64,000 nt of DNA, from positions 1,837,608 to 1,901,607 of the forward strand of contig CAWKFA010000015.1 in the NCBI GenBank assembly GCA_963848825.1, in the 5' to 3' direction. The position numbers and the translations under genes are program-made. This stretch comes from an uncultured Planctomycetota bacterium (GTDB taxonomy: Bacteria > Planctomycetota > Planctomycetia > Gemmatales > Gemmataceae). Position 1 is the stretch's first letter. Each line of letters starts with the position of its first letter. A model generated the notes under the pieces. It had not been told where the DNA came from. It was given only the letters and a program-made list of their open reading frames with translations, and did not search any database. Shown piece after piece: positions 1 through 64,000 of the stretch.

Positions 1-2
1 CG

Positions 3-206
3 GTCAGCCCGCATGACCGGGTAGCCCTGCGCTTGCGCTGGGACAAGGCGCTGGCGGACGTGTCGATAGAAGTTGTCGCCAATAGCGGTGAGATTGAACT
101 GAAAGGCAGCGTAAGATCCGCGGAACAGCGCACCCGTGCCACAGAGTTGGCCGAATCGACAGCCGGGGTGGATCGCGTTCTGGTCAGCTTGACGGTTGCC
201 GAGTGA
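3..206 (+). CDS. BON domain protein, C-terminal part (5' end outside window)
   Basis: In-frame translation ...VANSGEIELKGSVRSAEQRTRATELAESTAGVDRVLVSLTVAE* has the typical BON (OsmY-like) domain end; stop TGA 204-206. Confidence 0.45.
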   Translation, partial: VSPHDRVALRLRWDKALADVSIEVVANSGEIELKGSVRSAEQRTRATELAESTAGVDRVLVSLTVAE

Positions 207-222
207 AAGTAGGCGAGCATTT

Positions 223-375
223 CCCGTAGGGTGGCGTCGAGCGTACTCGCGCTGACCCACCGAAATACCCGATCGCGCTGAATTAATTCCCGAAACGCCG
301 TTCCTCGGATCGCGAACACGATTGTGTGCCGATTCCGGTGGGTCAGCGCGAGTACGCTCGACGCCACCCTACGGG
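223..375. repeat. MITE-like palindromic element copy 1: perfect 37-bp terminal inverted repeats (226-262 / 336-372) flanking a 73-bp core
   Basis: gtagggtggcgtcgagcgtactcgcgctgacccaccg ... cggtgggtcagcgcgagtacgctcgacgccaccctac read directly; the same TIR recurs at 38394-38526, 58683-58719 and degenerate at 15745-15780. Confidence 0.75.
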
Positions 376-448
376 AATAGGAAAAGCAAACGGGGACAAG
401 ACTTGGGTCTTGTCCCCGTTTGTTTTTAGACAAAGGCTGGTTTACGCA

Positions 449-2101
<1,653 letters not shown>

Positions 2102-2128
2102 TTATTTGAAATTTAAAATGTCGCCGGC

Positions 2129-2419
2129 CTAATCCATCACCGCCAGGATATCCTCTTCACGCATCAAAAGAATGTTGTCCGTGCCCCGCGCCTTGTATTC
2201 ATCACCAGCCCACGCGGTAAAGAGAACGGTATCGCCCACTTTGACCTGCAAGCCACGACGAGTGCCGTCCTTGAGCATGCGGCCGCTGCCGATGGCCATC
2301 ACCTTGCCCTGTTGTGGTTTGTTCTTGGCGGAATCCGGCAACAAAATGCCCCCTGCCGTCTTGTCCTCCGCGTCGTGTCGTTTGACGACAACACGATCTC
2401 CCAGCGGCTTCACATTCAT
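2129..2419 (-). CDS. groES: co-chaperonin GroES
   Basis: MNVKPLGDRVVVKRHDAEDKTAGGILLPDSAKNKPQQGKVMAIGSG...; ATG at 2419 preceded by GGAGA RBS; the ORF-track start at 2470 is an upstream in-frame extension. Confidence 0.95.
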   Translation of the reverse strand: MNVKPLGDRVVVKRHDAEDKTAGGILLPDSAKNKPQQGKVMAIGSGRMLKDGTRRGLQVKVGDTVLFTAWAGDEYKARGTDNILLMREEDILAVMD

Positions 2420-2618
2420 TTGGGAATCTCCTTGGTAGCCAACAATGGAACGTGCAGCCGTGCTTTGCAATTCCCGTGCCTAGACGGCGAGACGCCATAA
2501 CTGTAAACGCAATAGTGTGTTGGGATTTTTGGCCGTGCCTCACGGCTCATGAAATAAACTGCCAGATGAGGCACGCCCGGCGATAAATCTGCCGGAATGG
2601 CAGGTTGCGAGCGCCCCG

Positions 2619-4279
2619 TCATTCCTTCGCGGTGCGCCCCTGCCAAATAAGTACGACGATGAGGGTCAAGATTAATATGCCCACGACAACAATCGGCCAA
2701 AACTTCCCGCTCGCGAGGGGCGTGGTTTGCTTCGCGGCTGGCGCGGTGACGTTGGGCAAGGGGCCAGCCTCCGCTTGCATCGGACCTTCCAGGACGTTCT
2801 TGTGGAGGGCCGTGATGCGGTCGAGGTCGGCGATTGTGCGGCCGAGGTAGATGTGATCGTAAAGACCCTGGCCCAAACCAGCCATGGGTGCGAAGCTGAT
2901 GCCCGTGACCGTCATGGGGCCAAAGTCCTCGAACAGATCGCGCGTGACCATTTGCCATTGGCGGGGTGGCTCGTCGGCGATGCGCGTCATGGCGCCCCAG
3001 GCTTTGGTTTTCTCGCTTACCTCGCCGGCATAATAACGGTGCCACTGTTGGGCTGCGCGAAAAGCTGCAGCATGATGCCCGGGGCCACCGTGCGTTTCCA
3101 CGCGAAGCGTAGATAGCGATACTGCCCTAACCTGGGCTCCGCCGCGATTTGATAACGCCAGAACGGCATGGCCGCCTGAAAGCGCTGAAAGGGGGTAACG
3201 ACAAGGGCGGACTTTCCCGAAAAATGGCTTTGCTCCGTTTGAAAAGCTATGCTGCCATCGTTGGCGCCGACATTGTTCAGGTTGTCGATGTAAAGTGTGA
3301 TGTCATCTTCCAAAAGCTCCACGACGGCTTGCTGCTGCTCCCACTCCGCTTCAGTTAGTTCGGGTAGTCCGTGGGCAGACAGCGTAAACTCCTTCGCATC
3401 AGGGGAAGTCTCCGAGGTCAACTCAAAACCGACCGTTTCCTTGCGGTCGATCAGCGCAACGCTTTTTGGGCCATTCGCCGGACCCTGGGTGCCCACTGTG
3501 TGCCAGGTGAGGATGGGCATTTTCGCCGTGAAGTCGTATTCAAATTGGCCTGCAGTCTTTATGCCGCCATTTTCCGAGGCATAATCCAGGATCACCCAGT
3601 CGTGAGCCGGATCGACGCGAAATGTACCTTTACGGACGGCGGCCGAACCTTCCTTGGAAGCCGGGGGCCCATAGGCCACCTTCAGCGCTTGTTCCTGCCC
3701 GGGAGCCGGGTCGGGGGTGACGCTGAGCATGTTGAATGCCGGAAACTTCTGCAAGTTCGTCAAGGCAATGCCGGACAGATAAAAGTTGGGGGCAAGCGCC
3801 CGCCGCATTCTTTCTCGCAATGCCGCGAGCTGAGGCTCGGACTGCAGAGCAAAAGACAATTTGGTGATGTGCCAAAAGTTTTCGCTTCCCGCAGTCAGCG
3901 AAAAGGCATATTTTGGATTCGCGCATTCGATTGACCAAGGATCGCTGCCGTTCGCGAGAGTCCACTTTTTCCACCACCAAACGGAACCGGTCGCCTGCTT
4001 GAATTTGGATTGGAGCGAAGTGGACTCGCGGTCCTTGGCGGTGAATACAGTGGTTGCGAGGGAACTTCCCTGCAGCGTGTCGATGAACTCGGCATAGCGC
4101 TGCCAGGCCTTGGGAGTTTCAGCCCGGAAACGAGCAAGCTGGTCTACCTCCACGGGATCTTGACGCGCCGCACCGACAAAATTGCCTGGCAGGAAACCGG
4201 TCGCTATCCACAGGATGCCGCAGGCCAGTTGCTGGACAGCGGCACGCGCGACGGGCGAAACGCGATTTGCATGGGGCAT
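2619..4279 (-). CDS. hypothetical membrane-anchored protein (ORFs 3017-4279 and 2619-3101 overlap by 84 nt in different frames; probably one about 560-aa gene with a frameshift near a cccgggg run)
   Basis: Both pieces have protein-like GC3-rich codon usage; N-terminal hydrophobic segment and C-terminal TM helix FWPIVVVGILILTLIVVLIW; no recognisable domain. Confidence 0.4.
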
Positions 4280-4399
4280 ATGAATTTCCTGAAGGTGTCC
4301 GCCAGAGAAGAGCTAACAACACGAGCGCCCGGCCCAGACCACCGCTTGGCCTCTCGAATCTACTATGAAGCCATGCTGCGCTCCATGGTTTACAGTGCA

Positions 4400-5137
4400 C
4401 TAAAACCCGCCCCGGCCGCGGTTCAGTTTCGCCAGCGTGTCAATGACCACGGGATCGTTGGGGAAAAGCGGCACCGCATAAGCGAGCCCGTGGCGCAGGC
4501 CGTGCAGACTGGCGCGAAGCGTTTGCAGGCGGATGTAATCGCGGGTACGCATTTGCGAGGCATGCGCTTCCATGGCGGCAGTCCAGGCCGCGACGATTTC
4601 AGGTGCCCCGATGTCGAACAGGATTGGCGTCACGTCCTTCGGCTCAGCGTCGACGGTCAGTGCATAGTAAAACAGGTGATCGATGGCATGCGGCGGCAAA
4701 CCGCGCAGCTCCGTGATGCCGCCGTAACGCGCCAGCCGCGCGGCGTCCCGAATCAATTGTCCCAGGCGGAAATGGTCGGGGTGTTGGTTTTCGACCAGCG
4801 TGGGCGCCAGCACAATGCCCGGCTTCAGCCGGCGCAGGACCAGTGCCAGGTTGATGGCATGTTGGGCCCGAACCTCCAAGTGGGAATCGCCATCGAGCTC
4901 GACAAATTCGAGAGAGGCACCCAGGATTTGCGCGGCTTTCTCGGCTTCGGCCGTGCGCTCTGCCGGCGTGCCATTGGTGCCGGCCTCGCCGCGCGAGCAA
5001 ACGACGAGATGGGCCGCACGGCCGGAGCGCGTTTCGCGCGCAATCACGCCGCCGCAACCGAACTCGATATCGTCCGGGTGGGCGCCGAAAGCCAGGAGCG
5101 GCTTGAGGTCAGGAGTCGGGTCCTGTGTAGGCTTCAT
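4400..5137 (-). CDS. PIG-L/LmbE family N-acetylglucosaminyl deacetylase (BshB/MshB-like)
   Basis: LLAFGAHPDDIEFGCGG zinc-binding motif near the N-terminus, HPDH motif later; start taken at MKPTQDP (5137); the ORF track extends to 5227. Confidence 0.8.
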   Translation of the reverse strand: MKPTQDPTPDLKPLLAFGAHPDDIEFGCGGVIARETRSGRAAHLVVCSRGEAGTNGTPAERTAEAEKAAQILGASLEFVELDGDSHLEVRAQHAINLALVLRRLKPGIVLAPTLVENQHPDHFRLGQLIRDAARLARYGGITELRGLPPHAIDHLFYYALTVDAEPKDVTPILFDIGAPEIVAAWTAAMEAHASQMRTRDYIRLQTLRASLHGLRHGLAYAVPLFPNDPVVIDTLAKLNRGRGGF

Positions 5138-5885
5138 CGGGTCGCTCGATCGTGTCTCGATTGACATAGGTGATTTCCGGTGCGTCTTCCCTGGAAAGAT
5201 ATGCCTGCTCGCTCGCTCCGGCGACATAATGTGTGCAATGAAGGACCGATTGCATCCAGCGCAAACGGCTATCGCGCGTCGGGCTGATCTGCTCCACGGT
5301 GAAGGAACTGGCCGGAAAGCTCACGTAAACGTCGCCACCCTCGTGCAACTTGAAGACGCCATCCGCGGGCCTTGCTCGCACGATTTCGCCGGCATAGGGG
5401 ACGTCGACGAAAAAATCGTCGATGGCGCAGGCGGCCCGCCGCAAGGCGGGGTCGCCCGAGCGTGCCACGCGCATGCCGTCCAGGAGGCCCATGTGCCGAT
5501 ACATCTCGAGGCAAAAGTCGGCGACATTGTCGGCCCTGGTGTTCTTGAAAGCTTCGACCCAGTGTGGGTCGACGAAGTGCCGCAATTGCAGGGCGGTCTT
5601 CGCCTGCCAATCTTCAGGGATTTTCTTCAGATAGAGAGGGGAATGCTTGCGCTGTAATTTGTTGACGAAGGTAAAATTGAGCGTCGTCGGCACGCCGGAG
5701 CTGCGCTGGCGCAGGGTGGTGCGCGTCTCGCGCGGATCCTGATCGCTATCGTGGTAAAAAAAGACGATTTCACCACCGATTTCACGCTGCAGGCGACGCG
5801 CGGTCTGAATTTTCGCGTAAAGAAACCGGCGCGGAAAGAAACCGCACGGCTGTTGCCCAAAACAAATGACAGGTGATTCGCTCAT
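5109..5885 (-). CDS. hypothetical protein, translationally coupled between the symporter and the LmbE deacetylase; N-terminal GQQPCGFFP and YHDSDQD motifs weakly resemble the BshC N-terminal region
   Basis: ATG at 5885 overlaps the symporter stop (ATGA); good coding statistics; motif resemblance is from memory only. Confidence 0.45.
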   Translation of the reverse strand: MSESPVICFGQQPCGFFPRRFLYAKIQTARRLQREIGGEIVFFYHDSDQDPRETRTTLRQRSSGVPTTLNFTFVNKLQRKHSPLYLKKIPEDWQAKTALQLRHFVDPHWVEAFKNTRADNVADFCLEMYRHMGLLDGMRVARSGDPALRRAACAIDDFFVDVPYAGEIVRARPADGVFKLHEGGDVYVSFPASSFTVEQISPTRDSRLRWMQSVLHCTHYVAGASEQAYLSREDAPEITYVNRDTIERPDEAYTGPDS

Positions 5886-7603
5886 GCGCTGGGTAATGAT
5901 CCTGTGCGACGGGGAATAAGCCATAGCACGGCCTGAATGACAACGCTAAAGAGGACGCAGGCCGCGCAGCCGATTACGTTGTACCAAAGATAGCCTATTT
6001 CATTTTCGAACCGAAAATACATGAAGATCACCAGCGTTTGCGCGGCCAGCGCGGCCCAAAACACCGCCGTTCCCTGGATGATGCGCAGGAAAAACGCCAC
6101 CATGAACAGGCCAAGCACCACCCCATAAAAGATGGATGCCACGATGTTGGCTGCCTGAATCAAGTTTTCGGTCATGTGGGCGAACAGCGCGAACGAGATG
6201 GCGACGATTCCCCAAAAAGCCATGAAGCACTTCGAGGCGATGACATAGTGCCGGTCGGTGGCGTCACGCTTGATGATATGGCGGTAGAAATCGACAATGG
6301 TCGCGGAAGTGAGGGCATTGAGCTCCGCCGCCTTGGACTGCAAGGCCGCGGCGAAAATGGCCGCGACCAACAGGCCAATAACACCATGGGGCAACTGCTG
6401 GAGCACAAAGGTCATGAAGACATAATCGGTATCGTTTGTTTGCAGATGCGGGTTCGCCTCGGCGAGCTTTTTCTTGGCTTCGCCACGTAGGGACTCGCTG
6501 CGCTTGTGCACCGTGAGTAACTGCGCATAGGCGTCGGCAGTGGCCGTCTCGTCGCCTGTTCGGCGGGCGGCGAGCCAGGCCTGAATCCGTTCTTGCTTCT
6601 CCCCGTGGATCGACGTGAACTCACTTTCCATGGCGCGCAGTTGCTGGCCCGCGCTGCCGTTTAGTTCCGTTTTCCAGGCTGCCTCGTTAAAAAAGAGGGG
6701 CGGCGCCACGAACTGATAAAACACGAAAACCAGCGCCCCCAGCAACAATATGAAGAACTGCATCGGAATCTTCATGATGGCGTTGAACATCAGCCCGAGC
6801 CGGCTTTCTCGTAGCGAGGAGCCGGACAAATAACGCTGCACCTGGGATTGATCGGTACCAAAATAGGACAGGGCCAAGAAAAGGCCCCCCAAAAGGCCCG
6901 ACCAAAAAGTATAGCGGCGCTCAACGTTCAGCGAAAAATCCACTGTTTCAAGTTTACCCAGGCCGTCGGCAACGGTGAGCGCGTCAACCACGGAGAACTG
7001 CGCCGGCAACTTGGTCAACAGGACGATAAACGCCATGGCCATGCCGCCGAAGATCACGGACATCTGATATTTTTGCGTGACCGTGACCGCTTCGCTACCG
7101 CCGGCCACGGTGTAGATCGTGACAATAAGCCCGCTGACGATGATCGTGAGGTCCAGTCGCCAGCCCAGGACAGTGGCCAGGACGATCGCGGGTGCATAGA
7201 TCGTGACACCGGCGGCGATTCCACGTTGCAGCAGGAAGAGGCCGGCGCCGAGAAGCCGTGTCTTGCTGTCGAAACGCTGACCGAGATATTCGTAAGCGGT
7301 ATAGACGTTGAGGCTTCGATACCTGGGAAGAAAGACCGCGGCGATAATGATCATCGCCAGCGGCAGCCCGAAATAATTTTGCACGAAGCCCAGGCCATCC
7401 TGATAGCCCTGTCCCGTCGCGGAGATGAAAGTGATGGCGCTGGCCTGTGTCGCCATGACGGAGATGCCGACGAGAAGCCAGCCAGTGGTCTGATTGCCCC
7501 GCAAATAGCCGCTCAGCGAGCGGCGGCCCCGGGTGCGCCAAATGCCGACCACGGCAATGCCCACGATGCTGCCGATCAGGACCACAAAATCCAATAGATT
7601 CAT
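5882..7603 (-). CDS. sodium:solute symporter family (SSF) transporter
   Basis: 573 aa, about 13 TM segments, N-terminal region typical of SSF (MNLLDFVVLIGSIVGIAVVGIW..., SGYLRGNQTTGWLLVGISVMAT...). Confidence 0.85.
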   Translation of the reverse strand: MNLLDFVVLIGSIVGIAVVGIWRTRGRRSLSGYLRGNQTTGWLLVGISVMATQASAITFISATGQGYQDGLGFVQNYFGLPLAMIIIAAVFLPRYRSLNVYTAYEYLGQRFDSKTRLLGAGLFLLQRGIAAGVTIYAPAIVLATVLGWRLDLTIIVSGLIVTIYTVAGGSEAVTVTQKYQMSVIFGGMAMAFIVLLTKLPAQFSVVDALTVADGLGKLETVDFSLNVERRYTFWSGLLGGLFLALSYFGTDQSQVQRYLSGSSLRESRLGLMFNAIMKIPMQFFILLLGALVFVFYQFVAPPLFFNEAAWKTELNGSAGQQLRAMESEFTSIHGEKQERIQAWLAARRTGDETATADAYAQLLTVHKRSESLRGEAKKKLAEANPHLQTNDTDYVFMTFVLQQLPHGVIGLLVAAIFAAALQSKAAELNALTSATIVDFYRHIIKRDATDRHYVIASKCFMAFWGIVAISFALFAHMTENLIQAANIVASIFYGVVLGLFMVAFFLRIIQGTAVFWAALAAQTLVIFMYFRFENEIGYLWYNVIGCAACVLFSVVIQAVLWLIPRRTGSLPSA

Positions 7604-7761
7604 GAAAACATCATTGGCAACGCGGCCAGCACCACAACCCAGAAAATGAAGACGACAAGCACGAACAGGTAAACCGCCGGCCAGGTGTGCAACACCGGCA
7701 AACCCGTCGCGTCATCGTCGATCGGGGAGGGTGATTGAGGAAGGGGTGAATCCATCAGCAT
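7600..7761 (-). CDS. small membrane protein (53 aa, one TM) translationally coupled to the SSF symporter (DUF4212/YjcH-like accessory subunit candidate)
   Basis: MLMDSPLPQSPSPIDDDATGLPVLHTWPAVYLFVLVVFIFWVVVLAALPMMFS; TGA overlaps the symporter ATG (ATGA); below the ORF-track size cutoff. Confidence 0.4.
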   Translation of the reverse strand: MLMDSPLPQSPSPIDDDATGLPVLHTWPAVYLFVLVVFIFWVVVLAALPMMFS

Positions 7762-7824
7762 GTTTTCCGTGGTGACCTAACTTTCCGCCCTCGCGGCGTC
7801 CTTGGGCTCGACCTGGCCCGGAGA

Positions 7825-10347
7825 TCATTTGCCCAACGATACCAGGTTGGCAAAGATTCGATAGGCACCGGGCACGCCTTCGGGTAGCTGGCGGAACCAG
7901 GAATAGCTGGTGTAGACGAGGTAGCCTTTGCCATGCTGCCCGACGAGCAGGCCGCCTTTCTGCGGGGCATCGCCCGGATCATTGCAGGCGAGCAACGGGG
8001 TGAAACGTTTGTCCCACTGGCTCGGAAAATAGATGGCTCGCTCTTGCACCCAGCCTTCGAAGTCGGCGACGGTGATTTTGTTGGGAGTGTTCATGGCCGG
8101 GTGTTCCGGAGCCAAAAAGGTAATCTTCGCGTCCTTATCGGTAACGCGACTTTGCGAGAGCCCCAGGTCAAACGGCAACAGCTTACTGATGAGCAGGCCG
8201 TTGGGCCGATTGTACTGGACGATCAAGTTGCCCCCTTTTTCCACGAAGGCAAAAAGCGCCGGTATCCCGGCCGTCAGATCTTTGCGGGTGTTGAACGCGC
8301 GCACGCCCGTCACGACGGCATCAAGACCACGCAAGCCTTCCGGCGTCAAGTCCTTGCCCGTCAGCATCCTTACCTTGTAGCCCATCTCCGTTAGACATTC
8401 CGCCACGCTATCGCCGGCGCCAGGCAAATAGCCGACATTTTGCCCGTGTATTGCCAAATCAAGACCAAGCGTCTTGAGGCGGGCGGGTGGCTGCAGTAGC
8501 AGACGCGGCAAATGATCGTAGTGCAGGTCGAGACGCCCGGTTGTCGCCGCTATTCCCCCTATGAGTGCGCACGCCTGGATGCTCCCGGTGGCCGCCGCCG
8601 CCGGCGCGGTGACATTGAAGGTGACCGCGCTCTTGTCGCCGATGGCCTTGAGTTGAATTTGCTGCTCAGGAGGCGATACGCTCCAGCCGGACGGCACGTC
8701 CAGACTCACCTGACCCACGATGCCGGTTCGGTAGGCCGTGACTTCGACGGTCACGGGCCGCCGTCCTCCTGGCGGCACCAGGGCCACGTTGGACGTGAAA
8801 TGTAGCGCGACCGGCGGGATGACTTCCATGCGCCGCCGCGTTTCCTTGTTCTTTTCACCAGGCAATCGTTGCATGGGCTCATCGGCGATCATGAGTACCT
8901 GCCCGCCTATATCAAACACGTGCTCCACGGGAAAAACCGGCGGGTTTTCCGGCCGGCCAATAAGATTGGGGTCGGCAACCTTGTACATGCCGACGCCATG
9001 ATCTTCGCGCAGCCAGTAGGGCTGGCTCAGCGGGGTGTTGGCGGCGAGCGTCTGCACCGACTCCCGCGACGACGGCTCGTTCGGGCGCAGGTCGATGGCG
9101 CTGGCGACTGCCTTCCCGCCGCGGGGGTAACGCGTCGCCACCCAGCGTACTGGGACATTGGCGCGAAGCGTCGCCGTATGGCGCAGTTTCAGCGTTTCAC
9201 CGGCCACGACTTCGGCCTCGGCTATCGCCGTTTCCACTTGCAAACCAAGGCATGCCGCCAAGATGCGCTCGAAATCCACACGCTTTTCGTTGACTAGCAT
9301 GCCGTCGGGCAAATTAGCCAGATTTTTGCTGATTTCGAGAAGAACGGGCACAGACCCGGCGGGATTTTTCGCATCGAATTGCGTGATGGCCTTTTCGGTC
9401 AGGGTGCCGATCACCGCGCCTCCCTTGATTCGGCCCCAGGTGGTATCGATGCCTTCGAATATATCCTTGGTTGCCGGCACTCCCTCGACGACTTGAAAGG
9501 ACTCGGTCCGGCCACCCTTTTTACCGCCACCGGCGCCGCCGCCGAAGTTGCCGAAACCCTGCGTCTTGTGCATGGCCCGGCTGCGGCCCGCGATCTCTCC
9601 AAAGGAAATATTCAATTCGGAATCAGTACCGCCAACGTCAAGTTGTAACTTGCCGCCGGCCTTGGCGCCGAAACCGCCGCCGTTGAGCAACACGCGTTTT
9701 GCCTTCCACGGTGCCAGGTTGTTGAGTTGTTCCGGATAGGCCTTGGGGTCCGCCGCGGCCGTGAAGGCTTCCACGCCGAGGATGCCTGATGCCGTGTGAT
9801 GGCCATGCGTGCCGCTTGGCATGGTGGAGAATTTCGTAATGATCAAGTCTGGCTGAAACGTACGAATGACGCGAACGACATCGCCCAGGACCTCTTGATG
9901 TCCCCACGTTTCCAGTGTCTTGTAGGCATCTTTGGAGAAGCCGAAGTCGATGGCACGCGTGAAAAACTGCCGACCGCCATCCAGACGCCGGGCGGAGAGC
10001 AATTCCTGGGTGCGCAGCACGCCCAGCGTTTCCCCGAATTCGGGCCCAAGCAGGTTTTGACCGCCATCGCCACGCGTGATCGACAGGTAGGCCGTCCGGC
10101 AGCCGCGGCCGCGCACCAAATAGGTGATCAGTTGTGTATTTTCATCGTCGGGATGGGCTGCGATGTGGAGAACGCTCCCCAGCTCGTTAAAGCTGTGAAG
10201 ATCTTGCAAAATGGCGGCAGCCGACGGCGGGTCGGCCGCGCGGCTGCCGCTTGATAAACCAGTCAAAAGCAATGCTCCCGCAGCCAGGCAACCATGGAAC
10301 CAGCGCATGCCGCCCCCCGACTGCCGTGACCTAAGGGCCGCTTTCAT
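7825..10347 (-). CDS. secreted LmbE-like (PIG-L) deacetylase fused to a C-terminal ThuA/class-I-glutamine-amidotransferase-like domain
   Basis: Signal peptide after MKAALRS.../MRWFHGCLAAGALLLTGLSS; HIAAHPDDE motif; C-terminal DAVVTGVRAFNTRKDL...GGNLIVQYNRP ThuA-like. Confidence 0.7.
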   Translation of the reverse strand: MKAALRSRQSGGGMRWFHGCLAAGALLLTGLSSGSRAADPPSAAAILQDLHSFNELGSVLHIAAHPDDENTQLITYLVRGRGCRTAYLSITRGDGGQNLLGPEFGETLGVLRTQELLSARRLDGGRQFFTRAIDFGFSKDAYKTLETWGHQEVLGDVVRVIRTFQPDLIITKFSTMPSGTHGHHTASGILGVEAFTAAADPKAYPEQLNNLAPWKAKRVLLNGGGFGAKAGGKLQLDVGGTDSELNISFGEIAGRSRAMHKTQGFGNFGGGAGGGKKGGRTESFQVVEGVPATKDIFEGIDTTWGRIKGGAVIGTLTEKAITQFDAKNPAGSVPVLLEISKNLANLPDGMLVNEKRVDFERILAACLGLQVETAIAEAEVVAGETLKLRHTATLRANVPVRWVATRYPRGGKAVASAIDLRPNEPSSRESVQTLAANTPLSQPYWLREDHGVGMYKVADPNLIGRPENPPVFPVEHVFDIGGQVLMIADEPMQRLPGEKNKETRRRMEVIPPVALHFTSNVALVPPGGRRPVTVEVTAYRTGIVGQVSLDVPSGWSVSPPEQQIQLKAIGDKSAVTFNVTAPAAAATGSIQACALIGGIAATTGRLDLHYDHLPRLLLQPPARLKTLGLDLAIHGQNVGYLPGAGDSVAECLTEMGYKVRMLTGKDLTPEGLRGLDAVVTGVRAFNTRKDLTAGIPALFAFVEKGGNLIVQYNRPNGLLISKLLPFDLGLSQSRVTDKDAKITFLAPEHPAMNTPNKITVADFEGWVQERAIYFPSQWDKRFTPLLACNDPGDAPQKGGLLVGQHGKGYLVYTSYSWFRQLPEGVPGAYRIFANLVSLGK

Positions 10348-10426
10348 GAGCTCGTACCTCTTGGAACCGGTGACGAGTTTGAACACCAGTTGAAAACCGC
10401 CCGCCACGTGCCGCGCAAGCTCGCAG

Positions 10427-10978
10427 TTACTTCTTTACGTTCGAGAAGGGCACGGAAAACTCGGTCGTTTCCCACGTGATCTTCAGAACGCCACCCTCCG
10501 GTGCCTTGTCGAGGGCCATCGTGAACTGATCGACCTGTTTCTCGACGGAGCTTTTCTTCATGTCAACGCGGGCCAAATCGTTCTTTTCATCGACCGGGAT
10601 GCCCCAGCCGCCGGTTTTCTTGCTGATGGCCAGTTTGGTTGGGCCATTTTCCATCGGAACTGTGTACAGCGTGTAGGTGCCGGCGGGAACGGTCGCGTCG
10701 CCAACCATGATGGGCTGCTGCGTGGTCAGGGTGGTGGCCTCGTCGGCACCGGTGCGCCAGGCCTTACCGTAGGGAACCAGGGTGCCCCAAACCTTACGGA
10801 TCTGGCCGTCCTTGGGGGATTTGGAATAGGGTCGGCCATACGTTAACGTCACGCGGTTGCCGCCAGTGACTAAACTGATGGTCTCATGCGGGCTGACACG
10901 GGCCTTTTGGGCGTTCGCCGGCAAAGCGATGATAAGCCCGCCCGCGATGACGACAAGTGCGATACTGAATTTCAACAT
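10427..10978 (-). CDS. secreted protein, DUF2911-like
   Basis: Signal peptide MLKFSIALVVIAGGLIIALPANA; TYGRPYSK...LVPYGKAWRTGADEAT motif typical of DUF2911. Confidence 0.5.
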   Translation of the reverse strand: MLKFSIALVVIAGGLIIALPANAQKARVSPHETISLVTGGNRVTLTYGRPYSKSPKDGQIRKVWGTLVPYGKAWRTGADEATTLTTQQPIMVGDATVPAGTYTLYTVPMENGPTKLAISKKTGGWGIPVDEKNDLARVDMKKSSVEKQVDQFTMALDKAPEGGVLKITWETTEFSVPFSNVKK

Positions 10979-11063
10979 GACGACTCCTCAAAGATTATGG
11001 GGTGATACGCGAGAGCATTAATCTATCATTCGGTGGTGGCTCAGCCGACATACTTCCGCATGC

Positions 11064-12047
11064 CTATTCGACGCCGAAGCGGCGTTTTCTATTCAAGGGC
11101 ATCACCAGGGAATGAGTGGAAGATACTCTAATAGGCGCGGGATTGAACGGCAAGTTAGCCAAAAGACCCAGCGAGATTCGCCGCTGGCTGGCAACACAAA
11201 GACAAAACCCTCGCTGGCGCGGCGGGCTATCGGGACTTGGGCTAACGGGCCTGGTGATGTATCGCCAGGCGGGCGTTTTCACGATCCGCGACATGTTGAA
11301 ATAGTGCCCGCGCCAGCTCCGGTCCGGGCGCGGTGGTGAATTGTCCGGGTGCGCGGGTGCCCACTCCAGGGCCAAAACCAACGGCACCCAGCGGATGTTT
11401 GTGGCGGGTGGGGCCACTTGATCAAAGCGTGCCAGCGCCGACATGACCCGAAACGGCAGCTTGACCATGCGGACTTCGTCATTGTCCGCCTCCGCGCACT
11501 TCTCTGGCGGCGAGGTGACGAGAAACTCGCGGCAAGACGCCGGCCGATCGGCATAGATGGAACAGGATTCGTCCTCCAGAAATGGGCAGGCGATGCCCTG
11601 AGAGAAATACTCCATTTCGATCTCTTTGTACTCGGCGGCGGTCCATTGTTCACGGTTACCCAACCTGGCGACCAGGCCGATTTCATCAAGCCGGCGCAGG
11701 GCCTCGACGAAGCGCGCGAATACCTGAGAGCGCCGCGGCTCAGGCAGCGCATCGACCAACTCGCGAAACCGGTGCGCCTCGACTTCCGAAACAGGAACCA
11801 TCGTTCGGCAGCAAGCCGCGCAACCCTTCCGGCAAGATATCTTCTCCCCCTGTTTCTCGACAGCCTGCTCTGCCATCCGTGTCATGGCGTCGGCCAGTGC
11901 GTTCGCTAACGGCAATAACTGAATCAGCCGCGTCGGCCCGGCCGGTACCCCGATGGCGGTTTTTAGCTTCCAGTCGGCAGCGATCATTTCCACGCCGAGC
12001 GTGACCGTTGCCGATTGCTGGGGATGATCGGCCATTTCTGGCTCCAT
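11064..12047 (-). CDS. YkgJ family cysteine-cluster protein (CxxCxxCC Zn/Fe-chelating domain) with extended low-complexity C-terminus
   Basis: KGCAACCR...GIACPFL...CSIY...RPASCREF cysteine pattern. Confidence 0.55.
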   Translation of the reverse strand: MEPEMADHPQQSATVTLGVEMIAADWKLKTAIGVPAGPTRLIQLLPLANALADAMTRMAEQAVEKQGEKISCRKGCAACCRTMVPVSEVEAHRFRELVDALPEPRRSQVFARFVEALRRLDEIGLVARLGNREQWTAAEYKEIEMEYFSQGIACPFLEDESCSIYADRPASCREFLVTSPPEKCAEADNDEVRMVKLPFRVMSALARFDQVAPPATNIRWVPLVLALEWAPAHPDNSPPRPDRSWRGHYFNMSRIVKTPAWRYITRPVSPSPDSPPRQRGFCLCVASQRRISLGLLANLPFNPAPIRVSSTHSLVMPLNRKRRFGVE

Positions 12048-12165
12048 GGCGGCGTGGTTGAGAAGGGCAGGGATATTCTATATGAGTGCGGCCGTTGGAA
12101 TTGGCCAAAGAGGAAGACATGAGGCGACGATATGGCATGAGCCCCGCGCACGTTTCGGATCAGCA

Positions 12166-13104
12166 TCATCTTTCGTCGGCGAAATCTTCCAGTGCCCGGG
12201 CACGTGCCGCCTGCCTGCTGTCAATGGCGAAGACCAGGGCCAGTGCCAGGCCCGCCGAAATCATGGCAGCCAGTTCGCCGATCATATCGACGGCCGTGGC
12301 CGTTTTAAGCGTCTCGGGGGAGTTCACCGCGCCATTGAGGCTCATGGTGATGTTGGCGATCACATTGGAGATGAGGTAGAACGCCCACCACAGGCCCACG
12401 AGCAGTGAATTACCGGTGGCGACCCGCGCCACGTAGTCTTCCATTACATCCTCGGGATCACTATTTCGCCAGATTTCCTGGGCGATCTGCACGGGCCGAA
12501 CCAGGTTCAAGAAAGGCACAAACCAGCCGCCTGCCGCCCAGGTGGAGGTATAGGTCAAGCCAGTCGCTCCCAGCGGTTTCAAGTTGGCGTGGGCGCGATA
12601 AAACCAAATGATGAACACGATGCCGGTGGTGATGAAGACTACCAGGTGAACGATGCCCAGCGCCAGTTGCCGCGCGTCGTTGCCGTCAATCTCCGCGGCC
12701 GCCACGGCGTCACCGGCCACGAGACGCAGCGCCAGCCGGTATTGAATAAAATCGCTTGCCAGCATCACCACGCTCAGCAAAAGATTTAATCCCAGCAACG
12801 TCTTGAGGGCGATTCCGACCGCGCCGGAGGGCCTGTATTTGCTTTTCGCCGCCAAACGACGGGGAACTTCGTCGTCGGCATAGGATGGCCGTCGGCGCCT
12901 CCTGGGTGCAGGCTCAGGGTCCTCGTCTGGTTCGGTGTCGGTAATTGGCGGAGCAGGCGCTTGAAAGGGTGCGGCCGTTACGTTGACCTGAGCCATGCCA
13001 TCAAGAATGCCCTGGCAGCCCGGACATCTTACCTTGCCGCCCTGGTACGTCGCAGGCAGTTGCAGCAGGCGCTGACAATGTGGACAATTAATCTTTTGGA
13101 CCAT
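12166..13104 (-). CDS. membrane protein with N-terminal zinc ribbon (CPHC...CPGC) and DUF4328-like polytopic domain
   Basis: MVQKINCPHCQRLL...VRCPGCQGIL, Pro/acidic linker, RRRRR, then 4-5 TM helices. Confidence 0.5.
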   Translation of the reverse strand: MVQKINCPHCQRLLQLPATYQGGKVRCPGCQGILDGMAQVNVTAAPFQAPAPPITDTEPDEDPEPAPRRRRRPSYADDEVPRRLAAKSKYRPSGAVGIALKTLLGLNLLLSVVMLASDFIQYRLALRLVAGDAVAAAEIDGNDARQLALGIVHLVVFITTGIVFIIWFYRAHANLKPLGATGLTYTSTWAAGGWFVPFLNLVRPVQIAQEIWRNSDPEDVMEDYVARVATGNSLLVGLWWAFYLISNVIANITMSLNGAVNSPETLKTATAVDMIGELAAMISAGLALALVFAIDSRQAARARALEDFADER

Positions 13105-13204
13105 AGGGCCTTCGTTGTACCATAAATGGCGGCCTGGTCAATCCTCGGGCATCCTACTATTTTCGCGATTGGTCTGCTGGCTTCGAGACGTTGGACGCTT
13201 TTGC

Positions 13205-14494
13205 TTAACGTCCCGGATTGTGCCATTTGCCGCCCCATTGCTGGTGAAGGTCCATGAGGAATCGCTCCCACTCGGGGCGGGTACGTGAGGTGGGGAAGGG
13301 TTGGGGTACGATGGGTTGCGGCGAGACATAGACCTCGATGAAACGGCCCTCCTCGTTGATGATGCCGACGCGGCTGACCTGGACCGTGTGCAGCGTCGCC
13401 GGATCGATCGTGATCCTGCCTTGCGGCGCGTCGAATTGTTGTCCTTTGAGGGCCTGGCGGACCGCACGCGTTTCTTCGGTGCCTGCCAGCTTCACGGCCT
13501 GTGCCCACAGATAGACCAGCGAATAGGCGGTCTGCATGGGGTCTGAAACAATCCTCTCGGAGTCGAAGCGCTTTTGAACCCGCCGCAGAAATTCCTCGTT
13601 GCGCGGCAGGTCGATGCTGTGAAAATAGTTGCCGGCGGCGTAGTCGCCGCGGACTTCCTCCGGCGGCAGGCTCGTCAACTCTTCTTCCGATACCGCGAAG
13701 GACATGGTGGGCACCTGGTCCGGCATGATCCCCGCTCGACGCAGGGCCCGGAAGAAGCCGACGTTGACGTCCCCCTTGATCGTGCTGATTATCAGGTCGG
13801 GCTTGGCCTGAGCGATCCGGCGTACCGTTTCGGCGACCTCGGTGTCGTCCACGAGCAGCAACTCTTCGCCCACAATTTGGCTGCCCAGTATCTTGGCCTC
13901 GTCACGAACGACGGCATGGGCCGCGCGCGAGTAGATGGTGTCAAGTCCCGCGAGAAACCAGCGCTTTTTGTTGAGAAAGCCGTAGCTCCACTTCAGGGCT
14001 GGAAGAATTTGTTGGTTGGGCACGGAACCGCCGTAAACGATATTGGGCGACAACTCCATGCCTTCGTGGGAGACAGGGTAAAAGAGCAAGTGGTCCTGTT
14101 TCTCCACGACAGCCTTGACGGCCTTCCGGCTCGCTGAGGTCCAGGTGCCGAAAAGGGCGCTGACCTTGTCCCCTTCGATCAACTTGGCGGCTTTACGAGC
14201 GAAGACGGCTTCATCCGACTGGCCATCCTCGATCATGGCTTCGAGCCTTCTCCCCAGGACGCCACCCTTGTCGTTGATTTCGCTGATGGCCATCAAGATG
14301 CCGTCAAGAACTGCCCGCTCGCTAATGGCCATCGTGCCGGTGCGCGAGTAAAGGACACCCAGACGAACCGGGGGCAGCGCGGCCGCGGCACCAAGGAGCG
14401 GAGTTGGCTCGGTTTTCGAGTTCGCGGTGGAATTCATGCACCACCAACACGCGCCAACCGTGAGAATAATGCTCGCGATGCCGGCGGCCAACAA
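13205..14494 (-). CDS. UrtA/AmiC-like periplasmic amide/urea-binding protein (type I PBP, LivK superfamily)
   Basis: VRLGVLYSRTGTMAISE...GGVLGRRLE...DKVSALFGTWTSASRKAV...LLFYPVSHEG closely matches the UrtA N-lobe; alternative ATG at 14437 overlaps the kinase stop (ATGA) but then lacks a signal peptide. Confidence 0.8.
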   Translation of the reverse strand: MLAAGIASIILTVGACWWCMNSTANSKTEPTPLLGAAAALPPVRLGVLYSRTGTMAISERAVLDGILMAISEINDKGGVLGRRLEAMIEDGQSDEAVFARKAAKLIEGDKVSALFGTWTSASRKAVKAVVEKQDHLLFYPVSHEGMELSPNIVYGGSVPNQQILPALKWSYGFLNKKRWFLAGLDTIYSRAAHAVVRDEAKILGSQIVGEELLLVDDTEVAETVRRIAQAKPDLIISTIKGDVNVGFFRALRRAGIMPDQVPTMSFAVSEEELTSLPPEEVRGDYAAGNYFHSIDLPRNEEFLRRVQKRFDSERIVSDPMQTAYSLVYLWAQAVKLAGTEETRAVRQALKGQQFDAPQGRITIDPATLHTVQVSRVGIINEEGRFIEVYVSPQPIVPQPFPTSRTRPEWERFLMDLHQQWGGKWHNPGR

Positions 14495-15423
14495 GGAGCG
14501 CCGGCGCGAGGACGCTGGCGGCGTGGCCGTGTGGCGCGGAGTATTGGCGAGCGTATGGCTAACGCGCCGGGGCCAATGGTCGGGGTCTTGGCGGCATCGC
14601 CGAGCGGGTAGGGCTGCGTCAAAGCACTCCCCCCGGCGGGGAGCTGTTCCTCGATGGCACGCAGGCGGCCAATCACCAGCGTGGCGGACTGTGGCCGACG
14701 GGCGGGGTCTTTTTCCAGTAAATGCATGACCAGGTCGGCGAGTGCCGGGGGCACATGCGGACTCAAGTCACGGATCGGCGGCGGCTGGTTCACTGCCAGG
14801 GCCGTGAGCACCGCCGTGATCGATTTTCCTTGGAAGGGCAACTGGCGCGTGCAGAGCTGATAGAGCACGATGCCCAGGCTGAAAAGGTCGCTCCGGCCAT
14901 CGACCTGCTCGCCGCGCGCCTGTTCGGGCGACATGTAATTGGGAGTACCGAGGATATCGCCGATTTCGGTGAGCCCGGAGTTGTTTTCAACGGGGCGTGC
15001 CAGGCCGAAATCCAGGATCTTGACCCGGCTATTAGGCGCTTCCAGCCACAGGTTCGCCGGTTTAATGTCGCGATGGATAAGGCCGCGCGTTTGGGCGGCG
15101 GCAAGGCCGGCGGCGATTTCTCCGCCAATGCGCAGGACATCCTTCAGCGAGGGAGATTCGCCCGTCTTGAGCCAGCTTTCCAGGGTCTGGCCCTGCAAAA
15201 ACTCCATGGCCAAATAAGGAACATCGCCCGCCTCGCTCACTTCGTAAATCGTGGCGATATGGTCATTGCGAACAGCGGCCATCGACCGCGCCTCGCGAAG
15301 AAAACGCTCGCGGCAAGAAGGCTGAGCTGTCATGGTCGGATGCATCACCTTCAAGGCGACCACCCGCTGCAACTTCGAATCCTCCGCCTGATAGACTTTT
15401 CCCATGCCTCCCTGGCCGAGCAA
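14434..15423 (-). CDS. Ser/Thr protein kinase, soluble catalytic domain only, apparent TTG start just upstream of the Gly-rich loop
   Basis: LLGQGGMGKVYQA...HRDIKPANLWL...DFGLARP...GTPNYMSPEQ (Hanks motifs I, VIb, VII, VIII); no ATG/GTG between the upstream stop and the G-loop. Confidence 0.85.
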   Translation of the reverse strand: MLGQGGMGKVYQAEDSKLQRVVALKVMHPTMTAQPSCRERFLREARSMAAVRNDHIATIYEVSEAGDVPYLAMEFLQGQTLESWLKTGESPSLKDVLRIGGEIAAGLAAAQTRGLIHRDIKPANLWLEAPNSRVKILDFGLARPVENNSGLTEIGDILGTPNYMSPEQARGEQVDGRSDLFSLGIVLYQLCTRQLPFQGKSITAVLTALAVNQPPPIRDLSPHVPPALADLVMHLLEKDPARRPQSATLVIGRLRAIEEQLPAGGSALTQPYPLGDAAKTPTIGPGALAIRSPILRATRPRRQRPRAGAPCWPPASRALFSRLARVGGA

Positions 15424-15744
15424 GCGCAGAATGCGGTAATGCGCAACGTTGTTGGTTCGCTAAGGGGCAGCGGCGCTAGTTGTGAGCTCGTCATCAGGCG
15501 AAGGCTTTTCGCGCCCCAGGAGCGGCCCTGGGTCGGGCAGGGCAGGGGGCGCAAGGGTACCCAAGTTCTCGCAGTCAGAGTGCGGCATTAGAGCAAATCC
15601 TCACGGATCCAATTACATGCGGCCGGCGCGGGGAATGGGCGCCAAATCTACCTGTGCGGGAAGCTTACGTCACGATTTGGCGAAATACCAAGCGTGGAGG
15701 AAGAAAAGATGGCTATTGGAGGTCCTTCAATCCCCCTGCAAAAC

Positions 15745-15780
15745 GTAGGGTGTGTCAAGCGTACTAGTGCTGACGCACCA
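15745..15780. repeat. degenerate solo copy (about 80%) of the MITE terminal inverted repeat, immediately followed by a 14-bp perfect hairpin (15785-15817)
   Basis: gtagggtgtgtcaagcgtactagtgctgacgcacca vs TIR gtagggtggcgtcgagcgtactcgcgctgacccaccg; hairpin tagcccccgcgatt-atcta-aatcgcgggggcta. Confidence 0.45.
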
Positions 15781-15981
15781 TCCATAGCCCCCGCGATTAT
15801 CTAAATCGCGGGGGCTACTATCGGTCGTCCCTAACTGGACTGAAAGACAAAAATCCGACCGGTTGGGTCTCGCCGCCTGCTGGTTTTATCCACCGGCCAA
15901 AATGGTTGTCGATTCTTTCCTAGGGCGTAAGACACTATCTGGGGACGTGTTGCTTTCGACCTGGGGTAGAAGGAACTTGTC

Positions 15982-17625
15982 ATGCCGATTCATCCTTTGG
16001 CCGGAAAGCCGGCCCCGAAGGACATGTTGATCGATGTGGCCAGGCTGGAGCGGGCTTACGACGAACGCAAGCCCGACATGGGGGATGCCAATCAGCGGGT
16101 GCAATTTGGCACCAGCGGGCACCGGGGGACTTCGCTTCAGGGTACGTTCACCGAGGCGCACATACTGGCCATTACCCAGGCCATTTGCGAGTATCGCCGC
16201 GGGCAGGGCATCGATGGCCCCCTTTATATGGGTAAGGATTCCCACGCCCTGTCCGGGCCGGCGCAGCGGACCGCTCTGGAAGTGCTGGCCGGCAATGGCA
16301 TTGAGACGATTATCGAGCAAAACGACGGCTTGACGCCGACGCCGGTGATTTCGCGTGCCATCCTGGTTTACAATCGTGGGCGTGCCGAGCACCGGGCGGA
16401 TGGCATCGTCATTACCCCCTCGCATAATCCACCCGAGGATGGCGGCTTCAAGTACAATCCGCCCAACGGCGGTCCGGCCGATAGCGATGTGACGGGCTGG
16501 ATTCAGGATAGGGCCAATGCGCTGTTGCGCGACGACAATCGCGACGTCAAACGGCTGCCCTTCGCCACAGCCCTCAAGGCGAGCACCACGCATCACCAGG
16601 ATTTGATGACGCCTTATGTCGATGACCTGGAAAATGTCATCGATATGGAGGCGATTCGCGCTGCCGGCCTGAAGCTGGGCGTTGACCCCCTCGGCGGAGC
16701 ATCGTTGCCCTACTGGGAACCGATCAAGTCCCGCTACGGTCTCGACCTCACGGTGGTAAACGCGAAGTTGGATCCCACATTTAGCTTCATGACGCTCGAC
16801 CACGACGGCAAGATTCGCATGGATTGCTCGAGCCCGTATGCGATGGCCGGCCTTATCAAGCTCAAGGACAAGTACCAGGTAGCTTTTGCCAACGATCCGG
16901 ACGCCGACCGGCACGGTATCGTGACGCCGTCTTCGGGCCTCATGAATCCGAACCACTACCTGGCGGTGGCGATTCGTTATTTGCTGACGCATCGTCCGGC
17001 CTGGCCATCGCAGGCCGCGGTGGGCAAGACGCTGGTGAGCAGCAGCCTGATAGACCGGGCGGTCGGGCAGCTGGGCCGGCGACTTTGCGAGGTGCCGGTG
17101 GGCTTCAAATGGTTCGCGCCGGGTCTTTTCGATGGCACGATATGCTTTGGCGGGGAAGAAAGCGCGGGGGCGAGCTTTCTGCGCCGCGACGGCACCGTAT
17201 GGACGACGGACAAGGATGGCCCCATCATGGACCTGTTGGCGGCGGAGATCACGGCGCGGACCGGTAAAGATCCCGGCGAGCATTACCGCGAGCTGACGGC
17301 TCAGTTCGGCACGCCTTATTACACGCGCATCGACGCGGCGGCGAGCCCTGAACAGAAAGCACGCTTGCAAAAGCTGACTCCGGAGGCGGTGCAGGATGCC
17401 GATTTGGCGGGCGAGCCGATCGTGGCGAAGCTGACGCGGGCCCCGGGGAATAACGCCGCCATCGGCGGCTTGAAGGTCGTGACCAAGAATGGCTGGTTCG
17501 CGGCGAGGCCTTCCGGGACCGAGAATATATACAAAATATACGCCGAAAGTTTCACGAGCCAGGCCCACCTCGACGCGATCGTAACGGAGGCGCAGAAGCT
17601 GGTAACCAGGGCATTGACCCGCTAG
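15982..17625 (+). CDS. pgm: phosphoglucomutase (alpha-D-glucose-1,6-bisphosphate dependent)
   Basis: 547 aa, near-colinear with E. coli Pgm: FGTSGHRG..., [44 protein letters not shown]. Confidence 0.95.
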
Positions 17626-17636
17626 TAGAGGAAATC

Positions 17637-19733
17637 ATGTCAGGCACACCGCAAACGTCAACTCCCAAGGACAAAGTCGATATCGATACTTTGGCCATCA
17701 ACACGATACGCACCCTGGCCATGGACGCCGTTCAGGCCGCCAACTCCGGTCATCCCGGCGCGCCGATGGGGCTGGCGCCTACCGGTTATGCACTCTGGCA
17801 GCACTTTCTGCGTTACGACCCGGAAGATCCGACCTGGGCCAACCGCGACCGGTTCGTGCTCAGCAATGGGCATGCGTCGATGCTGCTTTATTCCCTGCTC
17901 CATTTGACCGGGGTCAAGGCGTACGATGGCGAAGGCAAGGCGCTGGGCAGGGAATCGGTCACGCTGGATAACATCAAGCACTTTCGCCAGCTCGACAGCC
18001 CCTGCGCCGGCCATCCGGAGTCGCACCTGACCAGCGGCGTGGAAATAACGACAGGACCGCTGGGGCAGGGCGTGGCCAACAGCGTGGGCATGGCGATGGC
18101 CGAGCGCTGGCAGGCGGCCCATTTCAACAAGCCCGACTGCACGCTGTTCGATTACGACGTGTACGCGATTTGCGGCGACGGCTGCATGATGGAAGGCATT
18201 TCCGGCGAGGCAGCTTCATTGGCCGGGCACTTGAAGCTGTCAAATCTTTGCTGGCTCTATGACTGCAATCACATTTCGATCGAGGGCAGCACGAAACTGG
18301 CTTTCACCGAGGATGTCGGCAAGCGTTTCGAGGCATACGGCTGGAACGTGACCTCCGTGGAGGACGCCAACGACCTCGCCCAGATCGACCGGGCCATCAA
18401 CGTTTTCAAAAACACCAGGGATCGGCCGACTTTTATCATCGTGCACAGCCATATCGCCTGGGGTTCGCCCAACAAGCAAGATTCCGCCAGCGCCCACGGC
18501 GAACCGCTGGGCGCGGAGGAGGTCAAGCTCACCAAGCGAAATTACGGCTGGCCGGAAGATGCCCAGTTCCTGATACCGGACGGGGTTTATGACCACTTTC
18601 GCCAGGGCATGGGCAAGCGCGGCAAAGAGCTGCACCAGGCCTGGACGGCCCGCTTCACGGAATACCAGAAGAAATATCCCGGGCTGGCGAACGAATATCT
18701 GCTGATGCAAAAACGGGAACTGCCGGCAGGCTGGGACAAGGACCTGCCCACGTTCGCGCCGGACCCCAAGGGGACCGCCACGCGCGAAAGCTCGGGCGTC
18801 GTGCTCAACGCCATTGCCAAGAACGTACCCTGGATGCTGGGCGGAGCCGCGGACCTGGCGCCATCCACCAAGACCCGGCTTACCTACGAGAAGGTTCCGG
18901 ATTTTGAGGCTGAAAGCTATGGGGGACGCAACCTTCGCTTCGGCGTTCGTGAACATGCGATGGGAGCGATCCTCAATGGCCTCATCGTCTCGAAAATACG
19001 GGCCTATGCGTCCGGCTTTTTGATTTTCATCGATTATGGCAAGACGCCGATTCGGCTGGCGGCCTTGATGGAGATCCCGGCAGTCTACATTTTCACGCAC
19101 GACTCCATCAGCCTGGGCGAGGACGGGCCGACCCATCAGCCCATCGAGCAATTGCCCTCGTTGCGGGCGATTCCGCAGATGATCACGCTGCGCCCTGCCG
19201 ACGCATCCGAAGTGGTTGAAGCCTGGAAGTATATCATGGCCTTGCAACACAGGCCGGTGGCGCTCATCCTCAGTCGGCAGGCCCTGCCCAGCCTGGACCA
19301 TAAGCGCTATGCGCCTGCCGATGGGCTCCAGCGCGGGGCTTATGTCCTGGCCGATCCCCCGGACGGCAAGCCGACCGTCGTGCTTATCGCCACGGGCAGC
19401 GAAGTGTCGCTGTGCATCGAGGCTTTTGAAAAGCTCAAGGCTGACGGCATCGCCGCACGCGTGGTGAGCATGCCCTCTTGGGAAATCTTCGAGGACTATT
19501 GCAGCGCGCACCCGGGTTATCGGGAGAGCGTCCTGCCGGAAGCGGTAACCGCGCGGGTTTCCGTCGAGGAAGCGGCCACGCTGGGGTGGGAGCGTTACGT
19601 CGGTTCCAAGGGCAAGTGCCTCGGCATGCATACCTTCGGCGCATCGGCGCCGCTCAAGGACCTGCGCAAGCACTTTGGCTTCACGCCGGAAGCGGTGGTG
19701 GCGGCGGTCAAGGAATTGCTGAAGAAGACCTAG
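17637..19733 (+). CDS. tkt: transketolase
   Basis: 698 aa; SGHPGAPMG ThDP motif, CGDGCMMEGIS, GEDGPTHQPIEQL; 11 nt after the pgm stop. Confidence 0.95.
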   Translation: MSGTPQTSTPKDKVDIDTLAINTIRTLAMDAVQAANSGHPGAPMGLAPTGYALWQHFLRYDPEDPTWANRDRFVLSNGHASMLLYSLLHLTGVKAYDGEGKALGRESVTLDNIKHFRQLDSPCAGHPESHLTSGVEITTGPLGQGVANSVGMAMAERWQAAHFNKPDCTLFDYDVYAICGDGCMMEGISGEAASLAGHLKLSNLCWLYDCNHISIEGSTKLAFTEDVGKRFEAYGWNVTSVEDANDLAQIDRAINVFKNTRDRPTFIIVHSHIAWGSPNKQDSASAHGEPLGAEEVKLTKRNYGWPEDAQFLIPDGVYDHFRQGMGKRGKELHQAWTARFTEYQKKYPGLANEYLLMQKRELPAGWDKDLPTFAPDPKGTATRESSGVVLNAIAKNVPWMLGGAADLAPSTKTRLTYEKVPDFEAESYGGRNLRFGVREHAMGAILNGLIVSKIRAYASGFLIFIDYGKTPIRLAALMEIPAVYIFTHDSISLGEDGPTHQPIEQLPSLRAIPQMITLRPADASEVVEAWKYIMALQHRPVALILSRQALPSLDHKRYAPADGLQRGAYVLADPPDGKPTVVLIATGSEVSLCIEAFEKLKADGIAARVVSMPSWEIFEDYCSAHPGYRESVLPEAVTARVSVEEAATLGWERYVGSKGKCLGMHTFGASAPLKDLRKHFGFTPEAVVAAVKELLKKT

Positions 19734-19846
19734 CACGCCAGGATGACGGCGTGGCGCGGATTTTAGTCCACGCCGCCTTCGGTTGAATCAAGTGGCGATA
19801 TGGTCGGGCGGTCTCATACGTTCCTTACGCGGTAAAGGAGTTTGTC

Positions 19847-21553
19847 ATGTGGCGTCGTTTTGTGCCGGTATGTTTGTTGATCCTGGCCCCGAGCCTTGCC
19901 TGGGGCCAGAACGTTCCGGAACGTCTGTTACCCGGCGGCAGCCAGATTTACTTCCGCTGGGACGGCATGGAAAAGCACCGGGTTGCCTATGACAAAGCTG
20001 GCGCCGGCAAGATGATGAAGGAAGAGACCGGCAAGTTCTTTGCCGCGCTCTGGGACTATGGACTGCAACTGCTCGACGTGGGTTTGCGCAAGGCAGATCC
20101 CCAAGTCGCCGAGCTTATCAAGGATATCCCGCCGGTGCTCGTGGACCTTCACCAGCATGGTTTGCTGCTGGGAATCGAGGTTAGATCGTTCAATCCGCCG
20201 CAAATCGAAGCGGTTTTTATCATGCCTAAGGCTGGCGGCAGCAAAGGTTCGCTGCCAACTTTAATAAAGAAGCTCGCGAGCCTGGCCAGGGTGGAGTTCC
20301 GCGAAACCATGGTGGGGCAGCGAACCATTTATGAACTGGGCGGCGGACCAGTCCAGTTTGGCTGGTGGAGCGAGGCGAACAATGACCTGGTGCTCGTCGT
20401 TGGCACGTCGTCGCCGGCGGACCGTGCCAAGGCGCTACCCGCGGAAAGCTTCGCGAAAAGCAAGGCCTACGCCAGGCTGGCGGAATTCAAGCAGTTCGAA
20501 ACCTGGAGCCAGGCCCACATCGACCTGGCCGGCTTGCTGGGAAAGGTCGGCGAGCTGGCCCCGCAGGCGGATCAGATCATCAGCCAGCTAGGCCTCAAAG
20601 GCATCGACAACATGTCGTTTCACTCCGGCTTTGCCGGCGGCGCGGAACGCTCGGTCGTCGAAGTCAGCACTCCGGGGCCGCGCACCGGCCTGCTGGCGCA
20701 CATGAACCGCAAGACGATCACGCTTGCCGATCTGCCGCCCATGCCGTCGGATGCCACGAGTTTCTCGGCCAGTAATTTCAACATGCGCAATCTTTACGAC
20801 AGCGGCATCACCATCGCCGAAGCGGCCGTGAATGTTTTCGCCCCTGGCGCCGCCGACCCCAAGGAGAGCATTCGCCAGATCGAGGGCCTGCTCGGCATCA
20901 AATTTGGTGAGGACCTGTTCGGCTCCTTCGGTGACATGTCCGTGAGCTATAGCTCGCCGTCCGAAGGGCCCGGGATTTTCAGCGGTGCTTACCTGTTCAA
21001 AGTGAAGGACGAAAAGAAGCTGGCCGACTCGCTTGATGGCATCTTCAAGGCCATTCCCCCGTTCCCATTCATCGAAGTCATTTATCAGAAGCGCGCCTAT
21101 CGAGGCGGCGAAATCATGGAGCTCAAGATCAAAACGCCGCAAGGAGAGTTCCCCGTGGGTAACATGGCCATTCACAAGGGCTGGTTCATGTTTGCCAGTT
21201 ACCCGCAATCGATCTACGGCTTCATTTTACGAAGCAATGGGGAATTGCCGGTCTGGAAAGCAAGCCCTGAGCTCACCAAGGCACTCGCCGACTTCCCCAA
21301 GGAGTTTACGGCCATCGCCGTATCGGACCCCAGGCCGACAGTAGAGGGGTTTCTGTCATTCGCGCCGACCGTGATGACCCTGGCGAACAGCATTCTGCCC
21401 AATGTCCTGCCCGGGGCCCCGGTGTTCGACATCAGCGTCATTCCGCACGCTCAGTTTGCGGTACGTAACTTGTCCCCCACTATCTCGGTAAGCACGGACG
21501 ACGGCAAAAAAGTTCGCGTGCAGTCGCGGGCGGCGCTGTCGATGCCGTTCTAA
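19847..21553 (+). CDS. hypothetical secreted protein (568 aa)
   Basis: Signal peptide MWRRFVPVCLLILAPSLAWG; no recognisable domain. Confidence 0.5.
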   Translation: MWRRFVPVCLLILAPSLAWGQNVPERLLPGGSQIYFRWDGMEKHRVAYDKAGAGKMMKEETGKFFAALWDYGLQLLDVGLRKADPQVAELIKDIPPVLVDLHQHGLLLGIEVRSFNPPQIEAVFIMPKAGGSKGSLPTLIKKLASLARVEFRETMVGQRTIYELGGGPVQFGWWSEANNDLVLVVGTSSPADRAKALPAESFAKSKAYARLAEFKQFETWSQAHIDLAGLLGKVGELAPQADQIISQLGLKGIDNMSFHSGFAGGAERSVVEVSTPGPRTGLLAHMNRKTITLADLPPMPSDATSFSASNFNMRNLYDSGITIAEAAVNVFAPGAADPKESIRQIEGLLGIKFGEDLFGSFGDMSVSYSSPSEGPGIFSGAYLFKVKDEKKLADSLDGIFKAIPPFPFIEVIYQKRAYRGGEIMELKIKTPQGEFPVGNMAIHKGWFMFASYPQSIYGFILRSNGELPVWKASPELTKALADFPKEFTAIAVSDPRPTVEGFLSFAPTVMTLANSILPNVLPGAPVFDISVIPHAQFAVRNLSPTISVSTDDGKKVRVQSRAALSMPF

Positions 21554-21587
21554 GGCCGCGAGATGGGTTTGGCGGGCGGGAAGCCGG

Positions 21588-22778
21588 CTACTGTTGTTCT
21601 TCAAAGAGGACCACGCTGGCCGTAAAGCCGTGAATGAAGTTCAGGCCGCCAACCGGGCCGAGCTCGCCCTGGGCGAAGAACCCGGCCAGGGGAATGTCGC
21701 CGGCTTCCGCCTGAATTGCTTTGGCGTCATGATCGGGTTGGCTAAACAAACGCGTGCCGCGGCCATTGCAGCTAAAAAGCAGGGCCGCGGCCGCTTTCAT
21801 TTGATGGGTATTGCCATCGGTTTGCAGCATGGCATGCAAATCTTCGTCGGCCGTGGCCGCGTCGCGCACGTGAAATTGCACGGTTTGACCCACGCGCACG
21901 CGTTCGGTGACCGCCAGCGCCCCGGATGCCTTGTCGAGGCCCATGACGTTGCGCACCAGGAAATCGCCGCGGCCGAACGCATCCCGATATTCGCTGATGA
22001 CCCGGCCCACGTGCAGGCCGTGCTGAATGAGATGCTGTTCGCGCGGGCCAACCTCCTGCCAGAGTTGCTGGAGTTGGGCCATGGCGGTTTTGCCTCCCAG
22101 CTCCATGATGACGTTTTCTTTGGCCTTGGTGATGATAAGAGGGCGACCGACGGGCCGGCAGCCTTGCGAGACGACGCTGCGTGCCTGAAACGAGCCGCGC
22201 ATCAAGACACCCACCGCTCCTTCGCGGCGCATGTCTTCGCCGATGAGCAGCGGACATTCACCCGCCTGCGTGCCGCCGCTGGCCATGCCGCCCGCCACGC
22301 GCAGGCCCGGGTGGTCTCCATTAACTTGGGCGAGGAAATCGTCGGCGGGAAATGTGAAGGGATCAGCGAGTGTGAGAATCAGGCTGTCCTCGGCCGTTGC
22401 TTCCGCCAGGTCGTCCGGCCAACCGAGCAGAGCAAATCCCTCCGAAGTCTCTTCCATGGTCAGATGAAAAGGCGTCAATTCGATTTCGTCCGGCCAACGG
22501 CCCAGCCACAGGCTCAGGGCCGGTCCTTGTTCCACTTCCCGCACCTTGCCGATGACCGTTTCCCCCTGACAGCCCAGCAGACAGCGCGGTTTGAGAACAC
22601 TGCTCAGGGTTTGAGCAATTTCCAGAGGGCTTTCGCCGTGGAGCGGGTTGAAAAACACCATGGCGAGGTCCACGGGCCCTTGCCAGTTGGCCTGCTCCAG
22701 ACAATCGGCGATGGCGGCCTTGGTGTCGGGCCGGGTCGAAAGCGCGGATGCAAACGGCATAATATTTCCCCTGGCCAT
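21588..22778 (-). CDS. FIST N/C domain signal-transduction protein
   Basis: FIST_C-type end ...GFFAQGELGPVGGLNFIHGFTASVVLF; about 390 aa. Confidence 0.7.
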   Translation of the reverse strand: MARGNIMPFASALSTRPDTKAAIADCLEQANWQGPVDLAMVFFNPLHGESPLEIAQTLSSVLKPRCLLGCQGETVIGKVREVEQGPALSLWLGRWPDEIELTPFHLTMEETSEGFALLGWPDDLAEATAEDSLILTLADPFTFPADDFLAQVNGDHPGLRVAGGMASGGTQAGECPLLIGEDMRREGAVGVLMRGSFQARSVVSQGCRPVGRPLIITKAKENVIMELGGKTAMAQLQQLWQEVGPREQHLIQHGLHVGRVISEYRDAFGRGDFLVRNVMGLDKASGALAVTERVRVGQTVQFHVRDAATADEDLHAMLQTDGNTHQMKAAAALLFSCNGRGTRLFSQPDHDAKAIQAEAGDIPLAGFFAQGELGPVGGLNFIHGFTASVVLFEEQQ

Positions 22779-22800
22779 TAGGGCCGGCGCGGCCGTGGCA

Positions 22801-23697
22801 CTATGCCGCCGGCGGCAAGTTTATTTCAAAGATTGGAAAACTACCTTGTTTCTTGAAGTTGTGCACGTAAAAACCTTGCAATTGCGGTACGTCGCTGGCC
22901 ACCTGGGCGGCCAGGCCCGTGATGTCGTCGTAATCGCGCAGTCTTTGAGCGGCGACGCTCATGAGGTCCAGCGCCAGGGCTGGCAGGCTGGCGTCCGGTT
23001 TGGCGACAAAACTGAAGAGCGCCTTGATACGCTTGGCCTGCATCCCTTCGGTTCCAAACGCTCCCAGCCGAAAGCAGGGCATGCCGGCGTCCACCGCGTG
23101 CGCATCGGCATAGGCCTGATTGTGGACAACGATGCCGGCCGCTTTCAGCCCCCCCTGGCGATCGCGCAAGGCAAACGTGGCATCGCTCGGAAAATACGGA
23201 TTGGCGAAGAGGTGCTCCTGCAGCGCCTCCGGCCGGTCCACGCGGATCGCTCCGGGCATTAACGTCATCAAGGCAGGCACATCCGTCGGCAGCAGCGGCG
23301 AAACGAAATTGCTGGCACGATCGGAAAGGGTCGGCATGTCCAGAAACTCGCTCACATAGTTGACCATCTCGCGTGCGCGGACAAAGCCAAGTTGCAGAAA
23401 GAAATCGTGCACGCTCGGCCAATCGGCCCGGTAAGCCGCGACTACTTTCTTGAGGCCGCGCTTGCCGGCCGCTTCCATCATGGCCGTGAAGAGCGGTAGT
23501 GCGGCATATTCAAAGCCGGGCAAACACCAGGGATAACTAACCCGACCATTACTGTTGACAATGCCATAGCCGAGCACACGCCCGCCCTCAACCGCGTAAA
23601 GATATTGCTCCGGACTAAAATCGCGAGCGCGCAGCCGCCGCTGCACCTCGGTCACCGTCGCGGCCTTGAAGTCGCGGGAGACCCTGGGCCGCGGCAT
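22801..23697 (-). CDS. GNAT-like N-acetyltransferase family protein (putative)
   Basis: Acetyl-CoA-binding-like segment RVLGYGIV...AAGKRGLKKVV...FFLQLGF. Confidence 0.4.
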   Translation of the reverse strand: MPRPRVSRDFKAATVTEVQRRLRARDFSPEQYLYAVEGGRVLGYGIVNSNGRVSYPWCLPGFEYAALPLFTAMMEAAGKRGLKKVVAAYRADWPSVHDFFLQLGFVRAREMVNYVSEFLDMPTLSDRASNFVSPLLPTDVPALMTLMPGAIRVDRPEALQEHLFANPYFPSDATFALRDRQGGLKAAGIVVHNQAYADAHAVDAGMPCFRLGAFGTEGMQAKRIKALFSFVAKPDASLPALALDLMSVAAQRLRDYDDITGLAAQVASDVPQLQGFYVHNFKKQGSFPIFEINLPPAA

Positions 23698-23796
23698 TGT
23701 AAATCTCCACCTGGTCGGCCTCGTCGCCAGGTTCGTACGGTCGTATGTTCATCGTTTGTTCCCCGCCAATTAGCAGTTACGTCTCTGCCGTCATCG

Positions 23797-24689
23797 TCAA
23801 ACAAAAACTTTGCGCGGCTCGATCATTCCCGTGGCGACATCCACCTGGGCCACCGCGAATAACTTCCCACCCGCGGAAAAGATGGCGACCTCCTCATCAT
23901 CGGCAATCCCATCAGGGACCGCCACCTTTTGGCCCATTTGCAAACGCACCAGCTGGTCCTCCGACATCACCAGGAGTGGCAACTGGCGCACGGCTTCTTC
24001 CTGGGGCAGCAAGCGCGCCAGCGCGGTCGTCTGGTCGGCGTCCAACGATAAGGCGGCATCTTCACGAAAGTTGCCGATTCTGGTTCGCCGTAACTCGGCC
24101 AGGTAAGCGCCGCAGCCCAGGCGGTCCCCCAGGTCCCGTGCCAGCGCCCGGATGTAGGTGCCCTTGCCGCAACGAATTTCGAGCTCCAGGCGTGGGTAAC
24201 TGAAGCTTAACAGGCGGATGGCATGAATCGTCACCGGCCTGGGCGCCAGAGTTACTTGCTGACCTTGGCGCACCAGTGCATAGGCGCGACGGCCTGTCAC
24301 CTTGGCTGCCGAATGATCGGGCGGCACCTGGTCAGTCGTTCCTTCAAATTCCTCGAGCATTCGCGTCAGCAGTTCGAGGCTCGGCATCGCGCCTTCGGCT
24401 GCGACGGTCATTGTCCCTTCACCGTCGTCGGTGCTGCTGCGCACTCCGAAATGGATGACCGCGCGGTAAACCTTCTCCATGCGCTGCACATATTCCGCGA
24501 GCCGCGTGGCCGTCCCGGCACACACCACCAAAACGCCGGTCGCCAGGGGATCGAGCGTGCCGCAATGACCGATGCGTGTACCGCGCGGCAGCCAGCGCCA
24601 GGCCAGGTCCAAGGCGTCGCGCGACGTCATGCGCAGCGGCTTGTCGATGACGAGCAGCCCGTTGAGCGCGTTTTTTTGCTTGGAGCCAT
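23797..24689 (-). CDS. truB: tRNA pseudouridine(55) synthase TruB; true N-terminus restored by adding one base to an A7 run (minus sense, 24671-24677); as sequenced a 20-codon uORF ends in ATGA at the downstream ATG 24630
   Basis: GHCGTLDPLATGVL catalytic motif; upstream frame encodes NALNGLLVIDKPLRMTS, the conserved TruB N-terminal motif, with ATG at 24689 once corrected. Confidence 0.85.
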
Positions 24690-24748
24690 AATTCTTCCGG
24701 TACCATGGACCATTCCGCGAATCAGCGCGGGACGAAGGAAAGTCGATC

Positions 24749-24856
24749 CTAAGAGCGTTCGAAAAAAAAGGGGTCAGACCCCCTCAATACGCTGCAAAAG
24801 CGTTGAACTCTGGTCGCTTCAAGGGGTCTGACCCCTTTTTTTTCGAACGCTCTAAG
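24749..24856. repeat. 34-bp near-perfect inverted repeat (24749-24782 / 24823-24856, 40-nt spacer); each arm holds GGGGTCTGACCCC plus T8 terminator-like hairpins facing outward into the truB and lipid-kinase leaders
   Basis: ctaagagcgttcgaaaaaaaaggggtcagacccc ... ggggtctgaccccttttttttcgaacgctctaag; one mismatch between arms. Confidence 0.7.
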
Positions 24857-24886
24857 ATAATGATAACGATCAAGGAATGAGTTTGT

Positions 24887-25788
24887 ATGGAGCGACCCGG
24901 GGTTTGTGTGATCTTCAATCCGGCGGCTGGCAGGGGCCAGGCGGCCCGGCGACTCAACCAGGCACGGAGGCGCCTGGGCAAACATGCGCTTTTTCAACCG
25001 ACCGAGCATGCCGGCCACGCACGTGAATTGGCGCAGCGCGCTGCGGAAAGCGGCTATGGCATGGTCGTGGCGGCCGGCGGCGACGGCACCGTTCATGACG
25101 TGGCCAATGGCTTGCTGTTGGCAGGACGGCCTGACGTGCAATTCGGTATTATTCCCATCGGCTCGGCCAATGATTATTACGCCAGTCTGGAGATGGAGCC
25201 TCTGGAGGGAACGCTCAAGACGCGGACCGTCGACGTGGGCCGGGTGCGCGGGCCGGATGGGCGGGAAAAATACTTCGTTTGTTGCCTGGGCCTGGGACTG
25301 AATGGTCTCGTGACTGTGGAATCGCGAAAATCAAGCGGCTGCAAGGCATCGCGCTTTATGGGCTGGCCACATTACGCGCCCTGTGGCACCACTACCAGTG
25401 TCCGCCCATGGCCATCGCCCTGGACGAGCAACCGCTTATGCAGGTGCCGACGCTGATGCTCAGCGTGCTCGTGGGCCGCCGTGAGGGGGCCTTTGTCATG
25501 GCGCCGCGGGCGAGCGTGAGCGACGGCTGGTTCGATTACGTTCATTGCGGCGACCTGTCGCGCTTCGAGGTAATGAAGCTTTTGCCGCGGCTCGCTCTTT
25601 TCGGTCCGCCGCTGGCGTATCCCAAGGTCACGCAGGGCCGATGTCGCACGGTAAAGTTGACGTCCGCGGCGCCGCTGGCCATCCACGTCGATGGGGAGTT
25701 TTTTTGCGTGCCCGAGGAGAATATACGTAGCGTGGAGATCGACATTCGACCGGCGGCTCTGACCATTGCGCCCTATGAGTCGCACTAA
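24887..25788 (+). CDS. YegS/BmrU-family lipid (diacylglycerol-type) kinase, split by a -1 frameshift at an A4 run near 25322
   Basis: GGDGTVHDVANGL motif in ORF 24887-25456; C-terminal half continues in ORF 25279-25788 (...IKRLQGIALYGLATLRAL...); A5 instead of A4 restores ...LVTVESRKIKRLQGI... Confidence 0.7.
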
Positions 25789-26098
25789 AACTCCAGCGCC
25801 CCGGCCAGCAGGCATCGACAACGAATACCTTGCCATCGCCAATACGACCGGTTCGCGAGGTTTTCACGAGGCGTTCGACGACTTCGGCGGCCCGTTGGTC
25901 GCTGACCCAAACGCTGATCTCGACTTTTGGCAAAAACGCCATGCTGTATTCGCTGCCCAGGTAACGATCCAAATAGCCTTTTTGCCGGCTGTAGCCCTTG
26001 GCTTCTTGAACCACGCAGGCAATGATGTCCAGGTCGTGGATGGCATTTAGAACGGCCTCGGCCTTGAAAGGGCGTACGACGATCGTGAGTTGTTTCAT
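25628..26098 (-). CDS. P-II (GlnB-like) family protein; C-terminus unresolved (ORF runs antisense over the lipid-kinase 3' end)
   Basis: MKQLTIVVRPFKAEAVLNAIHDL...AKGYSRQKGYLDRYLGSEYSMAFLPKVEI...GRIGDGKVFVV matches PII through the B-loop; expected ...RIRTGE end not found in frame. Confidence 0.55.
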   Translation of the reverse strand: MKQLTIVVRPFKAEAVLNAIHDLDIIACVVQEAKGYSRQKGYLDRYLGSEYSMAFLPKVEISVWVSDQRAAEVVERLVKTSRTGRIGDGKVFVVDACWPGRWSFSATHRAQWSEPPVECRSPRYVYSPRARKKTPHRRGWPAAPRTSTLPCDIGPA

Positions 26099-26220
26099 GA
26101 ATTTTATCTTAGCGATGGCGGCCAATGTTTACAAAGGATGCAGCGGGTTCCCTTTCCGTTCCTGCCGCCGGCACTAAAAAACGGGAACGGACCTGAAGTT
26201 TTGCGAGCCAGAGAGAGCGC

Positions 26221-27063
26221 ATGGCACGAACATCCATCCTCGAGCAGATCCGGGCCCTCGACCCGATGAAAGACCACCAGCGTATTGTTTTCCTCAGCAC
26301 GCGGTTCGATTTTCCCTTCGACACGACGCGTGCGCTCGAGTTCGCCCTTTTTCGCACCTTTTGCGTGCCGACGGTCTCGGGACTGCTGGCGCGAACCGGC
26401 GAGTTTATGGAGCGGGCCCAGAAACGCTATGACGATACCGACATCCTTATCAGCGAGCTGATGGACTGGGGCTATGAAAGTGAGCGCGGCAAGGCGGCCC
26501 TGCGGCGCATGAATCAGCAGCATGGCCGCTTTGCCATCGCCAATGCGGATTATTTGTACGTCCTGTCGACTTTTGTTTACGAGCCGATTCGCTGGAACGC
26601 CCGCTTTGGCTGGCGGCCCCTGTGCGACCAGGAACGGCTGGCGATGTTCCACTTCTGGCGTGAAGTGGGCAGGCGCATGGGTATCAAGGACATCCCGGAG
26701 AGTTACGAGGACTTCGAACAATTCAATCGCGCCTACGAACAAACACATTTTCGGTTTGTTCCGAGCAATCAGCGCGTGGGTCAGGCAACGGTGAACATGT
26801 TTGCTTCATGGTTCCCGAGGCCGGCACGGCCCCTGGTGCGCCGCTCGATGTACGCACTTATGGATGAACCCTTGCTCGCAGGGTTTGGCTTCCCGCGACC
26901 CTCACGCACCTTTCGCTGGCTGGTCGGCGGGGCCTTACGCACGCGTGCCCGCTTGCTGCGCTGGCTACCCGCCCACAAGAAACCTCGGCTGCGCACGGCC
27001 ATGACGCATCGATCCTATCCGGCCGGCTACAAGATCGATGACCTGGGGCCGCCGCCGGGTTAG
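26221..27063 (+). CDS. hypothetical protein, possibly MpaB/DUF2236-like oxygenase family
   Basis: 280-aa ORF with good coding statistics; family call is a weak recollection. Confidence 0.3.
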   Translation: MARTSILEQIRALDPMKDHQRIVFLSTRFDFPFDTTRALEFALFRTFCVPTVSGLLARTGEFMERAQKRYDDTDILISELMDWGYESERGKAALRRMNQQHGRFAIANADYLYVLSTFVYEPIRWNARFGWRPLCDQERLAMFHFWREVGRRMGIKDIPESYEDFEQFNRAYEQTHFRFVPSNQRVGQATVNMFASWFPRPARPLVRRSMYALMDEPLLAGFGFPRPSRTFRWLVGGALRTRARLLRWLPAHKKPRLRTAMTHRSYPAGYKIDDLGPPPG

Positions 27064-27687
27064 ATGCGTTTCGGTCCGCCGCCCGGCGGCTGCATCGGCA
27101 TGCCCCGTTCGCTCAAACGATTCTGCAAGAGCTGGCGGTATTCGTGCATCTGAGCGCGGAAATCCGGCGTCGAATAATCGAGCATTTGTTGGCGCCGCTC
27201 CTCGCGCTGCTCGGGGCTTAATTTCTTGCCGGCGAAAGCGCCTGGCGCTGGACGCCCGTATCCGCCGGGTTGCCGACCGGCGCGCCGCCCCACCCAGACC
27301 GCCCTGGCCCGGGCCAGGCTGGTTGGCGCGGGTCACGAGCTGATCAATCCGCTTATCCAGTTCTTGCTGCTTTTCCTCAGGACTGAGCTGGAAGAACTCG
27401 GCCATTTGCCGCGCCTTCTTCTTTTGCTGATCCATCATCAATTCGCGGCGTTGTTCGGGCGTCAGCTCTTTCACCTGATCGCGCATTTTTTTGATCAGTT
27501 CCTGCTTGTCCTCCGGAGAAAGCTCGGATTCCATGGCGGCAATCTGGGCACGCATGCGCCGCACCTCGTCGACCGGGGAGGAGCGGAAGTGCCACATGGC
27601 CAGAAGAATGAAGAGGATAGCGACTACGGGAACCAGCCAACGCTTACGGGATTTAGCGGGCGGCTTCGCCTTGACCTTGGGTTTCAT
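27060..27687 (-). CDS. membrane-anchored Spy/CpxP-like (LTxxQ-repeat) periplasmic protein; frameshift at a G4 run near 27290
   Basis: N-terminal TM WLVPVVAILFILLAMW; repeated L[ST]PE[EQ] motifs (LSPEDKQEL, LTPEQRREL, LSPEEKQQEL, LSPEQREER); C-terminal part is in ORF 27060-27293. Confidence 0.5.
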
Positions 27688-27754
27688 GATCTATCTCCTG
27701 AGTTAGAAAGCTCGCCACAACTTTGGAGTGAAGCAACGCCTGTTTTTGCGGGGC

Positions 27755-28324
27755 TAATTGGTGCTGTCGATGACACTGGTTACATGCCCATCAAGATAAA
27801 GCCAGTTGCGGCCAGTACCGGTCAAGGGACCGCCGTGAAAATCGCCAAAATCCCACACCGCCGAAATCTGGCTGCTGCCGAGCTTCAACTTGCTCTGCAC
27901 CTGCTCCAGGGTTTTATTGGCCACTGCTCGGGCGATACTCGTAGCTGGTGCCTAAAACGTCATGAAAAGTGGGTGTCACGTTTTGCGTGGCGTCGCCGAC
28001 GTCGGCGGGACAGGCCAGGATTTGCGTGTTCTTTTCCATGTAGGGGCCGACCGCAGTCAGGTCGAACGTGTTGCCGGCAGGGACACCGTGGTTCTGCAAA
28101 GTCATGATGTCCGGATAGACGCCATGATTGATGTCCTTGTACATCGTAATCGCGAGACCGAATTGCTTTAGATTGTTCATGCACTGCGTCGTGGCGGCCG
28201 CGGCCCGAACTTTCTGCACGGCGGGCACCAGCAGCGCCACCAGGATGGCGACAATCGCCATCACGACCAATAATTCCACCAGGGTAAAAGCCGCTCGATA
28301 GCGTGAGGAAAATGTTGAGTTCAT
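27755..28324 (-). CDS. DUF1559 protein with prepilin-type N-terminal cleavage/methylation domain; frameshift near 27915-27935
   Basis: [28 protein letters not shown] (type IV pilin-like N-terminus) plus conserved DUF1559 C-terminus ...[29 protein letters not shown] found in another frame. Confidence 0.7.
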
Positions 28325-28467
28325 GGCAGCGTCTCCAGGCAAGATAAGGGACCCTCAGGCAGGTGAGCCCAATCTTAGCCAACGAACATTAAACAAACGT
28401 TAAACGAAAAGGAGAAATGCTTCACTTATTGGAGGGACGCCAAATGTGCATCGAACTGTTAACTTCT

Positions 28468-29415
28468 TTATTTTGCCTTTTTGGGGAGCAACGGAAATTG
28501 CGTGATGTTGAGCCCCTCGCTCGAAAGGTATTGATCCAGGACGTCAATTCTTCCCGTTTCGCGCATGTGCGCATAAAGGCGGGTCATTTCATCTTGCCAG
28601 AGCGTGTTTAGATAATCCGGATTCTTGGCCACGAGCGCCCGGTATTGTTGCAGCCGCTTGCTAAAAGTCTCGGCATCGGCGTGTGCCGCCAGACGCTGCT
28701 CATGCCCATAGGCCGCGGCCATGCGCTGGAGGTGATAGACCTGGGCGTTCGCTTCGCGTTCCTTGGTCGCCCGGTCCTGATAAGCTTTATTGATGCGCGT
28801 GTCGATATTTGGCTTCGCCTGGGCGAGACGGTCGAAGGCTTCCTTGACCTGCCGGGGAGGGCTGAGTTGATTGATGCCCGCTTCCTCAATCTTGATGCCC
28901 AGGGCGTAGCCGTCCAGCCGGGTCTGCACCTGCGCGAGCATGATGGAACGCAACGTGGTCTTGCCGGAGAGGAGTACTTCGTCAACGGCGTGGCCGGCGA
29001 TCCATTCGGCAAGCACCGACTCGGTAACACGCGCCACCAGCGCGTCGGCCCGGTCTATCTGGAGGACGAACTTGTCGGCCTGGTCCTCGAAAACCGTGTA
29101 GGTGATCTCCGCCTGCACGTTCACGAGGTTGTGGTCGCCGGTAAGTAACTGTCCCGGCGGGGTCTCGCCCTGTTCTTCTTCCTCGGCGCTCGCCGCGCCA
29201 ACCAGCACACGCTTCACACGCCCCACCGGTACCCGTACGACCTGGTCGAGTCCCCAGGGCAGTCCGACAAAGAGGCCCGGGCCAGGCTTATCTTCAAGAA
29301 TTCGGCCAAAGCGGCGCACGACTGCCCGTTCGCCCGGCTGTACCAGCGTCAGCGCCGATAGAGCCGTCCAAATTACCAGGGCTCCGGCAAGTGCCGTCAG
29401 GACGTACCGTTTCAT
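28468..29415 (-). CDS. SPFH/band-7 protein, HflK-like (intact)
   Basis: N-terminal TM then ...VVRRFGRILEDKPGPGLFVGLPWGLDQVVRV... SPFH domain and coiled-coil C-terminus. Confidence 0.8.
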   Translation of the reverse strand: MKRYVLTALAGALVIWTALSALTLVQPGERAVVRRFGRILEDKPGPGLFVGLPWGLDQVVRVPVGRVKRVLVGAASAEEEEQGETPPGQLLTGDHNLVNVQAEITYTVFEDQADKFVLQIDRADALVARVTESVLAEWIAGHAVDEVLLSGKTTLRSIMLAQVQTRLDGYALGIKIEEAGINQLSPPRQVKEAFDRLAQAKPNIDTRINKAYQDRATKEREANAQVYHLQRMAAAYGHEQRLAAHADAETFSKRLQQYRALVAKNPDYLNTLWQDEMTRLYAHMRETGRIDVLDQYLSSEGLNITQFPLLPKKAK

Positions 29416-30408
29416 TTAGTCTCTTCGAGTTCCTTCTTGGGTGGCGATGGCATGGCGCCGGGCCTGGGATTGGGCGGTTGGAACAATAGGTCGAACAGGG
29501 GGCGATGCGTGGACAACAGCAGCACCGTTTTATTGTCGCCCAGAATGCTTTGCAGCTTTTCCATCTGCTTGAGAAAAACATAAAACTCCGGGTCTTGCGT
29601 ATGCGCCTGGTTACGAATAAGCATGGCGTCGGTGTCGGCCTGGCCATTGAGCTTTTGCTCCTCGTAATGGGCTTTGGCAAGTTGGCCGCGCACATTTTCC
29701 AGCGGTGGTACTTTCGATGATTTTCGCCTGGCGGTCGCCTTCGCTCTCGTACTCGCTGACTTTTTTGATGCGTTCGCTGCGAATCCTCCGGAAGATCGAC
29801 TCCCGCACCTCACTGGGATGGCTAAAGCGACGCAGGCGAATATCCGCCAAATCGATGCCGTAATCTTTGCGTAAGGGTATACGGAGATTCGCCAACAATT
29901 GCTCACGCAGCGCCTGCATCTTGTCATCCACGCGCATGGTGCCCGGCGCACTGCCCGGGTCCGTGCTGACGAGATCATCCATGGCCATTTGGGTCAGCGC
30001 AGCGCCGAGCAGGCTATTGACGCGCGGCCCCAGAATCGACCGCGCCCGCTCCGGCGTGCCCAGGCTTTTGATGAAAACGTCGACCGCCTCCAGGTCGGCA
30101 ATGCGCCAGCATACGTAGGCTTCGATGGACAGCGTCTTGTCGATGGTTTTGCCGTCCGGATCGTGGGTGAGGATTTCCGTGGCGGGCAAGTCGAAGTACT
30201 GCAGGCGCCGATCCAGCCGTTGCACGGTTTCAATGGGCCAGGGCCAACCGAAGTGCAGTCCCGCCCCCTGGTCGGCGACAGAGCCATCGAAAGTGCCCGC
30301 CGGCTTGCCCAGCAGCGTGACGTAAACGTATTCGGAAGCATCGACCGTGTAGGCGGTCAAACGGACGATGCCAAGCAGCAGTACCAGCAGGAAAAACATA
30401 CGAATCAT
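29412..30408 (-). CDS. SPFH/band-7 protein, HflC-like; frameshift near 29690-29720
   Basis: TM MIRMFFLLVLLLGIV, SPFH core; C-terminal continuation ...QDPEFYVFLKQMEKLQSILGDNKTVLLLSTHRPLFDLL in ORF 29412-29978. Confidence 0.75.
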
Positions 30409-30418
30409 GGTTGACCTT

Positions 30419-31562
30419 TTAACGCCTAAAATGAAGGGCCCAGCCCCTCTTATTTAAGGCCCTCCAGGGGTTGTTCTTGGCGGACCGGCGGCGCATAATT
30501 ATCGGCACGCGGAACTGGTCCGGATCGAACAGAAACAAACTACGCTGCCCTTTGATATTGTCGGCATCGATCAGCACCAGGTCCCGGCCCATCAGCGCGC
30601 TTCCGAGCGTGTCCCAGTAAATGCGAAAGTCTGTCAGGACGGCCTGCAGTTGGCGGTGGTGCAAGCGCTGGCGGCGCTCCTCTTCGAGCACTCGGGCCAC
30701 GGGTTGGCCCCGCAACACCGCGTCGGCGCTTGCCAGGGCCAGCAGCAGATCATCGGCGAAATCGAGTTCGACCCGTCCGCGCGCCGCGCTTCAAAGCGTG
30801 CCAGCTCGCCCGCGGCTTGCTGGGTCTTTTCCGTGTAGCCGGCACGGGCCTGTGCAATGATGTCATGGCTGTCGGCAGCCGCTTTTTTGATTTTCTGGAC
30901 CGCTTGTTCCTCGGCTTCATTGATTTTCTGCGAACGCCCTTCCATGGCCTTGGCGACCTCATAGTAAGCCGCCACCACGTCCGCTGGGGGATGGAGATCA
31001 AGCAGAGCGATCCCTTCGATATCGATGCCCAGGCCGCCATATTGAGTGTCCGCAAGTCGTGCGCGAGCCTGGCAAGAACCTCCTCCTGGAACTGGCCACG
31101 ATAAACCGTGAGCAGATCATGAAAATCTCTACCGGCGACGGTGCCGCGCAGTACCGACTCGCCCGTGGCCCGCAAGAGCTCGTCGGGGCTGCTGACTCCG
31201 AAGAGAAACGTGCGCGCGTCGACGATCCGGTAGCGGATGGTGGCCTGGATGTCGACCAGGTTGCCATCGCCCGTAATCATCAGCGCTTCTTCCGCGAGGC
31301 GTTTTTCCCGGTGGGGACTGGTCCAGGTGAGTGTATTATCCCCCTGGCCAGGTACCCCGCGAAAGCCGATGTCCACGGTGCGCGTATGCTGGGAGACACG
31401 CACGATGTCTTCCACGGGCCAGGGCCAACGCAGGTACCAACCAGGCCCCAGGTCCCCAATAGGTTGGCCGAAGCGGCGCAATACGGCCAGCTCGTCCGTG
31501 GCCACGATCGTGAGACCACTCAGCGCATAGGCGCCCACAAGCAGCAGGGCGATTGCTGCCAT
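30419..31562 (-). CDS. third SPFH/band-7 (HflK/C-like) paralog; two frameshifts near 30990 and 30690; N-terminus is in-frame with the upstream P-type ATPase ORF as sequenced
   Basis: MAAIALLLVGAYALSGLTIVATDELAVLRRFGQPIGDLGPGWYLRWPWP...; continues ...YYEVAKAMEGRSQKINEAEEQAV...ARFEA and ...ALMGRDLVLIDADNIKGQRSLFLFDPDQ in other frames. Confidence 0.65.
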
Positions 31563-31564
31563 GG

Positions 31565-33709
31565 CCGCGCGCCGGTGGTGCGCGAGCCAGTGGACGAACT
31601 CATCGACGTCCAGACTTTTATCCAGCCAGAGCTCAGCCTGCCGCAGTCGGCCCTTGAGGGCCAGCCGCACTGGACCGGCCGTCTGCCGCTCGAACCAGAG
31701 CAAGCGCATCGAATTAAGCAGGACAGCCAGCGAGCCAATCTGATGATAAATCACCGCCGCGACGGGCCCTTGTTCATACCACCCGCCGGGCGCCAGCAAG
31801 GGCCATAGCCAGGCGGTGATGACGATGCCGATGATGTTGACGGCGAAGGCGAAGACAAAGATATTTTGACGAATGATATGGACTGTTTGCCGGGCGAGAC
31901 GAATCAGCATGGGCAGGCTGCGCAGCGGGTCGCCCATGAAAATGATGTCGCCCGCGTCGGCCGCGATGTCCGAGCCTGTGCCGCCGATGGCCAGGCCAAC
32001 ATCGGCACGGGCCAGGGCCGGAGCATCGTTGATGCCGTCGCCGACCATGGCCACGGATAGGTTGCCAGGCGCTCCCTGCATGCTTACGAGATAGTCTACT
32101 TTTTGCGCCGGCAGCAATTCCGCCTTGATGGCGGTGAAGGGTAGCTCGGCCGCCACCGCATTGGCTGCCGCCGCTCGATCGCCGGTCAAGAGCACGAGCG
32201 GCTCGATTCCTAGTGCCCGTAACTCCGCGAGCATGGCTGCCGCTTCTGGACGCACGCGATCGCGGGCGCCGAATCGGCGCCCAGCGCATGGCCGTTGCGC
32301 CACGAGCAGGGCCGTTTGTCCCGCGTCATCGAGGGCCTGCAAGAGTTGTGTTTTTCCCGCGGGCCATGCAATCCCTTGCTCCTCCAAAAGCCGGCGTGTG
32401 CCGACGATAATGGTGCCATCCTGAGTTTGCGCCGCAATTCCCGCCCCTGGATGGGCCTGAAAGGCGGTAGGCGCTTCCAGATTCAACCCCTTGATCTGAG
32501 CCGCCTGAAGAATGACCCGGGCCAGCGGATGTTCGCTCCGCTGCTCCGCGCTGGCCGCGATGCGCAACAATTCTTCCGCCGTGGTCCCGTCAAGCGGCAG
32601 CACGTCGCCAATTTCCAGTCGGCCCTCCGTGATGGTGCCTGTCTTGTCGAAGGCGAACGCCGTCACGGTGGCGAGACGTTCCAGTGCCGAGCCCCCCTTG
32701 AGCAATATCCCTGTACCCGCCAGCCGGCCGAGGGCCGCGATGATGGCGGCCGGCGTGGCCAGGATCAAGGCGCACGGACAGGCCACGACGAGGACGCTTA
32801 ACATGGGATAGACGCTGAGCGTTAAGGCGGTGCGCATGCCCAGGCGGGTAGCATCCGCGCCGCGGAAGAGCGTCGAGCCATGATAAATCAAGGCGCCGAG
32901 GAAGGTGAGCGCCGCGAGCGCCAGCACGGCGGGTAAGAAGTAGCGCGCCAGACGGTCCGCCGTGCGCTCGATCTTGGCCTTGTCCTTCAGTGCTCGCGCG
33001 GTAATGTCGATGACCCGGCCAGCAACCGTTTGGTCCGCCACCTTGCGTGCTTCTATGGTGAGCGCACCAAATTGATTCACCGAACCCGCCAGAACCTCGT
33101 CACCGACACCCTTGTCCTGTGGCAGGCTTTCACCGGTCAGCGCACTGGTATCCAGCGAAGACCGGCCCTCGATGACCATGCCGTCCACGGGAACTTTGGC
33201 GCCCGGCTTGACGACGACAACGTCGCCGACCTGGAGCACTTGCGTCAGCACGCGCACTTCCTGGCCATTCTCCAGCGCCAACAGCGCTGGGGAAAAACCT
33301 CGACGACGCGAGCGACGGCATTTTTGGTATGGGCAAAGGTAATGGCTTCGAGGCACTCGCCGACCAGGCCGATGAAGACTACCTCGGCCGCGACCAGCGG
33401 TTCCTGAATCCAGATGGCGGCGATACAGGCGATTGCCAGCGCCAGGTCGGCGCCGATACGGCCATCGATGAGGCTTTGCAGCGCTCCATAAAGAATACGG
33501 GCCCCGCCCAGGACGGCGGCGATGAGAGCGAACCGGTAGGGACCGATGCCGGCCGGCCAGCTAGCCAGCCCCGCCACGCCCACCCAGCCCGCGAGGCGCG
33601 GCGCGAGGTCGATCCCAATGAGGACCCCAAGCAGGGCCGTCATGAGGTAGAGCGCCAGGTTGCTTTCCTGGTGGAAGGCAGAGTCCGTGTGAGAAATTTC
33701 GCGATGCAT
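31565..33709 (-). CDS. P1B-type heavy-metal-translocating P-type ATPase (no N-terminal HMA domain); frameshift at a G4A5 run near 33289-33299
   Basis: TM-MBD CPC motif (VVACPCALILATP), DKTGTIT phosphorylation site, GDGINDAPAL; N-terminal TM helices and GECLEAITFAHTKNA in ORF 33245-33709. Confidence 0.8.
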
Positions 33710-33816
33710 GAAGGCAGCGGAAGGATGTGCCCGGCCATGGGCTGGAACGCTGGAGTCAGTTTCCCATGGTATGGTGGTGCGCCAGCCGCGTCAAGGGAGC
33801 CACCGTCAAGGCGGCG

Positions 33817-36333
33817 CTATTGCTGGCCCCGAATTTGTGCCTTGAGAACGTGTTTGAGCCGGTCTTCAATCTTCTTGTGGGCCTTGTCGACTTCCTTATC
33901 CGTCAAGGTGCGGTCGTCTGCCTGGTAGGTAAGAGCATACGCCAGGCTCTTGTGCCCCGTGGTTATGCTCTCGCCGCGGTAAAGATCGAATAGCCGCACG
34001 CCGCGCACGAGTTCGCCGCCGGCCGCGTGAATCTCGCTGCTGATGCGTTCCGCGGTTATTGCTTCGGGCACAACCACGGCAATGTCGCGCAAGGCGCTGG
34101 GAAGCGCGGCACGGGCGTATACGGATGACGCGCCGGCACCAGCGCCTGGAGAGCTTCGACGTCAAAGTCGCCGACCAGTATCGGCCGTGTTCCTAGACCA
34201 TAAGCCTCGGCCGTCTTGTAATGCAATTGGCCGAATTCGCCCAGCACCCTGCCGCCCGCGAGCAAGGTCGCGCTCCGGCCGGGGAGGAGATAACTGGCCG
34301 CCGACGGCTGATATTTCACCTCGGCCAGGTGCAGATCCCCCGCCAGCGCTTCCACGATGCCCTTGAGATCGAAGAAATCGAGCGGCTCCTTGACGCCTTT
34401 GTCCGTACTCTTGCTATCGCTCCAAAATTCTTCATGACGATGCCCCGTAAGGACGATGGCCAGACGGCGGGGCTCCTGGGGCAGCTTGTCAGCAGCGTGG
34501 GAAAGGTAGACAAAGCCGATCTCGAACAGGCGGACGTCATCGGCATGATGGAGGTTGGCCGCCAAAATTTCCAGAACGCTCGCCAGCACGCTCTGGCGCA
34601 TGACGACGCGTTCGCTGGAGATGGGGTTTTTAAGGCGCACGTACTCCCGCGGCTCGATAAGCGGTGCCTCCCGTTCGGGGGTGGTGAGGGCATAGGTGAT
34701 GACTTCTTGCAGGCCCGCGCCCACCAGTAAATCGCGCAGGCGTTCCTCAAAAACGATGGGAACGTTGGTTTGCTGGCGCGGCAGGCGGTCGGCCAGCAGG
34801 GTCGAGGGGAGTCGATCATAACCGTGGATGCGCGCCAGTTCCTCGATGAGGTCGGAGCTGCCGACCTGGATGTCGAGCCGATGCGTCGGTACCGTCGCCT
34901 GCAAGAAGTCGCCGTGGTCCTTGACGTCGAATTCCAGAGTTTGCAGGATCTGGATGGCTTCTGCCTTGGGAAATTCCATGCCCAGCAGCCGATTCACTTC
35001 ACTTAATTTGAGTTCAATCACTTGCGGCGGCACCGGCGCGGGATAGCAATCGATCAGACCCTGGCAAACTTTGCCGCCCGCATAGCGCCCGATGAGTTCC
35101 GCGGCCCGCTGCAGCGCCGGCGCTACCGTCTCCGGATGGATGCCCTTGCTGAAGCGGCACACTGGCTTCGCTCGGCAGGTTGAATTGCTTCATCGTGCGA
35201 CGAATGCAGACGAAATCAAAGCTGGCGGATTCGAGCAAGATATTGGTCGTTTGGGCCGTGACTTCCGTTTCCGCGCCGCCCATGACTCCCGCCAGGGCGA
35301 TTGGCCCCAGCGTGTCGGCGATGATTAAATTGTCGGGGCCAAGTTGACGTTTCTGGCCGTCGAGAGTGATCAGGATTTCGTCGGCCCGCGCCGCCCGAAC
35401 GATGATGGTCGGGCAACCCCCGCCGGCCCGTTTGACGAGCACGTCGAAGTCGAAGGCATGCAGCGGTTGGCCCCACTCGAGCATGACGAAATTGGTGACG
35501 TCCACAACATTATTGATGGGCCGCATGCCCGCATAGTTAAGCCGGCGCTGCATCCAGGCGGGTGACGGCGCGATGGCCACACCCAGGCACAAGGAAGCGG
35601 CATAGCGCGGCGATAACTTCGGATTGTCGATCTTCACCTGAACCTTGCCGGCGATAGCGACATCGCTCGGAGGCGGCATGGAGGTGGGCAGCTTTAAGGT
35701 TTGCCCGGTAAGCGCCGCCACCTCGCGGGCCACGCCGACCATCGACAGGCAGCGTGCCATATTGGGCAGGACGTCAATCTCCAACACGATGTCGCCCATG
35801 AAGTCGGCCAGCGGCATTCCCACCGGGGCACTTTCCTCAAGAAGGATAATGCCTTCATGCTCCTCGGAGATGCCCAGTTCGCGGTAGGAACACACCATCG
35901 CGTCCGACGGCACGCCGCGCACCTTTGCGGGCTTAAGCTCCTTGAGGACTTTTTCTTCGGAGTGGCCGTCGAAAAGGACGGACCCCGCGAGCGCCAGCAC
36001 GACCTTTTGGCCCTGCTCGCCCGGCTTGATGTTCGGTGCGCCGGTGACCAGCTGTTTGACCTTGCCTTCGCCCCATGTCACGGTCGGCAGCGTGAGCCGG
36101 TCCGCGTTGGGGTGCTGCTCGACGCTCATGACCTCGGCGATGACGATCTTGTCGCTTGTCCCAGACTGGCCCGCGCAGCTCGGGCTTCGACGCGCACCCC
36201 CTCCGGAATCGGCAGGCCGATCACGCGCACGCTGGCCACTTCAAGCCCGGCCAGGGTCAGACGCTCGATGAGCTGCGCCGGCAGGCAGGGTGAGATCGAC
36301 GTAATCGCGAAGCCAGTTTAAGGGGATTTTCAT
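33817..36333 (-). CDS. pheT: phenylalanine--tRNA ligase beta subunit; at least 4 frameshifts near 36270, 36180, 35160 and 34090
   Basis: MKIPLNWLRDYVDL start at 36333; ...DKIVIAEVMSVEQHPNADRLTLPTVTWGEGKV tRNA-binding domain; B3/4 and core in ORFs 35014-36129 and 34056-35162; FDX-ACB end in ORF 33817-34092. Confidence 0.85.
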
Positions 36334-36363
36334 GGGGATTGTGTCGAGCGGCCTGCTGGCCTG

Positions 36364-37386
36364 TCAAAACTGTTGCAAAAACCGTAAATCGTTCGCCCAA
36401 AACTGGCGAATGTCGTCGATGGCGTGTTTCAGCATGGTGATACGTTGCGGCCCCATGCCAAAGGCGAAGCCACTGAAACGATCCGGATCGTAGCCGCCGT
36501 TGCGGAGCACCACGGGATGGACCATGCCCGCGCCCATGATTTCAAGCCAGCCGGTCCCCTTGGTCAGCCGATCGGCGTTGGGGTCTTCCTTGGGCCAGTC
36601 GATATCAACTTCGATGGACGGCTCGGTAAACGGAAAATAGCTAGACCGCAAGCGCACTTGCCGTTCCTGCCCGAACAGTCGCCGGGCGAAAGCCGTGATG
36701 GTCCCCTTCAGGTCGGCCATGGTGATGCCGGTGCCGATCGCCAGGCCTTCCACCTGCTGAAACTGAATCTCGCTGCGGGTGGTGATGGCCTCATAGCGGT
36801 AGCACATGCCGGGCAGGATCACGCGAATCGGCTCGGGACAAAGCTCACGCATGATATGGATTTGTCCGGGCGACGTGTGCGTGCGCAGGATCACTCCGGG
36901 CGTCGTGGTGTGAAAAGTGTCCCACATGTCGCGTGCCGGGTGGTGCGGCGGCATGTTGAGGAGTTCGAAGTTGTTGAGATCGTCCTCGACCTCGCGACTG
37001 CGATAGATCTGGAAGCCAAGGTCGGCGAAGATGCCCTGGATTTCGCGCATGATGCGCGTGGCGACGTGTAGACGTCCCCGGGCAAGCGGCCGGCCAGGCA
37101 GGGTGACGTCGAGAGCGTCCGCTGCCAGGCTCCGCGCCAGGGCCAGCTCTTTATCCTTGGCAACGGCCGCGTCATATAACTCGGTCAGGGTCTGTTTAAC
37201 GCGATTTGCTTCTTGCCCGAAAGCTCGGCGGTCCGCCGGTGGCACGTCGACAATTTTCTTGAGGGCCGCGGAAACGGCGCCTTCCTTGCCGAAATACTTG
37301 GTGTTCCAGGCTCGCAAGGAAGGTTCACTATCACAGGCGGCCAACTCGGCGCAAGCGCGCTCTTCTAAATTGGCTAGGTCCGACAT
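36364..37386 (-). CDS. pheS: phenylalanine--tRNA ligase alpha subunit
   Basis: Class II aaRS motifs; start at MSDLANLEE; the ORF track extends to 37455. Confidence 0.9.
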   Translation of the reverse strand: MSDLANLEERACAELAACDSEPSLRAWNTKYFGKEGAVSAALKKIVDVPPADRRAFGQEANRVKQTLTELYDAAVAKDKELALARSLAADALDVTLPGRPLARGRLHVATRIMREIQGIFADLGFQIYRSREVEDDLNNFELLNMPPHHPARDMWDTFHTTTPGVILRTHTSPGQIHIMRELCPEPIRVILPGMCYRYEAITTRSEIQFQQVEGLAIGTGITMADLKGTITAFARRLFGQERQVRLRSSYFPFTEPSIEVDIDWPKEDPNADRLTKGTGWLEIMGAGMVHPVVLRNGGYDPDRFSGFAFGMGPQRITMLKHAIDDIRQFWANDLRFLQQF

Positions 37387-37503
37387 TTGTAGCGTGGGCT
37401 TTGGCCCCACGCACCCCTCGATACCGGCGCGGACGAAAGCCCGCGCACCACGCAAAACAGCGTCTCCTCGTCGCGCGAACTAAGGCCCGCGCGACGTCAG
37501 CCG

Positions 37504-37857
37504 CTAGACGCTTTTCTTGGCCAGTTCGGCGATCTGGTCGAACGTGGCCGGGTCGAAGACCGCGATATCCGCCAGCATCTTGCGGTCGAGCTCAACGTTG
37601 GCCAGTTGCAAGCCATGAATGAGCTCGCTGTAACGCATGCCACGCATGCGGCACGCGGCATTGATGCGCGCGATCCACAGGCGGCGGAACTCGCGTTTTT
37701 TCACGCGGCGGTCGCGGAAGGCATAGCGCCGCCCGCGAATGAGCGTTACCAGCGATTGGCGATAAAGGTTATGCCGGCTGGCGCGAAAACCCTTGCACAA
37801 TTTGAGGTGCCGTTTCCGGCCTTGCGTGACGGTCTTACCACTGCGGGCCCGAACCAT
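37504..37857 (-). CDS. rplT: 50S ribosomal protein L20
   Basis: [29 protein letters not shown]...; AGGAG RBS upstream. Confidence 0.95.
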
Positions 37858-37917
37858 GTCTCACTCCTACCTTCTGGAGCCGTGCCGGCTAGCTGCCGGC
37901 CCAGCGCTCCCAGTACT

Positions 37918-38114
37918 TTAATTGTCCCCGATATGCGCGACGTATTTCTTCGGCAGCTTCCCGGTCTGGACCAGTTTGCGCGCAGCTGGCGCTTGCGCTT
38001 GCCGGTCTTGGGGCTGTTCAAGTGTTTCTTGCCGGCCTGGCTGCGTTTCAACTTACCCGTGGCCGTCACGCGAAATCGTTTCCGCGAGGCCTTATGTGTT
38101 TTTTGCTTTGGCAT
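37918..38114 (-). CDS. rpmI: 50S ribosomal protein L35; frameshift near 37985-37995 (as sequenced the frame runs through the rplT start)
   Basis: [45 protein letters not shown]... then out of frame. Confidence 0.65.
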
Positions 38115-38393
38115 TGGATCCAATCCCCTGCGGTAAGAACGGCACTTAATCGAGCCGGCGTCCCGCGGCTTGTCGTTAAAGAATACTTCTCCCGTCCAAG
38201 CACAGCGGTTCGTGCTCAAAAGGGAGAAGTGCATTGTAGGAAAATATTACTTGGGGGCTAGCATGGTAGACAGCCGTTTGCCTTCCAGGCGCGCCATCAT
38301 GACATATCCCCACGATAATCGTCAACACGGAAGTTGCCGGATATTTGCGGACAAAGCCCTCGGGATGACGTCAATCTGCCGCGCGGCTTCCGC

Positions 38394-38526
38394 CGGAGAC
38401 CTGTAGGGTGGCGTCGAGCGTACTCGCGCTGACCCACCGAAATCCACCGACGTCACGGCCCTCGCGTGTTCGCATCGACCCATCCCGCAATTCAATTAGC
38501 GGTGGGTCAGCGCGAGTACGCTCGAC
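38394..38526. repeat. MITE-like element copy 2 (perfect 37-bp TIRs; core about 80% identical to copy 1 but in reverse orientation), upstream of the rpmI-rplT-pheST operon
   Basis: Direct sequence comparison with 226-372. Confidence 0.75.
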
Positions 38527-38560
38527 GCCACCCTACATGGGAACGTATTTTATTTGGCGG

Positions 38561-39316
38561 TCATGCGGAGGCGCCGTCGAGGCGGATCACGTTGCCATTG
38601 AGCATGGTGTTTTCGAGAATATGGCGCGTCAGGGCGGCGAATTCTTCGGGTTTGCCCAGGCGCGGAGGGAAGGGGACCTGTTGACCTAGCGATAGACGGG
38701 CAGGTTCCGGCAACGACGCCAGCAGCGGCGTATCAAAAATGCCTGGTGCGATCCCCATCACGCGAATGCCCTGACGTGCCAGCTCACGCGCCAGCGGCAA
38801 CGTCATGCTCACGATACCCCCCTTGGATGCCGCGTAGGCTGCCTGGCCGATTTGTCCGTCGAAGGCGGCCACGGACGCGGTATTGATGATCACGCCGCGC
38901 TCGCCATCGGGCCCGGGTTTGTTTTGCGCCATCGCTTCGGCAGCCAGCCGCAGCACGTTGAAAGTGCCGACCAGGTTGATTTTGATTACTCGAGTAAAGT
39001 GGTCCAGCGCATGCGGCCCGGTCTTGCCGAGGACCCGTTCGGCCAGCACGACGCCGGCACACTGAATGGCTCCGTGCAAAGCGCCAAAGGTTTGCAGGGC
39101 CAGCGCCACGGCCGCCTTGACGCGTATCTCGTCGGTGACTTCGGTATGCGCGAAGCGCGCGCAACCTCCCAGCTCCGCCGCCAGCTTCTCGCCGGCCACG
39201 TCATTGACATCGGCAATGATGACATTGCCGCCGGCCCCGGCCAGCATGCGCACGCAAGCCGCGCCTAGCCCGGAGGCACCGCCGCTGACGAGAAACGCAT
39301 GTCCGGAAATTTGCAT
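38561..39316 (-). CDS. SDR family oxidoreductase (3-hydroxyacyl-CoA dehydrogenase type II-like)
   Basis: GGASGLG Rossmann motif, NTAS...YAASK catalytic residues. Confidence 0.85.
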
Positions 39317-39348
39317 GAATTACACCGCAGGCCTTCGCTAAACGGATT

Positions 39349-39498
39349 TAACGGTCGATCAAAATAAACACACCGGCGGCGATGGCCAGGCCGCCCGTAA
39401 TGTAATGGACGCCGTTGATGGGAACAAAGGCGGCGATGCCCACGACAAGAAGAAAAATGGCCAATAGGAGGGTACCGATTTTCGCGGGAAACTTCATT
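39349..39498 (-). CDS. small two-TM membrane protein (49 aa)
   Basis: MKFPAKIGTLLLAIFLLVVGIAAFVPINGVHYITGGLAIAAGVFILIDR; just upstream of and co-oriented with the SDR gene. Confidence 0.35.
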
Positions 39499-39549
39499 GA
39501 ACGCACTCCAACGCGGGGTTTGGCCGCCAGGTCTCAGGTTGACACAGGG

Positions 39550-42026
39550 TTATCCTACGGGATTGCCGCTGCGGCGCACGCGCTCGATCGCTTCGCGCGC
39601 TTCATAAAAGAGAGGGTGCTGCTCGAATGCAGTGACATGTTCGTAACATTTGGCGGCGCGCGGAAAATCGCCCAGGTTCTCATACGCCCGCCCCAATTTG
39701 TACATCGTGTCGGCGCCGGAGCGTTGACTGTTGCGATAAACCTGGAAACACAACACCGCTTGATCGGCCTTTTCCTCCAGGTAAATGTCCCCAAGGATGC
39801 GATGGGCGAGAAGCCAGGCTTCTTCCTCGTCTTCATCCTTGAATTTTTCCGGCTTATTCTGGCGGATCTCTTCCAGGAGCGTCACCGCGTCGTTGATTTC
39901 TCCCTTGAGTCGGCAAATGCGTGCCTTGAGGATCTTGGGCTCGATCCTGTTCGGTTCGGCGGTGAGAGCCAGTTCGGCAAGATGGCTGCCCCAATCGAGT
40001 AAATCGAGATCGCCATTATATTTATCGAGCACCCAGCGTGCCTTGGCTATGCAGTAATCCACGTCGAACCATTTGCGGACCTGCTCGAGCCGGCCTTGCA
40101 AATCGTCCGGCGCAATCGAGTAATAATAGCGGTCCTTGCGTTGCTTTAAATCCATGTCTTCCGGGTTGTACGTGAGCGCGTGCTCCGTGCAGTTGAGGGC
40201 CAACCAAATATTGTTCTGTTTTTCCCGCTCGTCCGTGCAGGCTTCGGCCTTGCGCTGAAACAATTCCGCCAGAACGCGATAGGTCTCCAGCCCGGCGCGC
40301 TCGTACTGGGAGTAAAACTTGAACGCTTCCAGCGCGCCATCGTTTTCGCCCGCCTTCATTTGATGTTCGCCCAATGTCTTGACGGCCGCGAACAGGGCCG
40401 TGCGGTCCTCCTCCGCGAGATTCGCGACGCCAACCTTGCTCCCCAGGCGCATGGCATGGCGGTAATTCTGCCATAGCCCTTCCTGGTCGCCGTGCGTTTC
40501 GTGGGCCTTCGCGAGGCGCAGATAGACAGCAGGCGCAGCGCCCCCATGCCGCGCGCGGCCAGGCGCATAAACTCGCTGCCCCGCTGCCAGCGTTCCTTGT
40601 CCTCCAGTAGAGCCAGACCGAGTTGCTGGGCATAGGCATGATCAAAATCAAGCACCGACTGGTCGGGCAGCGCGGACGTGGCGTATTCCTCCTCCGTCAT
40701 GGCGGCATAAAGCACCCGCTTGAGCTCCCAGCCGGCGGCATCATCGGGCTTGAGGGCCAGGCGGCGTTCCACGGCCGCGATGGCGTCCATGCGCCGGCCT
40801 GGCCGCGTCAGGAGTGGTGCCCCCACGCGCCGGGTCATCTCCGGGTGCAAGGCGAGCGCGAGCTGCCAGGCTTGAAACAGCGTCTCGCGGCGCTGGGGGG
40901 AGTCCGCGGCCGATTCGCTTAATACGCTCTCAAGTTCCAGGGCGGCGCGCTCCAGATCATGTTCGTGCAGACTGGCCACGGCACGCCAGTAGGCACAGCG
41001 CGGTTCGAGCGCGGGCTTTTGGCCGGCCACCAACTCCAGAAGGTGCTTCGCTTCCTGAATCTGCGCCGGTGTGGGTTTTTCGAGCAACAGCAGCCAGGCG
41101 ACGCGCTCCAGGCACAAATCGTAATTGACAAGCGCAAGCGTCTCGGGTTCCTTGCTGAGTTTGCCGATGTCCATGTCGCGGTGCAGGTCCCAGAGTTGGG
41201 CCCGCGCCATCGGATTGTTCGGGTCGAGTTGCAAGGCGCGGTTCAGCGACAAAAGGGCCGGGCGATATTGCCCAACCCTGGCATAACTAAGGCCGCGCAG
41301 CGTGTGCTTGAAGACGCGCAGGCCAGGAAGAATGCGCCGCGTGTAAAGAAAATAAAGGATCAGCGGCAGCACGAGGCCGAGCAGGCCGAACTGCGACGTG
41401 CCCAGGCGCTCGTTGAGAAAGGACAGGGCCACGCCGAGGGCAGCGCAAATCGCCGCGATCTCGACCTCCGATTCCTCGACGAGGCTGGCGAAGGTGAGTA
41501 AGTAGAAGCCGGGGATTCCCAGCAGCAACAGCACCGGAATCATCTTTAGCTGGTCCGGGGCCAGGAGATTCGGATAGCGCAGCTGAATAACGACGGCTGC
41601 CGCGACCAGGCCGGCGGCGAGGCCCAGGCCAAGCCACAGGCGGGTCTGCTTTTGCCGGACCGTGCGCAGGAAATAGAGGGCGACGCCCAGCACCGCCCCG
41701 CCCCCCACCGCGTACAGGTCCAGGTCATTGGCCCGGTCTTTGAAGGTGACGAACGCTCCCAGGGCCAGGCCGGCGATGAGGCCGGTATAAACCATGGCCG
41801 GGTTTTCCAGCAGCAAGAACAGGAGGAAAGCGAAGGGCCGTCCGCGCGGGCGATAGCCTTCCCGCCACTTTCGCAACCCCGCCGCCGCCAGGCTGAGCAG
41901 CAAACCGCCCAGGGTAAAACCACCTACAGCCGCCAGTTCTGTGGCGCTCGGCCCATGTAAGGCGACCAGCACCAGCAAGCCGAGATAGATCCCTTTGAGC
42001 ACGAACTCAGTTTGGTCCCAACGCAT
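39550..42026 (-). CDS. polytopic membrane protein with C-terminal TPR repeats; ORFs 40356-42119 and 39550-40452 joined by a frameshift at a C5 run (40541-40545)
   Basis: About 9 TM helices then TPR-like repeats; G6 instead of G5 on the coding strand gives ...FMRLAARGMGGAAPAVYLRLAKAHETHGDQEGLW... Confidence 0.7.
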
Positions 42027-42115
42027 GACGGCCCCATCGGTTTCGTAAATTGGATCGACAGCCGTATTATACGGCACCCGCCCGGTGCTTGTCTGGTATA
42101 GGCGCGACGTGAATA

Positions 42116-42859
42116 TCAAGAATCAGCGAGCGCGGGTCGCACGTCCGCCGGCTTGCGTCCCAAATAAACCAGGACGGCCCCCATGCTGCTTGCCGCGGTG
42201 CCGGCCAGCACCCATTGCCAGGATAAGTTCTGCGTGGCGGGTAGCAGTTGCAAAAGGGCGTTGTGGCAGGCATGGAGAATTAGGCCCGGCAGGACGCTGC
42301 CGGAGGTCCAGCACACCCAGCCCAGCACCAGGCCCAGCAGCGTGCTGGGCAGCAAGCGTTCCCAGCCCAGCGCCCCACCCAGCACGACATGCAGCCCGCC
42401 AAAGAGCAGCGCCGAGATGCCAATCGTGAGCGGGCCGGAGCAGCGTTGACGCAGGGCACCAAACACGTAGCCGCGAAAGGTCAATTCCTCGAGGATGGCC
42501 TGCACGACCAGGATCGCCACCAGCAGATAGCGATGTTGATTGAGGGCGGGGAGCTGCGCCTCGACAAGTGTCTTGAGTCCTTCCGCCCGTTCGCTCAGGG
42601 CCACCTCCAGCAGCTTGAGCACGATGGGCCATAGCGACAATCCAAGGACCAGGCCGCCGAAGAGAGCCGCCGGGCGCGCGGGGGTCAGGCCAAAGCCCGT
42701 CCAAGGATTCACCCGGCCCATGTAAGCGCTGAAGGCAGGCAAGACGCCGAATAACAGCACACCCACCACGCCGACCGAAATTATCAGCCACGCCGGTGGC
42801 AGCCATGGATCGGCCAGACGGACCGTCCATTGCAGCGCCGCATGCAGGGGCACCATCAT
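42116..42859 (-). CDS. CPBP family intramembrane glutamic endopeptidase (CAAX protease-like)
   Basis: EELTFRGYVFGAL and FGGLHVVLG motifs. Confidence 0.8.
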   Translation of the reverse strand: MMVPLHAALQWTVRLADPWLPPAWLIISVGVVGVLLFGVLPAFSAYMGRVNPWTGFGLTPARPAALFGGLVLGLSLWPIVLKLLEVALSERAEGLKTLVEAQLPALNQHRYLLVAILVVQAILEELTFRGYVFGALRQRCSGPLTIGISALLFGGLHVVLGGALGWERLLPSTLLGLVLGWVCWTSGSVLPGLILHACHNALLQLLPATQNLSWQWVLAGTAASSMGAVLVYLGRKPADVRPALADS

Positions 42860-44157
42860 TACCAGGCACCAGAGAGCGCCGCTGATGGTCGCCACGTGCT
42901 GCGAGTCATTGGGCCGGCGCAGCAAATCGGTCCAGCCGCTCTGCTCGTTGTAGAGAACCCCTTCGGCGCCAAAGACGGCGCCGCCAGGGCAATGGCTGCC
43001 GCCGCGTAGACCAGAGTTGACAGGACCACAACCATGGTAGCGCCGGGATCCACCTCCCCCTTCACCAGATCGCGCGCCAGCAGGACGATGTTCACGAGTG
43101 GCGCCACCGCCAACGGCCCATCCAGCTCAAGGCCCGGCATCATGCCGATCAAGCCTGGCGCCAGCGACGCGAGCATGAGCGGTATCAAATACGCTTGCGC
43201 TTCCTTGAAACTGCGCGCAAAGCTGGTCAAGCTCAGGAGCACCGCGGAAAAAAACGCGGCGAACAACAGCAGCAAGCCAAAAAGCTGCACTACGAGCACC
43301 GGCGTGAGCCCGCCGTCCGCGAACAGTACATGGCTCAAGCCGCTAAACACCAGCGTAAAAATCATCGCCACCAGATTGACCAGCGCTGTCATGACGGCGA
43401 CCGTGAACACAGACACGTACTTGGCGAACAGCAGTCCCAGACGCGGCACGGGCGCCGCCATGAGGATTTCCAGGGTCCCGCGCTCGCGCTCGCCGGCGGT
43501 CAAATCGATGGCTGGGTAGACCGCGCCGGTGATCGTCATCAAGATGAGGATGAGGGGCACCAGGGCAGCCAGCGATATCATGCTGTCACCCCCGGCCACG
43601 ACGAGCGCCGTGCGGCTCAGGCGCAACAGGGCAACTTTTTCCGGCACCTCGGGCAAATAAAGCCGTGCTTCGAGGTTCTTTTCATGCACGGCGGCAAGGT
43701 GCCGCTCGACGTAGGCCAGGGCGCCGAGCGCGGCCGGATTGTTCGTCGCGTACTGGACGTCGGCCTTCAGTTCCATGTCTTCGGCCAGGGGCAAGCGAAA
43801 ACGCGCCGCGTCCTTGAGGGTGACCCCCAGATCGACTTCCCCCTCGCGCACCGCTTTGCCCAGGTCGTCTACCACTTTGCCGACAGACTTCACCTTCTTG
43901 GGCGGGGCCGCGTCTTGCCGTTTGCTTTCGGCAAACAACAGATGATCGCCGTACTGCAGGAACTGAAAAAACACCTGCATTTCCGGCCCGGAAGCAAAGC
44001 CCAGCCGATAAACCATGCCCCGATTGGGATCGATGCTGCTGGCCAGAAAGAATTGTTGAAAAGCGATGCTCAAGAGCGGATAAAGCAGCAGCGGCATCAA
44101 GACCAGCGTCAGGATGGTGCGGCGATCGCGAACAATTTCCAGCAGTTCCTTGCGCAC
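42859..44157 (-). CDS. ABC-2 family transporter permease
   Basis: 432 aa; N-terminal TM then large periplasmic loop and 5 C-terminal TM helices, typical ABC-2 topology. Confidence 0.75.
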   Translation of the reverse strand: MRKELLEIVRDRRTILTLVLMPLLLYPLLSIAFQQFFLASSIDPNRGMVYRLGFASGPEMQVFFQFLQYGDHLLFAESKRQDAAPPKKVKSVGKVVDDLGKAVREGEVDLGVTLKDAARFRLPLAEDMELKADVQYATNNPAALGALAYVERHLAAVHEKNLEARLYLPEVPEKVALLRLSRTALVVAGGDSMISLAALVPLILILMTITGAVYPAIDLTAGERERGTLEILMAAPVPRLGLLFAKYVSVFTVAVMTALVNLVAMIFTLVFSGLSHVLFADGGLTPVLVVQLFGLLLLFAAFFSAVLLSLTSFARSFKEAQAYLIPLMLASLAPGLIGMMPGLELDGPLAVAPLVNIVLLARDLVKGEVDPGATMVVVLSTLVYAAAAIALAAPSLAPKGFSTTSRAAGPICCAGPMTRSTWRPSAALSGAW

Positions 44158-44251
44158 CAGGCGCGTGAGCCGCGAGAGGGAGCGCGCGAATAATTGGACG
44201 ACTCATGAACCATGACTTGCCCTTGGCGACGCGGTGTCGGGCTCGCAAAAA

Positions 44252-45041
44252 TCAATCCGGCTTCAGTGCTGGCCCAATCCGCGACAGCTTCAAAAACATC
44301 TCGGTCAAGCTACTACAGCCGCTGCGCTCCTGTAACTCGGCCAGGGTGCCCTCACTGACCAGTTCACCCCGGTGCATGAGACCAAAACGCGTGCAGTGGC
44401 GCTGGGCATCGTCCAGGTGATGGGTGGTGAGGATGACGGCCTTGCCCTCGCCGCGCAAGTGATCGATATATTCGGTGACCACCTGGCAGCCGAGCACGTC
44501 CAGCCCAAGCGTCGGCTCATCCAGAAGCATGACGGGCGGCCGATGAATCAGCGCCCGCGCCAGGTTGACGCGCTGCGCGCTGGCCGGTGCTGAGCGTCCC
44601 GCAGCGCTGCTGGAGGAATTCCTTCAGATCGAGCAAGCGAACCAGATGGTCCAGCTCAATCGCGGCCTGCTCGGGCGCTACCCCATAGATGTCGGCAAAA
44701 AAAAGCAGCATCTCGCGAACGGTAAGCGCCTGATAAAGCCCCGTGCCGGCCGACACCAGACCGACACGCCGCTTGACTTCATTGGGATACTGGCTCGACC
44801 CAAAGCCCGCAATCGAAGCCTGCCCACTCGTGGGCCGCAGCAAACCCAGCAGCATGCGCAACGTGGTAGTCTTGCCCGCCCCATTAGGCCCCAGCAGGCC
44901 ATAAATCTCTCCCGCCGCCACCGTGAAGGACAACTCCTTGACCGCGGCCAGCGAACCGCCCCCCGGCAACGAAAAACATTTGCTCAGGCGGTCGACGTGG
45001 ATCATGAAAATGTTATACGGGCGGATGGGGGAGGCTTGCAT
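44252..45041 (-). CDS. ABC transporter ATP-binding protein; frameshift (1-nt insertion) near 44575 between Walker A and signature regions
   Basis: GPNGAGKTT Walker A, LSTGQR signature, [11 protein letters not shown] Walker B in ORF 44252-44530. Confidence 0.8.
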
Positions 45042-45164
45042 GAGTCCGGTCAGATCTTTCTATTCGTTCCAGGCAGAACGTCCTTGAACCTGGCGGCTGC
45101 GAACCGTGTCCTTTCAGAAATCAGAAAAATATTGTAAAATCGGGCAATTTGCAGGGGCTTGAAG

Positions 45165-46565
45165 ATGTTGCTGACGATCACAACGACGCACCAACCGGCG
45201 AACGACCTGGGCTTCCTACTCCACAAGCACCCGGAGCGGTTTCAGTCGTTCGACCTGAGTTTCGGCAAGGCTCACGTTTATTACCCCGAGGTCGGCGCCG
45301 AGCGGTGCACGGCCTGCTTGCTGCTCGACGTGGATGCCGTGGGCATGGTTCGGGGCAAGCAATCCGGACCAGAATTTCCTGCTGGCGCAGTACGTCAACG
45401 ACCGGCCCTACGCGGCCTCGTCGTTCATGAGCGTGGCCATCGCCCAGGTCTTCGGCTCGGCCCTCCAAGGGCGTTGCAAGGATCGGCCCGAGTTGGCGAC
45501 AACGGCGATTCCCTCTGCGGCCAGCATCGACGTGCTGCCGGTGCGCGGCGGCGAGCGGTTTCTTGCGTGCTGTTTTCGAGCCGCTGGGCTACGAGGTCGA
45601 AGCCGTCCGTTCTCCGCTGGACGAGCGGTTTCCCGAATGGGGCGAAAGTCCGTACTTCTCCGTGACCGTGCGGAAGACGACGACGCTGGCCGAATTGCTG
45701 ACCCACCTGTACGTCCTGATCCCGGTGTTCGACAACCGCAAGCATTACTGGGTCGGCGACGACGAGATGGAAAAGCTGCTTGCCAAGGGCGAGGGCTGGC
45801 TGGCCGGCCATCCCGAGAAGGAGGAGATCACCCGCCGCTATTTGAAGTTTCAGCCGAGCCTCTACCGCCTGGCGCTGGCCCGGCTCGTTCAGGAGGAGGA
45901 GCCGGAAGAAGCCGAAGAAGAGCGAGCAGCCGAAAGAGAAGGCCGAGGAGGTTCTGGAAAAGCCCATCAGCCTCAATGAACAGCGGCTCGGGGCGGTCGT
46001 GGCTTCGTTGCGAGCAAGCGGGGCCAAGCGGGTTCTCGACCTGGGCTGCGGTGAAGGCAAGCTGATCCGAGAACTGCTCAAGGACAAGCAGTTTGATGAG
46101 ATCGTGGGCATGGATGTCTCGATCCGCACCCTGGAAGTGGCCCAGCGCCGGCTCAAGGTGGACCGCCTGCCGACGATGCAAGCGAACCGGCTCAAGCTGA
46201 TTCACGGCTCGCTCATGTACCGGGACAAACGGCTGGAAGGCTTTGACGCCGCCGCCGTTGTCGAAGTCGTGGAACACCTCGATCCGCCTCGGCTGTCGGC
46301 GTTTGAGCGAGTGCTGTTTGAGTTCGCCAGGCCACGGACGGTCGTGCTGACGACGCCGAACCGGGAGTACAACGTGACGTGGGAGACGCTGCCGGCGGGA
46401 AAGTTTCGGCATCCCGACCACCGCTTTGAGTGGAATCGGCAGGAGTTTCAGGGATGGGCGCAACGGATTGCTGAGCGGTTCGGCTATACGGTGCGGTTCC
46501 TGCCGGTGGGGCAGGAACATCCTGAATATGGGCCACCGACGCAGATGGGCGGTATTTCAGCGTAA
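45165..46565 (+). CDS. hen1: bacterial Hen1 RNA 3'-terminal ribose 2'-O-methyltransferase; 3 frameshifts near 45330-45360, 45560-45600 and 45900-45960
   Basis: N-terminal MLLTITTTHQPANDLGFLLHKHPERFQSFDLSFGKAHVYYPE (Hen1 N-domain); C-terminal MTase RVLDLGCGEGKLIRELL...IVGMDVS...VVEVVEHLDPPRL...TTPNREYN. Confidence 0.8.
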
Positions 46566-46588
46566 GGCCAAAGTGAGGGGATAACGCC

Positions 46589-47039
46589 GTGGAAGCCGTG
46601 ATCTTCGTTGGCCTTCAAGGGGCCGGCAAATCGACATTCTACAAAGAGCGATTCTTTGCCACGCACCTGCGGATCAACCTGGACATGCTCAAGACCCGGC
46701 ATCGGGAAAAGCGGCTTCTGACGGCTTGCGTCGAGACCGGCCAGCCGTTCGTCGTGGACAACACGAACCCGACACGGGCCAGAACGAGAAGTCTACATTC
46801 GGGCGGCGAAGGAGGCCGGGTTTCGGGTGGTGGGCTACTACTTCCAGTCCCGAGTCGAGGACTGCAAGCGGCGGAACGACCAGCGACCTGCCGCCCAGCA
46901 GGTGCCGCTCCGTGGCATCCTCGGCACGGCTGGGCGAATGGAACTCCCGACCCGTGAGGAGGGATTCGACGAACTGTTCTACGTCAGGATTGACGACGGC
47001 GGCGGCTTCGTGATTGAGGAGTGGAAAGATGAAGTTTGA
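46589..47039 (+). CDS. stand-alone P-loop polynucleotide kinase (Pnkp/T4 Pnk kinase-domain family); one frameshift near 46775-46795
   Basis: GTG start; VIFVGLQGAGKSTFYKERF Walker A; VVDNTNPT...YIRAAKEAGFRVVGYYFQSRVEDCKRRNDQR typical PNK kinase-domain layout; no phosphatase or ligase domain. Confidence 0.7.
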
Positions 47040-47747
47040 TGAACTTGACGACAAGATGCGGGTGTTCGAGACGGCCCACGACCTGTGCGTGCTGCCGGGC
47101 CTGTACATGGTCGCCCGCCTGGACGGACGCAGCTTCACCCGGCTGACGAAGGAGGTCCACCAGTTGAGGCTCCGTTCGACGCCCGATTCCGTGACATGAT
47201 GCTGGCAACCGCCGAACACCTGATGACCGGCTGCGGCTTCAACATCGTTTACGGCTACACCCAGAGCGACGAGATTTCCCTGCTGTTCGCCCTGGAGGAG
47301 AACAGTTTCAGACGAAAGCTCCGCAAGCTGATCTCGGTCCTGTCCGGGGAGGCCAGCGCCAAGTTCTCACTGTTGCTGGGTGCGGTAGCCGTATTCGACT
47401 GCCGCATCTCGCAACTGCCCTCGGTGGACCTTGTGGTCGATTACTTCCGCTGGCGCAACGAGGACGCCCACCGCAACGCCCTGAACGCTCACGGCTACTG
47501 GCTCCTCCGCAAGAAGGGGACAGACGGTCGGGCGAGGCGACGGCGGCGATGAAAGGGCTGTCGGTGGCCCAGAAGAACGAGCTTCTGTTCCAGAACGGCG
47601 TCAACTTCAACGACCTCCCGCTGTGGCAGAAGCGGGGCTCTGGCCTGTACTGGGAGGAATACGAGCGACCCGCCGAAAACCCGGTCACAGGCGAGAAGGT
47701 GGTCGCCCGGCGCAGGCGGGTGCGCCGTGACCTTGAGTTGCCGATGA
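47029..47747 (+). CDS. Thg1-like protein (3'-5' RNA nucleotidyltransferase); frameshifts near 47150 and 47520-47545; reads through in-frame into the next gene as sequenced
   Basis: MKFDELDDKMRVFETAHDLCVLPGLYMVARLDGRSFTRLTKE ~ Thg1 N-terminus (SKFGYVRQFE...IVVRIDGKKFHEFSK); ...GYTQSDEISLLF (acidic metal site) and ...RWRNEDAHRNALNAHGYWLL; start overlaps the PNK stop by 11 nt. Confidence 0.8.
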
Positions 47748-48778
47748 AGGACGACTACTCGGCGTTTCTCCACAAGCTGCTGCCCGTCGAAGGCGTCAAC
47801 GCACGAGACGCCATGAAGTGTGACATGCAGGATCGAGTCCACCACCATCCGAACCTGATCTATTCGCTCGGCACGCAGGTCGTGACGCTGGTCGAAATCC
47901 TCGGCCAGAGCGGCAAGGTGCTGCACCCCCGTGGCTCGGTCGGCGTGGTCGTCCGCTCGCCGGTGGACCTGGATCATCCCTACCGGGTCCGGTTTGCCGA
48001 TGGCATCGAGGAGTCGCTGAACCGGGATCAAGTGACGATGCTGGCCCGCTACAAGGAGTCCGAGATCGGCGACACCGGCATCACGGCCATTCGCTGCAAC
48101 CTGTACGAGCGGGTCATCTATCGCTGCGTCATCGGCTCGCAGGCGTATGGCCTGGCCGGCGAAGGGTCGGACATCGACCGCCGAGGCATCTACCTGCCGC
48201 CCGCCGACCTGCACTGGTCGCTGTACGGCGTGCCCGATCAACTGGAAAACGACGACACCCAGGAAGCCTACTGGGAGATCCAGAAGTTTCTGGTGCTGGC
48301 ACTCAAGGCGAACCCGAACGTGCTGGAATGCCTCTACACGCCGACTGGTCGAGAAGGCGACTCCGCTGGCCGAGAAACTGCTGGCGATGCGGTCGTTATT
48401 TCCTCTCCCGCATGGTGTACCAGACGTACAACGGCTACGTCCTGTCGCAGTTCAAGAAGATGCAGGCCGACCTGCGCAACCAGGGCCAGGTGAAATGGAA
48501 GCACGTCATGCACCTGATCCGGCTGCTTGCTCTCGGGCATCCGCATCATGCGGGAGGGCTTCGTGCCGGTCAGGGTGGAGGAGCATCGGGAGAAACTGCT
48601 GGCGATCCGGCGAGGCGAGGTGCCCTGGGAAGAGGTCGAGGACTGGCGGAAGCGTCTGCACCACGAATTCAACGCCGCCTCGGAAGCGACGAACCTGCCC
48701 GAGCGCCCGGATTACGAGAGGGCCAATGCGTTTCTGATCGAGGCCCGCCGCTCGGCATTGTCGGAGAACCTGCCATGA
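47744..48778 (+). CDS. Pol-beta-fold nucleotidyltransferase with N-terminal beta-rich domain and C-terminal helical domain (possibly RlaP-type RNA-repair NTase); at least 3 frameshifts between 48340 and 48530
   Basis: VIGSQAYGLAGEGSDIDRRGIYLPP (GS...D.D minimal NTase motif); ATG 47744 overlaps a TGA (ATGA) usable as the TLP stop after a frameshift. Confidence 0.5.
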
Positions 48779-49550
48779 TGAACGACCCACGTTTGCTGAA
48801 GCAGGTCGAACTGCATCCCTATCCGCTGCTCTTCGCCACGATCAGCGGGGCGCACCTGTACGGCTTCCCGTCGCCGGATTCCGATTACGACCTGCGCGGC
48901 GTGCATCTGCTCCCGCTGGAGGAAGTGGTCGGGCTTGAAGACGGGCCAGGAGACGGTCGAGAAATCGGGAGTCCACGATGGCCTGGAGATTGATCTGGTC
49001 ACGCACGACGCCCGCAAGTTCTTCGGCCTGCTGCTGAAGAAGAATGGCTACGTGCTGGAGCAAGTCCTGTCGCCGCTCGTCGTCCACACGACGCCGGAAC
49101 ATGCGGAACTGAAGGAGATCGCCAAGAACTGCGTCACCCGGCATCATGCCCATCACTACCTGGGTTTTGCGGAAACGCAGTGGAAGCTCTTTCAGAAGGA
49201 AGACCCGCCGCACGTCAAGCCGCTGCTGTATGTGTACCGGGTGCTGTTGACCGGCATTCACCTGATGCGGACGGGCGAGGTTCAGGCCAACCTGGGGCGG
49301 TTGAACGAGAGCTTCAAGCTGCCGTACATCCCAGAATTGATCGAGCGAAAGGTTACGGCGGCACCGAGAAAGGACGCCTGGAGAAGGCGGACCTTGGCTT
49401 TTCATCAGCGGGAGTACGAACGGCTGCGGGCCGAACTTGAGCAGGCTTATCAGGAAAGCAAGCTGCCGGAAGCACCGAGCGGGGCGGCGGCGTTGGATGA
49501 ACTGCTTGTCCGCATTCGGCTTGGCAAGAAGGGCAATGAGGTTGATTGAA
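48775..49550 (+). CDS. paralogous Pol-beta-fold nucleotidyltransferase (possibly RlaP-type); frameshift near 48960
   Basis: ISGAHLYGFPSPDSDYDLRGVHLLP NTase motif; C-terminal helical domain paralogous to the preceding gene; ATG overlaps the upstream TGA (ATGA). Confidence 0.5.
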
Positions 49551-49659
49551 ATGAAAGAACGCACGCTTGCGACTGCCCCCTATGCAGAGCAAATGAAACG
49601 CTGGGAGGCACATTCTGCTGCCCTCAACCCTCGCTCACCAAACCTATCTTCACCGAATG

Positions 49660-50379
49660 CTACGAAAGAGAGACATTGTGGTAGATTTCCTGCACGTCAT
49701 CGCAATCGTTTAGCATGCCCAGGAATTTCTCGAACAAGGCCAAGTCTTCCCCGCTGAGCGTCTTTGTTGCCTGCGGAAGGAAAGTGATTTCCTGGACTTC
49801 CAGCTCAAGGCCGGGGAATGCCTCGAGCAAGGCCGTTTTGGCTTTGTAGAACTCGGCGGGAGGGGCGAAGACCGTAATGGTGCCATCCTTGCTTTCGACC
49901 TCTTCGATGGCGACATCCGCGGCGAACATGGCCTCCAGCACTTTCTCCTCGTTGTCACCCTTGAAAGAAAGTACCGCCAGGTGATCAAACGACATCACGA
50001 CGGACCCATTGGCAGCCAATTTGGACCCCGTCTTGGTGAAACAACTGCGAATATCGGAGATGGTACGTGTATTGTTGTCGGTCAAGCAATCGACAATGAC
50101 CAAGGCGCCGCCGGGACCAAACCCCTCATAACGCGCCGGTTGGAAGTCCTCGCCTCCCGTGCCAGCGGCTTTCTGAATCGCCTTTTCAATCACATGGCTC
50201 GGAACATTTTCACGCTTGGCTCTTTCGACGAAGCTGCGCAGCACCGGATTGGCGTCCGGGTCGGGCACGCCATTCTTGGCCGCCATGTACAATTGTTTGC
50301 TGTACTTGGAATAGAGCTTTGAGTTCTGAGCGGCGGTTTTGAAGATCGAGTGTTTGCGCTTCTCGAAAATTCTTCCCAT
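49660..50379 (-). CDS. YebC/PmpR family DNA-binding transcriptional regulator
   Basis: 239 aa, full-length match to the YebC family. Confidence 0.9.
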   Translation of the reverse strand: MGRIFEKRKHSIFKTAAQNSKLYSKYSKQLYMAAKNGVPDPDANPVLRSFVERAKRENVPSHVIEKAIQKAAGTGGEDFQPARYEGFGPGGALVIVDCLTDNNTRTISDIRSCFTKTGSKLAANGSVVMSFDHLAVLSFKGDNEEKVLEAMFAADVAIEEVESKDGTITVFAPPAEFYKAKTALLEAFPGLELEVQEITFLPQATKTLSGEDLALFEKFLGMLNDCDDVQEIYHNVSLS

Positions 50380-50582
50380 ACGAATTCTGCCTCTTTACTT
50401 TTCCAGGGAGCCGGGCCTCGCGAGGCTGTTCCAGAAGGCATCAAGCGGCTTGCTTCGGGGCTTAGTAGGCAAAAGCCGAACGATTTAAGTGATTCTGCAA
50501 GGCATATTTGTGGAGATAGTCGTTTCGGGGCGCACCACAATCGAAGGCCGTCGGGTCATGGCCTTGAGTGAGCGGAACCGGG

Positions 50583-50765
50583 TCAGGATGGGGCGTTGCG
50601 GTTGGCATCAAAAAGGCTCGGCTCCGTAAGCAGTTTCCTGAGCGCGGGAATTTCCTTCGCGGGCACGTCCAGGGCGGCACAAAAAGCTTGCCAGCGATCG
50701 TCGGGCAGGACGAATTGCACCTGGTCGGCAGTGTCCGCGGGATCCTCGTCCAGTGGCGTACTCAT
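50583..50765 (-). pseudogene. remnant of a DUF1778 (TacA-like) antitoxin: C-terminal region only, no RHH N-terminus and no adjacent GNAT toxin
   Basis: ...VLPDDRWQAFCAALDVPAKEIPALRKLLTEPSLF resembles the DUF1778 C-terminal motif (compare Salmonella TacA ...DPEAYQEFLVRLDQTPSPNAALRKTMQTP). Confidence 0.35.
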
Positions 50766-50943
50766 TGCTTCTGTCCTCCAAATCTCATGATACTGGAAAA
50801 ATCCCTGCCATGTCGAGCGTAAACAAGGGCGTTGCCGCCCCTTCACGTGGCTGCGGGTTCCCTTCAAGACTGAGCCGTTTCGCGGCTGCCTTCAATCCAG
50901 TCTACGTCGTCGTACGGCTTGCCTCGAACGACGCTGCGGCGAA

Positions 50944-51296
50944 GGTGAAAGGGTGGTGGTCTTCGTCCCCTGCCGCCTCGTGCGGCAGGAACGAAAGGTC
51001 TGTAGCTAAGGTAAAGGGTGGTGGTCTTCGTCCCCTGCCGCCTTGTGCGGCAGGAACGAAAGGTCTGTAGCTAAGGTAAAAAAGTGGTGGTCCTCGTCCC
51101 CTGCCGCCTTGTGCGGCAGGAACGAAAGGTCTGTAGCTAAGGACCCTGGCGGCGACCACAAAAAGGATGCGCGAGATGGTGGTTTAGGTGCGGACCTTGC
51201 GTTCCTGCCACGCGAGGTGGTAGGGGACGGGGTGTGGGCGGCTTGATTTTGCTAGCTGTCGACCTTTCGTTCCTGCCACGCGAGGTGGCAGGGGAC
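50944..51296. repeat. cluster of 36-bp stem-loop repeats: three direct copies in a 66-67-bp tandem unit (50965-51000, 51030-51065, 51096-51131) and two inverted copies (51193-51228, 51261-51296); not CRISPR
   Basis: gtcccctgccgccttgtgcggcaggaacgaaaggtc; inverted copies carry compensatory stem changes (cctgccGc/gCggcagg -> cctgccAc/gTggcagg). Confidence 0.75.
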
Positions 51297-51394
51297 GGGA
51301 CACTAGTATCCTGCCACACAATCCGGACGCGATAAATCGTCGAACAAAGTCAGCAAGCCATCTTTTGCGTCAAACGTCGCAGCTCAATAGCTAT

Positions 51395-52107
51395 CTAACC
51401 GCCGGCTGCCTGGGTAGCCAGCGTGGCCAAAACCAGTGCCGCCGTCTCGATACGCAGTATACGCGGTCCCAGACCCAGCACGTGCCAGCCATGCGCTGAT
51501 GCCTGGGCGATTTCTTCCGCCGTGAAGCCTCCTTCGGGGCCGACGGCACAGGATAGGTTTGCTCCCGCTGTCACCGGCCAGCCGGCGGTGGTTCCCGGGG
51601 TGGGCGGGTGAGCGACAATACGTAGGGTGCCGGCTGCGGCGCGTTCACAATAGGTAGCCCAGTCGATGGGGTCTTCCACGCGCATCAGTGTGTTGCGGCC
51701 GCACTGTTTGCTGGCTTCGATCACGTAGCGTTCGAGCTTGCTCTTTTTGTTGTCGCCCAGGTGGCCGGCGCCGCGCTGGCAGAGGAGCGGGACAAAGGCG
51801 CTGACGCCAAGTTCGGTTAACTTTTCCACCAGGAACTGGGCTCGATCCCCCTTGGGCACGGGCGCGGCGATTTCCAGGCGAAAGCCAAGCTCTCGGCTGG
51901 GCGAGGCCACCCCTTCAATTTCGAGATGAACCGACCTTTTCGAGACTTCGACGATGCGCCCGGGTATTCATGCCCATCGCCGTTGAATAGGCAGATTGCG
52001 TCACCCGCGCGAAGCCGGCAAACCGTGGCAAGATGGCGGGCTTCCGGGCCCGTCATTTCCACCGGACCGGTGGTCAATGGCCAGTTGAGATAAAATCGTT
52101 CCGACAT
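51395..52107 (-). CDS. rsmE: 16S rRNA (uracil1498-N3)-methyltransferase RsmE; frameshift at a cccggg run near 51963-51970
   Basis: N-terminal PUA-like MSERFYLNWPL...FNGDGHEY; alternative frame continues RIVEVSKRSVHLEIEGVASPSRELGFRLEIAAPVPKGDRAQFLVEKLTELGV (SPOUT domain). Confidence 0.8.
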
Positions 52108-52231
52108 TTATGGTACGATACGCCCGCCGTGCCTTCAGGGCGAGTCGTCCCTGGAGGAAAAGTAGTCCGCACCATCGGCGTGCGGCGGCCCGCGCCAGGA
52201 AGGTGCGGCCGGATATCAAGCGAGGGATGCC

Positions 52232-52920
52232 ATGTCGAGCGCCAAACCACCCCAAGAAAAGGAACCGGCCGGTCTGCACAGCACGCGCCAGATGCTCGAT
52301 GAACTCGATGCCCTGATGGACCGCATGCTGGCCCTTCCCGTCAACGATCTGGACGATGCCACGTTGCCGCGCGACGTGGTCCGCGTACCCACCATGTCAG
52401 CGACCCTGACCGTGCTCGATCCTCTTGAGCAAGAAGCAGAGGCGCCGGCGCCTGCCAAGGCGCCGCTACCGCGCCAGGTAGTGCCCAACGGGGGGTACAC
52501 CGCGGATCGTGACATGGATTCAAATTCAGTCGCGAGCCGAGACGTTCAGAGCAGGCCGCGGCCTGCGGTCATGGAGATGTCGTTTCTCGAACAACTCCCG
52601 CGCCACGCCCGACTCCCGATGCTGCGCCATTCCCCGAGGAAGTGATCCCGCCATCGATCGCCGCTCTGCCGGAGCCGGCCGTCGTGCCGGAAAGTACGAG
52701 CAAGGCACCCCGGCTGCCGCGGCGCTCGCTGGCCAGTCGCAGTGTGCTGCCCCTTTTGTGGTTCAATCAGGCCTTCGACGTTGCCACATACATTCTTGGT
52801 CCGCCGGGGCGCTGGCTGCGCGGCCCGGGCGGCCGCCACCTGCTGGGTTTGACGGGGTTGGGCATGCTGGCGCTTACGGGCTTATGGCTCGTAAAGGATT
52901 GGCTAAGTTGGACCTGGTAA
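52232..52920 (+). CDS. hypothetical protein(s) with C-terminal TM segment; two ORFs (52232-52645, 52642-52920) possibly one gene
   Basis: Coding-like composition only; no domain recognised. Confidence 0.3.
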
Positions 52921-53014
52921 TTCCGGCCAATACAATAAATGCAACGTGGCGGGCGGCGAATTAGTTATTTGTTGGACATAACCCCGTCATTCTGGCGAAG
53001 GCGGCAATAATGGG

Positions 53015-53611
53015 TTGGTGGACGGCATGAATCCAGGACCTGAGCGCCAATACGAACGGCCTTATTCCCTGGTCGCGGGGCTTTTGAGTTACCTGGTGCC
53101 CGGGCTGGGACAGATATCGCAGGGGCGCACCGGCAAGGGATTGCTGTTCATGGTTTGCCTACTTAGCTTGTTCCATGTCGGCGAGGCGATGGGGAACTGG
53201 CAAAACGTTTATGTGCCCACCGAAGAGGTCCCCGGCCAGCGCGGCGGCAACCCGATTCGCAATATCGTCAATCAGCGCTGGCATTTCGCGGGCCAGATGT
53301 GGATCGGCGTGGCCGCCTGGCCCGCCATCTGGCAGTTTTATAATGTCACCGAACCGGTGGACGACACCGCCTCCTTCTGGCGCAGCTACCAGCGGCAGCC
53401 GAAGGAAGGGCGGATCGACGAAGCGGGTACGGTGAATGAGTTTTTGGTCAATAGCGACAAAACGCCGGACCTTGGCTGGATCTACACGGTGATCGCTGGC
53501 ATGCTGAACGTCCTGGTGATTTACGATGCCTTCGCCGGCCCCGCCTACGGGCCACGCCTGCCGCGCGAGGGCAAGGACCAGCCGTCCGCGCCGGAGGCCG
53601 TACCCTCATGA
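53015..53611 (+). CDS. hypothetical polytopic membrane protein
   Basis: 198 aa with about 4 TM segments. Confidence 0.5.
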   Translation: MVDGMNPGPERQYERPYSLVAGLLSYLVPGLGQISQGRTGKGLLFMVCLLSLFHVGEAMGNWQNVYVPTEEVPGQRGGNPIRNIVNQRWHFAGQMWIGVAAWPAIWQFYNVTEPVDDTASFWRSYQRQPKEGRIDEAGTVNEFLVNSDKTPDLGWIYTVIAGMLNVLVIYDAFAGPAYGPRLPREGKDQPSAPEAVPS

Positions 53612-53892
53612 TCCCCTTCGCCCTTGGCGCCATTAACATGTATTTCCAGTTGCCGGTGCTGATCGTGGTCATTAGCCTGGTCTACAGCGGCACGCGCTAC
53701 GATGCGTGGGATAGCATTCTTCACGAGGCCGTGCGCTGGGGCGGGCGCATGGCGCTGTTTCTGGTGGGCATCGGCGTCGTTTTATATCTGATCGCCAGCT
53801 TTCCGATAACCACGGTTCTGCTCGTGCTGGCCCCGGTAGCGATCGTGTTCGTCGTCTATGTCCTCATGAGTGAGCGGTCCACAGGGCCCTGA
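53608..53892 (+). CDS. small membrane protein (94 aa, about 3 TM), translationally coupled (ATGA) to the preceding gene
   Basis: MIPFALGAINMYFQLPVLIVVISLVYSG... Confidence 0.5.
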   Translation: MIPFALGAINMYFQLPVLIVVISLVYSGTRYDAWDSILHEAVRWGGRMALFLVGIGVVLYLIASFPITTVLLVLAPVAIVFVVYVLMSERSTGP

Positions 53893-53930
53893 GCTTTTGA
53901 AGACTTTCGTGTAACCCATCTCCGCAGGCC

Positions 53931-55251
53931 ATGGCCATGGCGTCCCCTCCGGAAAACGATGCTCGTTTTCGCTGGCAAACACTGTTTCAGCATGCTACTG
54001 GGCCCATTTTTCTCCTCAATCGTCGTCGCCGGATCCTGTTTGTCAACCGGGCCTGGGAAACGCTTACGGGGTTGACGCTCGCGGAAGTGAAGGGGCAGGT
54101 ATGCCGGCGCCGGCCGCGCGGTATCTTGGCGGAGAAGATCGAACTCTTGCTTGGCGCCCTGGCCCCTCCCGCGGAAGCCATGGAGGGGCAAGCCACGCAG
54201 TCCCGCCGGCTCGTGCCTTCCGGTAACGCGCCGGCTTGCTGGGACATTGCTTTCTTTCCCCTTAACGGCAACGCCGGGCTCGTCGGCATCCTTGGCGGCA
54301 TTCAGGTCATTCCACGCCCGGAAACACCGGCGGGCCCGCCGCTCTCCGAAAAGATGCTGGCTTTGCGTCAGCGTCATCTCGAGCATTATCGTCTCGAGCA
54401 CCTGATCGGCGCCGGTCCCGTCCTTACCCGTTTGCGCAGCAAATCCGCCTGGCGGCCCAGACGCGCTTGCCGATCCTTCTCGTCGGGGCACGCGGCACGG
54501 GCAAGCAATGGGTGGCGCGGGCCATTCATTTGCTCGGACCGGACCATGAAAAACCATTCGCCTGCCTGAATTGTGCTCATCTTCCGCCCCAGGCGCTCGA
54601 GTCGCTGCTGTTCGGCACCGGCCAGGGTGCGCCGCTGGCCGGCCTCTATCTGCAAAATATCGCCGCCTTGCCGCGTGACCTGCAGGAACGCCTGCAAGCC
54701 CGTCTGGAAGCCGAGGGAGAGGTGTCGCCGCGCTTTTGTGCCGGCGTGATGGATGATCCCCAGGAAGCCGTCCGCCTGGGAAAACTTGTCGAAGGCCTTT
54801 ATTGCCGGCTCAGTACACTGAGCATTGAACTGCCGACTCTCAAGGAACGCATGGAGGATTTTGACGCCTGGGCCGACCACTTCTTGGCCCGCGCAACCGC
54901 GCCGGCGACCGGCAAGTGCAGGGCGTGAGCGCCGAAGCCGTGCAGGTCCTGCGAGCGCATGCCTGGCCGGGAAATTTGCGGGAGCTCCACGAAGTGCTGC
55001 GCGCGGCCTGCTTGCGAGCCCGGGGCGAGCGGATCGAGCTTGGCGACTTGCCTTTCCACCTGCGCCAGGGGCCCATGCCCGAGATCAAGCCGCTGTCGCT
55101 CGATGCCATTTTGGAGCAGGTGGAACGGCGTCTGATTACCCATGCCTTGAAGCTCGCTGCCAATAACAAAAGCCGGGCCGCGGAGTTACTCACCATCTGG
55201 CGCACCCGCCTGTTGCGGCGGCTGGAAAACCTGGACATCAAGGACCAGTAA
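53931..55251 (+). CDS. PAS-domain / AAA+ (sigma-54 activator-type, GAFTGA-less) / Fis-type HTH transcriptional regulator; frameshifts near 54440 and 54910
   Basis: PAS (PIFLLNRRRRILFVNRAWETLTGL), AAA+ (PILLVGARGTGKQWVARAIH...), C-terminal HTH (NNKSRAAELLTIWRTRLLRRL). Confidence 0.65.
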
Positions 55252-55260
55252 GGGCCCGCC

Positions 55261-55641
55261 ATGCAGCGCGCACAAATTCTTGTTTTTGGTTTGGAAGGGC
55301 GTTTGGCGGACCTCTTGCAAGAGCTAGGCCAGGAGCGCTCGTTCTGGGTCCGCGACGTTCGTCATGTCAAGACCTGCCTCAATTTGCTGCGCCAGGGCGG
55401 CGCCGATGTGCTCGTGCTCCGGCTGGGCAAAAACATCGATCAGGAACTGGCGTTGCTGGAGCAGGTTGGGCTACTCTTTCCCGCCACGAAGTCGATCGTG
55501 GTGGGCCCGGCGGACAATCCACCGCTGGCCGGCCTGGCCTGGGACCTTGGCGCGGCTTATGTTCTCTTTCCTCCGCGGCCGCTCGAAAGCATTCGAGACA
55601 TCGTCCTGGGCTTTATGTCCGCGTCCGTGGCGCCGACTTAA
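55261..55641 (+). CDS. hypothetical protein with receiver-like (pseudo-receiver) fold
   Basis: ILVFGLEGRLADLLQEL...ADVLVLRLG pattern; weak. Confidence 0.3.
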   Translation: MQRAQILVFGLEGRLADLLQELGQERSFWVRDVRHVKTCLNLLRQGGADVLVLRLGKNIDQELALLEQVGLLFPATKSIVVGPADNPPLAGLAWDLGAAYVLFPPRPLESIRDIVLGFMSASVAPT

Positions 55642-55659
55642 TCGGTGGGCGGTGCCTCC

Positions 55660-55956
55660 TTATCGACCAGGCTCATCGCCAGCGCTTGCGTGGGACAAAC
55701 GAGCGCAGCATACGGAGCAGCCGATGCAGTCGCCTGGCCGAGGCATCCAGGGTACCGCCCCGCGCATGGCCAGACAATCGGTGGGACAAAGGTCACAGCA
55801 CAGGCCGCACCCCGTACAGGCCGCATCGTTCAAGACGGGAACTTCGAGCCAGGACCAGGGCGCGCGTGCCGCGTGTGCTGCGGTGGGATGGGTCATAAAT
55901 ACTCGGATAATTCGAGCCTCGCCAAAAGCGGGGCCGAGGCAATTGAACTCGCGCAT
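55660..55956 (-). CDS. 2x[4Fe-4S] ferredoxin-like protein
   Basis: CTGCGLCCDLCP and CIGCSVCC cysteine motifs. Confidence 0.6.
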   Translation of the reverse strand: MREFNCLGPAFGEARIIRVFMTHPTAAHAARAPWSWLEVPVLNDAACTGCGLCCDLCPTDCLAMRGAVPWMPRPGDCIGCSVCCARLSHASAGDEPGR

Positions 55957-56030
55957 GAAAAACCCACGGGTTTGATGCCGTGGGCTTTCGATGTATACTG
56001 AGCTGGCAGCCAATTCCCGTGGGCAAGGAG

Positions 56031-56399
56031 CTACTTCTTTTCAGGTGCTTTCTTGTCGTCCTTGGGCTCGCCCTTGGCGTCCTCGCCAATAAAGATCTTG
56101 GTGGCTTTCTCTTTTTGCTCGGCCGTCAATATCTTCACCATCTCCTGACGTTCCTGTCCCTTGGTTTCCTTGATCTGATCTTCGAGCAACTTCACTTTCG
56201 CCTTGTAGACGCCGTGAATCTCACTGACTTTGACTTGTTGCTCTTTTGTTAGAGCCAAATCTTTCCAGCCTGGCGGCAAATAGGTTTTCGTTTTGGCTGG
56301 CGGGGCATCGCCTTTCTTGGCGTCTTGCGACGATCCCGTGCCGACCAGCACCGCCATTCCAAGAATGACCATCCCGGCAAATGTGCTGCAACGAAACAT
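56031..56399 (-). CDS. secreted Spy/CpxP-like (LTxxQ motif) periplasmic protein
   Basis: Signal peptide; LTKEQQVKV and LTAEQKEKATK motifs; Lys/Glu-rich. Confidence 0.5.
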   Translation of the reverse strand: MFRCSTFAGMVILGMAVLVGTGSSQDAKKGDAPPAKTKTYLPPGWKDLALTKEQQVKVSEIHGVYKAKVKLLEDQIKETKGQERQEMVKILTAEQKEKATKIFIGEDAKGEPKDDKKAPEKK

Positions 56400-56801
56400 A
56401 CAGATTTCTCCAAAAAACTGGGGTTTTCTGTCCTTAGATAGGTAAGGTATCCGTTTGCTATTCCCGGAATATTAAAGCTGCGCCTGGGCAACGGCAACAA
56501 AAATCGCCTTTTTTTGTGTTTTTTTGTGCGATTTCCTTCAAAATGTGCCTACTTTCGCCACCTGTCCTCTAATACGCGCAGGCTCCGCATTGGCGGCGTT
56601 TTAAAGTGCGCCAGCGAAAAATCAGAAAAATCGTTAAAACCGGCCGCCTGCCGGAAAACTTGACCTATAGTTGCCGTGAAGCTCTTCGCGTGAAGAGCGA
56701 TCCTCGACAAGGGTAAACCCGTCGTAAGGCGGGGCGCAAAACCATGGGTCCGGTAGCCAGGCGCTGGCGATCGGATTGCCAGGTTGCCGAAAGGAAAAGT
56801 C

Positions 56802-56984
56802 ATGCGGAAGTTTGCAGAACAAGTTGTGCGATTCCTGGAACGTGAAGATGGCCCCACCGCGGTGGAATATGCCGTCATGCTGGCGCTGATTATCGTGGTG
56901 TGCATCACCGCGATCACGGCCCTGGGCACCAACGCCAACAAGACGTTTACGAGCGTCTCCAACACCATTGGCGGCGCGAGCTAA
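56802..56984 (+). CDS. flp: Flp family type IVb pilin
   Basis: MRKFAEQVVRFLEREDGPTAVEYAVMLALIIVVCITAITALGTN... canonical Flp prepilin (G/XXXXEY processing motif). Confidence 0.75.
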   Translation: MRKFAEQVVRFLEREDGPTAVEYAVMLALIIVVCITAITALGTNANKTFTSVSNTIGGAS

Positions 56985-57145
56985 GGCGCACGGCGCCTGG
57001 GTTTCCTGGCCAAATTCGCGAGGACTTGGCTTGCGTCCCGGTGCGAGCTCGGCTACCCACTCGGCGCCGTATCGGAAGCCTCGGCCCGGTTTTCAACCGG
57101 GCCGAGGCTTTTTTGTCGTCAGAATTAATCACTTTTCCAGCACGG

Positions 57146-58512
57146 CTACGCGCACCGCGATGACCTGCGCCGCGCAGCTGGCGGGAAACCTGCATGTCCG
57201 TCATCTTCTTCGCTCACTGGCCTGGTCCGGCGCCGCTGCGCCCACAAATGACCAAGGGCGACGGCCAACAAAAGCAGCGACACGATCATTGGTACGCCGG
57301 CCTCGCGTCGCCCTTCCCAGACAGGAATGGACGGTAGGGCGTAGCCGATGCCGGCCACCACCAGCAGGACCATCATGGCCGGTCGGCCCAGCAAGGTGCC
57401 CGGTCGGCCCTGCAGAGAAAGTGCCAGCAGGCCAATGACCAGCGGCAGGGCCTTGGAAAAATAATGCAGGTGAGAAACCGGCGTCACCAGGGTCATGACC
57501 AACAGCAAAGACCCCAGGAAGAGCAGGCAGCGAACAGGGTCCTGGTCCGGGCGCCAGCCAGCAGCCAAAAGGACCAGCAGCGTGAGACTGCCGCTAATAA
57601 TCCAGTGTGCGGTGCGCGTCCAGGCTTGCGGCTGTCCGGGCCTGCTTTGCAGCCGGCCCCAGTACTGGTAGTTGTGCAAGGTGGCCTGGAACGACTGATT
57701 GTCGGTGGCGGTGATGTTGGTGAGTTCCTCGGCCCGTCTTTGGTCGCCCCCCTTGCCCAGGCCAGGATGCAACACGGCGTCAATCATTTGCTGATTTAGG
57801 CTCCACGTTTCCGGAATCCCCCAGTACAGCGCCGGGATGAGGAACAGGCCCAGCGCAGACCCACAGCGGCGCCTGCCAGCCCCCGGCCATCGCGCCGCCA
57901 TAGCGGGAAGAGCAGCAAATAGGCGGGAATGACTTTCACGCATATCGCGGCCGCCAACCACATTCCCGAGCGAAATCGCTGGCCTTTCATCAGCGCGGCA
58001 AACGCGCCCGCCACAAACAAAATGATGAACAGGTTCACCTGGCCGCGCGACAAAGTGCCGCCGATTTGCACCAGACAGAGCAAAATGGGGATGATGCGGT
58101 CAAACCACCAGCGGCGACAGCCAGCCCGCATCGTGCGAATTGAAGGGTCGGGGGATGCGCACCTCCAGCGCCGCGGAAATCCAGTGTACCGCCAAAAATA
58201 AACAAACCAGGCTGAGGACATACCAGACGATGACGGAGACCGGCCAGGGCAGCATCAGGTTGCGTTCGGCGCCCGCCGCGCATCCGCGAGCGGCGTCAAG
58301 GCGAGCGCGACGATCGGCGGGTAGCAATAATGCCAGCCGTTATCGTCGGCAATGGTATAGGGATCCTCGCCCACGCGTGCGGCCCAGGCTGCCCGCAAAT
58401 AAACGCCTAGATCAGTCTGGCGGTTGGGCATGTAAACGCAGCGTATCTCGAGGATAATTCCAAAGATGATCAGGACAGTAAAGAATCCGCCCAAGCCAAG
58501 GCGTTCCCACAA
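57146..58512 (-). CDS. GT87/DUF2029-like polytopic glycosyltransferase; at least 3 frameshifts (ORFs 58255-58512, 58100-58327, 57796-58221, 57146-57961)
   Basis: DLGVYLRAAWAARVGEDPY...GWHYCYPP motif typical of DUF2029; many TM segments spread over four overlapping frames. Confidence 0.5.
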
Positions 58513-58682
58513 CTTCAGAGGAGCAATATCTGTTCGAGGCGCACGCGGAGTCCATGCCGTTGCTCCCTAAATAAACGTGATGAGAGCCCGAACGATAGGA
58601 AAAGTGCGTGGGGAAGGCAAGACCAACCCGGGGTTCGGTGTCTCACGTTTAGGAAGGTTGACCCAACGGAGTACGCTATTAG

Positions 58683-58719
58683 CGGCGGGTCAGCGCGAGT
58701 ACGCTCGGCACCGCCCTAC
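58683..58719. repeat. solo copy (33/37) of the MITE terminal inverted repeat
   Basis: cggcgggtcagcgcgagtacgctcggcaccgccctac vs cggtgggtcagcgcgagtacgctcgacgccaccctac. Confidence 0.6.
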
Positions 58720-58911
58720 ATGCCGGCTGTAGCCCTAACTCATTTCACTCGTTTCACACCTCTCGCGGGGCAGGTGAAATGTGAAACGTGAGCTCGGCCT
58801 GTGGTCAGGCAAGGGGGAGGCCGCATTGCCCTGGACAAAAGGGCCCTTGAAGGTTATTTCCCAGCGCTTTTCACGTTTTGCCCTGTCGATGCCGGAAAGC
58901 GAAGTGTGGCG

Positions 58912-59619
58912 ATGGCGCGAGTTATGGTTTTGCTGGGACTGGTGGCTGTTGGCGGCTGTTTTTCTCCCTCTGGTCAAGATGGCGACCGGGTTTCGTTGGT
59001 TTCCAACAACCCATTTGGGCTGGAAGCACCCGCCGCGGCGACGACGCACGCCAGCTATACGCAGGCATCTCAAGAGATATCCTTGCGCGTTGACAAACTG
59101 GGCAAGGATTTGATCGAGGCCAACAAGGAAATCGGCGTGCGGCCCCTTTTCGGCACCATCGGCTCGGAGAAAGCTGAGGTATTTCACGTCGGCACCAGGA
59201 TCGTCTACGTGACTTCCGGCCTCGTCAACCGTTGCTCGTCTAGCGCGGAGCTGGCGGCGGTTTTGGCCCTTGAGCTCGGCAAAATGGTAGCCGAGCGCGA
59301 AGCGCACACAAGTCCCGAAGTTCGCTCTCCGGAACAGCGCCCCCCCATACGATTGCCTGTGGGCAATGGTGTCGGGCCTGGCCAGCCCGACCTCACGGCG
59401 GTTGCCGAATTAGGACGTTTCGAAAGCGCAAACCCAAAAACGCTGCGCCCGACGCCCCGTCCCGATCCCCAAAAGCTGGCCCGGGCTTATCTGGAGAAGG
59501 CTGGCTATCAGGCCGCCGATCTGGAGACCGCCGCCCCGGTGCTTCACGAGGCTGAAAAGAACATCGGCCTGGAAAATCAATTCAAGGGTACGCTGCCGCA
59601 ATCTCCCTCGGCGCCTTAA
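58912..59619 (+). CDS. hypothetical lipoprotein
   Basis: MARVMVLLGLVAVGGC lipobox-like signal; the ORF track starts at 58801. Confidence 0.45.
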   Translation: MARVMVLLGLVAVGGCFSPSGQDGDRVSLVSNNPFGLEAPAAATTHASYTQASQEISLRVDKLGKDLIEANKEIGVRPLFGTIGSEKAEVFHVGTRIVYVTSGLVNRCSSSAELAAVLALELGKMVAEREAHTSPEVRSPEQRPPIRLPVGNGVGPGQPDLTAVAELGRFESANPKTLRPTPRPDPQKLARAYLEKAGYQAADLETAAPVLHEAEKNIGLENQFKGTLPQSPSAP

Positions 59620-59754
59620 AGAGGCCGTCTGGTTCTGGCCTGATTCAATCAATTCGGTAAGACAATCGTTAGCGACCTATAAAAGCGGGGACAGGACCTG
59701 TGCTTTGAGAGGTCCCTTCTTAATTTCCTGGCACCCTGGCTTTCCTGGTTTTTC

Positions 59755-60843
59755 ATGAAGTCCCTGCGCGTTCAACTCGCCGAACGAAGTTACGATATTG
59801 TCGTCACGCGTAACGAGCTGGATGGCGTCGGCGCGTTTGCACGTTCACGCTGCAAGGGCAGCAGTGCGCTGATCATTGCGGACGAAAAAGTGGCCGCGCA
59901 CGCGGCACTCGTGCAAAAAAGCCTCTTGGCCGCCGGCTTTCAGGTGGCGCTGGCCTTACGCCCGTCCGGCGAGGCTCAAAAGTCGCTGCACGTGGCCGCC
60001 GAGCTCTACGACAGGCTCATCGCGCTGCCGGCCGATCGCCGCACCCTCGTCGTGGCTGTCGGTGGCGGGGTCGTCGGCGACCTGGCGGGCTTTGTCGCCG
60101 CCACTTATGCCCGCGGCCTGCCGCTGTTGATGGTCCCGACCACCTTGTTGGCGATGGTGGACAGCTCGGTCGGCGGCAAAGTCGCCGTCAATCATCCGCG
60201 CGCCAAAAACATGATTGGCGTCTTTCATCAGCCGATCGGCGTCTGGATCGATACGTCCACGCTGGATACCCTGGCGGACCGGGAATACCGCAGCGGCCTG
60301 GCCGAAGTGGTCAAGTATGGCGTCATCCTCGACGCCGATTTCTTTGCCTATCTCGAAAGCAACGTGACGTCCATCCTCAAGCGCGACGCGATGGCCGTCG
60401 AGCGCATGGTCTTGCGGTCGTGCGAGCTCAAGGCCGACGTGGTGGCCAAGGACGAACGGGAGGAGACGGGCCTGCGCACGGCGCTTAACTATGGCCACAC
60501 CTTCGCCCATGCCTTCGAAACCGCGGCCGGCTATGACGGTTGGTTGCACGGCGAGGCGGTCAGCGCGGGGATGGCCTGCGCCAGCCGGCTCGCGCTGCGA
60601 CGGGGCCTGATTGGGCGGGACCTGGCGGATCGTCAATTTCGCCTCCTGACTGCGTTTTCGTTGCCGACGGTCCCTGAATTTTGGGACATTGAGGCCCTGT
60701 TGGCCACAATGCGCACCGACAAAAAAGCGGTGGCTGGCCGCCTGCGTTTCATTCTTCCACGCGGGCTCGGCGAGGTGGCCCTCTTCGATGACGTTCCCGA
60801 GGACGATGTCCGCGCAACGTTGCGGGAAACGATGACACCATGA
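59755..60843 (+). CDS. aroB: 3-dehydroquinate synthase
   Basis: GGGVVGDLAGFVAATYARGLPLLMVPTTLLAMVDSSVGGKVAVNHP... Confidence 0.9.
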   Translation: MKSLRVQLAERSYDIVVTRNELDGVGAFARSRCKGSSALIIADEKVAAHAALVQKSLLAAGFQVALALRPSGEAQKSLHVAAELYDRLIALPADRRTLVVAVGGGVVGDLAGFVAATYARGLPLLMVPTTLLAMVDSSVGGKVAVNHPRAKNMIGVFHQPIGVWIDTSTLDTLADREYRSGLAEVVKYGVILDADFFAYLESNVTSILKRDAMAVERMVLRSCELKADVVAKDEREETGLRTALNYGHTFAHAFETAAGYDGWLHGEAVSAGMACASRLALRRGLIGRDLADRQFRLLTAFSLPTVPEFWDIEALLATMRTDKKAVAGRLRFILPRGLGEVALFDDVPEDDVRATLRETMTP

Positions 60844-60900
60844 CCGACGAGCCGGCCTTGGTTCCGCTGTAGGCCTCGCTCCCCACAGAGATTCACGGTG

Positions 60901-62008
60901 ATGCAGCTCTCCAGTGAAGAACGCGATTGGCTTGCCTTGCACCTGGTCCCGGGCATCGGGCCGCGGCTGACTGCCGCCTTGCTCGAACGCTTTGGCACCG
61001 CCCACGGAGTGTTGCACGCGTCGGCCGATGCCCTCGCCGCCGTTCCCCATTTACCCGCCGCCACTGCCCAAACAATCAAAAAATCCCTCGCCTCGCGCGA
61101 CGTCGATGCCGAGCTCGAGTTGATGGATCGCCACCAGGTCAGGATGGTGCGCCTGGGAACGCCAGACTATCCGGCGACGCTCGCCACCATTGATGTGCCG
61201 CCAAAATTCCTCTATGTGCGCGGCACGCTTACGCCAGGGGATGCCATCGCGATCGTCGGTTCGCGTGCCTGCACTTCTTATGGCCGGCGCATCGCCGAAC
61301 AGCTGGCTGGCGATCTGGCACGTGCGGGCTTTACCATTGTCAGCGGCCTGGCCCGCGGCATTGATGGCTGCGCTCACCGTGGCGCGCTGGATGCCAAGGG
61401 CCGAACGATTGCCGTCCTCGCCGGGGGCCTGTCCAAAATCTATCCACCCGAGCATGCGGATTTGGCCCAGGCCGTGTCGGCCTCCGGCGGCACTGCGTGA
61501 CCGAATCGCCGATGCGCATGGAGCCAATGGCCGGCATGTTTCCGCGCGCAATCGCATCATCAGCGGCATGTGCCGTGCGATTGTGCTGGTGGAGGCCAAT
61601 GAGAAAAGCGGGGCGCTGATTACCGCCCGTCATGCAGCAGAACAGGGCCGCGAGGTCTTCGCCATTCCGGGGCCAGTGGACAGCACGGCGAGCGCCGGCA
61701 CCTTGAAACTATTGCGCGATGGCGTCAAGCTGATTCGCCACGCACGCGACCTTCTCGATGACCTGCAAACGCTGGCGCCCCTGTTCTCGACCCGCTCCGA
61801 ACCTGAAGCAATCGCGCCCCAGGGCCCGGCGCAAGCACCGCCGGGCCTTGATGAACCCCAGCGCAAGCTCTGGGATTTTCTCGCGGAGACGCGGAACGTC
61901 GATGATCTTGCCCGTTACCTCGGCCTGAGCACGGCCTGCGCTCAGCGGTATGCTCATGACCCTGGAAATGCGAAGAGCCATCCGACGGCTGCCGGGAAAT
62001 ATGTATGA
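60901..62008 (+). CDS. dprA: DNA processing protein DprA (Smf); frameshift near 61490-61530
   Basis: N-terminal SAM-like domain, Rossmann GSRACTSYGRRIA...GLARGIDGCAHRGAL; C-terminal FPRAIASSAACAVRLCWWRPMRKAGR... is out of frame for ...FPRRNRIISGMCRAIVLVEA... Confidence 0.8.
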
Positions 62009-62080
62009 GAGATTTTAAAAGCAGCCGCCAGCACGCTGTGAAATATTCTGACTTCTGCAAGCAAAAATCTGAAACCTTCC

Positions 62081-63310
62081 CTATCCTGCTTTTTGCAACA
62101 ACAAACAAGTATTGCTGCCGCCGAAACCAAACGAGTTGGAGAGGGCAATGGTCACCGGTCGCTCTTGAGCGTGATTGGCGACGTGAAGAATAGGGCATTG
62201 GGGGTCGGGATCGTGAAGATTGATGGTGGGCGGCAGGGCTTGCCGTTCGAGCGCCACGATACATGCCAGTGCTTCGAATGCCGCCGCGCCGGTTAGCAGA
62301 TGACCCGTCATGCTCTTGGTGGAACTGACGGGGATGCGGTCGAGCGCGGCGCCGAAGACCGTTTCGAGTGCCCGGCATTCGGCAACATCGCCAAGCGGAG
62401 TTCCCGTGGCGTGGGCATTGATGTAACCGACCTCCTGAGGACCGACCTGTCCATCCGCGAGGGCACCGCGCATGGCATCCGCGGCCGGCCTGGTATCGGA
62501 GCTAGGAATAACCATGTGAAAGGCGTCGCTGGAGGCGCCGAAGCCGGCGACGCGGGCGTAAATCCTGGCTGACCGACGGCGAGCCTGGTCTTCCTTTTCC
62601 AGAACGAATAAAACGCCGCCTTCACCGATCACGAAGCCATCACGCTGCTTATCAAAGGGGCGGCAAGCGCCGCCTGGATCCTCATTACGCCGCGACAGGG
62701 CCCGTAAGTTGGCGAAACCGGCCAGTGTTGTTGGTGTCAGGCCGATGTCGCCGCCGCCTGTCAAGCACACATCGACCCAGCCTAACTCTAGCCAGCGCCG
62801 CGCCAGTGCGATGGCGTAGTTGCCGCTGGCGCAGGCGGCCGACAGGCTCACGACCGGCCCGGACAAACCCAGCGCTTGCCGTGTACGTTGCACGACGGTA
62901 TGGGCGGGCTCTTGCGGTTGCAGGATGCTGTCGCCACCGGCGAGGAAATCCATTTCCCAGAACGTTAGCCATTCCGCCGCTGTCCCCAGCACGATGCCGA
63001 CGCGAATATTGCCGCGCTCGCGCCACCGGTCAGCGTCGCGCAGGGCACTTTCCGCGCACCAGTGAATAAGTTGCTCCATTCTCGGCAACGCCGCGAAGTC
63101 GGCCATTTGAATTGACTCGGGGCAGGGTACGTCGTTGAGCTCGGCGGCGATCTGCGCGGGGTGATCCGTCACCGGGAACCGAGTGATCGGCCGCACTCCC
63201 GAATGGCCATGCAAAAGGCGTGAAGAGATTGCCTGGTAATCATTTCCTAGCGGGGTAGCGGCCCCGATGCCGGTAATACAAATAGCGTCACGGCCCACGG
63301 TCATCCTCAC
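62081..63310 (-). CDS. beta-ketoacyl-ACP synthase II-like (KAS; FabF family)
   Basis: Active-site AACASGNYA, HATGTPLGD and GHLLTGAAA (Cys-His-His). Confidence 0.85.
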   Translation of the reverse strand: MRMTVGRDAICITGIGAATPLGNDYQAISSRLLHGHSGVRPITRFPVTDHPAQIAAELNDVPCPESIQMADFAALPRMEQLIHWCAESALRDADRWRERGNIRVGIVLGTAAEWLTFWEMDFLAGGDSILQPQEPAHTVVQRTRQALGLSGPVVSLSAACASGNYAIALARRWLELGWVDVCLTGGGDIGLTPTTLAGFANLRALSRRNEDPGGACRPFDKQRDGFVIGEGGVLFVLEKEDQARRRSARIYARVAGFGASSDAFHMVIPSSDTRPAADAMRGALADGQVGPQEVGYINAHATGTPLGDVAECRALETVFGAALDRIPVSSTKSMTGHLLTGAAAFEALACIVALERQALPPTINLHDPDPQCPILHVANHAQERPVTIALSNSFGFGGSNTCLLLQKAG

Positions 63311-63369
63311 ATTGCGTCTTTTCCTGCAAACTCAACGCGTTTGTTCCAGGGTCAACCAACCGCCCCCTG

Positions 63370-63975
63370 CTACGCCCAGCATCCAGCGGGCAGTTCATGG
63401 ACAAGGTTCTCCATGAACTGGGTCAAGGAAAACTCAGGCCAATCGACTTCAATTTCAGCGTCGCCGCAGACACGCAGACAAGTCTTGGAATTGGCGCAGC
63501 CTGGGGGCTTTAAGGCGACCGCGGCGGCCAGGTAAGGCGATGTGTGCGGCGAGTCCGAATTCGGCGCACTGGAAAAGCATTCCTCTTCATGGCCACACAA
63601 GACCACCCAAAGTCCAGGCAGGTTGTTTTCCGATATCATCGTAGCCGCAACGAGGAAAGCTTCCGCAACGGCCGTGGGCCCGCCGCCGATACCGAAATTC
63701 GGCCCATGGATACGCAAAGATTGGCTGATCGTGCCGGACATGGCATGTAGGGAGTGATGAGGAATCAGGTGAGGTGTGATGCCCCAGGGGCCGTCCTGGC
63801 GATAATCCATGAGTCCCCGCAGGATGCCGGCACGGCCAAACAAATTAGCGGCAGCGACCACGCCCCAGTTCCGATAGTTGTCGGTGGGTTCCTTCAAAAA
63901 GCTCATTGCCTTGCTGATCGTTGCCAGGGCTAGAACTGTTTGATGATCGGAGTGTTTCAAGAAGCCCAGAGGCAC
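63370..63975 (-). CDS. ketosynthase-fold protein lacking the active-site Cys (CLF-like partner), upstream of the KAS; probably 5'-truncated by the window
   Basis: ...IHGPNFGIGGGPTAVAEAFLVAATMI... aligns to the KAS active-site region with Gly in place of Cys. Confidence 0.45.
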   Translation of the reverse strand: MPLGFLKHSDHQTVLALATISKAMSFLKEPTDNYRNWGVVAAANLFGRAGILRGLMDYRQDGPWGITPHLIPHHSLHAMSGTISQSLRIHGPNFGIGGGPTAVAEAFLVAATMISENNLPGLWVVLCGHEEECFSSAPNSDSPHTSPYLAAAVALKPPGCANSKTCLRVCGDAEIEVDWPEFSLTQFMENLVHELPAGCWA

Positions 63976-64000
63976 GGACCGGTCTGGCGGAAGGTGCGGG

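What the first reader, a model, noticed from the sequence alone, without database searches (positions are those of the whole stretch)
223..375. MITE-like element with perfect 37-bp terminal inverted repeats, two full copies in opposite orientation
Copy 1 (226-372) lies between the convergent BON and groEL genes. Copy 2 (38394-38526) lies between the SDR gene end and the rpmI start, i.e. in the promoter/leader region of the rpmI-rplT-pheST operon. Both share identical 37-bp TIRs (gtagggtggcgtcgagcgtactcgcgctgacccaccg).

The roughly 60-75-bp cores are about 80% identical but inverted relative to each other, as expected for a non-autonomous transposable element inserting in either orientation. 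There is no transposase in the window. Outer bases extend the palindrome (ccc...ggg at 223/375), which may be target-site related.
Basis: seen in the sequence. Interest (0 to 1): 0.6.

Follow-up and report, generated by a model that had tools for sequence, protein, structure and literature searches.

The report
GTAG-tagged REP doublets in a planctomycete
The two "MITE-like" elements are inverted pairs of a 37-base GTAG-headed palindrome (a REP, arranged as BIME/REPIN-type doublets) in a Gemmataceae genome, so this is a new sequence family of a well-known kind of bacterial repeat and not a classical transposon-derived MITE.

Summary
The core observation holds. The 37-nt arm GTAGGGTGGCGTCGAGCGTACTCGCGCTGACCCACCG occurs four times without a mismatch, as two inverted pairs at 226-372 and 38403-38536. 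The claim that the cores are about 80% identical but inverted is not supported: they are about 50% identical in either orientation.

Each arm starts with GTAG, folds into its own bulged hairpin, shows compensatory stem changes, is extragenic, and has no target-site duplication.

The same 36-nt unit, usually in GTAG-outward pairs with 17-25-nt linkers, occurs in seven other Planctomycetes contigs. About 168 kb from the closest sampled relatives holds only one degenerate copy, and none at the orthologous groEL-BON site.

This matches GTAG-tagged REPs arranged as BIME/REPIN-type doublets, a class already reported in Planctomycetes. The repeated unit is the REP, not the 134-147-bp element.

Mobilisation by a RAYT (TnpA-REP) is inferred only. 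No RAYT is in the window or in any fetched locus, and the source genome could not be reached.

Verdict: new member of a known kind, low to moderate interest.

The parts
226..262 (+). REP unit, left arm of doublet 1. It has a GTAG head followed by a bulged hairpin.
   Evidence: Exact match. It folds alone at -10.7 kcal/mol, z = -2.5.
263..335 (.). 73-nt linker of doublet 1, not homologous to the linker of doublet 2.
   Evidence: about 50% global identity in either orientation.
336..372 (-). REP unit in inverted orientation (iREP), right arm of doublet 1. The GTAG heads of the two arms point outward (an 'HH dimer').
   Evidence: The whole doublet folds at -64.4 kcal/mol, z = -14.9.
38403..38439 (+). 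REP unit, left arm of doublet 2.
38440..38499 (.). 60-nt linker of doublet 2.
38500..38536 (-). REP unit (iREP), right arm of doublet 2. It shares its outer flank (CAT before GTAG) and inner flank (CTAAT) with the solo unit at 58683.
   Evidence: (family D2). The doublet folds at -57.3 kcal/mol, z = -12.2.
58683..58719 (-). Solo REP of the same 37-nt form with 4 substitutions. These include a compensatory T:A to C:G change in the stem.
15745..15779 (+). Solo, more diverged REP of the 36-nt form, which lacks the inserted C. Its stem is kept as GGTGTGTC/GACGCACC.
   Evidence: nhmmer E = 1.1e-5. Sequence. Pair counts.
15787..15818 (-). A different GTAG-headed perfect palindrome (12-bp stem) lying 7 nt from the solo REP, head outward. 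It is possibly a heterologous REP partner.
   Evidence: There is no other copy in the window or in the fetched loci.
387..422 (-). Context: the intrinsic terminator hairpin of groEL, with T-runs on both sides. Doublet 1 lies between the BON stop codon and this terminator.
   Evidence: Sequence.
38294..38549 (.). Context: a 256-nt lineage-specific segment that contains doublet 2. It replaces the SDR-infC spacer and most of infC that relatives carry at this position.
   Evidence: blastn against L009-L013. tblastn with IF3.

Best explanation
The element is a pair of GTAG-tagged repetitive extragenic palindromes (REPs) in inverted orientation with the GTAG heads pointing outward. This arrangement is a BIME/REPIN-type doublet, or 'HH dimer'. 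The host is a member of the Gemmataceae (Planctomycetes).

The repeated unit is the 36/37-nt REP plus a few flanking bases, not the whole 134-147-bp structure.

Shown here:
- The anatomy of the unit: a GTAG head, an 8-bp stem with a one-base bulge, and an invariant central AGCGTAC block.
- The units occur both as singletons and as doublets.
- All units are extragenic.
- There is no target-site duplication.
- The same unit is present in other Planctomycetes.
- The unit is nearly absent from the closest sampled relatives.

Inferred from the established biology of REP/RAYT systems:
- The units are spread or maintained in trans by a single-copy REP-associated tyrosine transposase (RAYT, also called TnpA-REP). 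This HUH/Y1 enzyme recognises the folded single-stranded REP through its GTAG foot.
- Once in place, the very stable hairpins act passively as 3'-end RNA stabilisers or transcription barriers. Doublet 1 lies in the BON 3' UTR ahead of the shared terminator, and doublet 2 lies 25 nt after the SDR stop.
- They may also serve as recombination substrates.
For: - All four doublet arms are identical, with zero chance expectation.
- Each arm alone folds as GTAG + GGTGG(C)GTC...GACCCACC.
- Over 9 distinct family members, 95.8% of stem cells pair, against 31-50% in the slid controls. Two pairs show changes on both sides (T:A to C:G, and G:C to T:G).
- GTAG is kept in 16 of 17 units.
- Solo units exist at 58683 and 15745.
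- The linkers are unrelated while the arms are identical. Arm spacing in the family is 17-73 nt.
- Units fall into flank subtypes, CCY-GTAG...CCG-AAAT versus CAT-GTAG...CCG-CTAAT. This shows that a unit of about 45 nt is what gets copied.
- There are no direct repeats at the element ends.
- All 4 loci are intergenic.
- The same 36-nt REP is found in Gemmataceae, Planctomycetales and Planctomycetia MAGs and in metagenome contigs, mostly as GTAG-outward doublets.
- 168 kb from relatives (PheS 86-89% identical, GroEL 95-96% identical) holds one degenerate unit. The orthologous groEL-BON spacers in L016 and L018 lack it.
- Literature definitions match. REPs are 20-50-nt palindromes preceded by GTAG, and BIMEs are a REP plus an inverted REP with a variable linker (PMC8266576). 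GTAG REPs, HH dimers 20-100 bp apart, and their presence in Planctomycetes (R. baltica, with many tyrosine transposases) are described in PMC3733652.
Against: - No RAYT/Y1 transposase gene was found in the window or in any fetched locus. This was tested by tblastn with E. coli RayT, an HMM of 115 RAYTs and an HuH...Y[IVL]xx[NE][PQ] motif scan. The REPtron link is therefore untested.
- The copy number in the source genome is unknown. Only 6 units in 64 kb were seen.
- Other genomes show only 1-2 exact-core copies each. The exact-match search is biased against diverged copies.
- The doublet linkers are not conserved, which departs from the strict REPIN model of a doublet replicating as one unit.
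- No clean empty site was obtained, so insertion as opposed to loss is not directly demonstrated.
Confidence: 0.75

Rival explanations
1. Classical MITE. On this reading the element is a deletion derivative of an insertion sequence. It would be mobilised as one 134-147-bp unit by a DDE-type transposase that binds the 37-bp terminal inverted repeats.
For: The element has perfect 37-bp inverted termini, a small size, no coding capacity and two copies in intergenic DNA.
Against: - There is no target-site duplication at either copy.
- The internal cores are unrelated although the arms are 100% identical.
- Arms occur alone.
- Arm spacing varies from 17 to 73 nt across family members.
- Each arm is itself a GTAG-headed hairpin with compensatory changes.
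- No IS with such ends is in the window or the fetched loci. The one DDE transposase seen, in L012, has no REP nearby.
Confidence: 0.07
2. Host-selected structural or regulatory palindrome with no current mobility. On this reading the hairpins are kept because they terminate transcription, stabilise upstream mRNA or bind a host protein, and any transposase that spread them is gone.
For: - Doublet 1 lies in the BON 3' UTR just before the terminator, and doublet 2 lies 25 nt after the SDR stop.
- The hairpins are extremely stable.
- The 36-nt unit is identical in different MAGs.
- Di Nocera et al. note no strict correlation between REP families and transposase genes (PMC3733652).
Against: - The two solo units lie in divergent upstream regions, not at 3' ends.
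- The element is absent from the orthologous sites of relatives, which use ordinary terminators or other palindromes.
- Four identical arms next to unrelated linkers point to recent copying or homogenisation, not to old conserved sites.
- This rival concerns the effect of the element and does not explain how it spread.
Confidence: 0.13
3. Specific operator or palindromic binding site of a local transcription factor.
For: The sequence has dyad symmetry.
Against: - It is found at four functionally unrelated loci in 64 kb and next to unrelated genes in seven other contigs.
- The arms are 60-73 nt apart.
- There is no Rfam family. Only sub-threshold matches to generic miRNA hairpins were returned.
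Confidence: 0.02

Closest known systems
E. coli REP/BIME elements and their RAYT (RayT/TnpA-REP, 'REPtron')
   Same: Both have a GTAG foot, a long unit (about 35-40 nt) whose stem is interrupted by a bulge, and REP plus inverted-REP pairs with variable linkers. Both are extragenic, often lie at 3' ends, make no target duplication, and include unit subtypes distinguished by small sequence differences (compare the Y and Z REPs).
   Different: The sequence is unrelated and the host phylum is different. The cognate RAYT was not found here, and the copy number is unknown.
REPINs of Pseudomonas fluorescens SBW25 (Bertels & Rainey 2011) with group-3 RAYTs
   Same: Both consist of two inverted REPs that form one long hairpin, alongside singletons interpreted as decayed or partial elements. 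Both show lineage-specific abundance.
   Different: SBW25 REPINs replicate as doublets with a recognisably conserved spacer. Here the two doublets share no spacer homology, and the REP unit is longer and bulged.
GTAG-tagged REP super-family, including GTAG-20/21 of Rhodopirellula baltica (Di Nocera et al. 2013, PMC3733652)
   Same: Both are GTAG-tagged stem-loops in a planctomycete. 'HH dimers' with the GTAG ends outside and 20-100 bp between partners are the commonest arrangement.
   Different: The sequence differs. The peptides encoded by intragenic R. baltica REPs in that paper's supplement do not match any frame of this unit. The 15-nt structured central region is larger than most loops described there.
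Bacterial TIR-type MITEs (for example the Neisseria Correia element, or ERIC/IRU)
   Same: Both are small, non-coding, intergenic, have inverted termini and fold as long hairpins in RNA.
   Different: TIR-type MITEs have a conserved core and a target-site duplication (TA for Correia), and they move as one unit. None of these features is seen here.

Membership tests
REP (GTAG-tagged repetitive extragenic palindrome) | A 20-50-nt unit able to form a stem-loop | tested here: met
   The 36/37-nt unit folds at -10.7 kcal/mol, z = -2.5. 95.8% of stem cells pair, and 2 pairs have compensatory changes.
REP (GTAG-tagged repetitive extragenic palindrome) | A conserved GT[AG]G tetranucleotide at the 5' foot of the hairpin | tested here: met
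   GTAG is present in all 6 window units and in 16 of 17 units overall. One degenerate unit has GTAA.
REP (GTAG-tagged repetitive extragenic palindrome) | Extragenic location | tested here: met
   All 4 window loci lie between genes identified with Pfam.
REP (GTAG-tagged repetitive extragenic palindrome) | High copy number dispersed over the genome | tested here: inconclusive
   There are 6 units at 4 loci in 64 kb. The source genome was not retrievable. Other genomes show 1-2 exact-core copies each.
REP (GTAG-tagged repetitive extragenic palindrome) | A cognate RAYT/TnpA-REP gene flanked by the same REPs (a REPtron) | not testable with these tools
   No RAYT is in the window or in 18 loci.
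BIME / REPIN (inverted REP doublet) | Two REPs in inverted orientation close together that form one long hairpin | tested here: met
   Arms are 100% complementary over 37-38 nt, or 98% over 46 nt. Free energies are -64.4 and -57.3 kcal/mol, with z = -14.9 and -12.2.
BIME / REPIN (inverted REP doublet) | The doublet is the replicating unit, so the spacer is conserved among copies (strict REPIN definition) | tested here: not met
   The two window spacers are 73 and 60 nt and about 50% identical. In other MAGs the picture differs. L002 and L004 share one spacer, and L001 and L003 share spacer length and ends. The BIME definition of a variable linker fits better.
TIR-type MITE | Target-site duplication flanking the element | tested here: not met
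   The flanks are TTCCC/GGGAA (inverted, not direct) for copy 1 and GACCT/ATGGG for copy 2.
TIR-type MITE | Copies are homologous over their whole length, including the core | tested here: not met
TIR-type MITE | A parent IS with the same terminal inverted repeats | not testable with these tools
   None is in the window or the fetched loci. There was no hit in plasmids or viral contigs. The whole source genome is unavailable.

The most novel reading that the evidence does not exclude
A long-lived REP-RAYT partnership may exist in the Gemmataceae, outside the Gammaproteobacteria where such systems have been characterised. In it, a bulged 36/37-nt REP is kept identical to the base across different MAGs. 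It has expanded in this lineage as a one-base-insertion variant. Its doublets mark rearrangement junctions, such as the one that removed infC from its conserved place upstream of rpmI.
Probability: 0.25. Interest if true: 0.45.

Novelty: new member of a known kind. Interest (0 to 1): 0.25.

Why it matters
The finding re-files a "MITE" as a REP doublet and adds a previously undescribed REP sequence family from the Gemmataceae. REP/RAYT biology has not been studied experimentally in this group.

It gives a concrete consensus to look for when annotating planctomycete genomes: GTAGGGTGG(C)GTCGAGCGTACTCGCGCTGACCCACC. It also gives a handle for finding the cognate RAYT.

Practically, such hairpins of -57 to -64 kcal/mol affect transcript 3' ends, assembly, PCR and synteny breakpoints. 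Conceptually, nothing here departs from the known REP/BIME paradigm.

Tried and rejected
- **Rfam.** No family matched at gathering thresholds. With permissive E-values, only generic long-hairpin matches to miRNA precursor models appeared, far below threshold. These were rejected as artefacts of a perfect hairpin.
- **Source genome.** The exact GroEL is not indexed. A 100%-identical cluster, P0241, sits on a 2.0-Mb contig but has no position or name on record.
- **RAYT search.** I tried tblastn with E. coli RayT, an HMM of 115 enterobacterial RAYTs and a motif scan, over the window and the loci. All were negative. The database search with E. coli RayT returned only Enterobacteriaceae and so gave no planctomycete RAYT to follow.
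- **Empty-site test.** The orthologous groEL-BON spacers in L016, L017 and L018 are non-homologous. They carry a different palindrome or a plain terminator. Absence of the element is shown, but the insertion boundaries are not. The SDR-rpmI locus is rearranged, so it gives no clean empty site either.
- **Other collections.** Plasmids and viral contigs gave no match.
- **Other REP families in the window.** A scan for other perfect GTAG-headed hairpins found 5, against about 6 expected by chance. There is no evidence of further abundant REP families in the window.
- **Operator hypothesis.** Rejected on the distribution of the element.

Full report
**Observation.** Reading the sequence and a mismatch-tolerant search show that GTAGGGTGGCGTCGAGCGTACTCGCGCTGACCCACCG occurs four times without a mismatch. 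The positions are 226-262(+), 336-372(-), 38403-38439(+) and 38500-38536(-), and none is expected by chance. Copy 1 is 226-372 (147 bp), and its palindrome extends to 221-377 with one mismatch. As single strands the two elements fold into near-perfect hairpins of -64.4 and -57.3 kcal/mol, with z = -14.9 and -12.2.

**The cores are not homologous.** The 73-nt and 60-nt spacers are about 50% identical in either orientation. The best local match is 12 of 13 bases, and about 1% of shuffles score as high.

**Missed members.** A repeat search and an nhmmer profile of the arms found two further units in the window.
- A solo 37-nt arm lies at 58683-58719(-) with four substitutions.
- A more diverged solo arm lies at 15745-15779(+). 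It lacks the C at position 10.
- The window therefore holds six units at four loci.

**Anatomy of the unit.**
- Each arm begins with GTAG and folds on its own: GGTGG(C)GTC pairs with GACCCACC around a 15-nt centre, at -10.7 kcal/mol and z = -2.5.
- In an alignment of 13 arms (9 distinct) from the window and other genomes, GTAG and a central AGCGTAC block are invariant or nearly so.
- 95.8% of stem cells pair, against 31-50% when the partner columns are slid.
- Two stem pairs change on both sides: T:A to C:G in the 58683 unit, and G:C to T:G in the 15745 unit. Only 9 of 500 shuffles reach this.
- There are no direct repeats at the ends of either doublet.
- Units fall into flank subtypes. CCY-GTAG...CCG-AAAT/GAAT covers both arms of doublet 1 and the left arm of doublet 2. 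CAT-GTAG...CCG-CTAAT covers the right arm of doublet 2 and the solo unit at 58683.
- Identical arms combined with unrelated linkers and subtype-specific short flanks show that the copied unit is the REP-sized module of about 45 nt, not the 134-147-bp structure.

**Context.**
- Doublet 1 lies between the BON stop (206) and the terminator hairpin at 387-422 that ends groEL on the minus strand. It is therefore in the BON 3' UTR.
- Doublet 2 lies 25 nt after the stop of an SDR gene on the minus strand and 288 nt before rpmI on the minus strand. It is upstream of the only promoter-like site there.
- The solo units lie between divergent genes. One is between a Ser/Thr kinase and a phosphoglucomutase, and the other is between a GT87-like gene and an unknown ORF.
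- Next to the 15745 unit, head outward, is an unrelated GTAG-headed perfect palindrome at 15787-15818.

**Related sequences.**
- An exact-core scan of 185,579 species genomes found four loci. All are Planctomycetes MAGs: Gemmataceae Baikal-G160 (twice), Planctomycetales SW_37 and Planctomycetia MAG-36.
- A metagenome scan found three more contigs.
- All of these carry the 36-nt consensus GTAGGGTGGGTCGAGCGTACTCGCGCTGACCCACCG. The window's doublet arms and the 58683 solo unit are a variant with one extra base at position 10, whereas the 15745 solo has the 36-nt form.
- Most are GTAG-outward doublets with 17-25-nt linkers, and some have a truncated partner.
- These scans required exact cores, so copy numbers in those genomes are underestimates.
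- Viral contigs and plasmids gave nothing.

**Source and relatives.**
- PheS and GroEL place the window in the Gemmataceae. The best PheS hit is about 90% identical, and named hits are Gemmataceae or Planctomycetes MAGs.
- A 100%-identical GroEL cluster sits on a 2.0-Mb contig that is not indexed.
- Ten loci from the closest retrievable relatives, 168 kb in total, contain only one degenerate unit, at L011:18764.
- At the orthologous groEL-BON spacer, L016 and L017 carry a different palindrome and L018 carries a plain terminator.
- The REP doublet is therefore lineage-specific, but the spacers are too diverged to give a clean empty site.
- At the second locus, homology to relatives stops just past the SDR stop codon (about 38545-38552) and resumes at 38291, inside the last 14 codons of infC. 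The 256 nt in between contain doublet 2 and replace the SDR-infC spacer and about 500 nt of infC. No infC exists elsewhere in the window.

**Classification.** These features match the published definition of REPs: palindromes of 20-50 nt preceded by GTAG, organised in BIMEs made of a REP and an inverted REP with a variable linker (PMC8266576). They also match the GTAG-tagged super-family, in which 'HH dimers' with GTAG outside and 20-100 bp between partners are the commonest arrangement (PMC3733652). That paper reports the super-family in Planctomycetes (Rhodopirellula baltica) together with many tyrosine transposases. The R. baltica families (GTAG-20/21) differ in sequence from this one. The long, bulged unit resembles the type associated with group-2 RAYTs. 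The strict REPIN criterion of a spacer conserved between copies is not met in the window. Every defining feature of a TIR-type MITE other than inverted ends was either tested and not met or could not be tested.

**Mechanism.** The anatomy and the distribution are shown. What follows from the REP/RAYT literature is inferred, not shown. On that basis, a single-copy RAYT elsewhere in the genome recognises the folded single-stranded REP through the GTAG foot and spreads or homogenises the units. The resident hairpins would then act as RNA 3'-end protectors or transcription barriers and as recombination substrates. No RAYT was found in the window or in any fetched locus, by tblastn, by a RAYT HMM or by a motif scan. 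The database search seeded with E. coli RayT returned only enterobacterial proteins. The REPtron link therefore remains the decisive untested step.

**Verdict.** The core observation is real, with corrected coordinates, an unsupported claim about the cores, and two extra copies. The 'MITE' label should be replaced by 'GTAG-REP doublet (BIME/REPIN-type)'. This is a new sequence family of a known kind in an under-studied phylum, and interest is low to moderate.

Noticed in passing
window 38250-38291 (-) and 38294-38549: Only the last 14 codons of infC survive upstream of rpmI. Relatives have SDR-(variable)-infC-rpmI-rplT-pheS. Here a 256-nt novel segment containing the REP doublet replaces the rest of infC, and no IF3 gene is present anywhere in the 64-kb window. 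A promoter-like site (TTGACG-18-CATGAT, 38325-38296, minus strand) lies in the novel segment.
   Followed up: partly
window 56703-56792 (+): There is a c-di-GMP-I-GGC riboswitch aptamer (RF03167) at 62.3 bits, above the gathering score of 59.
   Followed up: no
window 50934-51299: A cluster of another repeat: three tandem 66-nt units (95% matches) followed by two inverted copies. Each contains the hairpin CTGCCGC-CTYGT-GCGGCAG, preceded by CGTCCC. It is intergenic, absent from all fetched loci, and has no Rfam match. It is possibly a second, CGTC-like REP/BIME cluster.
   Followed up: partly
window 24749-24856: A 39-nt inverted repeat (92% complementary) made of two facing terminator-like hairpins (AAAAAAAAGGGGTCAGACCCC...) with 30 nt between them.
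   Followed up: no
window 15787-15818 (-): A GTAG-headed perfect 12-bp-stem palindrome (GTAGCCCCCGCGATT-TAGAT-AATCGCGGGGGC) lies 7 nt from the solo REP, in head-outward arrangement. It has only a single copy in all the sequence held.
   Followed up: partly
L002:1542-1726 and L004:3045-3200: In the Baikal Gemmataceae MAG, the REP doublet with the same 16-17-nt linker sits inside a larger inverted repeat (…AACTTCCCGATT / AATCGGGAAGTT…) at two loci. This suggests a nested composite repeat.
   Followed up: no
L003:1518-3891; L003:6624-6791; L001:5572-5668; L005:687-747: Other planctomycete contigs carry further palindromic doublet families. Several are GTAG-headed (GTAGGGTCCGCTGTGCGGACC, GGTAGGTCAGGCTTTCCAGCCTGAC, GGTAGGACGGGTTTCC…), and one occurs three times in 2.4 kb of L003. 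REP-like repeats appear to be common in this phylum.
   Followed up: no
L016:11630-11716 and the end of L017: The groEL-BON spacer of two relatives holds a different 27-nt-arm palindrome (TTTAGCCGCGACGCGAAGCGGAGCGCG…). A third relative (L018) has only a plain terminator. This spacer turns over quickly.
   Followed up: partly
window 36364-37455 (-): The mechanical pheS ORF (363 aa, TTG start) is longer than all homologues, which are 340 aa. The real start is probably 23 codons downstream.
   Followed up: no

What the first reader, a model, noticed from the sequence alone, without database searches (positions are those of the whole stretch)
45165..49550. Ligase-less RNA end-repair/modification cassette: Hen1 - Pnk-type kinase - Thg1-like protein - two Pol-beta nucleotidyltransferases
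Five co-directional, overlapping or coupled genes. The starts and stops form ATGA or short overlaps at 47029-47039, 47744-47747 and 48775-48778. The operon encodes the following.
- A bacterial-type Hen1 with its diagnostic N-domain and C-terminal 2'-O-MTase.
- A roughly 150-aa stand-alone P-loop polynucleotide-kinase domain.
- A Thg1-like 3'-5' nucleotidyltransferase (TLP).
- Two paralogous minimal NTase-fold proteins with GS...D.D motifs, possibly RlaP-type.

Canonical bacterial Hen1 partners with the trifunctional Pnkp (kinase-phosphatase-ligase). Here no ATP-grasp, Rnl or RtcB ligase and no phosphoesterase is visible. Instead a templated 5'-end-extending enzyme (TLP) and two 3'-NTase candidates are present.

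A plausible logic, inferred only from domain identities, has three steps. The kinase makes a 5'-phosphate on a cleaved tRNA/RNA, the TLP activates that end and rebuilds lost 5' nucleotides, and Hen1 methylates the 3' end to block re-cleavage.

As sequenced, the TLP reads through into the first NTase with no stop. The whole locus is riddled with frameshifts, which may be sequencing error or decay. To my knowledge this exact composition is not experimentally characterised.
Basis: partly seen in the sequence, partly recalled or inferred. Interest (0 to 1): 0.85.

Follow-up and report, generated by a model that had tools for sequence, protein, structure and literature searches.

The report
Truncated, error-ridden bacterial RNA-repair gene island
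The five RNA-repair genes are real, but the cluster is a cut-off copy of a widespread gene island that normally ends with the Pnkp RNA ligase, and its many frameshifts look like assembly errors rather than biology.

Summary
The five co-directional genes are there. Profile searches confirm Hen1, a PNK-type 5'-OH kinase, a Thg1-like protein (TLP) and two RlaP nucleotidyltransferases. No ligase or phosphoesterase lies anywhere in the 64 kb window.

"Ligase-less by design" is not supported. In relatives the same block is a modular, horizontally spread island: Hen1, (Rnl + HD-kinase), kinase-TLP, (RlaPa-RlaPb), (DUF4291), Pnkp. Among 48 well-flanked TLP loci, 18 carry Hen1 and 16 of those carry Pnkp. 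In the window, a ~23-codon stub of DUF4291 follows RlaPb at 49551-49620. In the one complete relative (L001) DUF4291 precedes Pnkp, so the right end of the island has been cut off. Hen1 is the canonical Pnkp-ligase-activating type.

The cassette has 15 indel events, 14 of them insertions. Removing them restores five full-length ORFs with no internal stops and no excess substitutions. Ten of 13 inserted bases equal an allele that relatives carry at the adjacent site (P = 0.003). This points to a consensus artefact from mixed haplotypes, not decay. The TLP-RlaP read-through is probably the same artefact.

The kinase-Thg1 pairing was predicted in 2010, and RlaP and Pnkp-Hen1 are known. This is a new, damaged member of a known kind.

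The parts
45113..45140 (+). Promoter-like site (TTCAGA, 16 nt, TAAAAT) in the 123-nt divergent spacer upstream of hen1.
   Evidence: This is a consensus match only (1 found against 0.5 expected) and is weak evidence.
45165..46584 (+). hen1: bacterial Hen1, with the N-terminal Pnkp-ligase-activating domain and the C-terminal RNA 3'-terminal 2'-O-methyltransferase. As sequenced it is split over four frames by +1 insertions near 45361, 45565, 45922 and 46547. The apparent stop at 46563-46565 is out of frame; the corrected stop is TGA 46582-46584.
   Evidence: The correction restores the C-terminal QMAVF also seen in A. variabilis Hen1.
46589..47039 (+). 149-aa PNK-family 5'-OH polynucleotide kinase with a GTG start. 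It has one +1 insertion at 46781 and overlaps the TLP gene by 11 nt.
   Evidence: One search aligns the P-loop GLQGAGKST, the Asp of INLD and the DNTNP motif with mouse PNKP. A kinase gene abuts the TLP gene in 64 of 77 loci.
47029..47816 (+). Thg1-like protein (TLP), a 3'-5' nucleotidyltransferase. It has a 1-nt deletion at 47166 and two insertions near 47520 and 47530. Conserved homology ends at 47785. As sequenced there is no stop. Removing one base in 47786-47813 would give TGA 47814-47816, overlapping ATG 47813.
   Evidence: 93-94% identity to intact 252-254 aa TLPs; D32, D81 and E82 invariant; homologue tails run only 0-9 residues past KLL.
47825..48778 (+). RlaPa: a 316-aa RlaP (PF10127) Pol-beta-fold nucleotidyltransferase with an unassigned N-terminal extension of about 95 residues. 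It has +1 insertions at 48345, 48396 and 48527.
   Evidence: homologues are 316 aa, up to 93% identical; G104, S105, D116 and D118 invariant.
48775..49549 (+). RlaPb: the second RlaP paralogue. Its start forms an ATGA overlap with the RlaPa stop. It has insertions at 48935, 49354-5 (2 nt), 49398 and 49528-9 (2 nt). The corrected length is 252 aa.
   Evidence: The correction restores KVGGTEKGRLEKADLGFHQ, which matches homologues, and gives the length of the L168 RlaPb.
49551..49620 (+). Stub of a DUF4291 gene: the first ~17 codons, an 11-nt deletion, then GRHIL. Homology to relatives ends here, 40 nt from the convergent yebC stop. It marks the truncated right end of the island.
   Evidence: The full gene is 206-209 aa in L001 and L168. 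In L001 it is followed by Pnkp.

Best explanation
What it is. This is one copy of a modular, horizontally spread bacterial RNA-repair island built on the Pnkp-Hen1 system. Two nucleotide-restoring modules have been inserted into it. One is a PNK-type kinase plus a Thg1-like protein, which rebuilds lost 5' nucleotides. The other is the RlaPa/RlaPb pair, which adds nucleotides to 3'-OH ends.

How the full island would work.
- The Pnkp phosphatase removes the 2',3'-cyclic phosphate.
- RlaP adds one or two nucleotides to the 3' end.
- The small kinase phosphorylates the 5'-OH.
- The TLP activates that 5'-phosphate and adds templated nucleotides in the 3'-5' direction.
- Hen1 methylates the 3'-terminal 2'-OH.
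- The Pnkp ligase domain, activated by the Hen1 N-domain, seals the break.

Basis of each step. The Hen1, Pnkp, TLP and RlaP activities are taken from work on other organisms' enzymes: RlaP and TLP from the papers read here, and Hen1 and Pnkp from the cited literature and from general knowledge of those systems. Their assignment to these proteins rests on homology. The order of steps is inferred.

What happened in this window. The island has lost its right end: most of DUF4291 and everything beyond it, which in L001 includes Pnkp. The phosphatase and ligase are therefore not encoded in cis.

The frameshifts. The 15 small indels, and probably the TLP-RlaPa read-through, are consensus errors of the assembly. 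The likely cause is that two diverged copies or strains of this island were merged.
For: Family assignments are above curated cut-offs.

Island architecture in relatives:
- L002: Hen1-kin-TLP-RlaP-Pnkp.
- L001: Hen1-Rnl-HDkin-kin-TLP-...-RlaPa-RlaPb-DUF4291-Pnkp (Hen1 by tblastn).
- L003: Hen1-Rnl-kinase-kin-TLP-RlaPa-RlaPb.
- L169: Hen1-RlaPa-RlaPb-Pnkp.
- L083-85: Hen1...RlaPa-RlaPb-kin-TLP-Pnkp.

Co-occurrence: 16 of 18 well-flanked Hen1 loci carry Pnkp.

Truncation: the DUF4291 stub at 49551-49620. Block homology to relatives starts at the hen1 start (about 45152-45164) and ends at about 49604-49620. The Hen1 N-domain is about 60% identical to the C. thermocellum domain crystallised under 4dqz.

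Artefact:
- Removing 17 inserted bases and restoring 1 deleted base gives ORFs of 471, 149, 316 and 252 aa, the lengths of intact homologues, and a TLP whose conserved 251 residues are intact. There are no internal stops.
- At sites conserved in at least 95-97% of relatives, the window has 0-1 private substitutions per protein, at or below the median of its relatives. The four in RlaPb vanish on correction.
- 14 of the 15 events are insertions.
- 10 of 13 inserted bases equal an allele present in relatives at the adjacent column, against 36% for random insertions (P=0.003).
- Essential pheT is also split, so assembly errors exist elsewhere in the window.
Against: - The indel density in the cassette (about 1 per 300 bp) is roughly ten times that of the rest of the window, which holds unbroken ORFs of 500-936 codons. 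The mixed-haplotype explanation is inferred and was not shown with reads.
- Ligase-free relatives exist: L168 (kin-TLP-RlaPa-RlaPb-DUF4291, with Hen1 reduced to an 83-aa stub), L081 (Hen1-kin-TLP) and 25 of 48 loci with kinase-TLP alone. Parts of the island can therefore persist, and perhaps work, without Pnkp.
- In L168 DUF4291 is not followed by Pnkp. The stub proves truncation of DUF4291, not loss of Pnkp.
- No independent assembly of this species was found to confirm the 49620 junction.
Confidence: 0.68

Rival explanations
1. A working, ligase-independent end-restoration system. The kinase plus TLP rebuild 5' ends, the RlaPs rebuild 3' ends, and Hen1 caps the 3' end. Nothing needs to be joined, because the damage is terminal (for example a nibbled tRNA acceptor stem) rather than an internal break.
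For: - The kinase-TLP pair occurs with no Hen1, Pnkp, Rnl or RlaP within the flanks in 25 of 48 loci.
- L168 keeps kin-TLP-RlaPa-RlaPb-DUF4291 intact without Pnkp.
- L081 has Hen1-kin-TLP without Pnkp.
- B. thuringiensis and M. acetivorans TLPs repair 5'-truncated tRNAs in vitro without a ligase (PMC3061083).
Against: - Hen1 here is the canonical type whose N-domain exists to activate the Pnkp ligase.
- Hen1 goes with Pnkp in 16 of 18 loci, and in L168 the loss of Pnkp goes with destruction of Hen1.
- The DUF4291 stub shows the right end was cut, not designed.
- No phosphoesterase is present to open 2',3'-cyclic-phosphate ends for RlaP or Hen1.
Confidence: 0.15
2. A genuinely decaying pseudogene island. 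After the ligase end was lost, the remaining genes became useless and are accumulating real frameshifts.
For: - Frameshift density is about ten times higher in the cassette than in its flanks.
- The right end is truncated.
- Relatives show real erosion: an internal Hen1 deletion in L168, an internal Pnkp deletion in L029, Pnkp fragments in L170/L171 seen in two assemblies, and an RlaPb stub in L025.
Against: - There are no in-frame stop codons after correction.
- There is no excess of substitutions at conserved sites.
- 14 of 15 events are insertions, the opposite of the deletion bias generally reported for bacterial pseudogenes (general knowledge).
- Inserted bases match neighbouring alleles of relatives.
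- Erosion in relatives is by large deletions, not by scattered +1 insertions.
Confidence: 0.07
3. An assembly chimera hides an intact island. The real genome continues from DUF4291 into Pnkp, and the join to yebC at about 49620 is a mis-join created where reads from different copies or strains were merged.
For: - The error-dense stretch (45361-49529) ends within 100 nt of the breakpoint.
- The tandem-allele signature implies mixed templates.
- The flanks show no synteny with relatives, so nothing independently supports the junction.
Against: - The stub carries its own 11-nt deletion and then loses homology, as a real old deletion scar would.
- yebC itself is intact and error-free.
- There is no direct evidence of a mis-join.
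Confidence: 0.1

Closest known systems
Pnkp-Hen1 RNA repair system (Clostridium thermocellum, Anabaena variabilis)
   Same: - Hen1 is a full-length equivalog (TIGR04074, 718.9 bits).
- Its N-domain matches 4dqz at E=4e-85 and its methyltransferase domain matches A. variabilis Hen1 (3jwh) at E=4e-83.
- In relatives the island ends with an 867-aa Pnkp carrying kinase, metallophosphoesterase and PNKP_ligase domains.
   Different: - No Pnkp is present in the window.
- Extra genes sit between hen1 and pnkp in relatives, in the order hen1, insert, pnkp.
- A Trichormus MAG (L035) whose Hen1 methyltransferase domain is about 91% identical to the crystallised A. variabilis Hen1 has the kinase-TLP pair between hen1 and pnkp.
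Polynucleotide kinase - Thg1 gene neighbourhoods predicted by Anantharaman, Iyer and Aravind 2010 (Biol Direct 5:43, PMC2904730)
   Same: - A P-loop PNK-family kinase lies directly next to a bacterial Thg1 homologue, sometimes with an RNA ligase.
- The same logic applies: the kinase makes the 5'-phosphate that Thg1 needs.
- Here the two genes overlap by 11 nt, and a kinase gene abuts the TLP gene in 64 of 77 loci.
   Different: That paper does not mention Hen1 (0 occurrences). It reports a Macro-domain partner that was not seen here. The RlaP pair and DUF4291 are additional.
RlaP (PF10127), RNA ligase-associating Pol-beta nucleotidyltransferases (Burroughs and Aravind 2016; Carruthers, Fatma and Huang 2025 preprint)
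   Same: - Both window proteins match PF10127 well above the cut-off.
- The proposed role, adding 1-2 nucleotides to RNA 3'-OH before ligation, was shown in vitro for the Pseudomonas enzymes.
   Different: - There are two diverged paralogues in tandem with an ATGA overlap, rather than one gene.
- RlaPa carries an unassigned extension of about 95 residues.
- No ligase gene is adjacent in the window.
- No solved structure is detectable by sequence.
- The characterised enzymes sit in RtcB operons.
Pnkp1-Rnl-Hen1 complex (Capnocytophaga gingivalis, PMC4411300)
   Same: It is a precedent for hen1 being encoded away from its kinase-phosphatase and ligase partners. L001 and L003 carry Hen1, an Rnl (PF09414) and a kinase next to each other.
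   Different: That Hen1 is only about 20% identical to canonical Hen1, and the window's Hen1 is the canonical type. The paper states that canonical pnkp and hen1 are always in one operon.

Membership tests
Bacterial Hen1 (TIGR04074) | Full-length match to the equivalog model above its curated cut-off, including the N-terminal Hen1_L domain. | tested here: met
   718.9 bits against 340, model positions 1-462 of 462; Hen1_L 376 bits. This is after removing four inserted bases.
Bacterial Hen1 (TIGR04074) | Methyltransferase core alignable to crystallised Hen1 enzymes, with the SAM motif and metal ligands. | tested here: met
   E=4e-83 to 3jwh over residues 260-465. The sequence shows VLDLGCGEG, EVVEHL and HPDHRFEW directly.
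Pnkp-Hen1 RNA repair system | A trifunctional Pnkp (kinase, phosphatase, ligase) encoded in the same operon as hen1. | tested here: not met
   tblastn with two 867-aa Pnkp proteins found nothing in 64 kb. Pnkp is present in 16 of 18 well-flanked relatives with Hen1. Whether one lies elsewhere in the genome cannot be tested.
Thg1 / Thg1-like protein (PF04446 + PF14413) | Both domains above the gathering score, and the catalytic carboxylates present. | tested here: met
   Thg1 109.9 bits against 29.2 and Thg1C 57.9 bits against 26.3. D32, D81 and E82 are invariant in 21 relatives and are present in the corrected window protein.
Thg1 / Thg1-like protein (PF04446 + PF14413) | Belongs to the TLP branch rather than to eukaryotic tRNA-His guanylyltransferases. 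| tested here: inconclusive
   The best solved match is M. acetivorans TLP (5axk, 2e-28), ahead of the chains labelled tRNA(His) guanylyltransferase (3otb, 6e-24). B. thuringiensis TLP (4kgk) scores 7e-19. No tree was built.
Thg1 / Thg1-like protein (PF04446 + PF14413) | Templated 3'-5' nucleotide addition to 5'-truncated RNA. | not testable with these tools
   This needs an enzyme assay.
PNK-family 5'-OH polynucleotide kinase partnered with Thg1 (PMC2904730) | A P-loop kinase of the PNK family directly adjacent to the Thg1 gene. | tested here: met
   AAA_33 59.4 bits against 27. It aligns over 130 residues with the mouse PNKP kinase domain, with the P-loop, the Asp and DNTNP conserved. The 11-nt overlap with the TLP gene is seen.
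RlaP (PF10127) | Match above the gathering score, with the Pol-beta G[SA]...DxD signature. | tested here: met
   RlaPa 162 bits and RlaPb 184 bits against 23. RlaPa has GSQAYG...SDIDRRG, invariant in 22 homologues. RlaPb has SGAHLYG...SDYDLRG.
RlaP (PF10127) | Encoded next to an RNA ligase, which is the origin of the family name. | tested here: not met
   There is no ligase in the window. The feature is met in relatives L001, L002, L169 and L083-85.

The most novel reading that the evidence does not exclude
Kinase-TLP, RlaPa/RlaPb and Hen1 together form a self-sufficient system that restores and then caps RNA termini without any ligation. It would act, for example, on tRNAs whose acceptor-stem 5' end and 3' end have been trimmed. 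Hen1 would have been co-opted away from Pnkp, and the Pnkp-free variants (this window, L081, and L168 for the non-Hen1 part) would be functional states rather than wreckage.
Probability: 0.12. Interest if true: 0.65.

Novelty: new member of a known kind. Interest (0 to 1): 0.33.

Why it matters
The intact relatives of this locus are a natural candidate for complete 'gap-filling' RNA repair. They put a 5'-nucleotide restorer (kinase + TLP), a pair of 3'-nucleotide adders (RlaPa/RlaPb), an end-capping methylase (Hen1) and a healing-and-sealing enzyme (Pnkp) in one operon.

That combination would answer a question left open in the RlaP preprint: how cells recover RNAs from which ribotoxins have removed nucleotides. 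I found no paper in the held library that reconstitutes it.

The TLP is 65-85% identical across at least eight phyla. This points to strong constraint and frequent transfer.

For this window the practical message is different. The 'ligase-less' look comes from a truncated island in an error-dense stretch of assembly. It should not be read as a new system without read-level checks.

Tried and rejected
- Exact-protein look-up of the window's YebC found nothing on record.
- An exact 28-mer spanning the DUF4291-stub scar had no match in metagenome contigs.
- YebC-based retrieval of 80 metagenome loci (up to 93% identity) showed no shared neighbours with the window. There is therefore no independent test of the junction or of the indels.
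- Burroughs and Aravind 2016 (NAR 44:8525, PMC5062991) is the most likely place where this neighbourhood was already drawn. It is not held in the library, so prior description of the Hen1-TLP-RlaP combination could not be checked.
- AlphaFold2 of RlaPa from a 22-sequence alignment gave a mean pLDDT of 52 (below 50 over residues 1-63 and 79-179). No fold search was run, and the N-terminal extension stays unassigned.
- Sequence searches against solved structures found nothing for RlaPa, RlaPb or DUF4291.
- Rfam at gathering thresholds and ARAGORN found no RNA gene in or next to the cassette.
- I considered a real TLP-RlaPa fusion protein and rejected it as unlikely. In the loci where gene calls were read, or the junction was aligned to the base (L002, L003, L013, L029, L168), the two are separate genes. 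TLP tails run only 0-9 residues past KLL. One inserted base in a 28-nt stretch would restore an ATGA stop/start.
- The check for RtcB used motifs recalled from memory and is weak on its own.

Full report
**What is in the sequence**

Between a divergent ABC-transporter ATPase gene (44252-45041, minus strand) and a convergent yebC-like gene (49660-50379, minus strand) lie five co-directional coding regions. Each is broken over several reading frames. Pfam on the raw fragments already recovers:
- Hen1_L in three consecutive pieces, plus a SAM methyltransferase;
- a weak AAA_33 hit;
- Thg1 and Thg1C;
- two RlaP (PF10127) proteins.

After frame correction every assignment is far above its curated cut-off:

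| Protein | Length | Family score (cut-off) |
|---|---|---|
| Hen1 | 471 aa | TIGR04074 718.9 bits (340), full length |
| Kinase | 149 aa | AAA_33 59.4 bits (27) |
| TLP | about 254 aa | Thg1 109.9 bits, Thg1C 57.9 bits |
| RlaPa | 316 aa | RlaP 162 bits (23) |
| RlaPb | 252 aa | RlaP 184 bits (23) |

The closest solved structures are:
- the C. thermocellum Hen1 N-domain (4dqz, E=4e-85) and the A. variabilis Hen1 methyltransferase (3jwh, E=4e-83);
- the kinase domain of mouse PNKP for the small kinase (E=3e-12, with the P-loop, catalytic Asp and DNTNP motif aligned);
- M. acetivorans TLP (5axk, E=2e-28).

**Junctions**

The 11-nt kinase/TLP overlap (47029-47039) and the ATGA overlap of RlaPa and RlaPb (48775-48778) are real and recur in relatives. 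It is the conserved internal Pro-Met-Lys-Asp of the TLP. Conserved TLP sequence ends at 47785 and RlaPa starts at ATG 47825.

**Relatives and architecture**

The stitched TLP is 93-94% identical to intact 252-254 aa proteins from Gemmataceae (Planctomycetota). There were 7664 hits. A scan of species-representative genomes gave 561 confirmed loci. The best 80 span Planctomycetota, Cyanobacteria, Chloroflexota, Acidobacteriota, Bacillota, Bacteroidota, Myxococcota and Deinococcota at 65-85% protein identity.

Mapping the island's proteins onto these loci shows a modular structure:
- **Invariant core.** The core is the kinase-TLP pair. A kinase gene abuts the TLP gene in 64 of 77 loci with enough upstream sequence.
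- **Flanking Hen1 and Pnkp.** In many Gemmataceae and Nostocales the pair sits between hen1 and pnkp.
- **Optional modules.** These are Rnl (PF09414) plus an HD/AAA_33 kinase, the RlaPa-RlaPb pair, and DUF4291.
- **Example: Zavarzinella formosa** has Hen1-kin-TLP-RlaP-Pnkp.
- **Example: L001** has Hen1-Rnl-HDkin-kin-TLP-(400 aa)-RlaPa-(70 aa)-RlaPb-DUF4291-Pnkp.
- **Example: L169** has Hen1-RlaPa-RlaPb-Pnkp, with no kinase-TLP.

Among 48 loci with at least 4 kb upstream and 6 kb downstream, 25 have only kinase-TLP. Eighteen have Hen1, and 16 of those have Pnkp. Pnkp never occurs without Hen1.

**The missing ligase**

No Pnkp, Rnl or other ligase is detectable anywhere in the window:
- tblastn with Pnkp and Rnl found nothing.
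- Pfam on ten blocks of flanking ORFs found none.
- A motif check for RtcB was negative, but it is a weak test.

Immediately after RlaPb, at 49551-49620, the window keeps the start of a DUF4291 gene. About 17 codons are 78% identical to L001. An 11-nt deletion follows, then GRHIL, and then homology stops 40 nt from the yebC stop. Block homology to relatives begins at the hen1 start codon. The island is therefore an inserted block whose right end has been cut off.

In L001 the gene after DUF4291 is Pnkp. In L168 it is not, so the stub proves truncation but not, by itself, loss of Pnkp.

Natural erosion of this island is common in relatives:
- L168 has an internal 1.2-kb Hen1 deletion and no Pnkp.
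- L029 has a Pnkp lacking its phosphatase.
- L170 and L171, from two assemblies, have Pnkp in fragments.
- L025 has an RlaPb stub.

**The frameshifts**

Alignment to L001, L003 and L168 (85-88% nucleotide identity) shows 15 window-specific indel events:
- insertions at about 45361, 45565, 45922, 46547, 46781, 47520, 47530, 48345, 48396, 48527, 48935, 49354-5, 49398 and 49528-9;
- one deletion at 47166.

Removing the 17 inserted bases and restoring the deleted one gives ORFs of 471, 149, 316 and 252 aa, the lengths of intact homologues. It also gives a TLP whose conserved 251 residues are intact. There is no internal stop.

At columns conserved in at least 95-97% of relatives, the corrected proteins have 0-1 private substitutions, no more than their relatives do. 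The four in RlaPb fall inside a +2/+1 local frameshift and vanish on correction.

Real decay long enough to fix 15 indels should also have left substitutions and stop codons, and should be biased towards deletions. That expectation rests on general knowledge of bacterial pseudogenes. The observed pattern is the opposite.

Ten of 13 inserted bases are identical to an allele that relatives carry at the adjacent column. For example, the window has GGGC-CA-GAAC where relatives have GGGC-C-GA or GGGC-A-GA. The window has GGG-CT-TGAAG where relatives have CTG or TTG. Random insertions give this pattern 36% of the time (P=0.003). Carrying both alleles in tandem is what a consensus built from two diverged templates produces.

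This would also explain why the indel density here (about 1 per 300 bp) is roughly ten times that of the rest of the window. The rest contains unbroken ORFs of 500-936 codons, although essential pheT and other genes are also split there. The mixed-template cause is my inference and is not demonstrated.

**The TLP-RlaPa read-through**

In relatives the two are separate genes, and the TLP ends 0-9 residues after KLL. In the window, one extra base within 47786-47813 would hide a TGA at 47814-47816 that overlaps ATG 47813. I judge the fusion to be an artefact, but the non-conserved tail cannot be corrected by homology.

**Mechanism**

Known from other enzymes:
- Hen1 2'-O-methylates the RNA 3' end, and its N-domain activates the Pnkp ligase.
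- Pnkp heals and seals breaks.
- TLPs add templated nucleotides to 5'-truncated tRNAs after activating a 5'-phosphate (PMC3061083).
- Pseudomonas RlaPs add one or two nucleotides to RNA 3'-OH (bioRxiv 10.64898/2025.12.29.696909).

Inferred here by homology and gene linkage:
- The 149-aa kinase supplies the 5'-phosphate for the TLP. This was already predicted in PMC2904730.
- The RlaP pair and the TLP refill nucleotides lost at the two sides of a break before Pnkp-Hen1 seals and marks it.

In this window the healing phosphatase and the ligase are not encoded in cis.

**Novelty**

The kinase-Thg1 linkage (2010), RlaP (2016, 2025), Pnkp-Hen1 and the idea that RlaP and Thg1 restore lost terminal nucleotides (PMC7824862) are all published. 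I could not read Burroughs and Aravind 2016 to see whether the composite island is drawn there.

The window's locus is a new, truncated and badly assembled member of a known kind. The intact composite island in relatives is worth biochemical study. One such relative is a Trichormus MAG whose Hen1 methyltransferase domain is about 91% identical to the crystallised A. variabilis enzyme.

Noticed in passing
window 56703-56792 (+): A c-di-GMP-I-GGC riboswitch aptamer (RF03167) scores 62.3 bits against a gathering score of 59, with the full model matched. It is the only Rfam hit in the window.
   Followed up: no
window 50934-51299: There are three tandem copies of a 65-66-nt unit, each holding a GC-rich hairpin (CCCCTGCCGCC...GCGGCAGG). 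Two more copies of a related unit follow in the opposite orientation at 51185-51299. They look like REP-like intergenic repeats between a small ORF and rsmE.
   Followed up: partly
window about 35017-35189, 44520-44623, 51817-51967, about 61497, 53900-54865: Housekeeping genes outside the cassette are also split or cut. These are pheT (essential), the ABC ATPase, rsmE, dprA (the profile match stops at 129 of 212) and a sigma-54-type activator of which only the lid and HTH domains are seen. Errors are therefore window-wide, at about a tenth of the cassette's density, and by frame arithmetic they are a mix of +1 and -1 shifts.
   Followed up: partly
window 28471-33560 (-): A P-type ATPase ORF continues in frame into an SPFH/Band-7 domain (residues 685-839 of the 936-residue ORF). 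Next to it lie two further SPFH/Band-7 ORFs. This may be a real fusion or a frameshift artefact.
   Followed up: no
L045 1766-2125 (uncultured Anaerolineae): A MazF/PemK endoribonuclease toxin gene (E=2e-25) lies about 280 nt upstream of a TLP-RlaPa-RlaPb trio that has no kinase. A stand-alone metallophosphoesterase sits about 4 kb downstream.
   Followed up: no
L001 and L168 flanks: In relatives the island sits among genes typical of mobile elements. L001 has ArdC-N, SprT-like and HTH_17 genes, plus two 98%-identical copies of a 400-aa ORF. L168 has DUF932 and PcfJ. This fits horizontal spread.
   Followed up: no
L008-L087 (80 genome loci): The TLP is 65-85% identical in protein sequence across at least eight bacterial phyla. 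This is unusually high for a non-essential enzyme.
   Followed up: partly
window 47825-48110 (RlaPa residues 1-95): RlaPa has a conserved N-terminal extension with no Pfam or PDB match. AlphaFold2 draws five short beta-strands, but at pLDDT below 50.
   Followed up: partly
L035 1234-6600 (Trichormus sp. M33_DOE_039): A Hen1 about 91% identical in its methyltransferase domain to the crystallised Anabaena variabilis Hen1 is separated from pnkp by the kinase-TLP pair. The classic A. variabilis Pnkp/Hen1 locus may carry the same insert.
   Followed up: partly

What the first reader, a model, noticed from the sequence alone, without database searches (positions are those of the whole stretch)
50944..51296. 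Structured 36-bp repeat family: three tandem direct plus two inverted copies, with a compensatory base-pair change in the stem
The 66-67-bp periodicity (36-bp repeat plus 30-bp interval) superficially mimics a CRISPR array. However, the intervening 'spacers' are nearly identical to each other, the copies occur in both orientations, and no cas genes are present.

Each repeat holds an 8-bp GC stem (cctgccgc / gcggcagg). The inverted copies have cctgccAc / gTggcagg, a covarying pair that preserves the hairpin. This argues for selection on RNA or ssDNA structure, as in a REP/BIME-like element, a structured sRNA, or a recombination or protein-binding site.

It sits between a decayed DUF1778 antitoxin fragment and rsmE.
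Basis: seen in the sequence. Interest (0 to 1): 0.55.

Follow-up and report, generated by a model that had tools for sequence, protein, structure and literature searches.

The report
Cluster of REP-type palindromic repeats
The five hairpin repeats downstream of rsmE are not a CRISPR array: they are a local cluster of a short selfish palindromic repeat (REP-like, "CGTC-tagged") whose nearly identical 29-nt hairpin is scattered through Planctomycetota/Verrucomicrobiota-group genomes, an ordinary kind of element but a family that I could not find described.

Summary
Positions 50942-51142 hold 3.1 tandem copies of a 66-nt unit, and 51192-51302 holds two inverted copies. All five share a 45-nt core with the unit CGTC-C-CCTGCCRC-CTYGY-GYGGCAGG-AACG. 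The G-C to A-T stem change is genuine and family-wide. In 60 distinct copies from other genomes that pair is 41 G-C, 17 A-T, 2 G.T and never unpaired. A covariance model finds exactly five copies in the 64-kb window.

Pattern scans found the same hairpin dispersed in PVC-group MAGs and metagenomes, usually one copy per locus. No locus has unique spacers, and no cas gene or transposase lies in the window. Copies tend to sit just 3' of co-oriented ORFs. One is an in-frame insertion in a PabB-like gene. In relatives the hairpin and a diverged inverted partner flank a variable hairpin inside 140-220-nt elements with terminal inverted repeats, some with 9-11-bp target-site duplications.

Tag, stem length, loop (CTTGT) and tags-outward dimer geometry match the CGTC-tagged REP superfamily of Di Nocera et al. 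2013, which was not reported from PVC phyla. Verdict: a new family of a known kind. The window holds an inverted doublet enlarged by local tandem duplication. The mobilising enzyme and any RNA role are inferred.

The parts
50942..51142 (+). Tandem array: 3.1 head-to-tail copies of a 66-nt block (units 50942-51007, 51008-51072, 51073-51138, then AAGG). Each block holds one REP unit plus about 37 nt of flank. The array begins and ends with AAGG.
   Evidence: TRF: period 66, 95% matches, score 360; alignment A1; sequence read directly.
50964..50993 (+). REP unit D1: CGTC tag, C, stem CCTGCCGC, loop CTCGT, stem GCGGCAGG, tail AACG.
   Evidence: Covariance-model hit 50959-51001, 62.8 bits; pattern match.
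51029..51058 (+). REP unit D2 (loop CTTGT, G-C at stem pair 7).
   Evidence: Covariance-model hit 51024-51066, 64.0 bits. The 43-nt unit folds at -20.5 kcal/mol as RNA and -14.6 as DNA.
51095..51124 (+). REP unit D3 (loop CTTGT, G-C at pair 7); left member of the tags-outward (HH) doublet.
   Evidence: Covariance-model hit 51090-51132, 63.7 bits.
51125..51199 (.). Doublet spacer. Its ends are complementary (AAAGGTCTGTAGCTAA / TTAGGTGCGGACCTTG) and enclose about 43 nt of unique sequence. This corresponds to the variable middle hairpin (H2) of the full-length relatives.
   Evidence: Inverted repeat I2: arms 51092-51140 / 51184-51232, 80% complementary, 43 nt apart. The 145-nt doublet 51090-51234 folds as one long hairpin, -102 kcal/mol on the + strand and -73 on the - strand.
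51200..51229 (-). REP unit I1 (inverted; stem CCTACCAC/GTGGCAGG on its own strand, loop CTCGC, A-T at pair 7, one A.C mismatch at pair 4); right member of the HH doublet.
   Evidence: Covariance-model hit 51192-51234 (-), 52.4 bits.
51268..51297 (-). REP unit I2 (inverted; stem CCTGCCAC/GTGGCAGG, loop CTCGC). It is an older duplicate of I1 together with its 15-nt spacer arm. It lies about 93 nt downstream of the rsmE stop, in sense orientation to rsmE.
   Evidence: Covariance-model hit 51260-51302 (-), 60.6 bits; direct-repeat family D2, 89% identity, 68-nt spacing.
51395..52107 (-). rsmE (16S rRNA methyltransferase), the upstream gene on the - strand. It is split into two frames: PUA_4 domain 51817-52107 and methyltransferase domain 51395-51910. 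It is context, not part of the element.
   Evidence: Pfam PF20260 and PF04452. The frame change lies at a CCCGGG run near 51955. An identical 171-aa product is on record from a 2.02-Mb contig.
50583..50765 (-). Decayed antitoxin: the C-terminal part of a TacA1/DUF1778 protein, with its own GGAGG ribosome-binding site and ATG. It is the downstream gene on the - strand and is context only.
   Evidence: Pfam PF08681, E = 4.3e-5, profile positions 42-76 of 80. A promoter-like site lies at 50816-50787 (-).

Best explanation
**What it is.** The feature is a local cluster of five copies of a short, non-coding, non-autonomous palindromic repeat of the REP type. More precisely, it is a previously uncatalogued family of the 'CGTC-tagged' REP superfamily that is spread through the PVC group (Planctomycetota, Verrucomicrobiota, Kiritimatiellia, Lentisphaerota). 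The unit is CGTC-C-[8-bp stem CCTGCCRC]-[5-nt loop CTYGY]-[GYGGCAGG]-AACG.

**What is shown.**
- The hairpin is maintained by compensatory changes.
- The unit is dispersed at many unrelated loci in other genomes.
- It tends to lie just after stop codons, in sense orientation.
- It can sit in frame inside a gene as an insertion.
- In relatives, two inverted units flank a variable hairpin inside 140-220-nt elements with terminal inverted repeats. Some of these have 9-11-bp target-site duplications, so they behave as MITEs.

**History inferred for this locus.** An inverted 'tags-outward' doublet (D3-spacer-I1, about 145 nt) inserted downstream of rsmE. The right half was then duplicated (I2). More recently, a 66-nt block of the left half was amplified to three copies by slippage or unequal exchange between AAGG microhomologies.

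**Mechanism inferred.** Copies are spread in trans by a transposase encoded elsewhere. The duplications point to a DDE-type enzyme for the TIR-bounded forms. The enzyme for naked units is unknown, as it is for all CGTC REPs. The cluster needs no function of its own. If rsmE transcription reads into it, the stable hairpins (-18 to -24 kcal/mol each) would act as a 3'-end barrier or terminator, as shown for E. coli REPs. That would be a by-product, and could be why such insertion sites are tolerated.
For: **Anatomy.** establish five copies, all at one locus.

**Dispersal.** 36 genome loci and 39 metagenome loci match a pattern with free stem and loop positions; about 33 of each are genuine. Kiritimatiellia MAG AnMBR.bin297 alone contributes 13 loci. 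Most loci hold a single copy and none has CRISPR-like unique spacers.

**Structure conservation.**
- Pair 7 is G-C in 41, A-U in 17 and G.U in 2 of 60 distinct copies, with 0 unpaired. The core helix is 99.4% paired, against 32-47% when the partners are slid by 1-3 columns.
- Diverged copies carry double changes at pairs 3, 6, 7 and 8.

**Tag.** The base before GTCC is C in 43, T in 14 and A in 3 of 60 copies, i.e. CGTC or TGTC.

**Match to published CGTC REPs.**
- The defining features come from PMC3733652.
- Real CGTC-3 units were fetched from R. etli p42c (CGTC-ATGCTCGGC-CTTGT-GCCGAGCAT-CTG) and Nitratireductor pOM-1. They have the same tag, arm length, loop and tags-outward heterodimer with a 35-60-nt spacer. 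The R. etli unit lies 50 nt after a co-oriented CDS.

**Position.** A co-oriented ORF ends within 100 nt of the tag side in 26 of 56 loci. A converging ORF ends within 100 nt of the tail side in 9.

**Insertion.** The L036 copy adds about 20 residues to a PabB-like linker. The segment is absent from 11 of 13 homologues.

**MITE-like relatives.**
- TIRs are seen.
- Target-site duplications: GCGTCCCCG in L063, CTCAGCCCT in L069 and TCTTACGACTT in L064. Seven of 14 elements have at least 4 bp, against 1.1 expected, and 0 of 2000 shuffles reach that count.

**No linked protein.** No protein family recurs beside the element. The window holds no cas gene and no transposase.

**Independent amplification elsewhere.** Tandem duplication of the hairpin module also occurs in L041 (three copies, different inter-copy sequence) and L045.

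**Slippage signature.** AAGG lies at both ends of the array.
Against: - The copy number in the window's own genome is unknown. There are only five copies, all at one site, in 64 kb. There are none in 42 kb of related Gemmataceae DNA. No Planctomycetota species-representative genome matched the exact pattern. So 'dispersed repeat' is shown for relatives, not for this genome.
- Two descriptive features of published CGTC REPs are not met. The first two stem pairs are C-G rather than A-T, and the tail is AAC(G) rather than CCA. Here CGT of the tag can also pair with ACG of the tail.
- Head-to-tail arrays are described as negligible, and clusters as rare, for CGTC REPs.
- The window cluster has no TIR or target-site duplication. 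No empty orthologous site could be found, so insertion at this locus is inferred, not shown.
- Near-identity of 29 nt across classes is more than neutral selfish DNA usually shows. It hints at a constraint (a protein partner or an RNA role) that this explanation leaves open.
- The ORF calls behind the positional statistic are crude (longest ORFs plus a GC-frame filter).
Confidence: 0.72

Rival explanations
1. It is a host-selected RNA element. The hairpin would be a functional 3'-UTR module (an exonuclease barrier, a terminator, or the binding site of a conserved PVC RNA-binding protein) kept by selection. The window cluster would then be a reinforced 3' end for rsmE.
For: - The 29-nt unit is nearly identical in Kiritimatiellia, Verrucomicrobiota, Lentisphaerota/Victivallales MAGs and this planctomycete, while everything around it differs.
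- The stem is kept by compensatory changes.
- There is a sense-orientation bias next to stop codons, 26 against 9.
- Non-Watson-Crick cells on the element's own strand are mostly G.U (17) rather than A.C (1).
- I2 and I1 are in sense orientation about 93 nt after the rsmE stop.
- The same hairpin sits in MITE shells with different TIRs and duplication lengths.
Against: - The neighbouring genes are unrelated to one another.
- One copy is an in-frame insertion inside a gene, on the antisense strand.
- Truncated, decayed and tandemly duplicated copies are common.
- Target-site duplications indicate transposition.
- The three direct copies in the window are antisense to the only transcript likely to cross them.
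- No U-tract follows the hairpins, and the terminator scan found none there.
- The G.U excess is largely forced by the search pattern, which fixed the 3' partner.
Confidence: 0.18
2. It is a REPIN mobilised by a RAYT: an inverted REP doublet copied as single-stranded DNA by a single-copy, domesticated IS200-like tyrosine (HUH/Y1) transposase, as for the GTAG REPs of Pseudomonas and E. coli.
For: - It has an inverted-doublet architecture with a hairpin plus a conserved 5' tetranucleotide.
- The element is strongly strand-asymmetric: 64 bits on the forward strand against 12-17 on the reverse.
- The orientation bias could reflect lagging-strand targeting.
Against: - The tag is CGTC, not GTAG.
- The published survey found no tyrosine transposase flanked by CGTC units in any species (PMC3733652).
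- No recurrent protein lies beside 69 loci, and no transposase was found in the window.
- The 9-11-bp target-site duplications of the TIR-bounded relatives are not expected from HUH/ssDNA transposition.
Confidence: 0.08
3. It is a degenerate or orphan CRISPR array, or solitary CRISPR-like repeats. The 29-nt unit, which begins GT and carries a stem-loop, would be a former CRISPR repeat.
For: The unit has the size and shape of a type I repeat (29 nt, 8-bp stem) and the period is about 66 nt. This resemblance is recalled from general knowledge, not tested.
Against: - The intervals are 95% identical to one another.
- The copies lie in both orientations.
- No cas genes were found among the window's main ORFs.
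- Among 75 loci from genome and metagenome scans, none has an array with unique spacers; almost all have one copy.
- There were no hits in viral contigs.
Confidence: 0.01
4. It is a DNA-level protein-binding or recombination site (an operator palindrome, integron attC, plasmid iterons, or a phage or IS target) linked to the neighbouring toxin-antitoxin remnant.
For: - The unit is a perfect 8+8 palindrome, and palindromes are kept by symmetric changes.
- The adjacent decayed TacA fragment suggests past mobile DNA.
- An identical DDE-type IS abuts one end or the other of two elements in one Kiritimatiellia MAG, as happens with IS that target REPs.
Against: - The family is found next to unrelated genes, mostly after stop codons rather than in promoters.
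- No integrase, rep gene or cassette array lies nearby.
- There are no attC core sites.
- H1 has no plasmid or phage counterparts.
Confidence: 0.04

Closest known systems
CGTC-tagged REPs (Di Nocera, De Gregorio & Rocco 2013, BMC Genomics 14:522; families CGTC-1 to -4, including Neisseria dRS3 and Rickettsia RPE-4/-6), especially CGTC-3 of Rhizobiales
   Same: - Terminal CGTC tag with TGTC variants.
- Stem of 8-9 bp and loop of 5 nt; the commonest loop here, CTTGT, is the loop of the R. etli unit.
- Short 3' tail, about 30 nt in total.
- Tags-outward (HH) dimers with 35-60-nt spacers, built from partners with different stems (heterodimers).
- Dimers sometimes embedded in longer palindromes.
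- Location just 3' of ORFs, with occasional in-frame intragenic copies.
- No linked transposase gene.

   Different: - The stem sequence differs: it starts C-G, C-G rather than A-T, T-A.
- One extra unpaired C follows the tag.
- The tail is AAC(G) rather than CCA, and it can pair with CGT of the tag.
- The host phyla (PVC) were not among those reported for CGTC repeats.
- Head-to-tail arrays like the window's are described as negligible.
- Relatives carry clear TIRs with target-site duplications.
REPIN/BIME systems of gamma-proteobacteria (GTAG REPs with RAYT transposases)
   Same: Inverted doublets of a GC-rich hairpin with a conserved tetranucleotide. Clusters that mix orientations (BIME-like). 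An extragenic position after genes. Hairpins able to act as mRNA 3' barriers (established for E. coli REPs; general knowledge).
   Different: The tag is CGTC, not GTAG. No RAYT was found in the window or beside 69 loci. Relatives show target-site duplications, which RAYT or IS200-type chemistry does not make.
Bacterial MITEs with structured interiors (e.g. Neisseria Correia elements, ERIC/IRU, Rickettsia RPEs)
   Same: For the full-length relatives: size of 140-220 nt, 18-21-nt TIRs, target-site duplications (9-11 bp, or 4 bp), a long foldable interior, insertion next to or inside genes, and in-frame read-through.
   Different: The window cluster itself has no TIR or duplication. The same subterminal hairpin is shared by at least three shells with unrelated TIRs. 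No parent IS with matching ends was found.

Membership tests
CGTC-tagged REP superfamily (PMC3733652) | Terminal tetranucleotide CGTC (variants TGTC/CCTC) at one end of the palindrome | tested here: met
   All five window copies read CGTC. In 60 distinct family members the base before GTCC is C in 43, T in 14 and A in 3. Caveat: here CGT can pair with ACG of the tail, so the tag is not strictly 'unpaired'.
CGTC-tagged REP superfamily (PMC3733652) | Stem of 8-9 bp and loop of 4-5 nt | tested here: met
   The stem is 8 bp and the loop 5 nt in all copies. Loops are CTTGT in 21, CTTGC in 20, CTCGT in 10 and CTCGC in 5 of 60. CTTGT equals the loop of the fetched R. etli CGTC-3 unit.
CGTC-tagged REP superfamily (PMC3733652) | First two stem pairs 'almost invariably' A-T | tested here: not met
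   The first two pairs are C-G and C-G in 60 of 60 copies.
CGTC-tagged REP superfamily (PMC3733652) | Short unpaired 3-nt tail, mostly CCA | tested here: inconclusive
   A short conserved tail exists, but it is AAC(G), not CCA, and it is partly pairable with the tag.
CGTC-tagged REP superfamily (PMC3733652) | Predominantly tags-outward (HH) dimers, often heterodimers; head-to-tail units negligible | tested here: inconclusive
   D3/I1 is an HH heterodimer with a 43-nt spacer core, and the full-length relatives are HH dimers. However, the window also has head-to-tail arrays (3+2 copies), as does L041.
CGTC-tagged REP superfamily (PMC3733652) | Multi-copy and dispersed in the genome (tens to thousands of units) | not testable with these tools
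   Only 64 kb of the source genome is available, with five copies at one locus. In relatives the feature is met: 13 loci from one Kiritimatiellia MAG with the exact pattern alone.
CGTC-tagged REP superfamily (PMC3733652) | Mostly intergenic, close to the 3' end of the upstream ORF; some intragenic in-frame copies; no associated transposase gene | tested here: met
   A co-oriented ORF stop lies within 100 nt in 26 of 56 loci. An in-frame PabB insertion was found. No recurrent neighbouring protein was found.
REPIN-RAYT system | GTAG (GT[AG]G) tag, and a single-copy Y1/HUH transposase gene flanked by the REPs | tested here: not met
   The tag is CGTC. No transposase was found in the window or recurring beside the loci. 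The rest of the genome was not testable.
CRISPR array | Direct repeats in one orientation, separated by unique spacers, usually with cas genes and a leader | tested here: not met
   The intervals are 95% identical. There are two orientations. No cas domains were found in the ORFs scanned. No array exists in any collection scanned.
MITE (TIR transposon derivative) | Terminal inverted repeats flanked by a target-site duplication; small and non-coding | tested here: inconclusive
   For the window cluster there is no TIR beyond the inverted REP units themselves, and no duplication. For relatives the feature is met: 18-21-nt TIRs, 9-11-bp duplications in L063, L069 and L064, and 7 of 14 with at least 4 bp against 1.1 expected. 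No parent IS was found.
Any Rfam RNA family | Covariance-model score at or above the family's gathering threshold | tested here: not met
   There was no hit at the locus at gathering thresholds. At permissive E-values only a generic long-hairpin match appeared (MIR840, 37 bits against a threshold of 150). Full-length relatives gave none.

The most novel reading that the evidence does not exclude
The 29-nt hairpin may be a portable module under strong purifying selection across PVC phyla because it is the recognition site of one conserved, still unidentified protein: either the long-sought mobilising or maintenance factor of CGTC-type REPs, or an RNA-binding protein acting on 3' UTRs. On this reading it has been picked up by at least three MITE shells with unrelated terminal repeats and different target-site duplication lengths. 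Its near-invariance would then let that protein be found by phylogenetic co-occurrence.
Probability: 0.2. Interest if true: 0.6.

Novelty: new member of a known kind. Interest (0 to 1): 0.33.

Why it matters
For annotating this window, the repeats should be labelled as a REP/MITE-type repeat cluster, not as a CRISPR array or an sRNA gene.

More broadly, CGTC-tagged REPs are the one large REP superfamily with no known transposase. The 2013 survey did not report them from the PVC superphylum, and a 2025 REP survey does not mention these phyla.

A family whose hairpin is almost invariant across several PVC classes, and which occurs naked, dimeric, tandem and inside TIR/TSD-bounded shells, is a convenient handle on two questions. 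First, which enzyme moves these elements? Second, is the hairpin kept for the element's benefit or the host's?

It also offers a ready marker (model R1) for repeat-aware assembly and binning of PVC MAGs.

Tried and rejected
- **Wrong loop length.** My first hairpin pattern used a 4-nt loop and found only a chance hit. It was corrected to 5 nt.
- **Rfam.** Nothing matched at gathering or permissive thresholds. The MIR840 hit is a generic hairpin artefact.
- **Extra outer helix.** The proposed pairing of columns 4-5 with 36-37 is only 39% paired and was rejected.
- **Source genome by exact protein look-up.** YebC, transketolase and P0121 were not in the positional index. The cluster look-up gave no accession. 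The organism is therefore placed only as Gemmataceae-like, from named homologues.
- **Empty orthologous site.** YebC neighbourhoods in four relatives are not syntenic with the window. The nearest RsmE relatives are only about 65% identical. No comparison was possible.
- **Family in related Gemmataceae DNA.** The model found none in 42 kb.
- **Viral contigs and plasmids.** No H1 was found.
- **Linked transposase.** All-against-all clustering of 2016 ORFs from the loci found none. The only shared ORF (L004/L020) looks by eye like an ordinary DDE-type IS transposase and lies at different ends of the element in the two loci.
- **PabB against solved structures.** The alignment starts just after the insert, which is suggestive but not decisive. 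Closer homologues settled it.
- **Second PabB linker insert.** The insert in P0303/L083 turned out to be a different palindrome, not H1.
- **Strand preference from folding energies.** The + strand doublet folds better (-102 against -73 kcal/mol). This is explained by G.U pairs between two heterodimer halves and is not a reliable indicator of the transcribed strand.
- **CRISPR-repeat resemblance.** Considered, then dropped for lack of any array.
Full report
**1. The observation.**

The region reads as described.
- Tandem Repeats Finder gives one array, 50942-51142: period 66, 3.1 copies, 95% matches.
- The repeat finder adds two more copies on the opposite strand (51185-51231 and 51253-51299, 68 nt apart, 89% alike). 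It also finds 45-49-nt inverted pairings of 80-87% between the two sets.
- Aligned in one orientation, the five copies share an invariant-rich 45-nt core, CGTCCCCT(G/A)CC(G/A)CCT(C/T)G(T/C)G(C/T)GGCAGGAACG(A/C)AAGGTC.... The 20 nt 5' of the core are conserved only among the three tandem copies.
- The hairpin pattern CCTGCCRC-N5-GYGGCAGG occurs five times in 64 kb, against 0.3 expected, and only here.
- A covariance model built later, run without filters, again finds exactly these five (52-64 bits). The next hit scores 12.7 bits and is an antisense echo.
- Copy I1 has one further substitution, which reads as G.T on the + strand.
- The '36 + 30' partition is arbitrary. The array is a 66-nt block duplicated head to tail, beginning and ending with AAGG.

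**2. Context.**

The cluster lies between two - strand genes.
- Upstream in transcription is rsmE. Its PUA and methyltransferase domains are in different frames, and the shift is at a CCCGGG run.
- Downstream is a C-terminal remnant of a TacA1/DUF1778 antitoxin (Pfam profile positions 42-76 of 80).
- The two 'inverted' copies are therefore in sense orientation about 93 nt after the rsmE stop.
- The Pfam scans cover 36 ORFs, including all those in the 35-64 kb half and the ten largest of the first half. They show housekeeping genes only, with no cas and no transposase.
- YebC is 89-95% identical to proteins named as Gemmataceae or Planctomycetota MAG products.
- The truncated RsmE product is on record, 100% identical, from a 2.02-Mb contig.
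- So the source is a Gemmataceae-like planctomycete with no close relative in the databases; the next RsmE is about 65% identical.

**3. Relatives elsewhere.**

I scanned with a pattern that fixes only the flanks and most of the stem (GTCCCCTNCCNCNNNNNGNGGNAGGAACG).
- It hit 36 stretches in species-representative genomes and 39 in metagenomes, and none in viral contigs.
- About 33 of each set are clearly the same element.
- The named hosts are Kiritimatiellia (13 loci from one MAG), Verrucomicrobiota, Victivallales, Lentisphaerae and unclassified MAGs.
- Almost every locus has one copy.
- The exceptions are L036 (two copies 1.5 kb apart) and L041. L041 has three tandem copies at 67-68-nt spacing, with an inter-copy sequence unrelated to the window's. 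This is an independent tandem amplification of the same module.
- L059 has an inverted pair with a G-C stem in one copy and an A-T stem in the other, as in the window.
- No locus looks like a CRISPR array.

**4. The hairpin is under structural constraint.**

- In 60 distinct sequences the pair left free by the pattern is G-C in 41, A-U in 17 and G.U in 2, and never unpaired.
- The core helix is 99.4% paired, against 32-47% when the 3' partners are slid by 1-3 columns.
- Most other stem positions were fixed by the search and carry no information.
- The covariance model, however, recovers diverged copies with double changes at other pairs:
  - pair 8, C-G to G-C (L040, L064);
  - pair 7, G-C to C-G (L053);
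  - pairs 3 and 6 (L034 partner hairpin).
- The third hairpin of the 'group B' elements, read on the other strand, is GACC-CCCGCGAC-CTTGC-GTCGCGGG. This is H1 with three compensatory pairs (sequence read).
- The element is strongly asymmetric: 64 bits forward against 12-17 reverse.

**5. Larger architecture in relatives.**

- In Kiritimatiellia the hairpin opens a 155-nt unit with four parts:
  - TIRs GAGCCAATTTCAAAAGTC...GACTTTTGAAATTGGCTC;
  - H1;
  - a long middle stem with a variable tip;
  - a GC-rich third hairpin.
- In a second group the unit is 143-176 nt, with TIRs CAGCAATTCGCATTATGGC...GCCATAATGCGAATTGCTG, H1, a middle hairpin whose arms covary, and the inverted H1-like hairpin.
- A third group (L064/L051) has different TIRs again.
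- Direct repeats abut the TIRs in L063 (GCGTCCCCG), L069 (CTCAGCCCT) and L064 (TCTTACGACTT), and 4-bp repeats occur in four others.
- Seven of 14 elements have at least 4 bp, against 1.1 expected from shuffled flank pairings, and 0 of 2000 shuffles reach that count.
- These composite forms are therefore MITE-like, with target-site duplications.
- The window's D3-spacer-I1 segment (51090-51234) has the same plan, two outward-tagged hairpins and a spacer with complementary ends, but no outer TIR or duplication.

**6. Where copies sit.**

- ORFs were called crudely, with a GC-frame filter.
- A co-oriented ORF ends within 100 nt of the tag side in 26 of 56 evaluable loci (34 within 300 nt). Only 9 loci have a converging ORF ending within 100 nt of the tail side.
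- The neighbouring genes are unrelated, and no protein family recurs beside the element.
- One copy (L036) lies inside a PabB-like ORF and is read through as ...PFLPHEAAGD....
- Aligned with 13 homologues, that protein has about 20 extra residues exactly there. The segment is absent from 11 of them, so this copy is an in-frame insertion.

**7. Comparison with what is known.**

- Rfam has no matching family.
- Di Nocera et al. 2013 (PMC3733652) define two REP superfamilies by a terminal GTAG or CGTC tag.
- The CGTC type is defined by these features:
  - stems of 8-9 bp;
  - loops of 4-5 nt;
  - a 3-nt tail;
  - mostly tags-outward (HH) dimers, often heterodimers;
  - occasional embedding in longer palindromes;
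  - positions close to the 3' end of the upstream ORF;
  - in-frame intragenic copies (Rickettsia RPE-4/-6);
  - no associated transposase.
- The paper reports CGTC repeats from Proteobacteria, Chlorobi, Bacteroidetes, Spirochaetes and Thermotogae, and only GTAG repeats from PVC.
- I reconstructed a CGTC-3 unit from the paper's intragenic peptides and confirmed it in real DNA:
  - R. etli p42c has CGTC-ATGCTCGGC-CTTGT-GCCGAGCAT-CTG, with an inverted partner of different stem 60 nt away, 50 nt after a co-oriented CDS.
  - Nitratireductor pOM-1 is similar.
- H1 is CGTC-CCCTGCCGC-CTTGT-GCGGCAGGA-ACG. It has the same tag, arm length, loop and dimer geometry, but a different stem and tail.
- The tag base is C in 43, T in 14 and A in 3 of 60 copies, matching the reported CGTC/TGTC variation.
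- Features not met: the first two pairs are C-G rather than A-T, the tail is not CCA, and head-to-tail arrays are said to be negligible.
- A 2025 REP survey (PMC12306157) does not mention PVC phyla.
- I therefore file this as a new family of a known kind, not as a member of CGTC-1 to -4.

**8. How it most likely works.**

Shown:
- a structurally constrained hairpin;
- dispersed, insertion-competent copies;
- MITE-like shells with duplications in relatives;
- local tandem amplification arising independently in two lineages.

Inferred:
- At this locus an inverted doublet inserted after rsmE.
- The right half was then duplicated (I2, 89% identical).
- The left half was later amplified as a 66-nt block (95% identical) by slippage between AAGG repeats.
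- Spread is in trans. The duplications point to a DDE-type enzyme for the TIR-bounded forms. The enzyme for naked units is unknown, as for all CGTC REPs.
- Each unit folds at -18 to -24 kcal/mol as RNA on either strand, and the doublet can form a single long hairpin. Read-through from rsmE would therefore meet a strong 3' structure.
- No U-tract terminator is predicted. An RNA role is possible but untested.

**9. Caveats.**

- The copy number in the source genome is unknown.
- No copy was found in 42 kb of related Gemmataceae DNA.
- No Planctomycetota representative genome matched the exact pattern.
- No empty site could be compared.
- The assembly carries many frame-splitting indels, so 1-nt differences between copies may be errors.
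- The near-identity of 29 nt across classes, inside shells with unrelated TIRs, is not explained by simple selfish spread. It is the most interesting loose end.

Noticed in passing
window 56703-56792 (+): c-di-GMP-I-GGC riboswitch aptamer: Rfam RF03167, 62.3 bits against a gathering score of 59, E = 2.6e-12, full length. It is the only Rfam hit in the window.
   Followed up: no
window 51395-52107, 53931-55251, 34056-36129, 47085-49549: Several genes are split across reading frames: rsmE (2 pieces), a PAS/sigma-54 activator (3 pieces), pheT (2 ORFs) and Thg1-like/RlaP genes. The rsmE shift lies in a CCCGGG run, and the public record also calls the truncated 171-aa product. This suggests homopolymer indel errors in the assembly, or widespread pseudogenes.
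   Followed up: partly
window 50462-50765 (-): Remnant toxin-antitoxin pair. The TacA1 C-terminal fragment has its own GGAGG ribosome-binding site and ATG plus a promoter-like site (50816-50787). It is followed by a 72-aa ORF with no Pfam hit that looks by eye like the start of a GNAT toxin.
   Followed up: partly
L004 2031-3266 and L020 4203-5438: A 412-aa ORF is 100% identical in two contigs of Kiritimatiellia MAG AnMBR.bin297. By eye it looks like an HTH plus DDE/rve-type IS transposase; it was not scanned against Pfam. It lies about 100-150 nt from the composite element, at the H3 end in one locus and the H1 end in the other. It may be an IS that targets these palindromes.
   Followed up: partly
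L035 6190-6218: One copy has the loop GCAAG, the exact reverse complement of the common CTTGC, with an unchanged stem. This is a 'flipped' loop, as expected from hairpin- or cruciform-mediated inversion.
   Followed up: no
L083 1830-1900 (protein P0303): A Kiritimatiellia PabB-like gene carries an unrelated GC-rich palindrome (CTGCCCGC...GCGGGCAG), translated in frame, in the same linker where L036 carries the H1 insertion. The H1 model does not recognise it.
   Followed up: yes
L045 ~60-130; L041 5179-5342; L017 887-1008; L018 ~640-740: Hairpin modules of the family are repeatedly duplicated in tandem in other genomes: H3 twice in L045, H1 three times in L041, and partial H1 copies in L017 and L018. 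Local amplification seems to be a property of the family.
   Followed up: partly
L003 and L005 (orthologous loci of two different MAGs): The element lies at the same site, between an ATP-grasp ORF and a GNAT ORF, in two MAGs whose flanking proteins are 60-84% identical. That insertion therefore predates their divergence. The whole element is free of stop codons in the antisense frame, fusing the two ORFs into one long reading frame.
   Followed up: partly
L001 2787-2815, L053 2319-2347, L058 4875-4903: These are weaker relatives with C-rich stems (e.g. GTCC-CCTTCCCC-CTTGC-GGGGGAGG-AACG). One is in a Xanthobacteraceae (alphaproteobacterial) MAG. They are possible links between the PVC family and the alphaproteobacterial CGTC REPs.
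   Followed up: no
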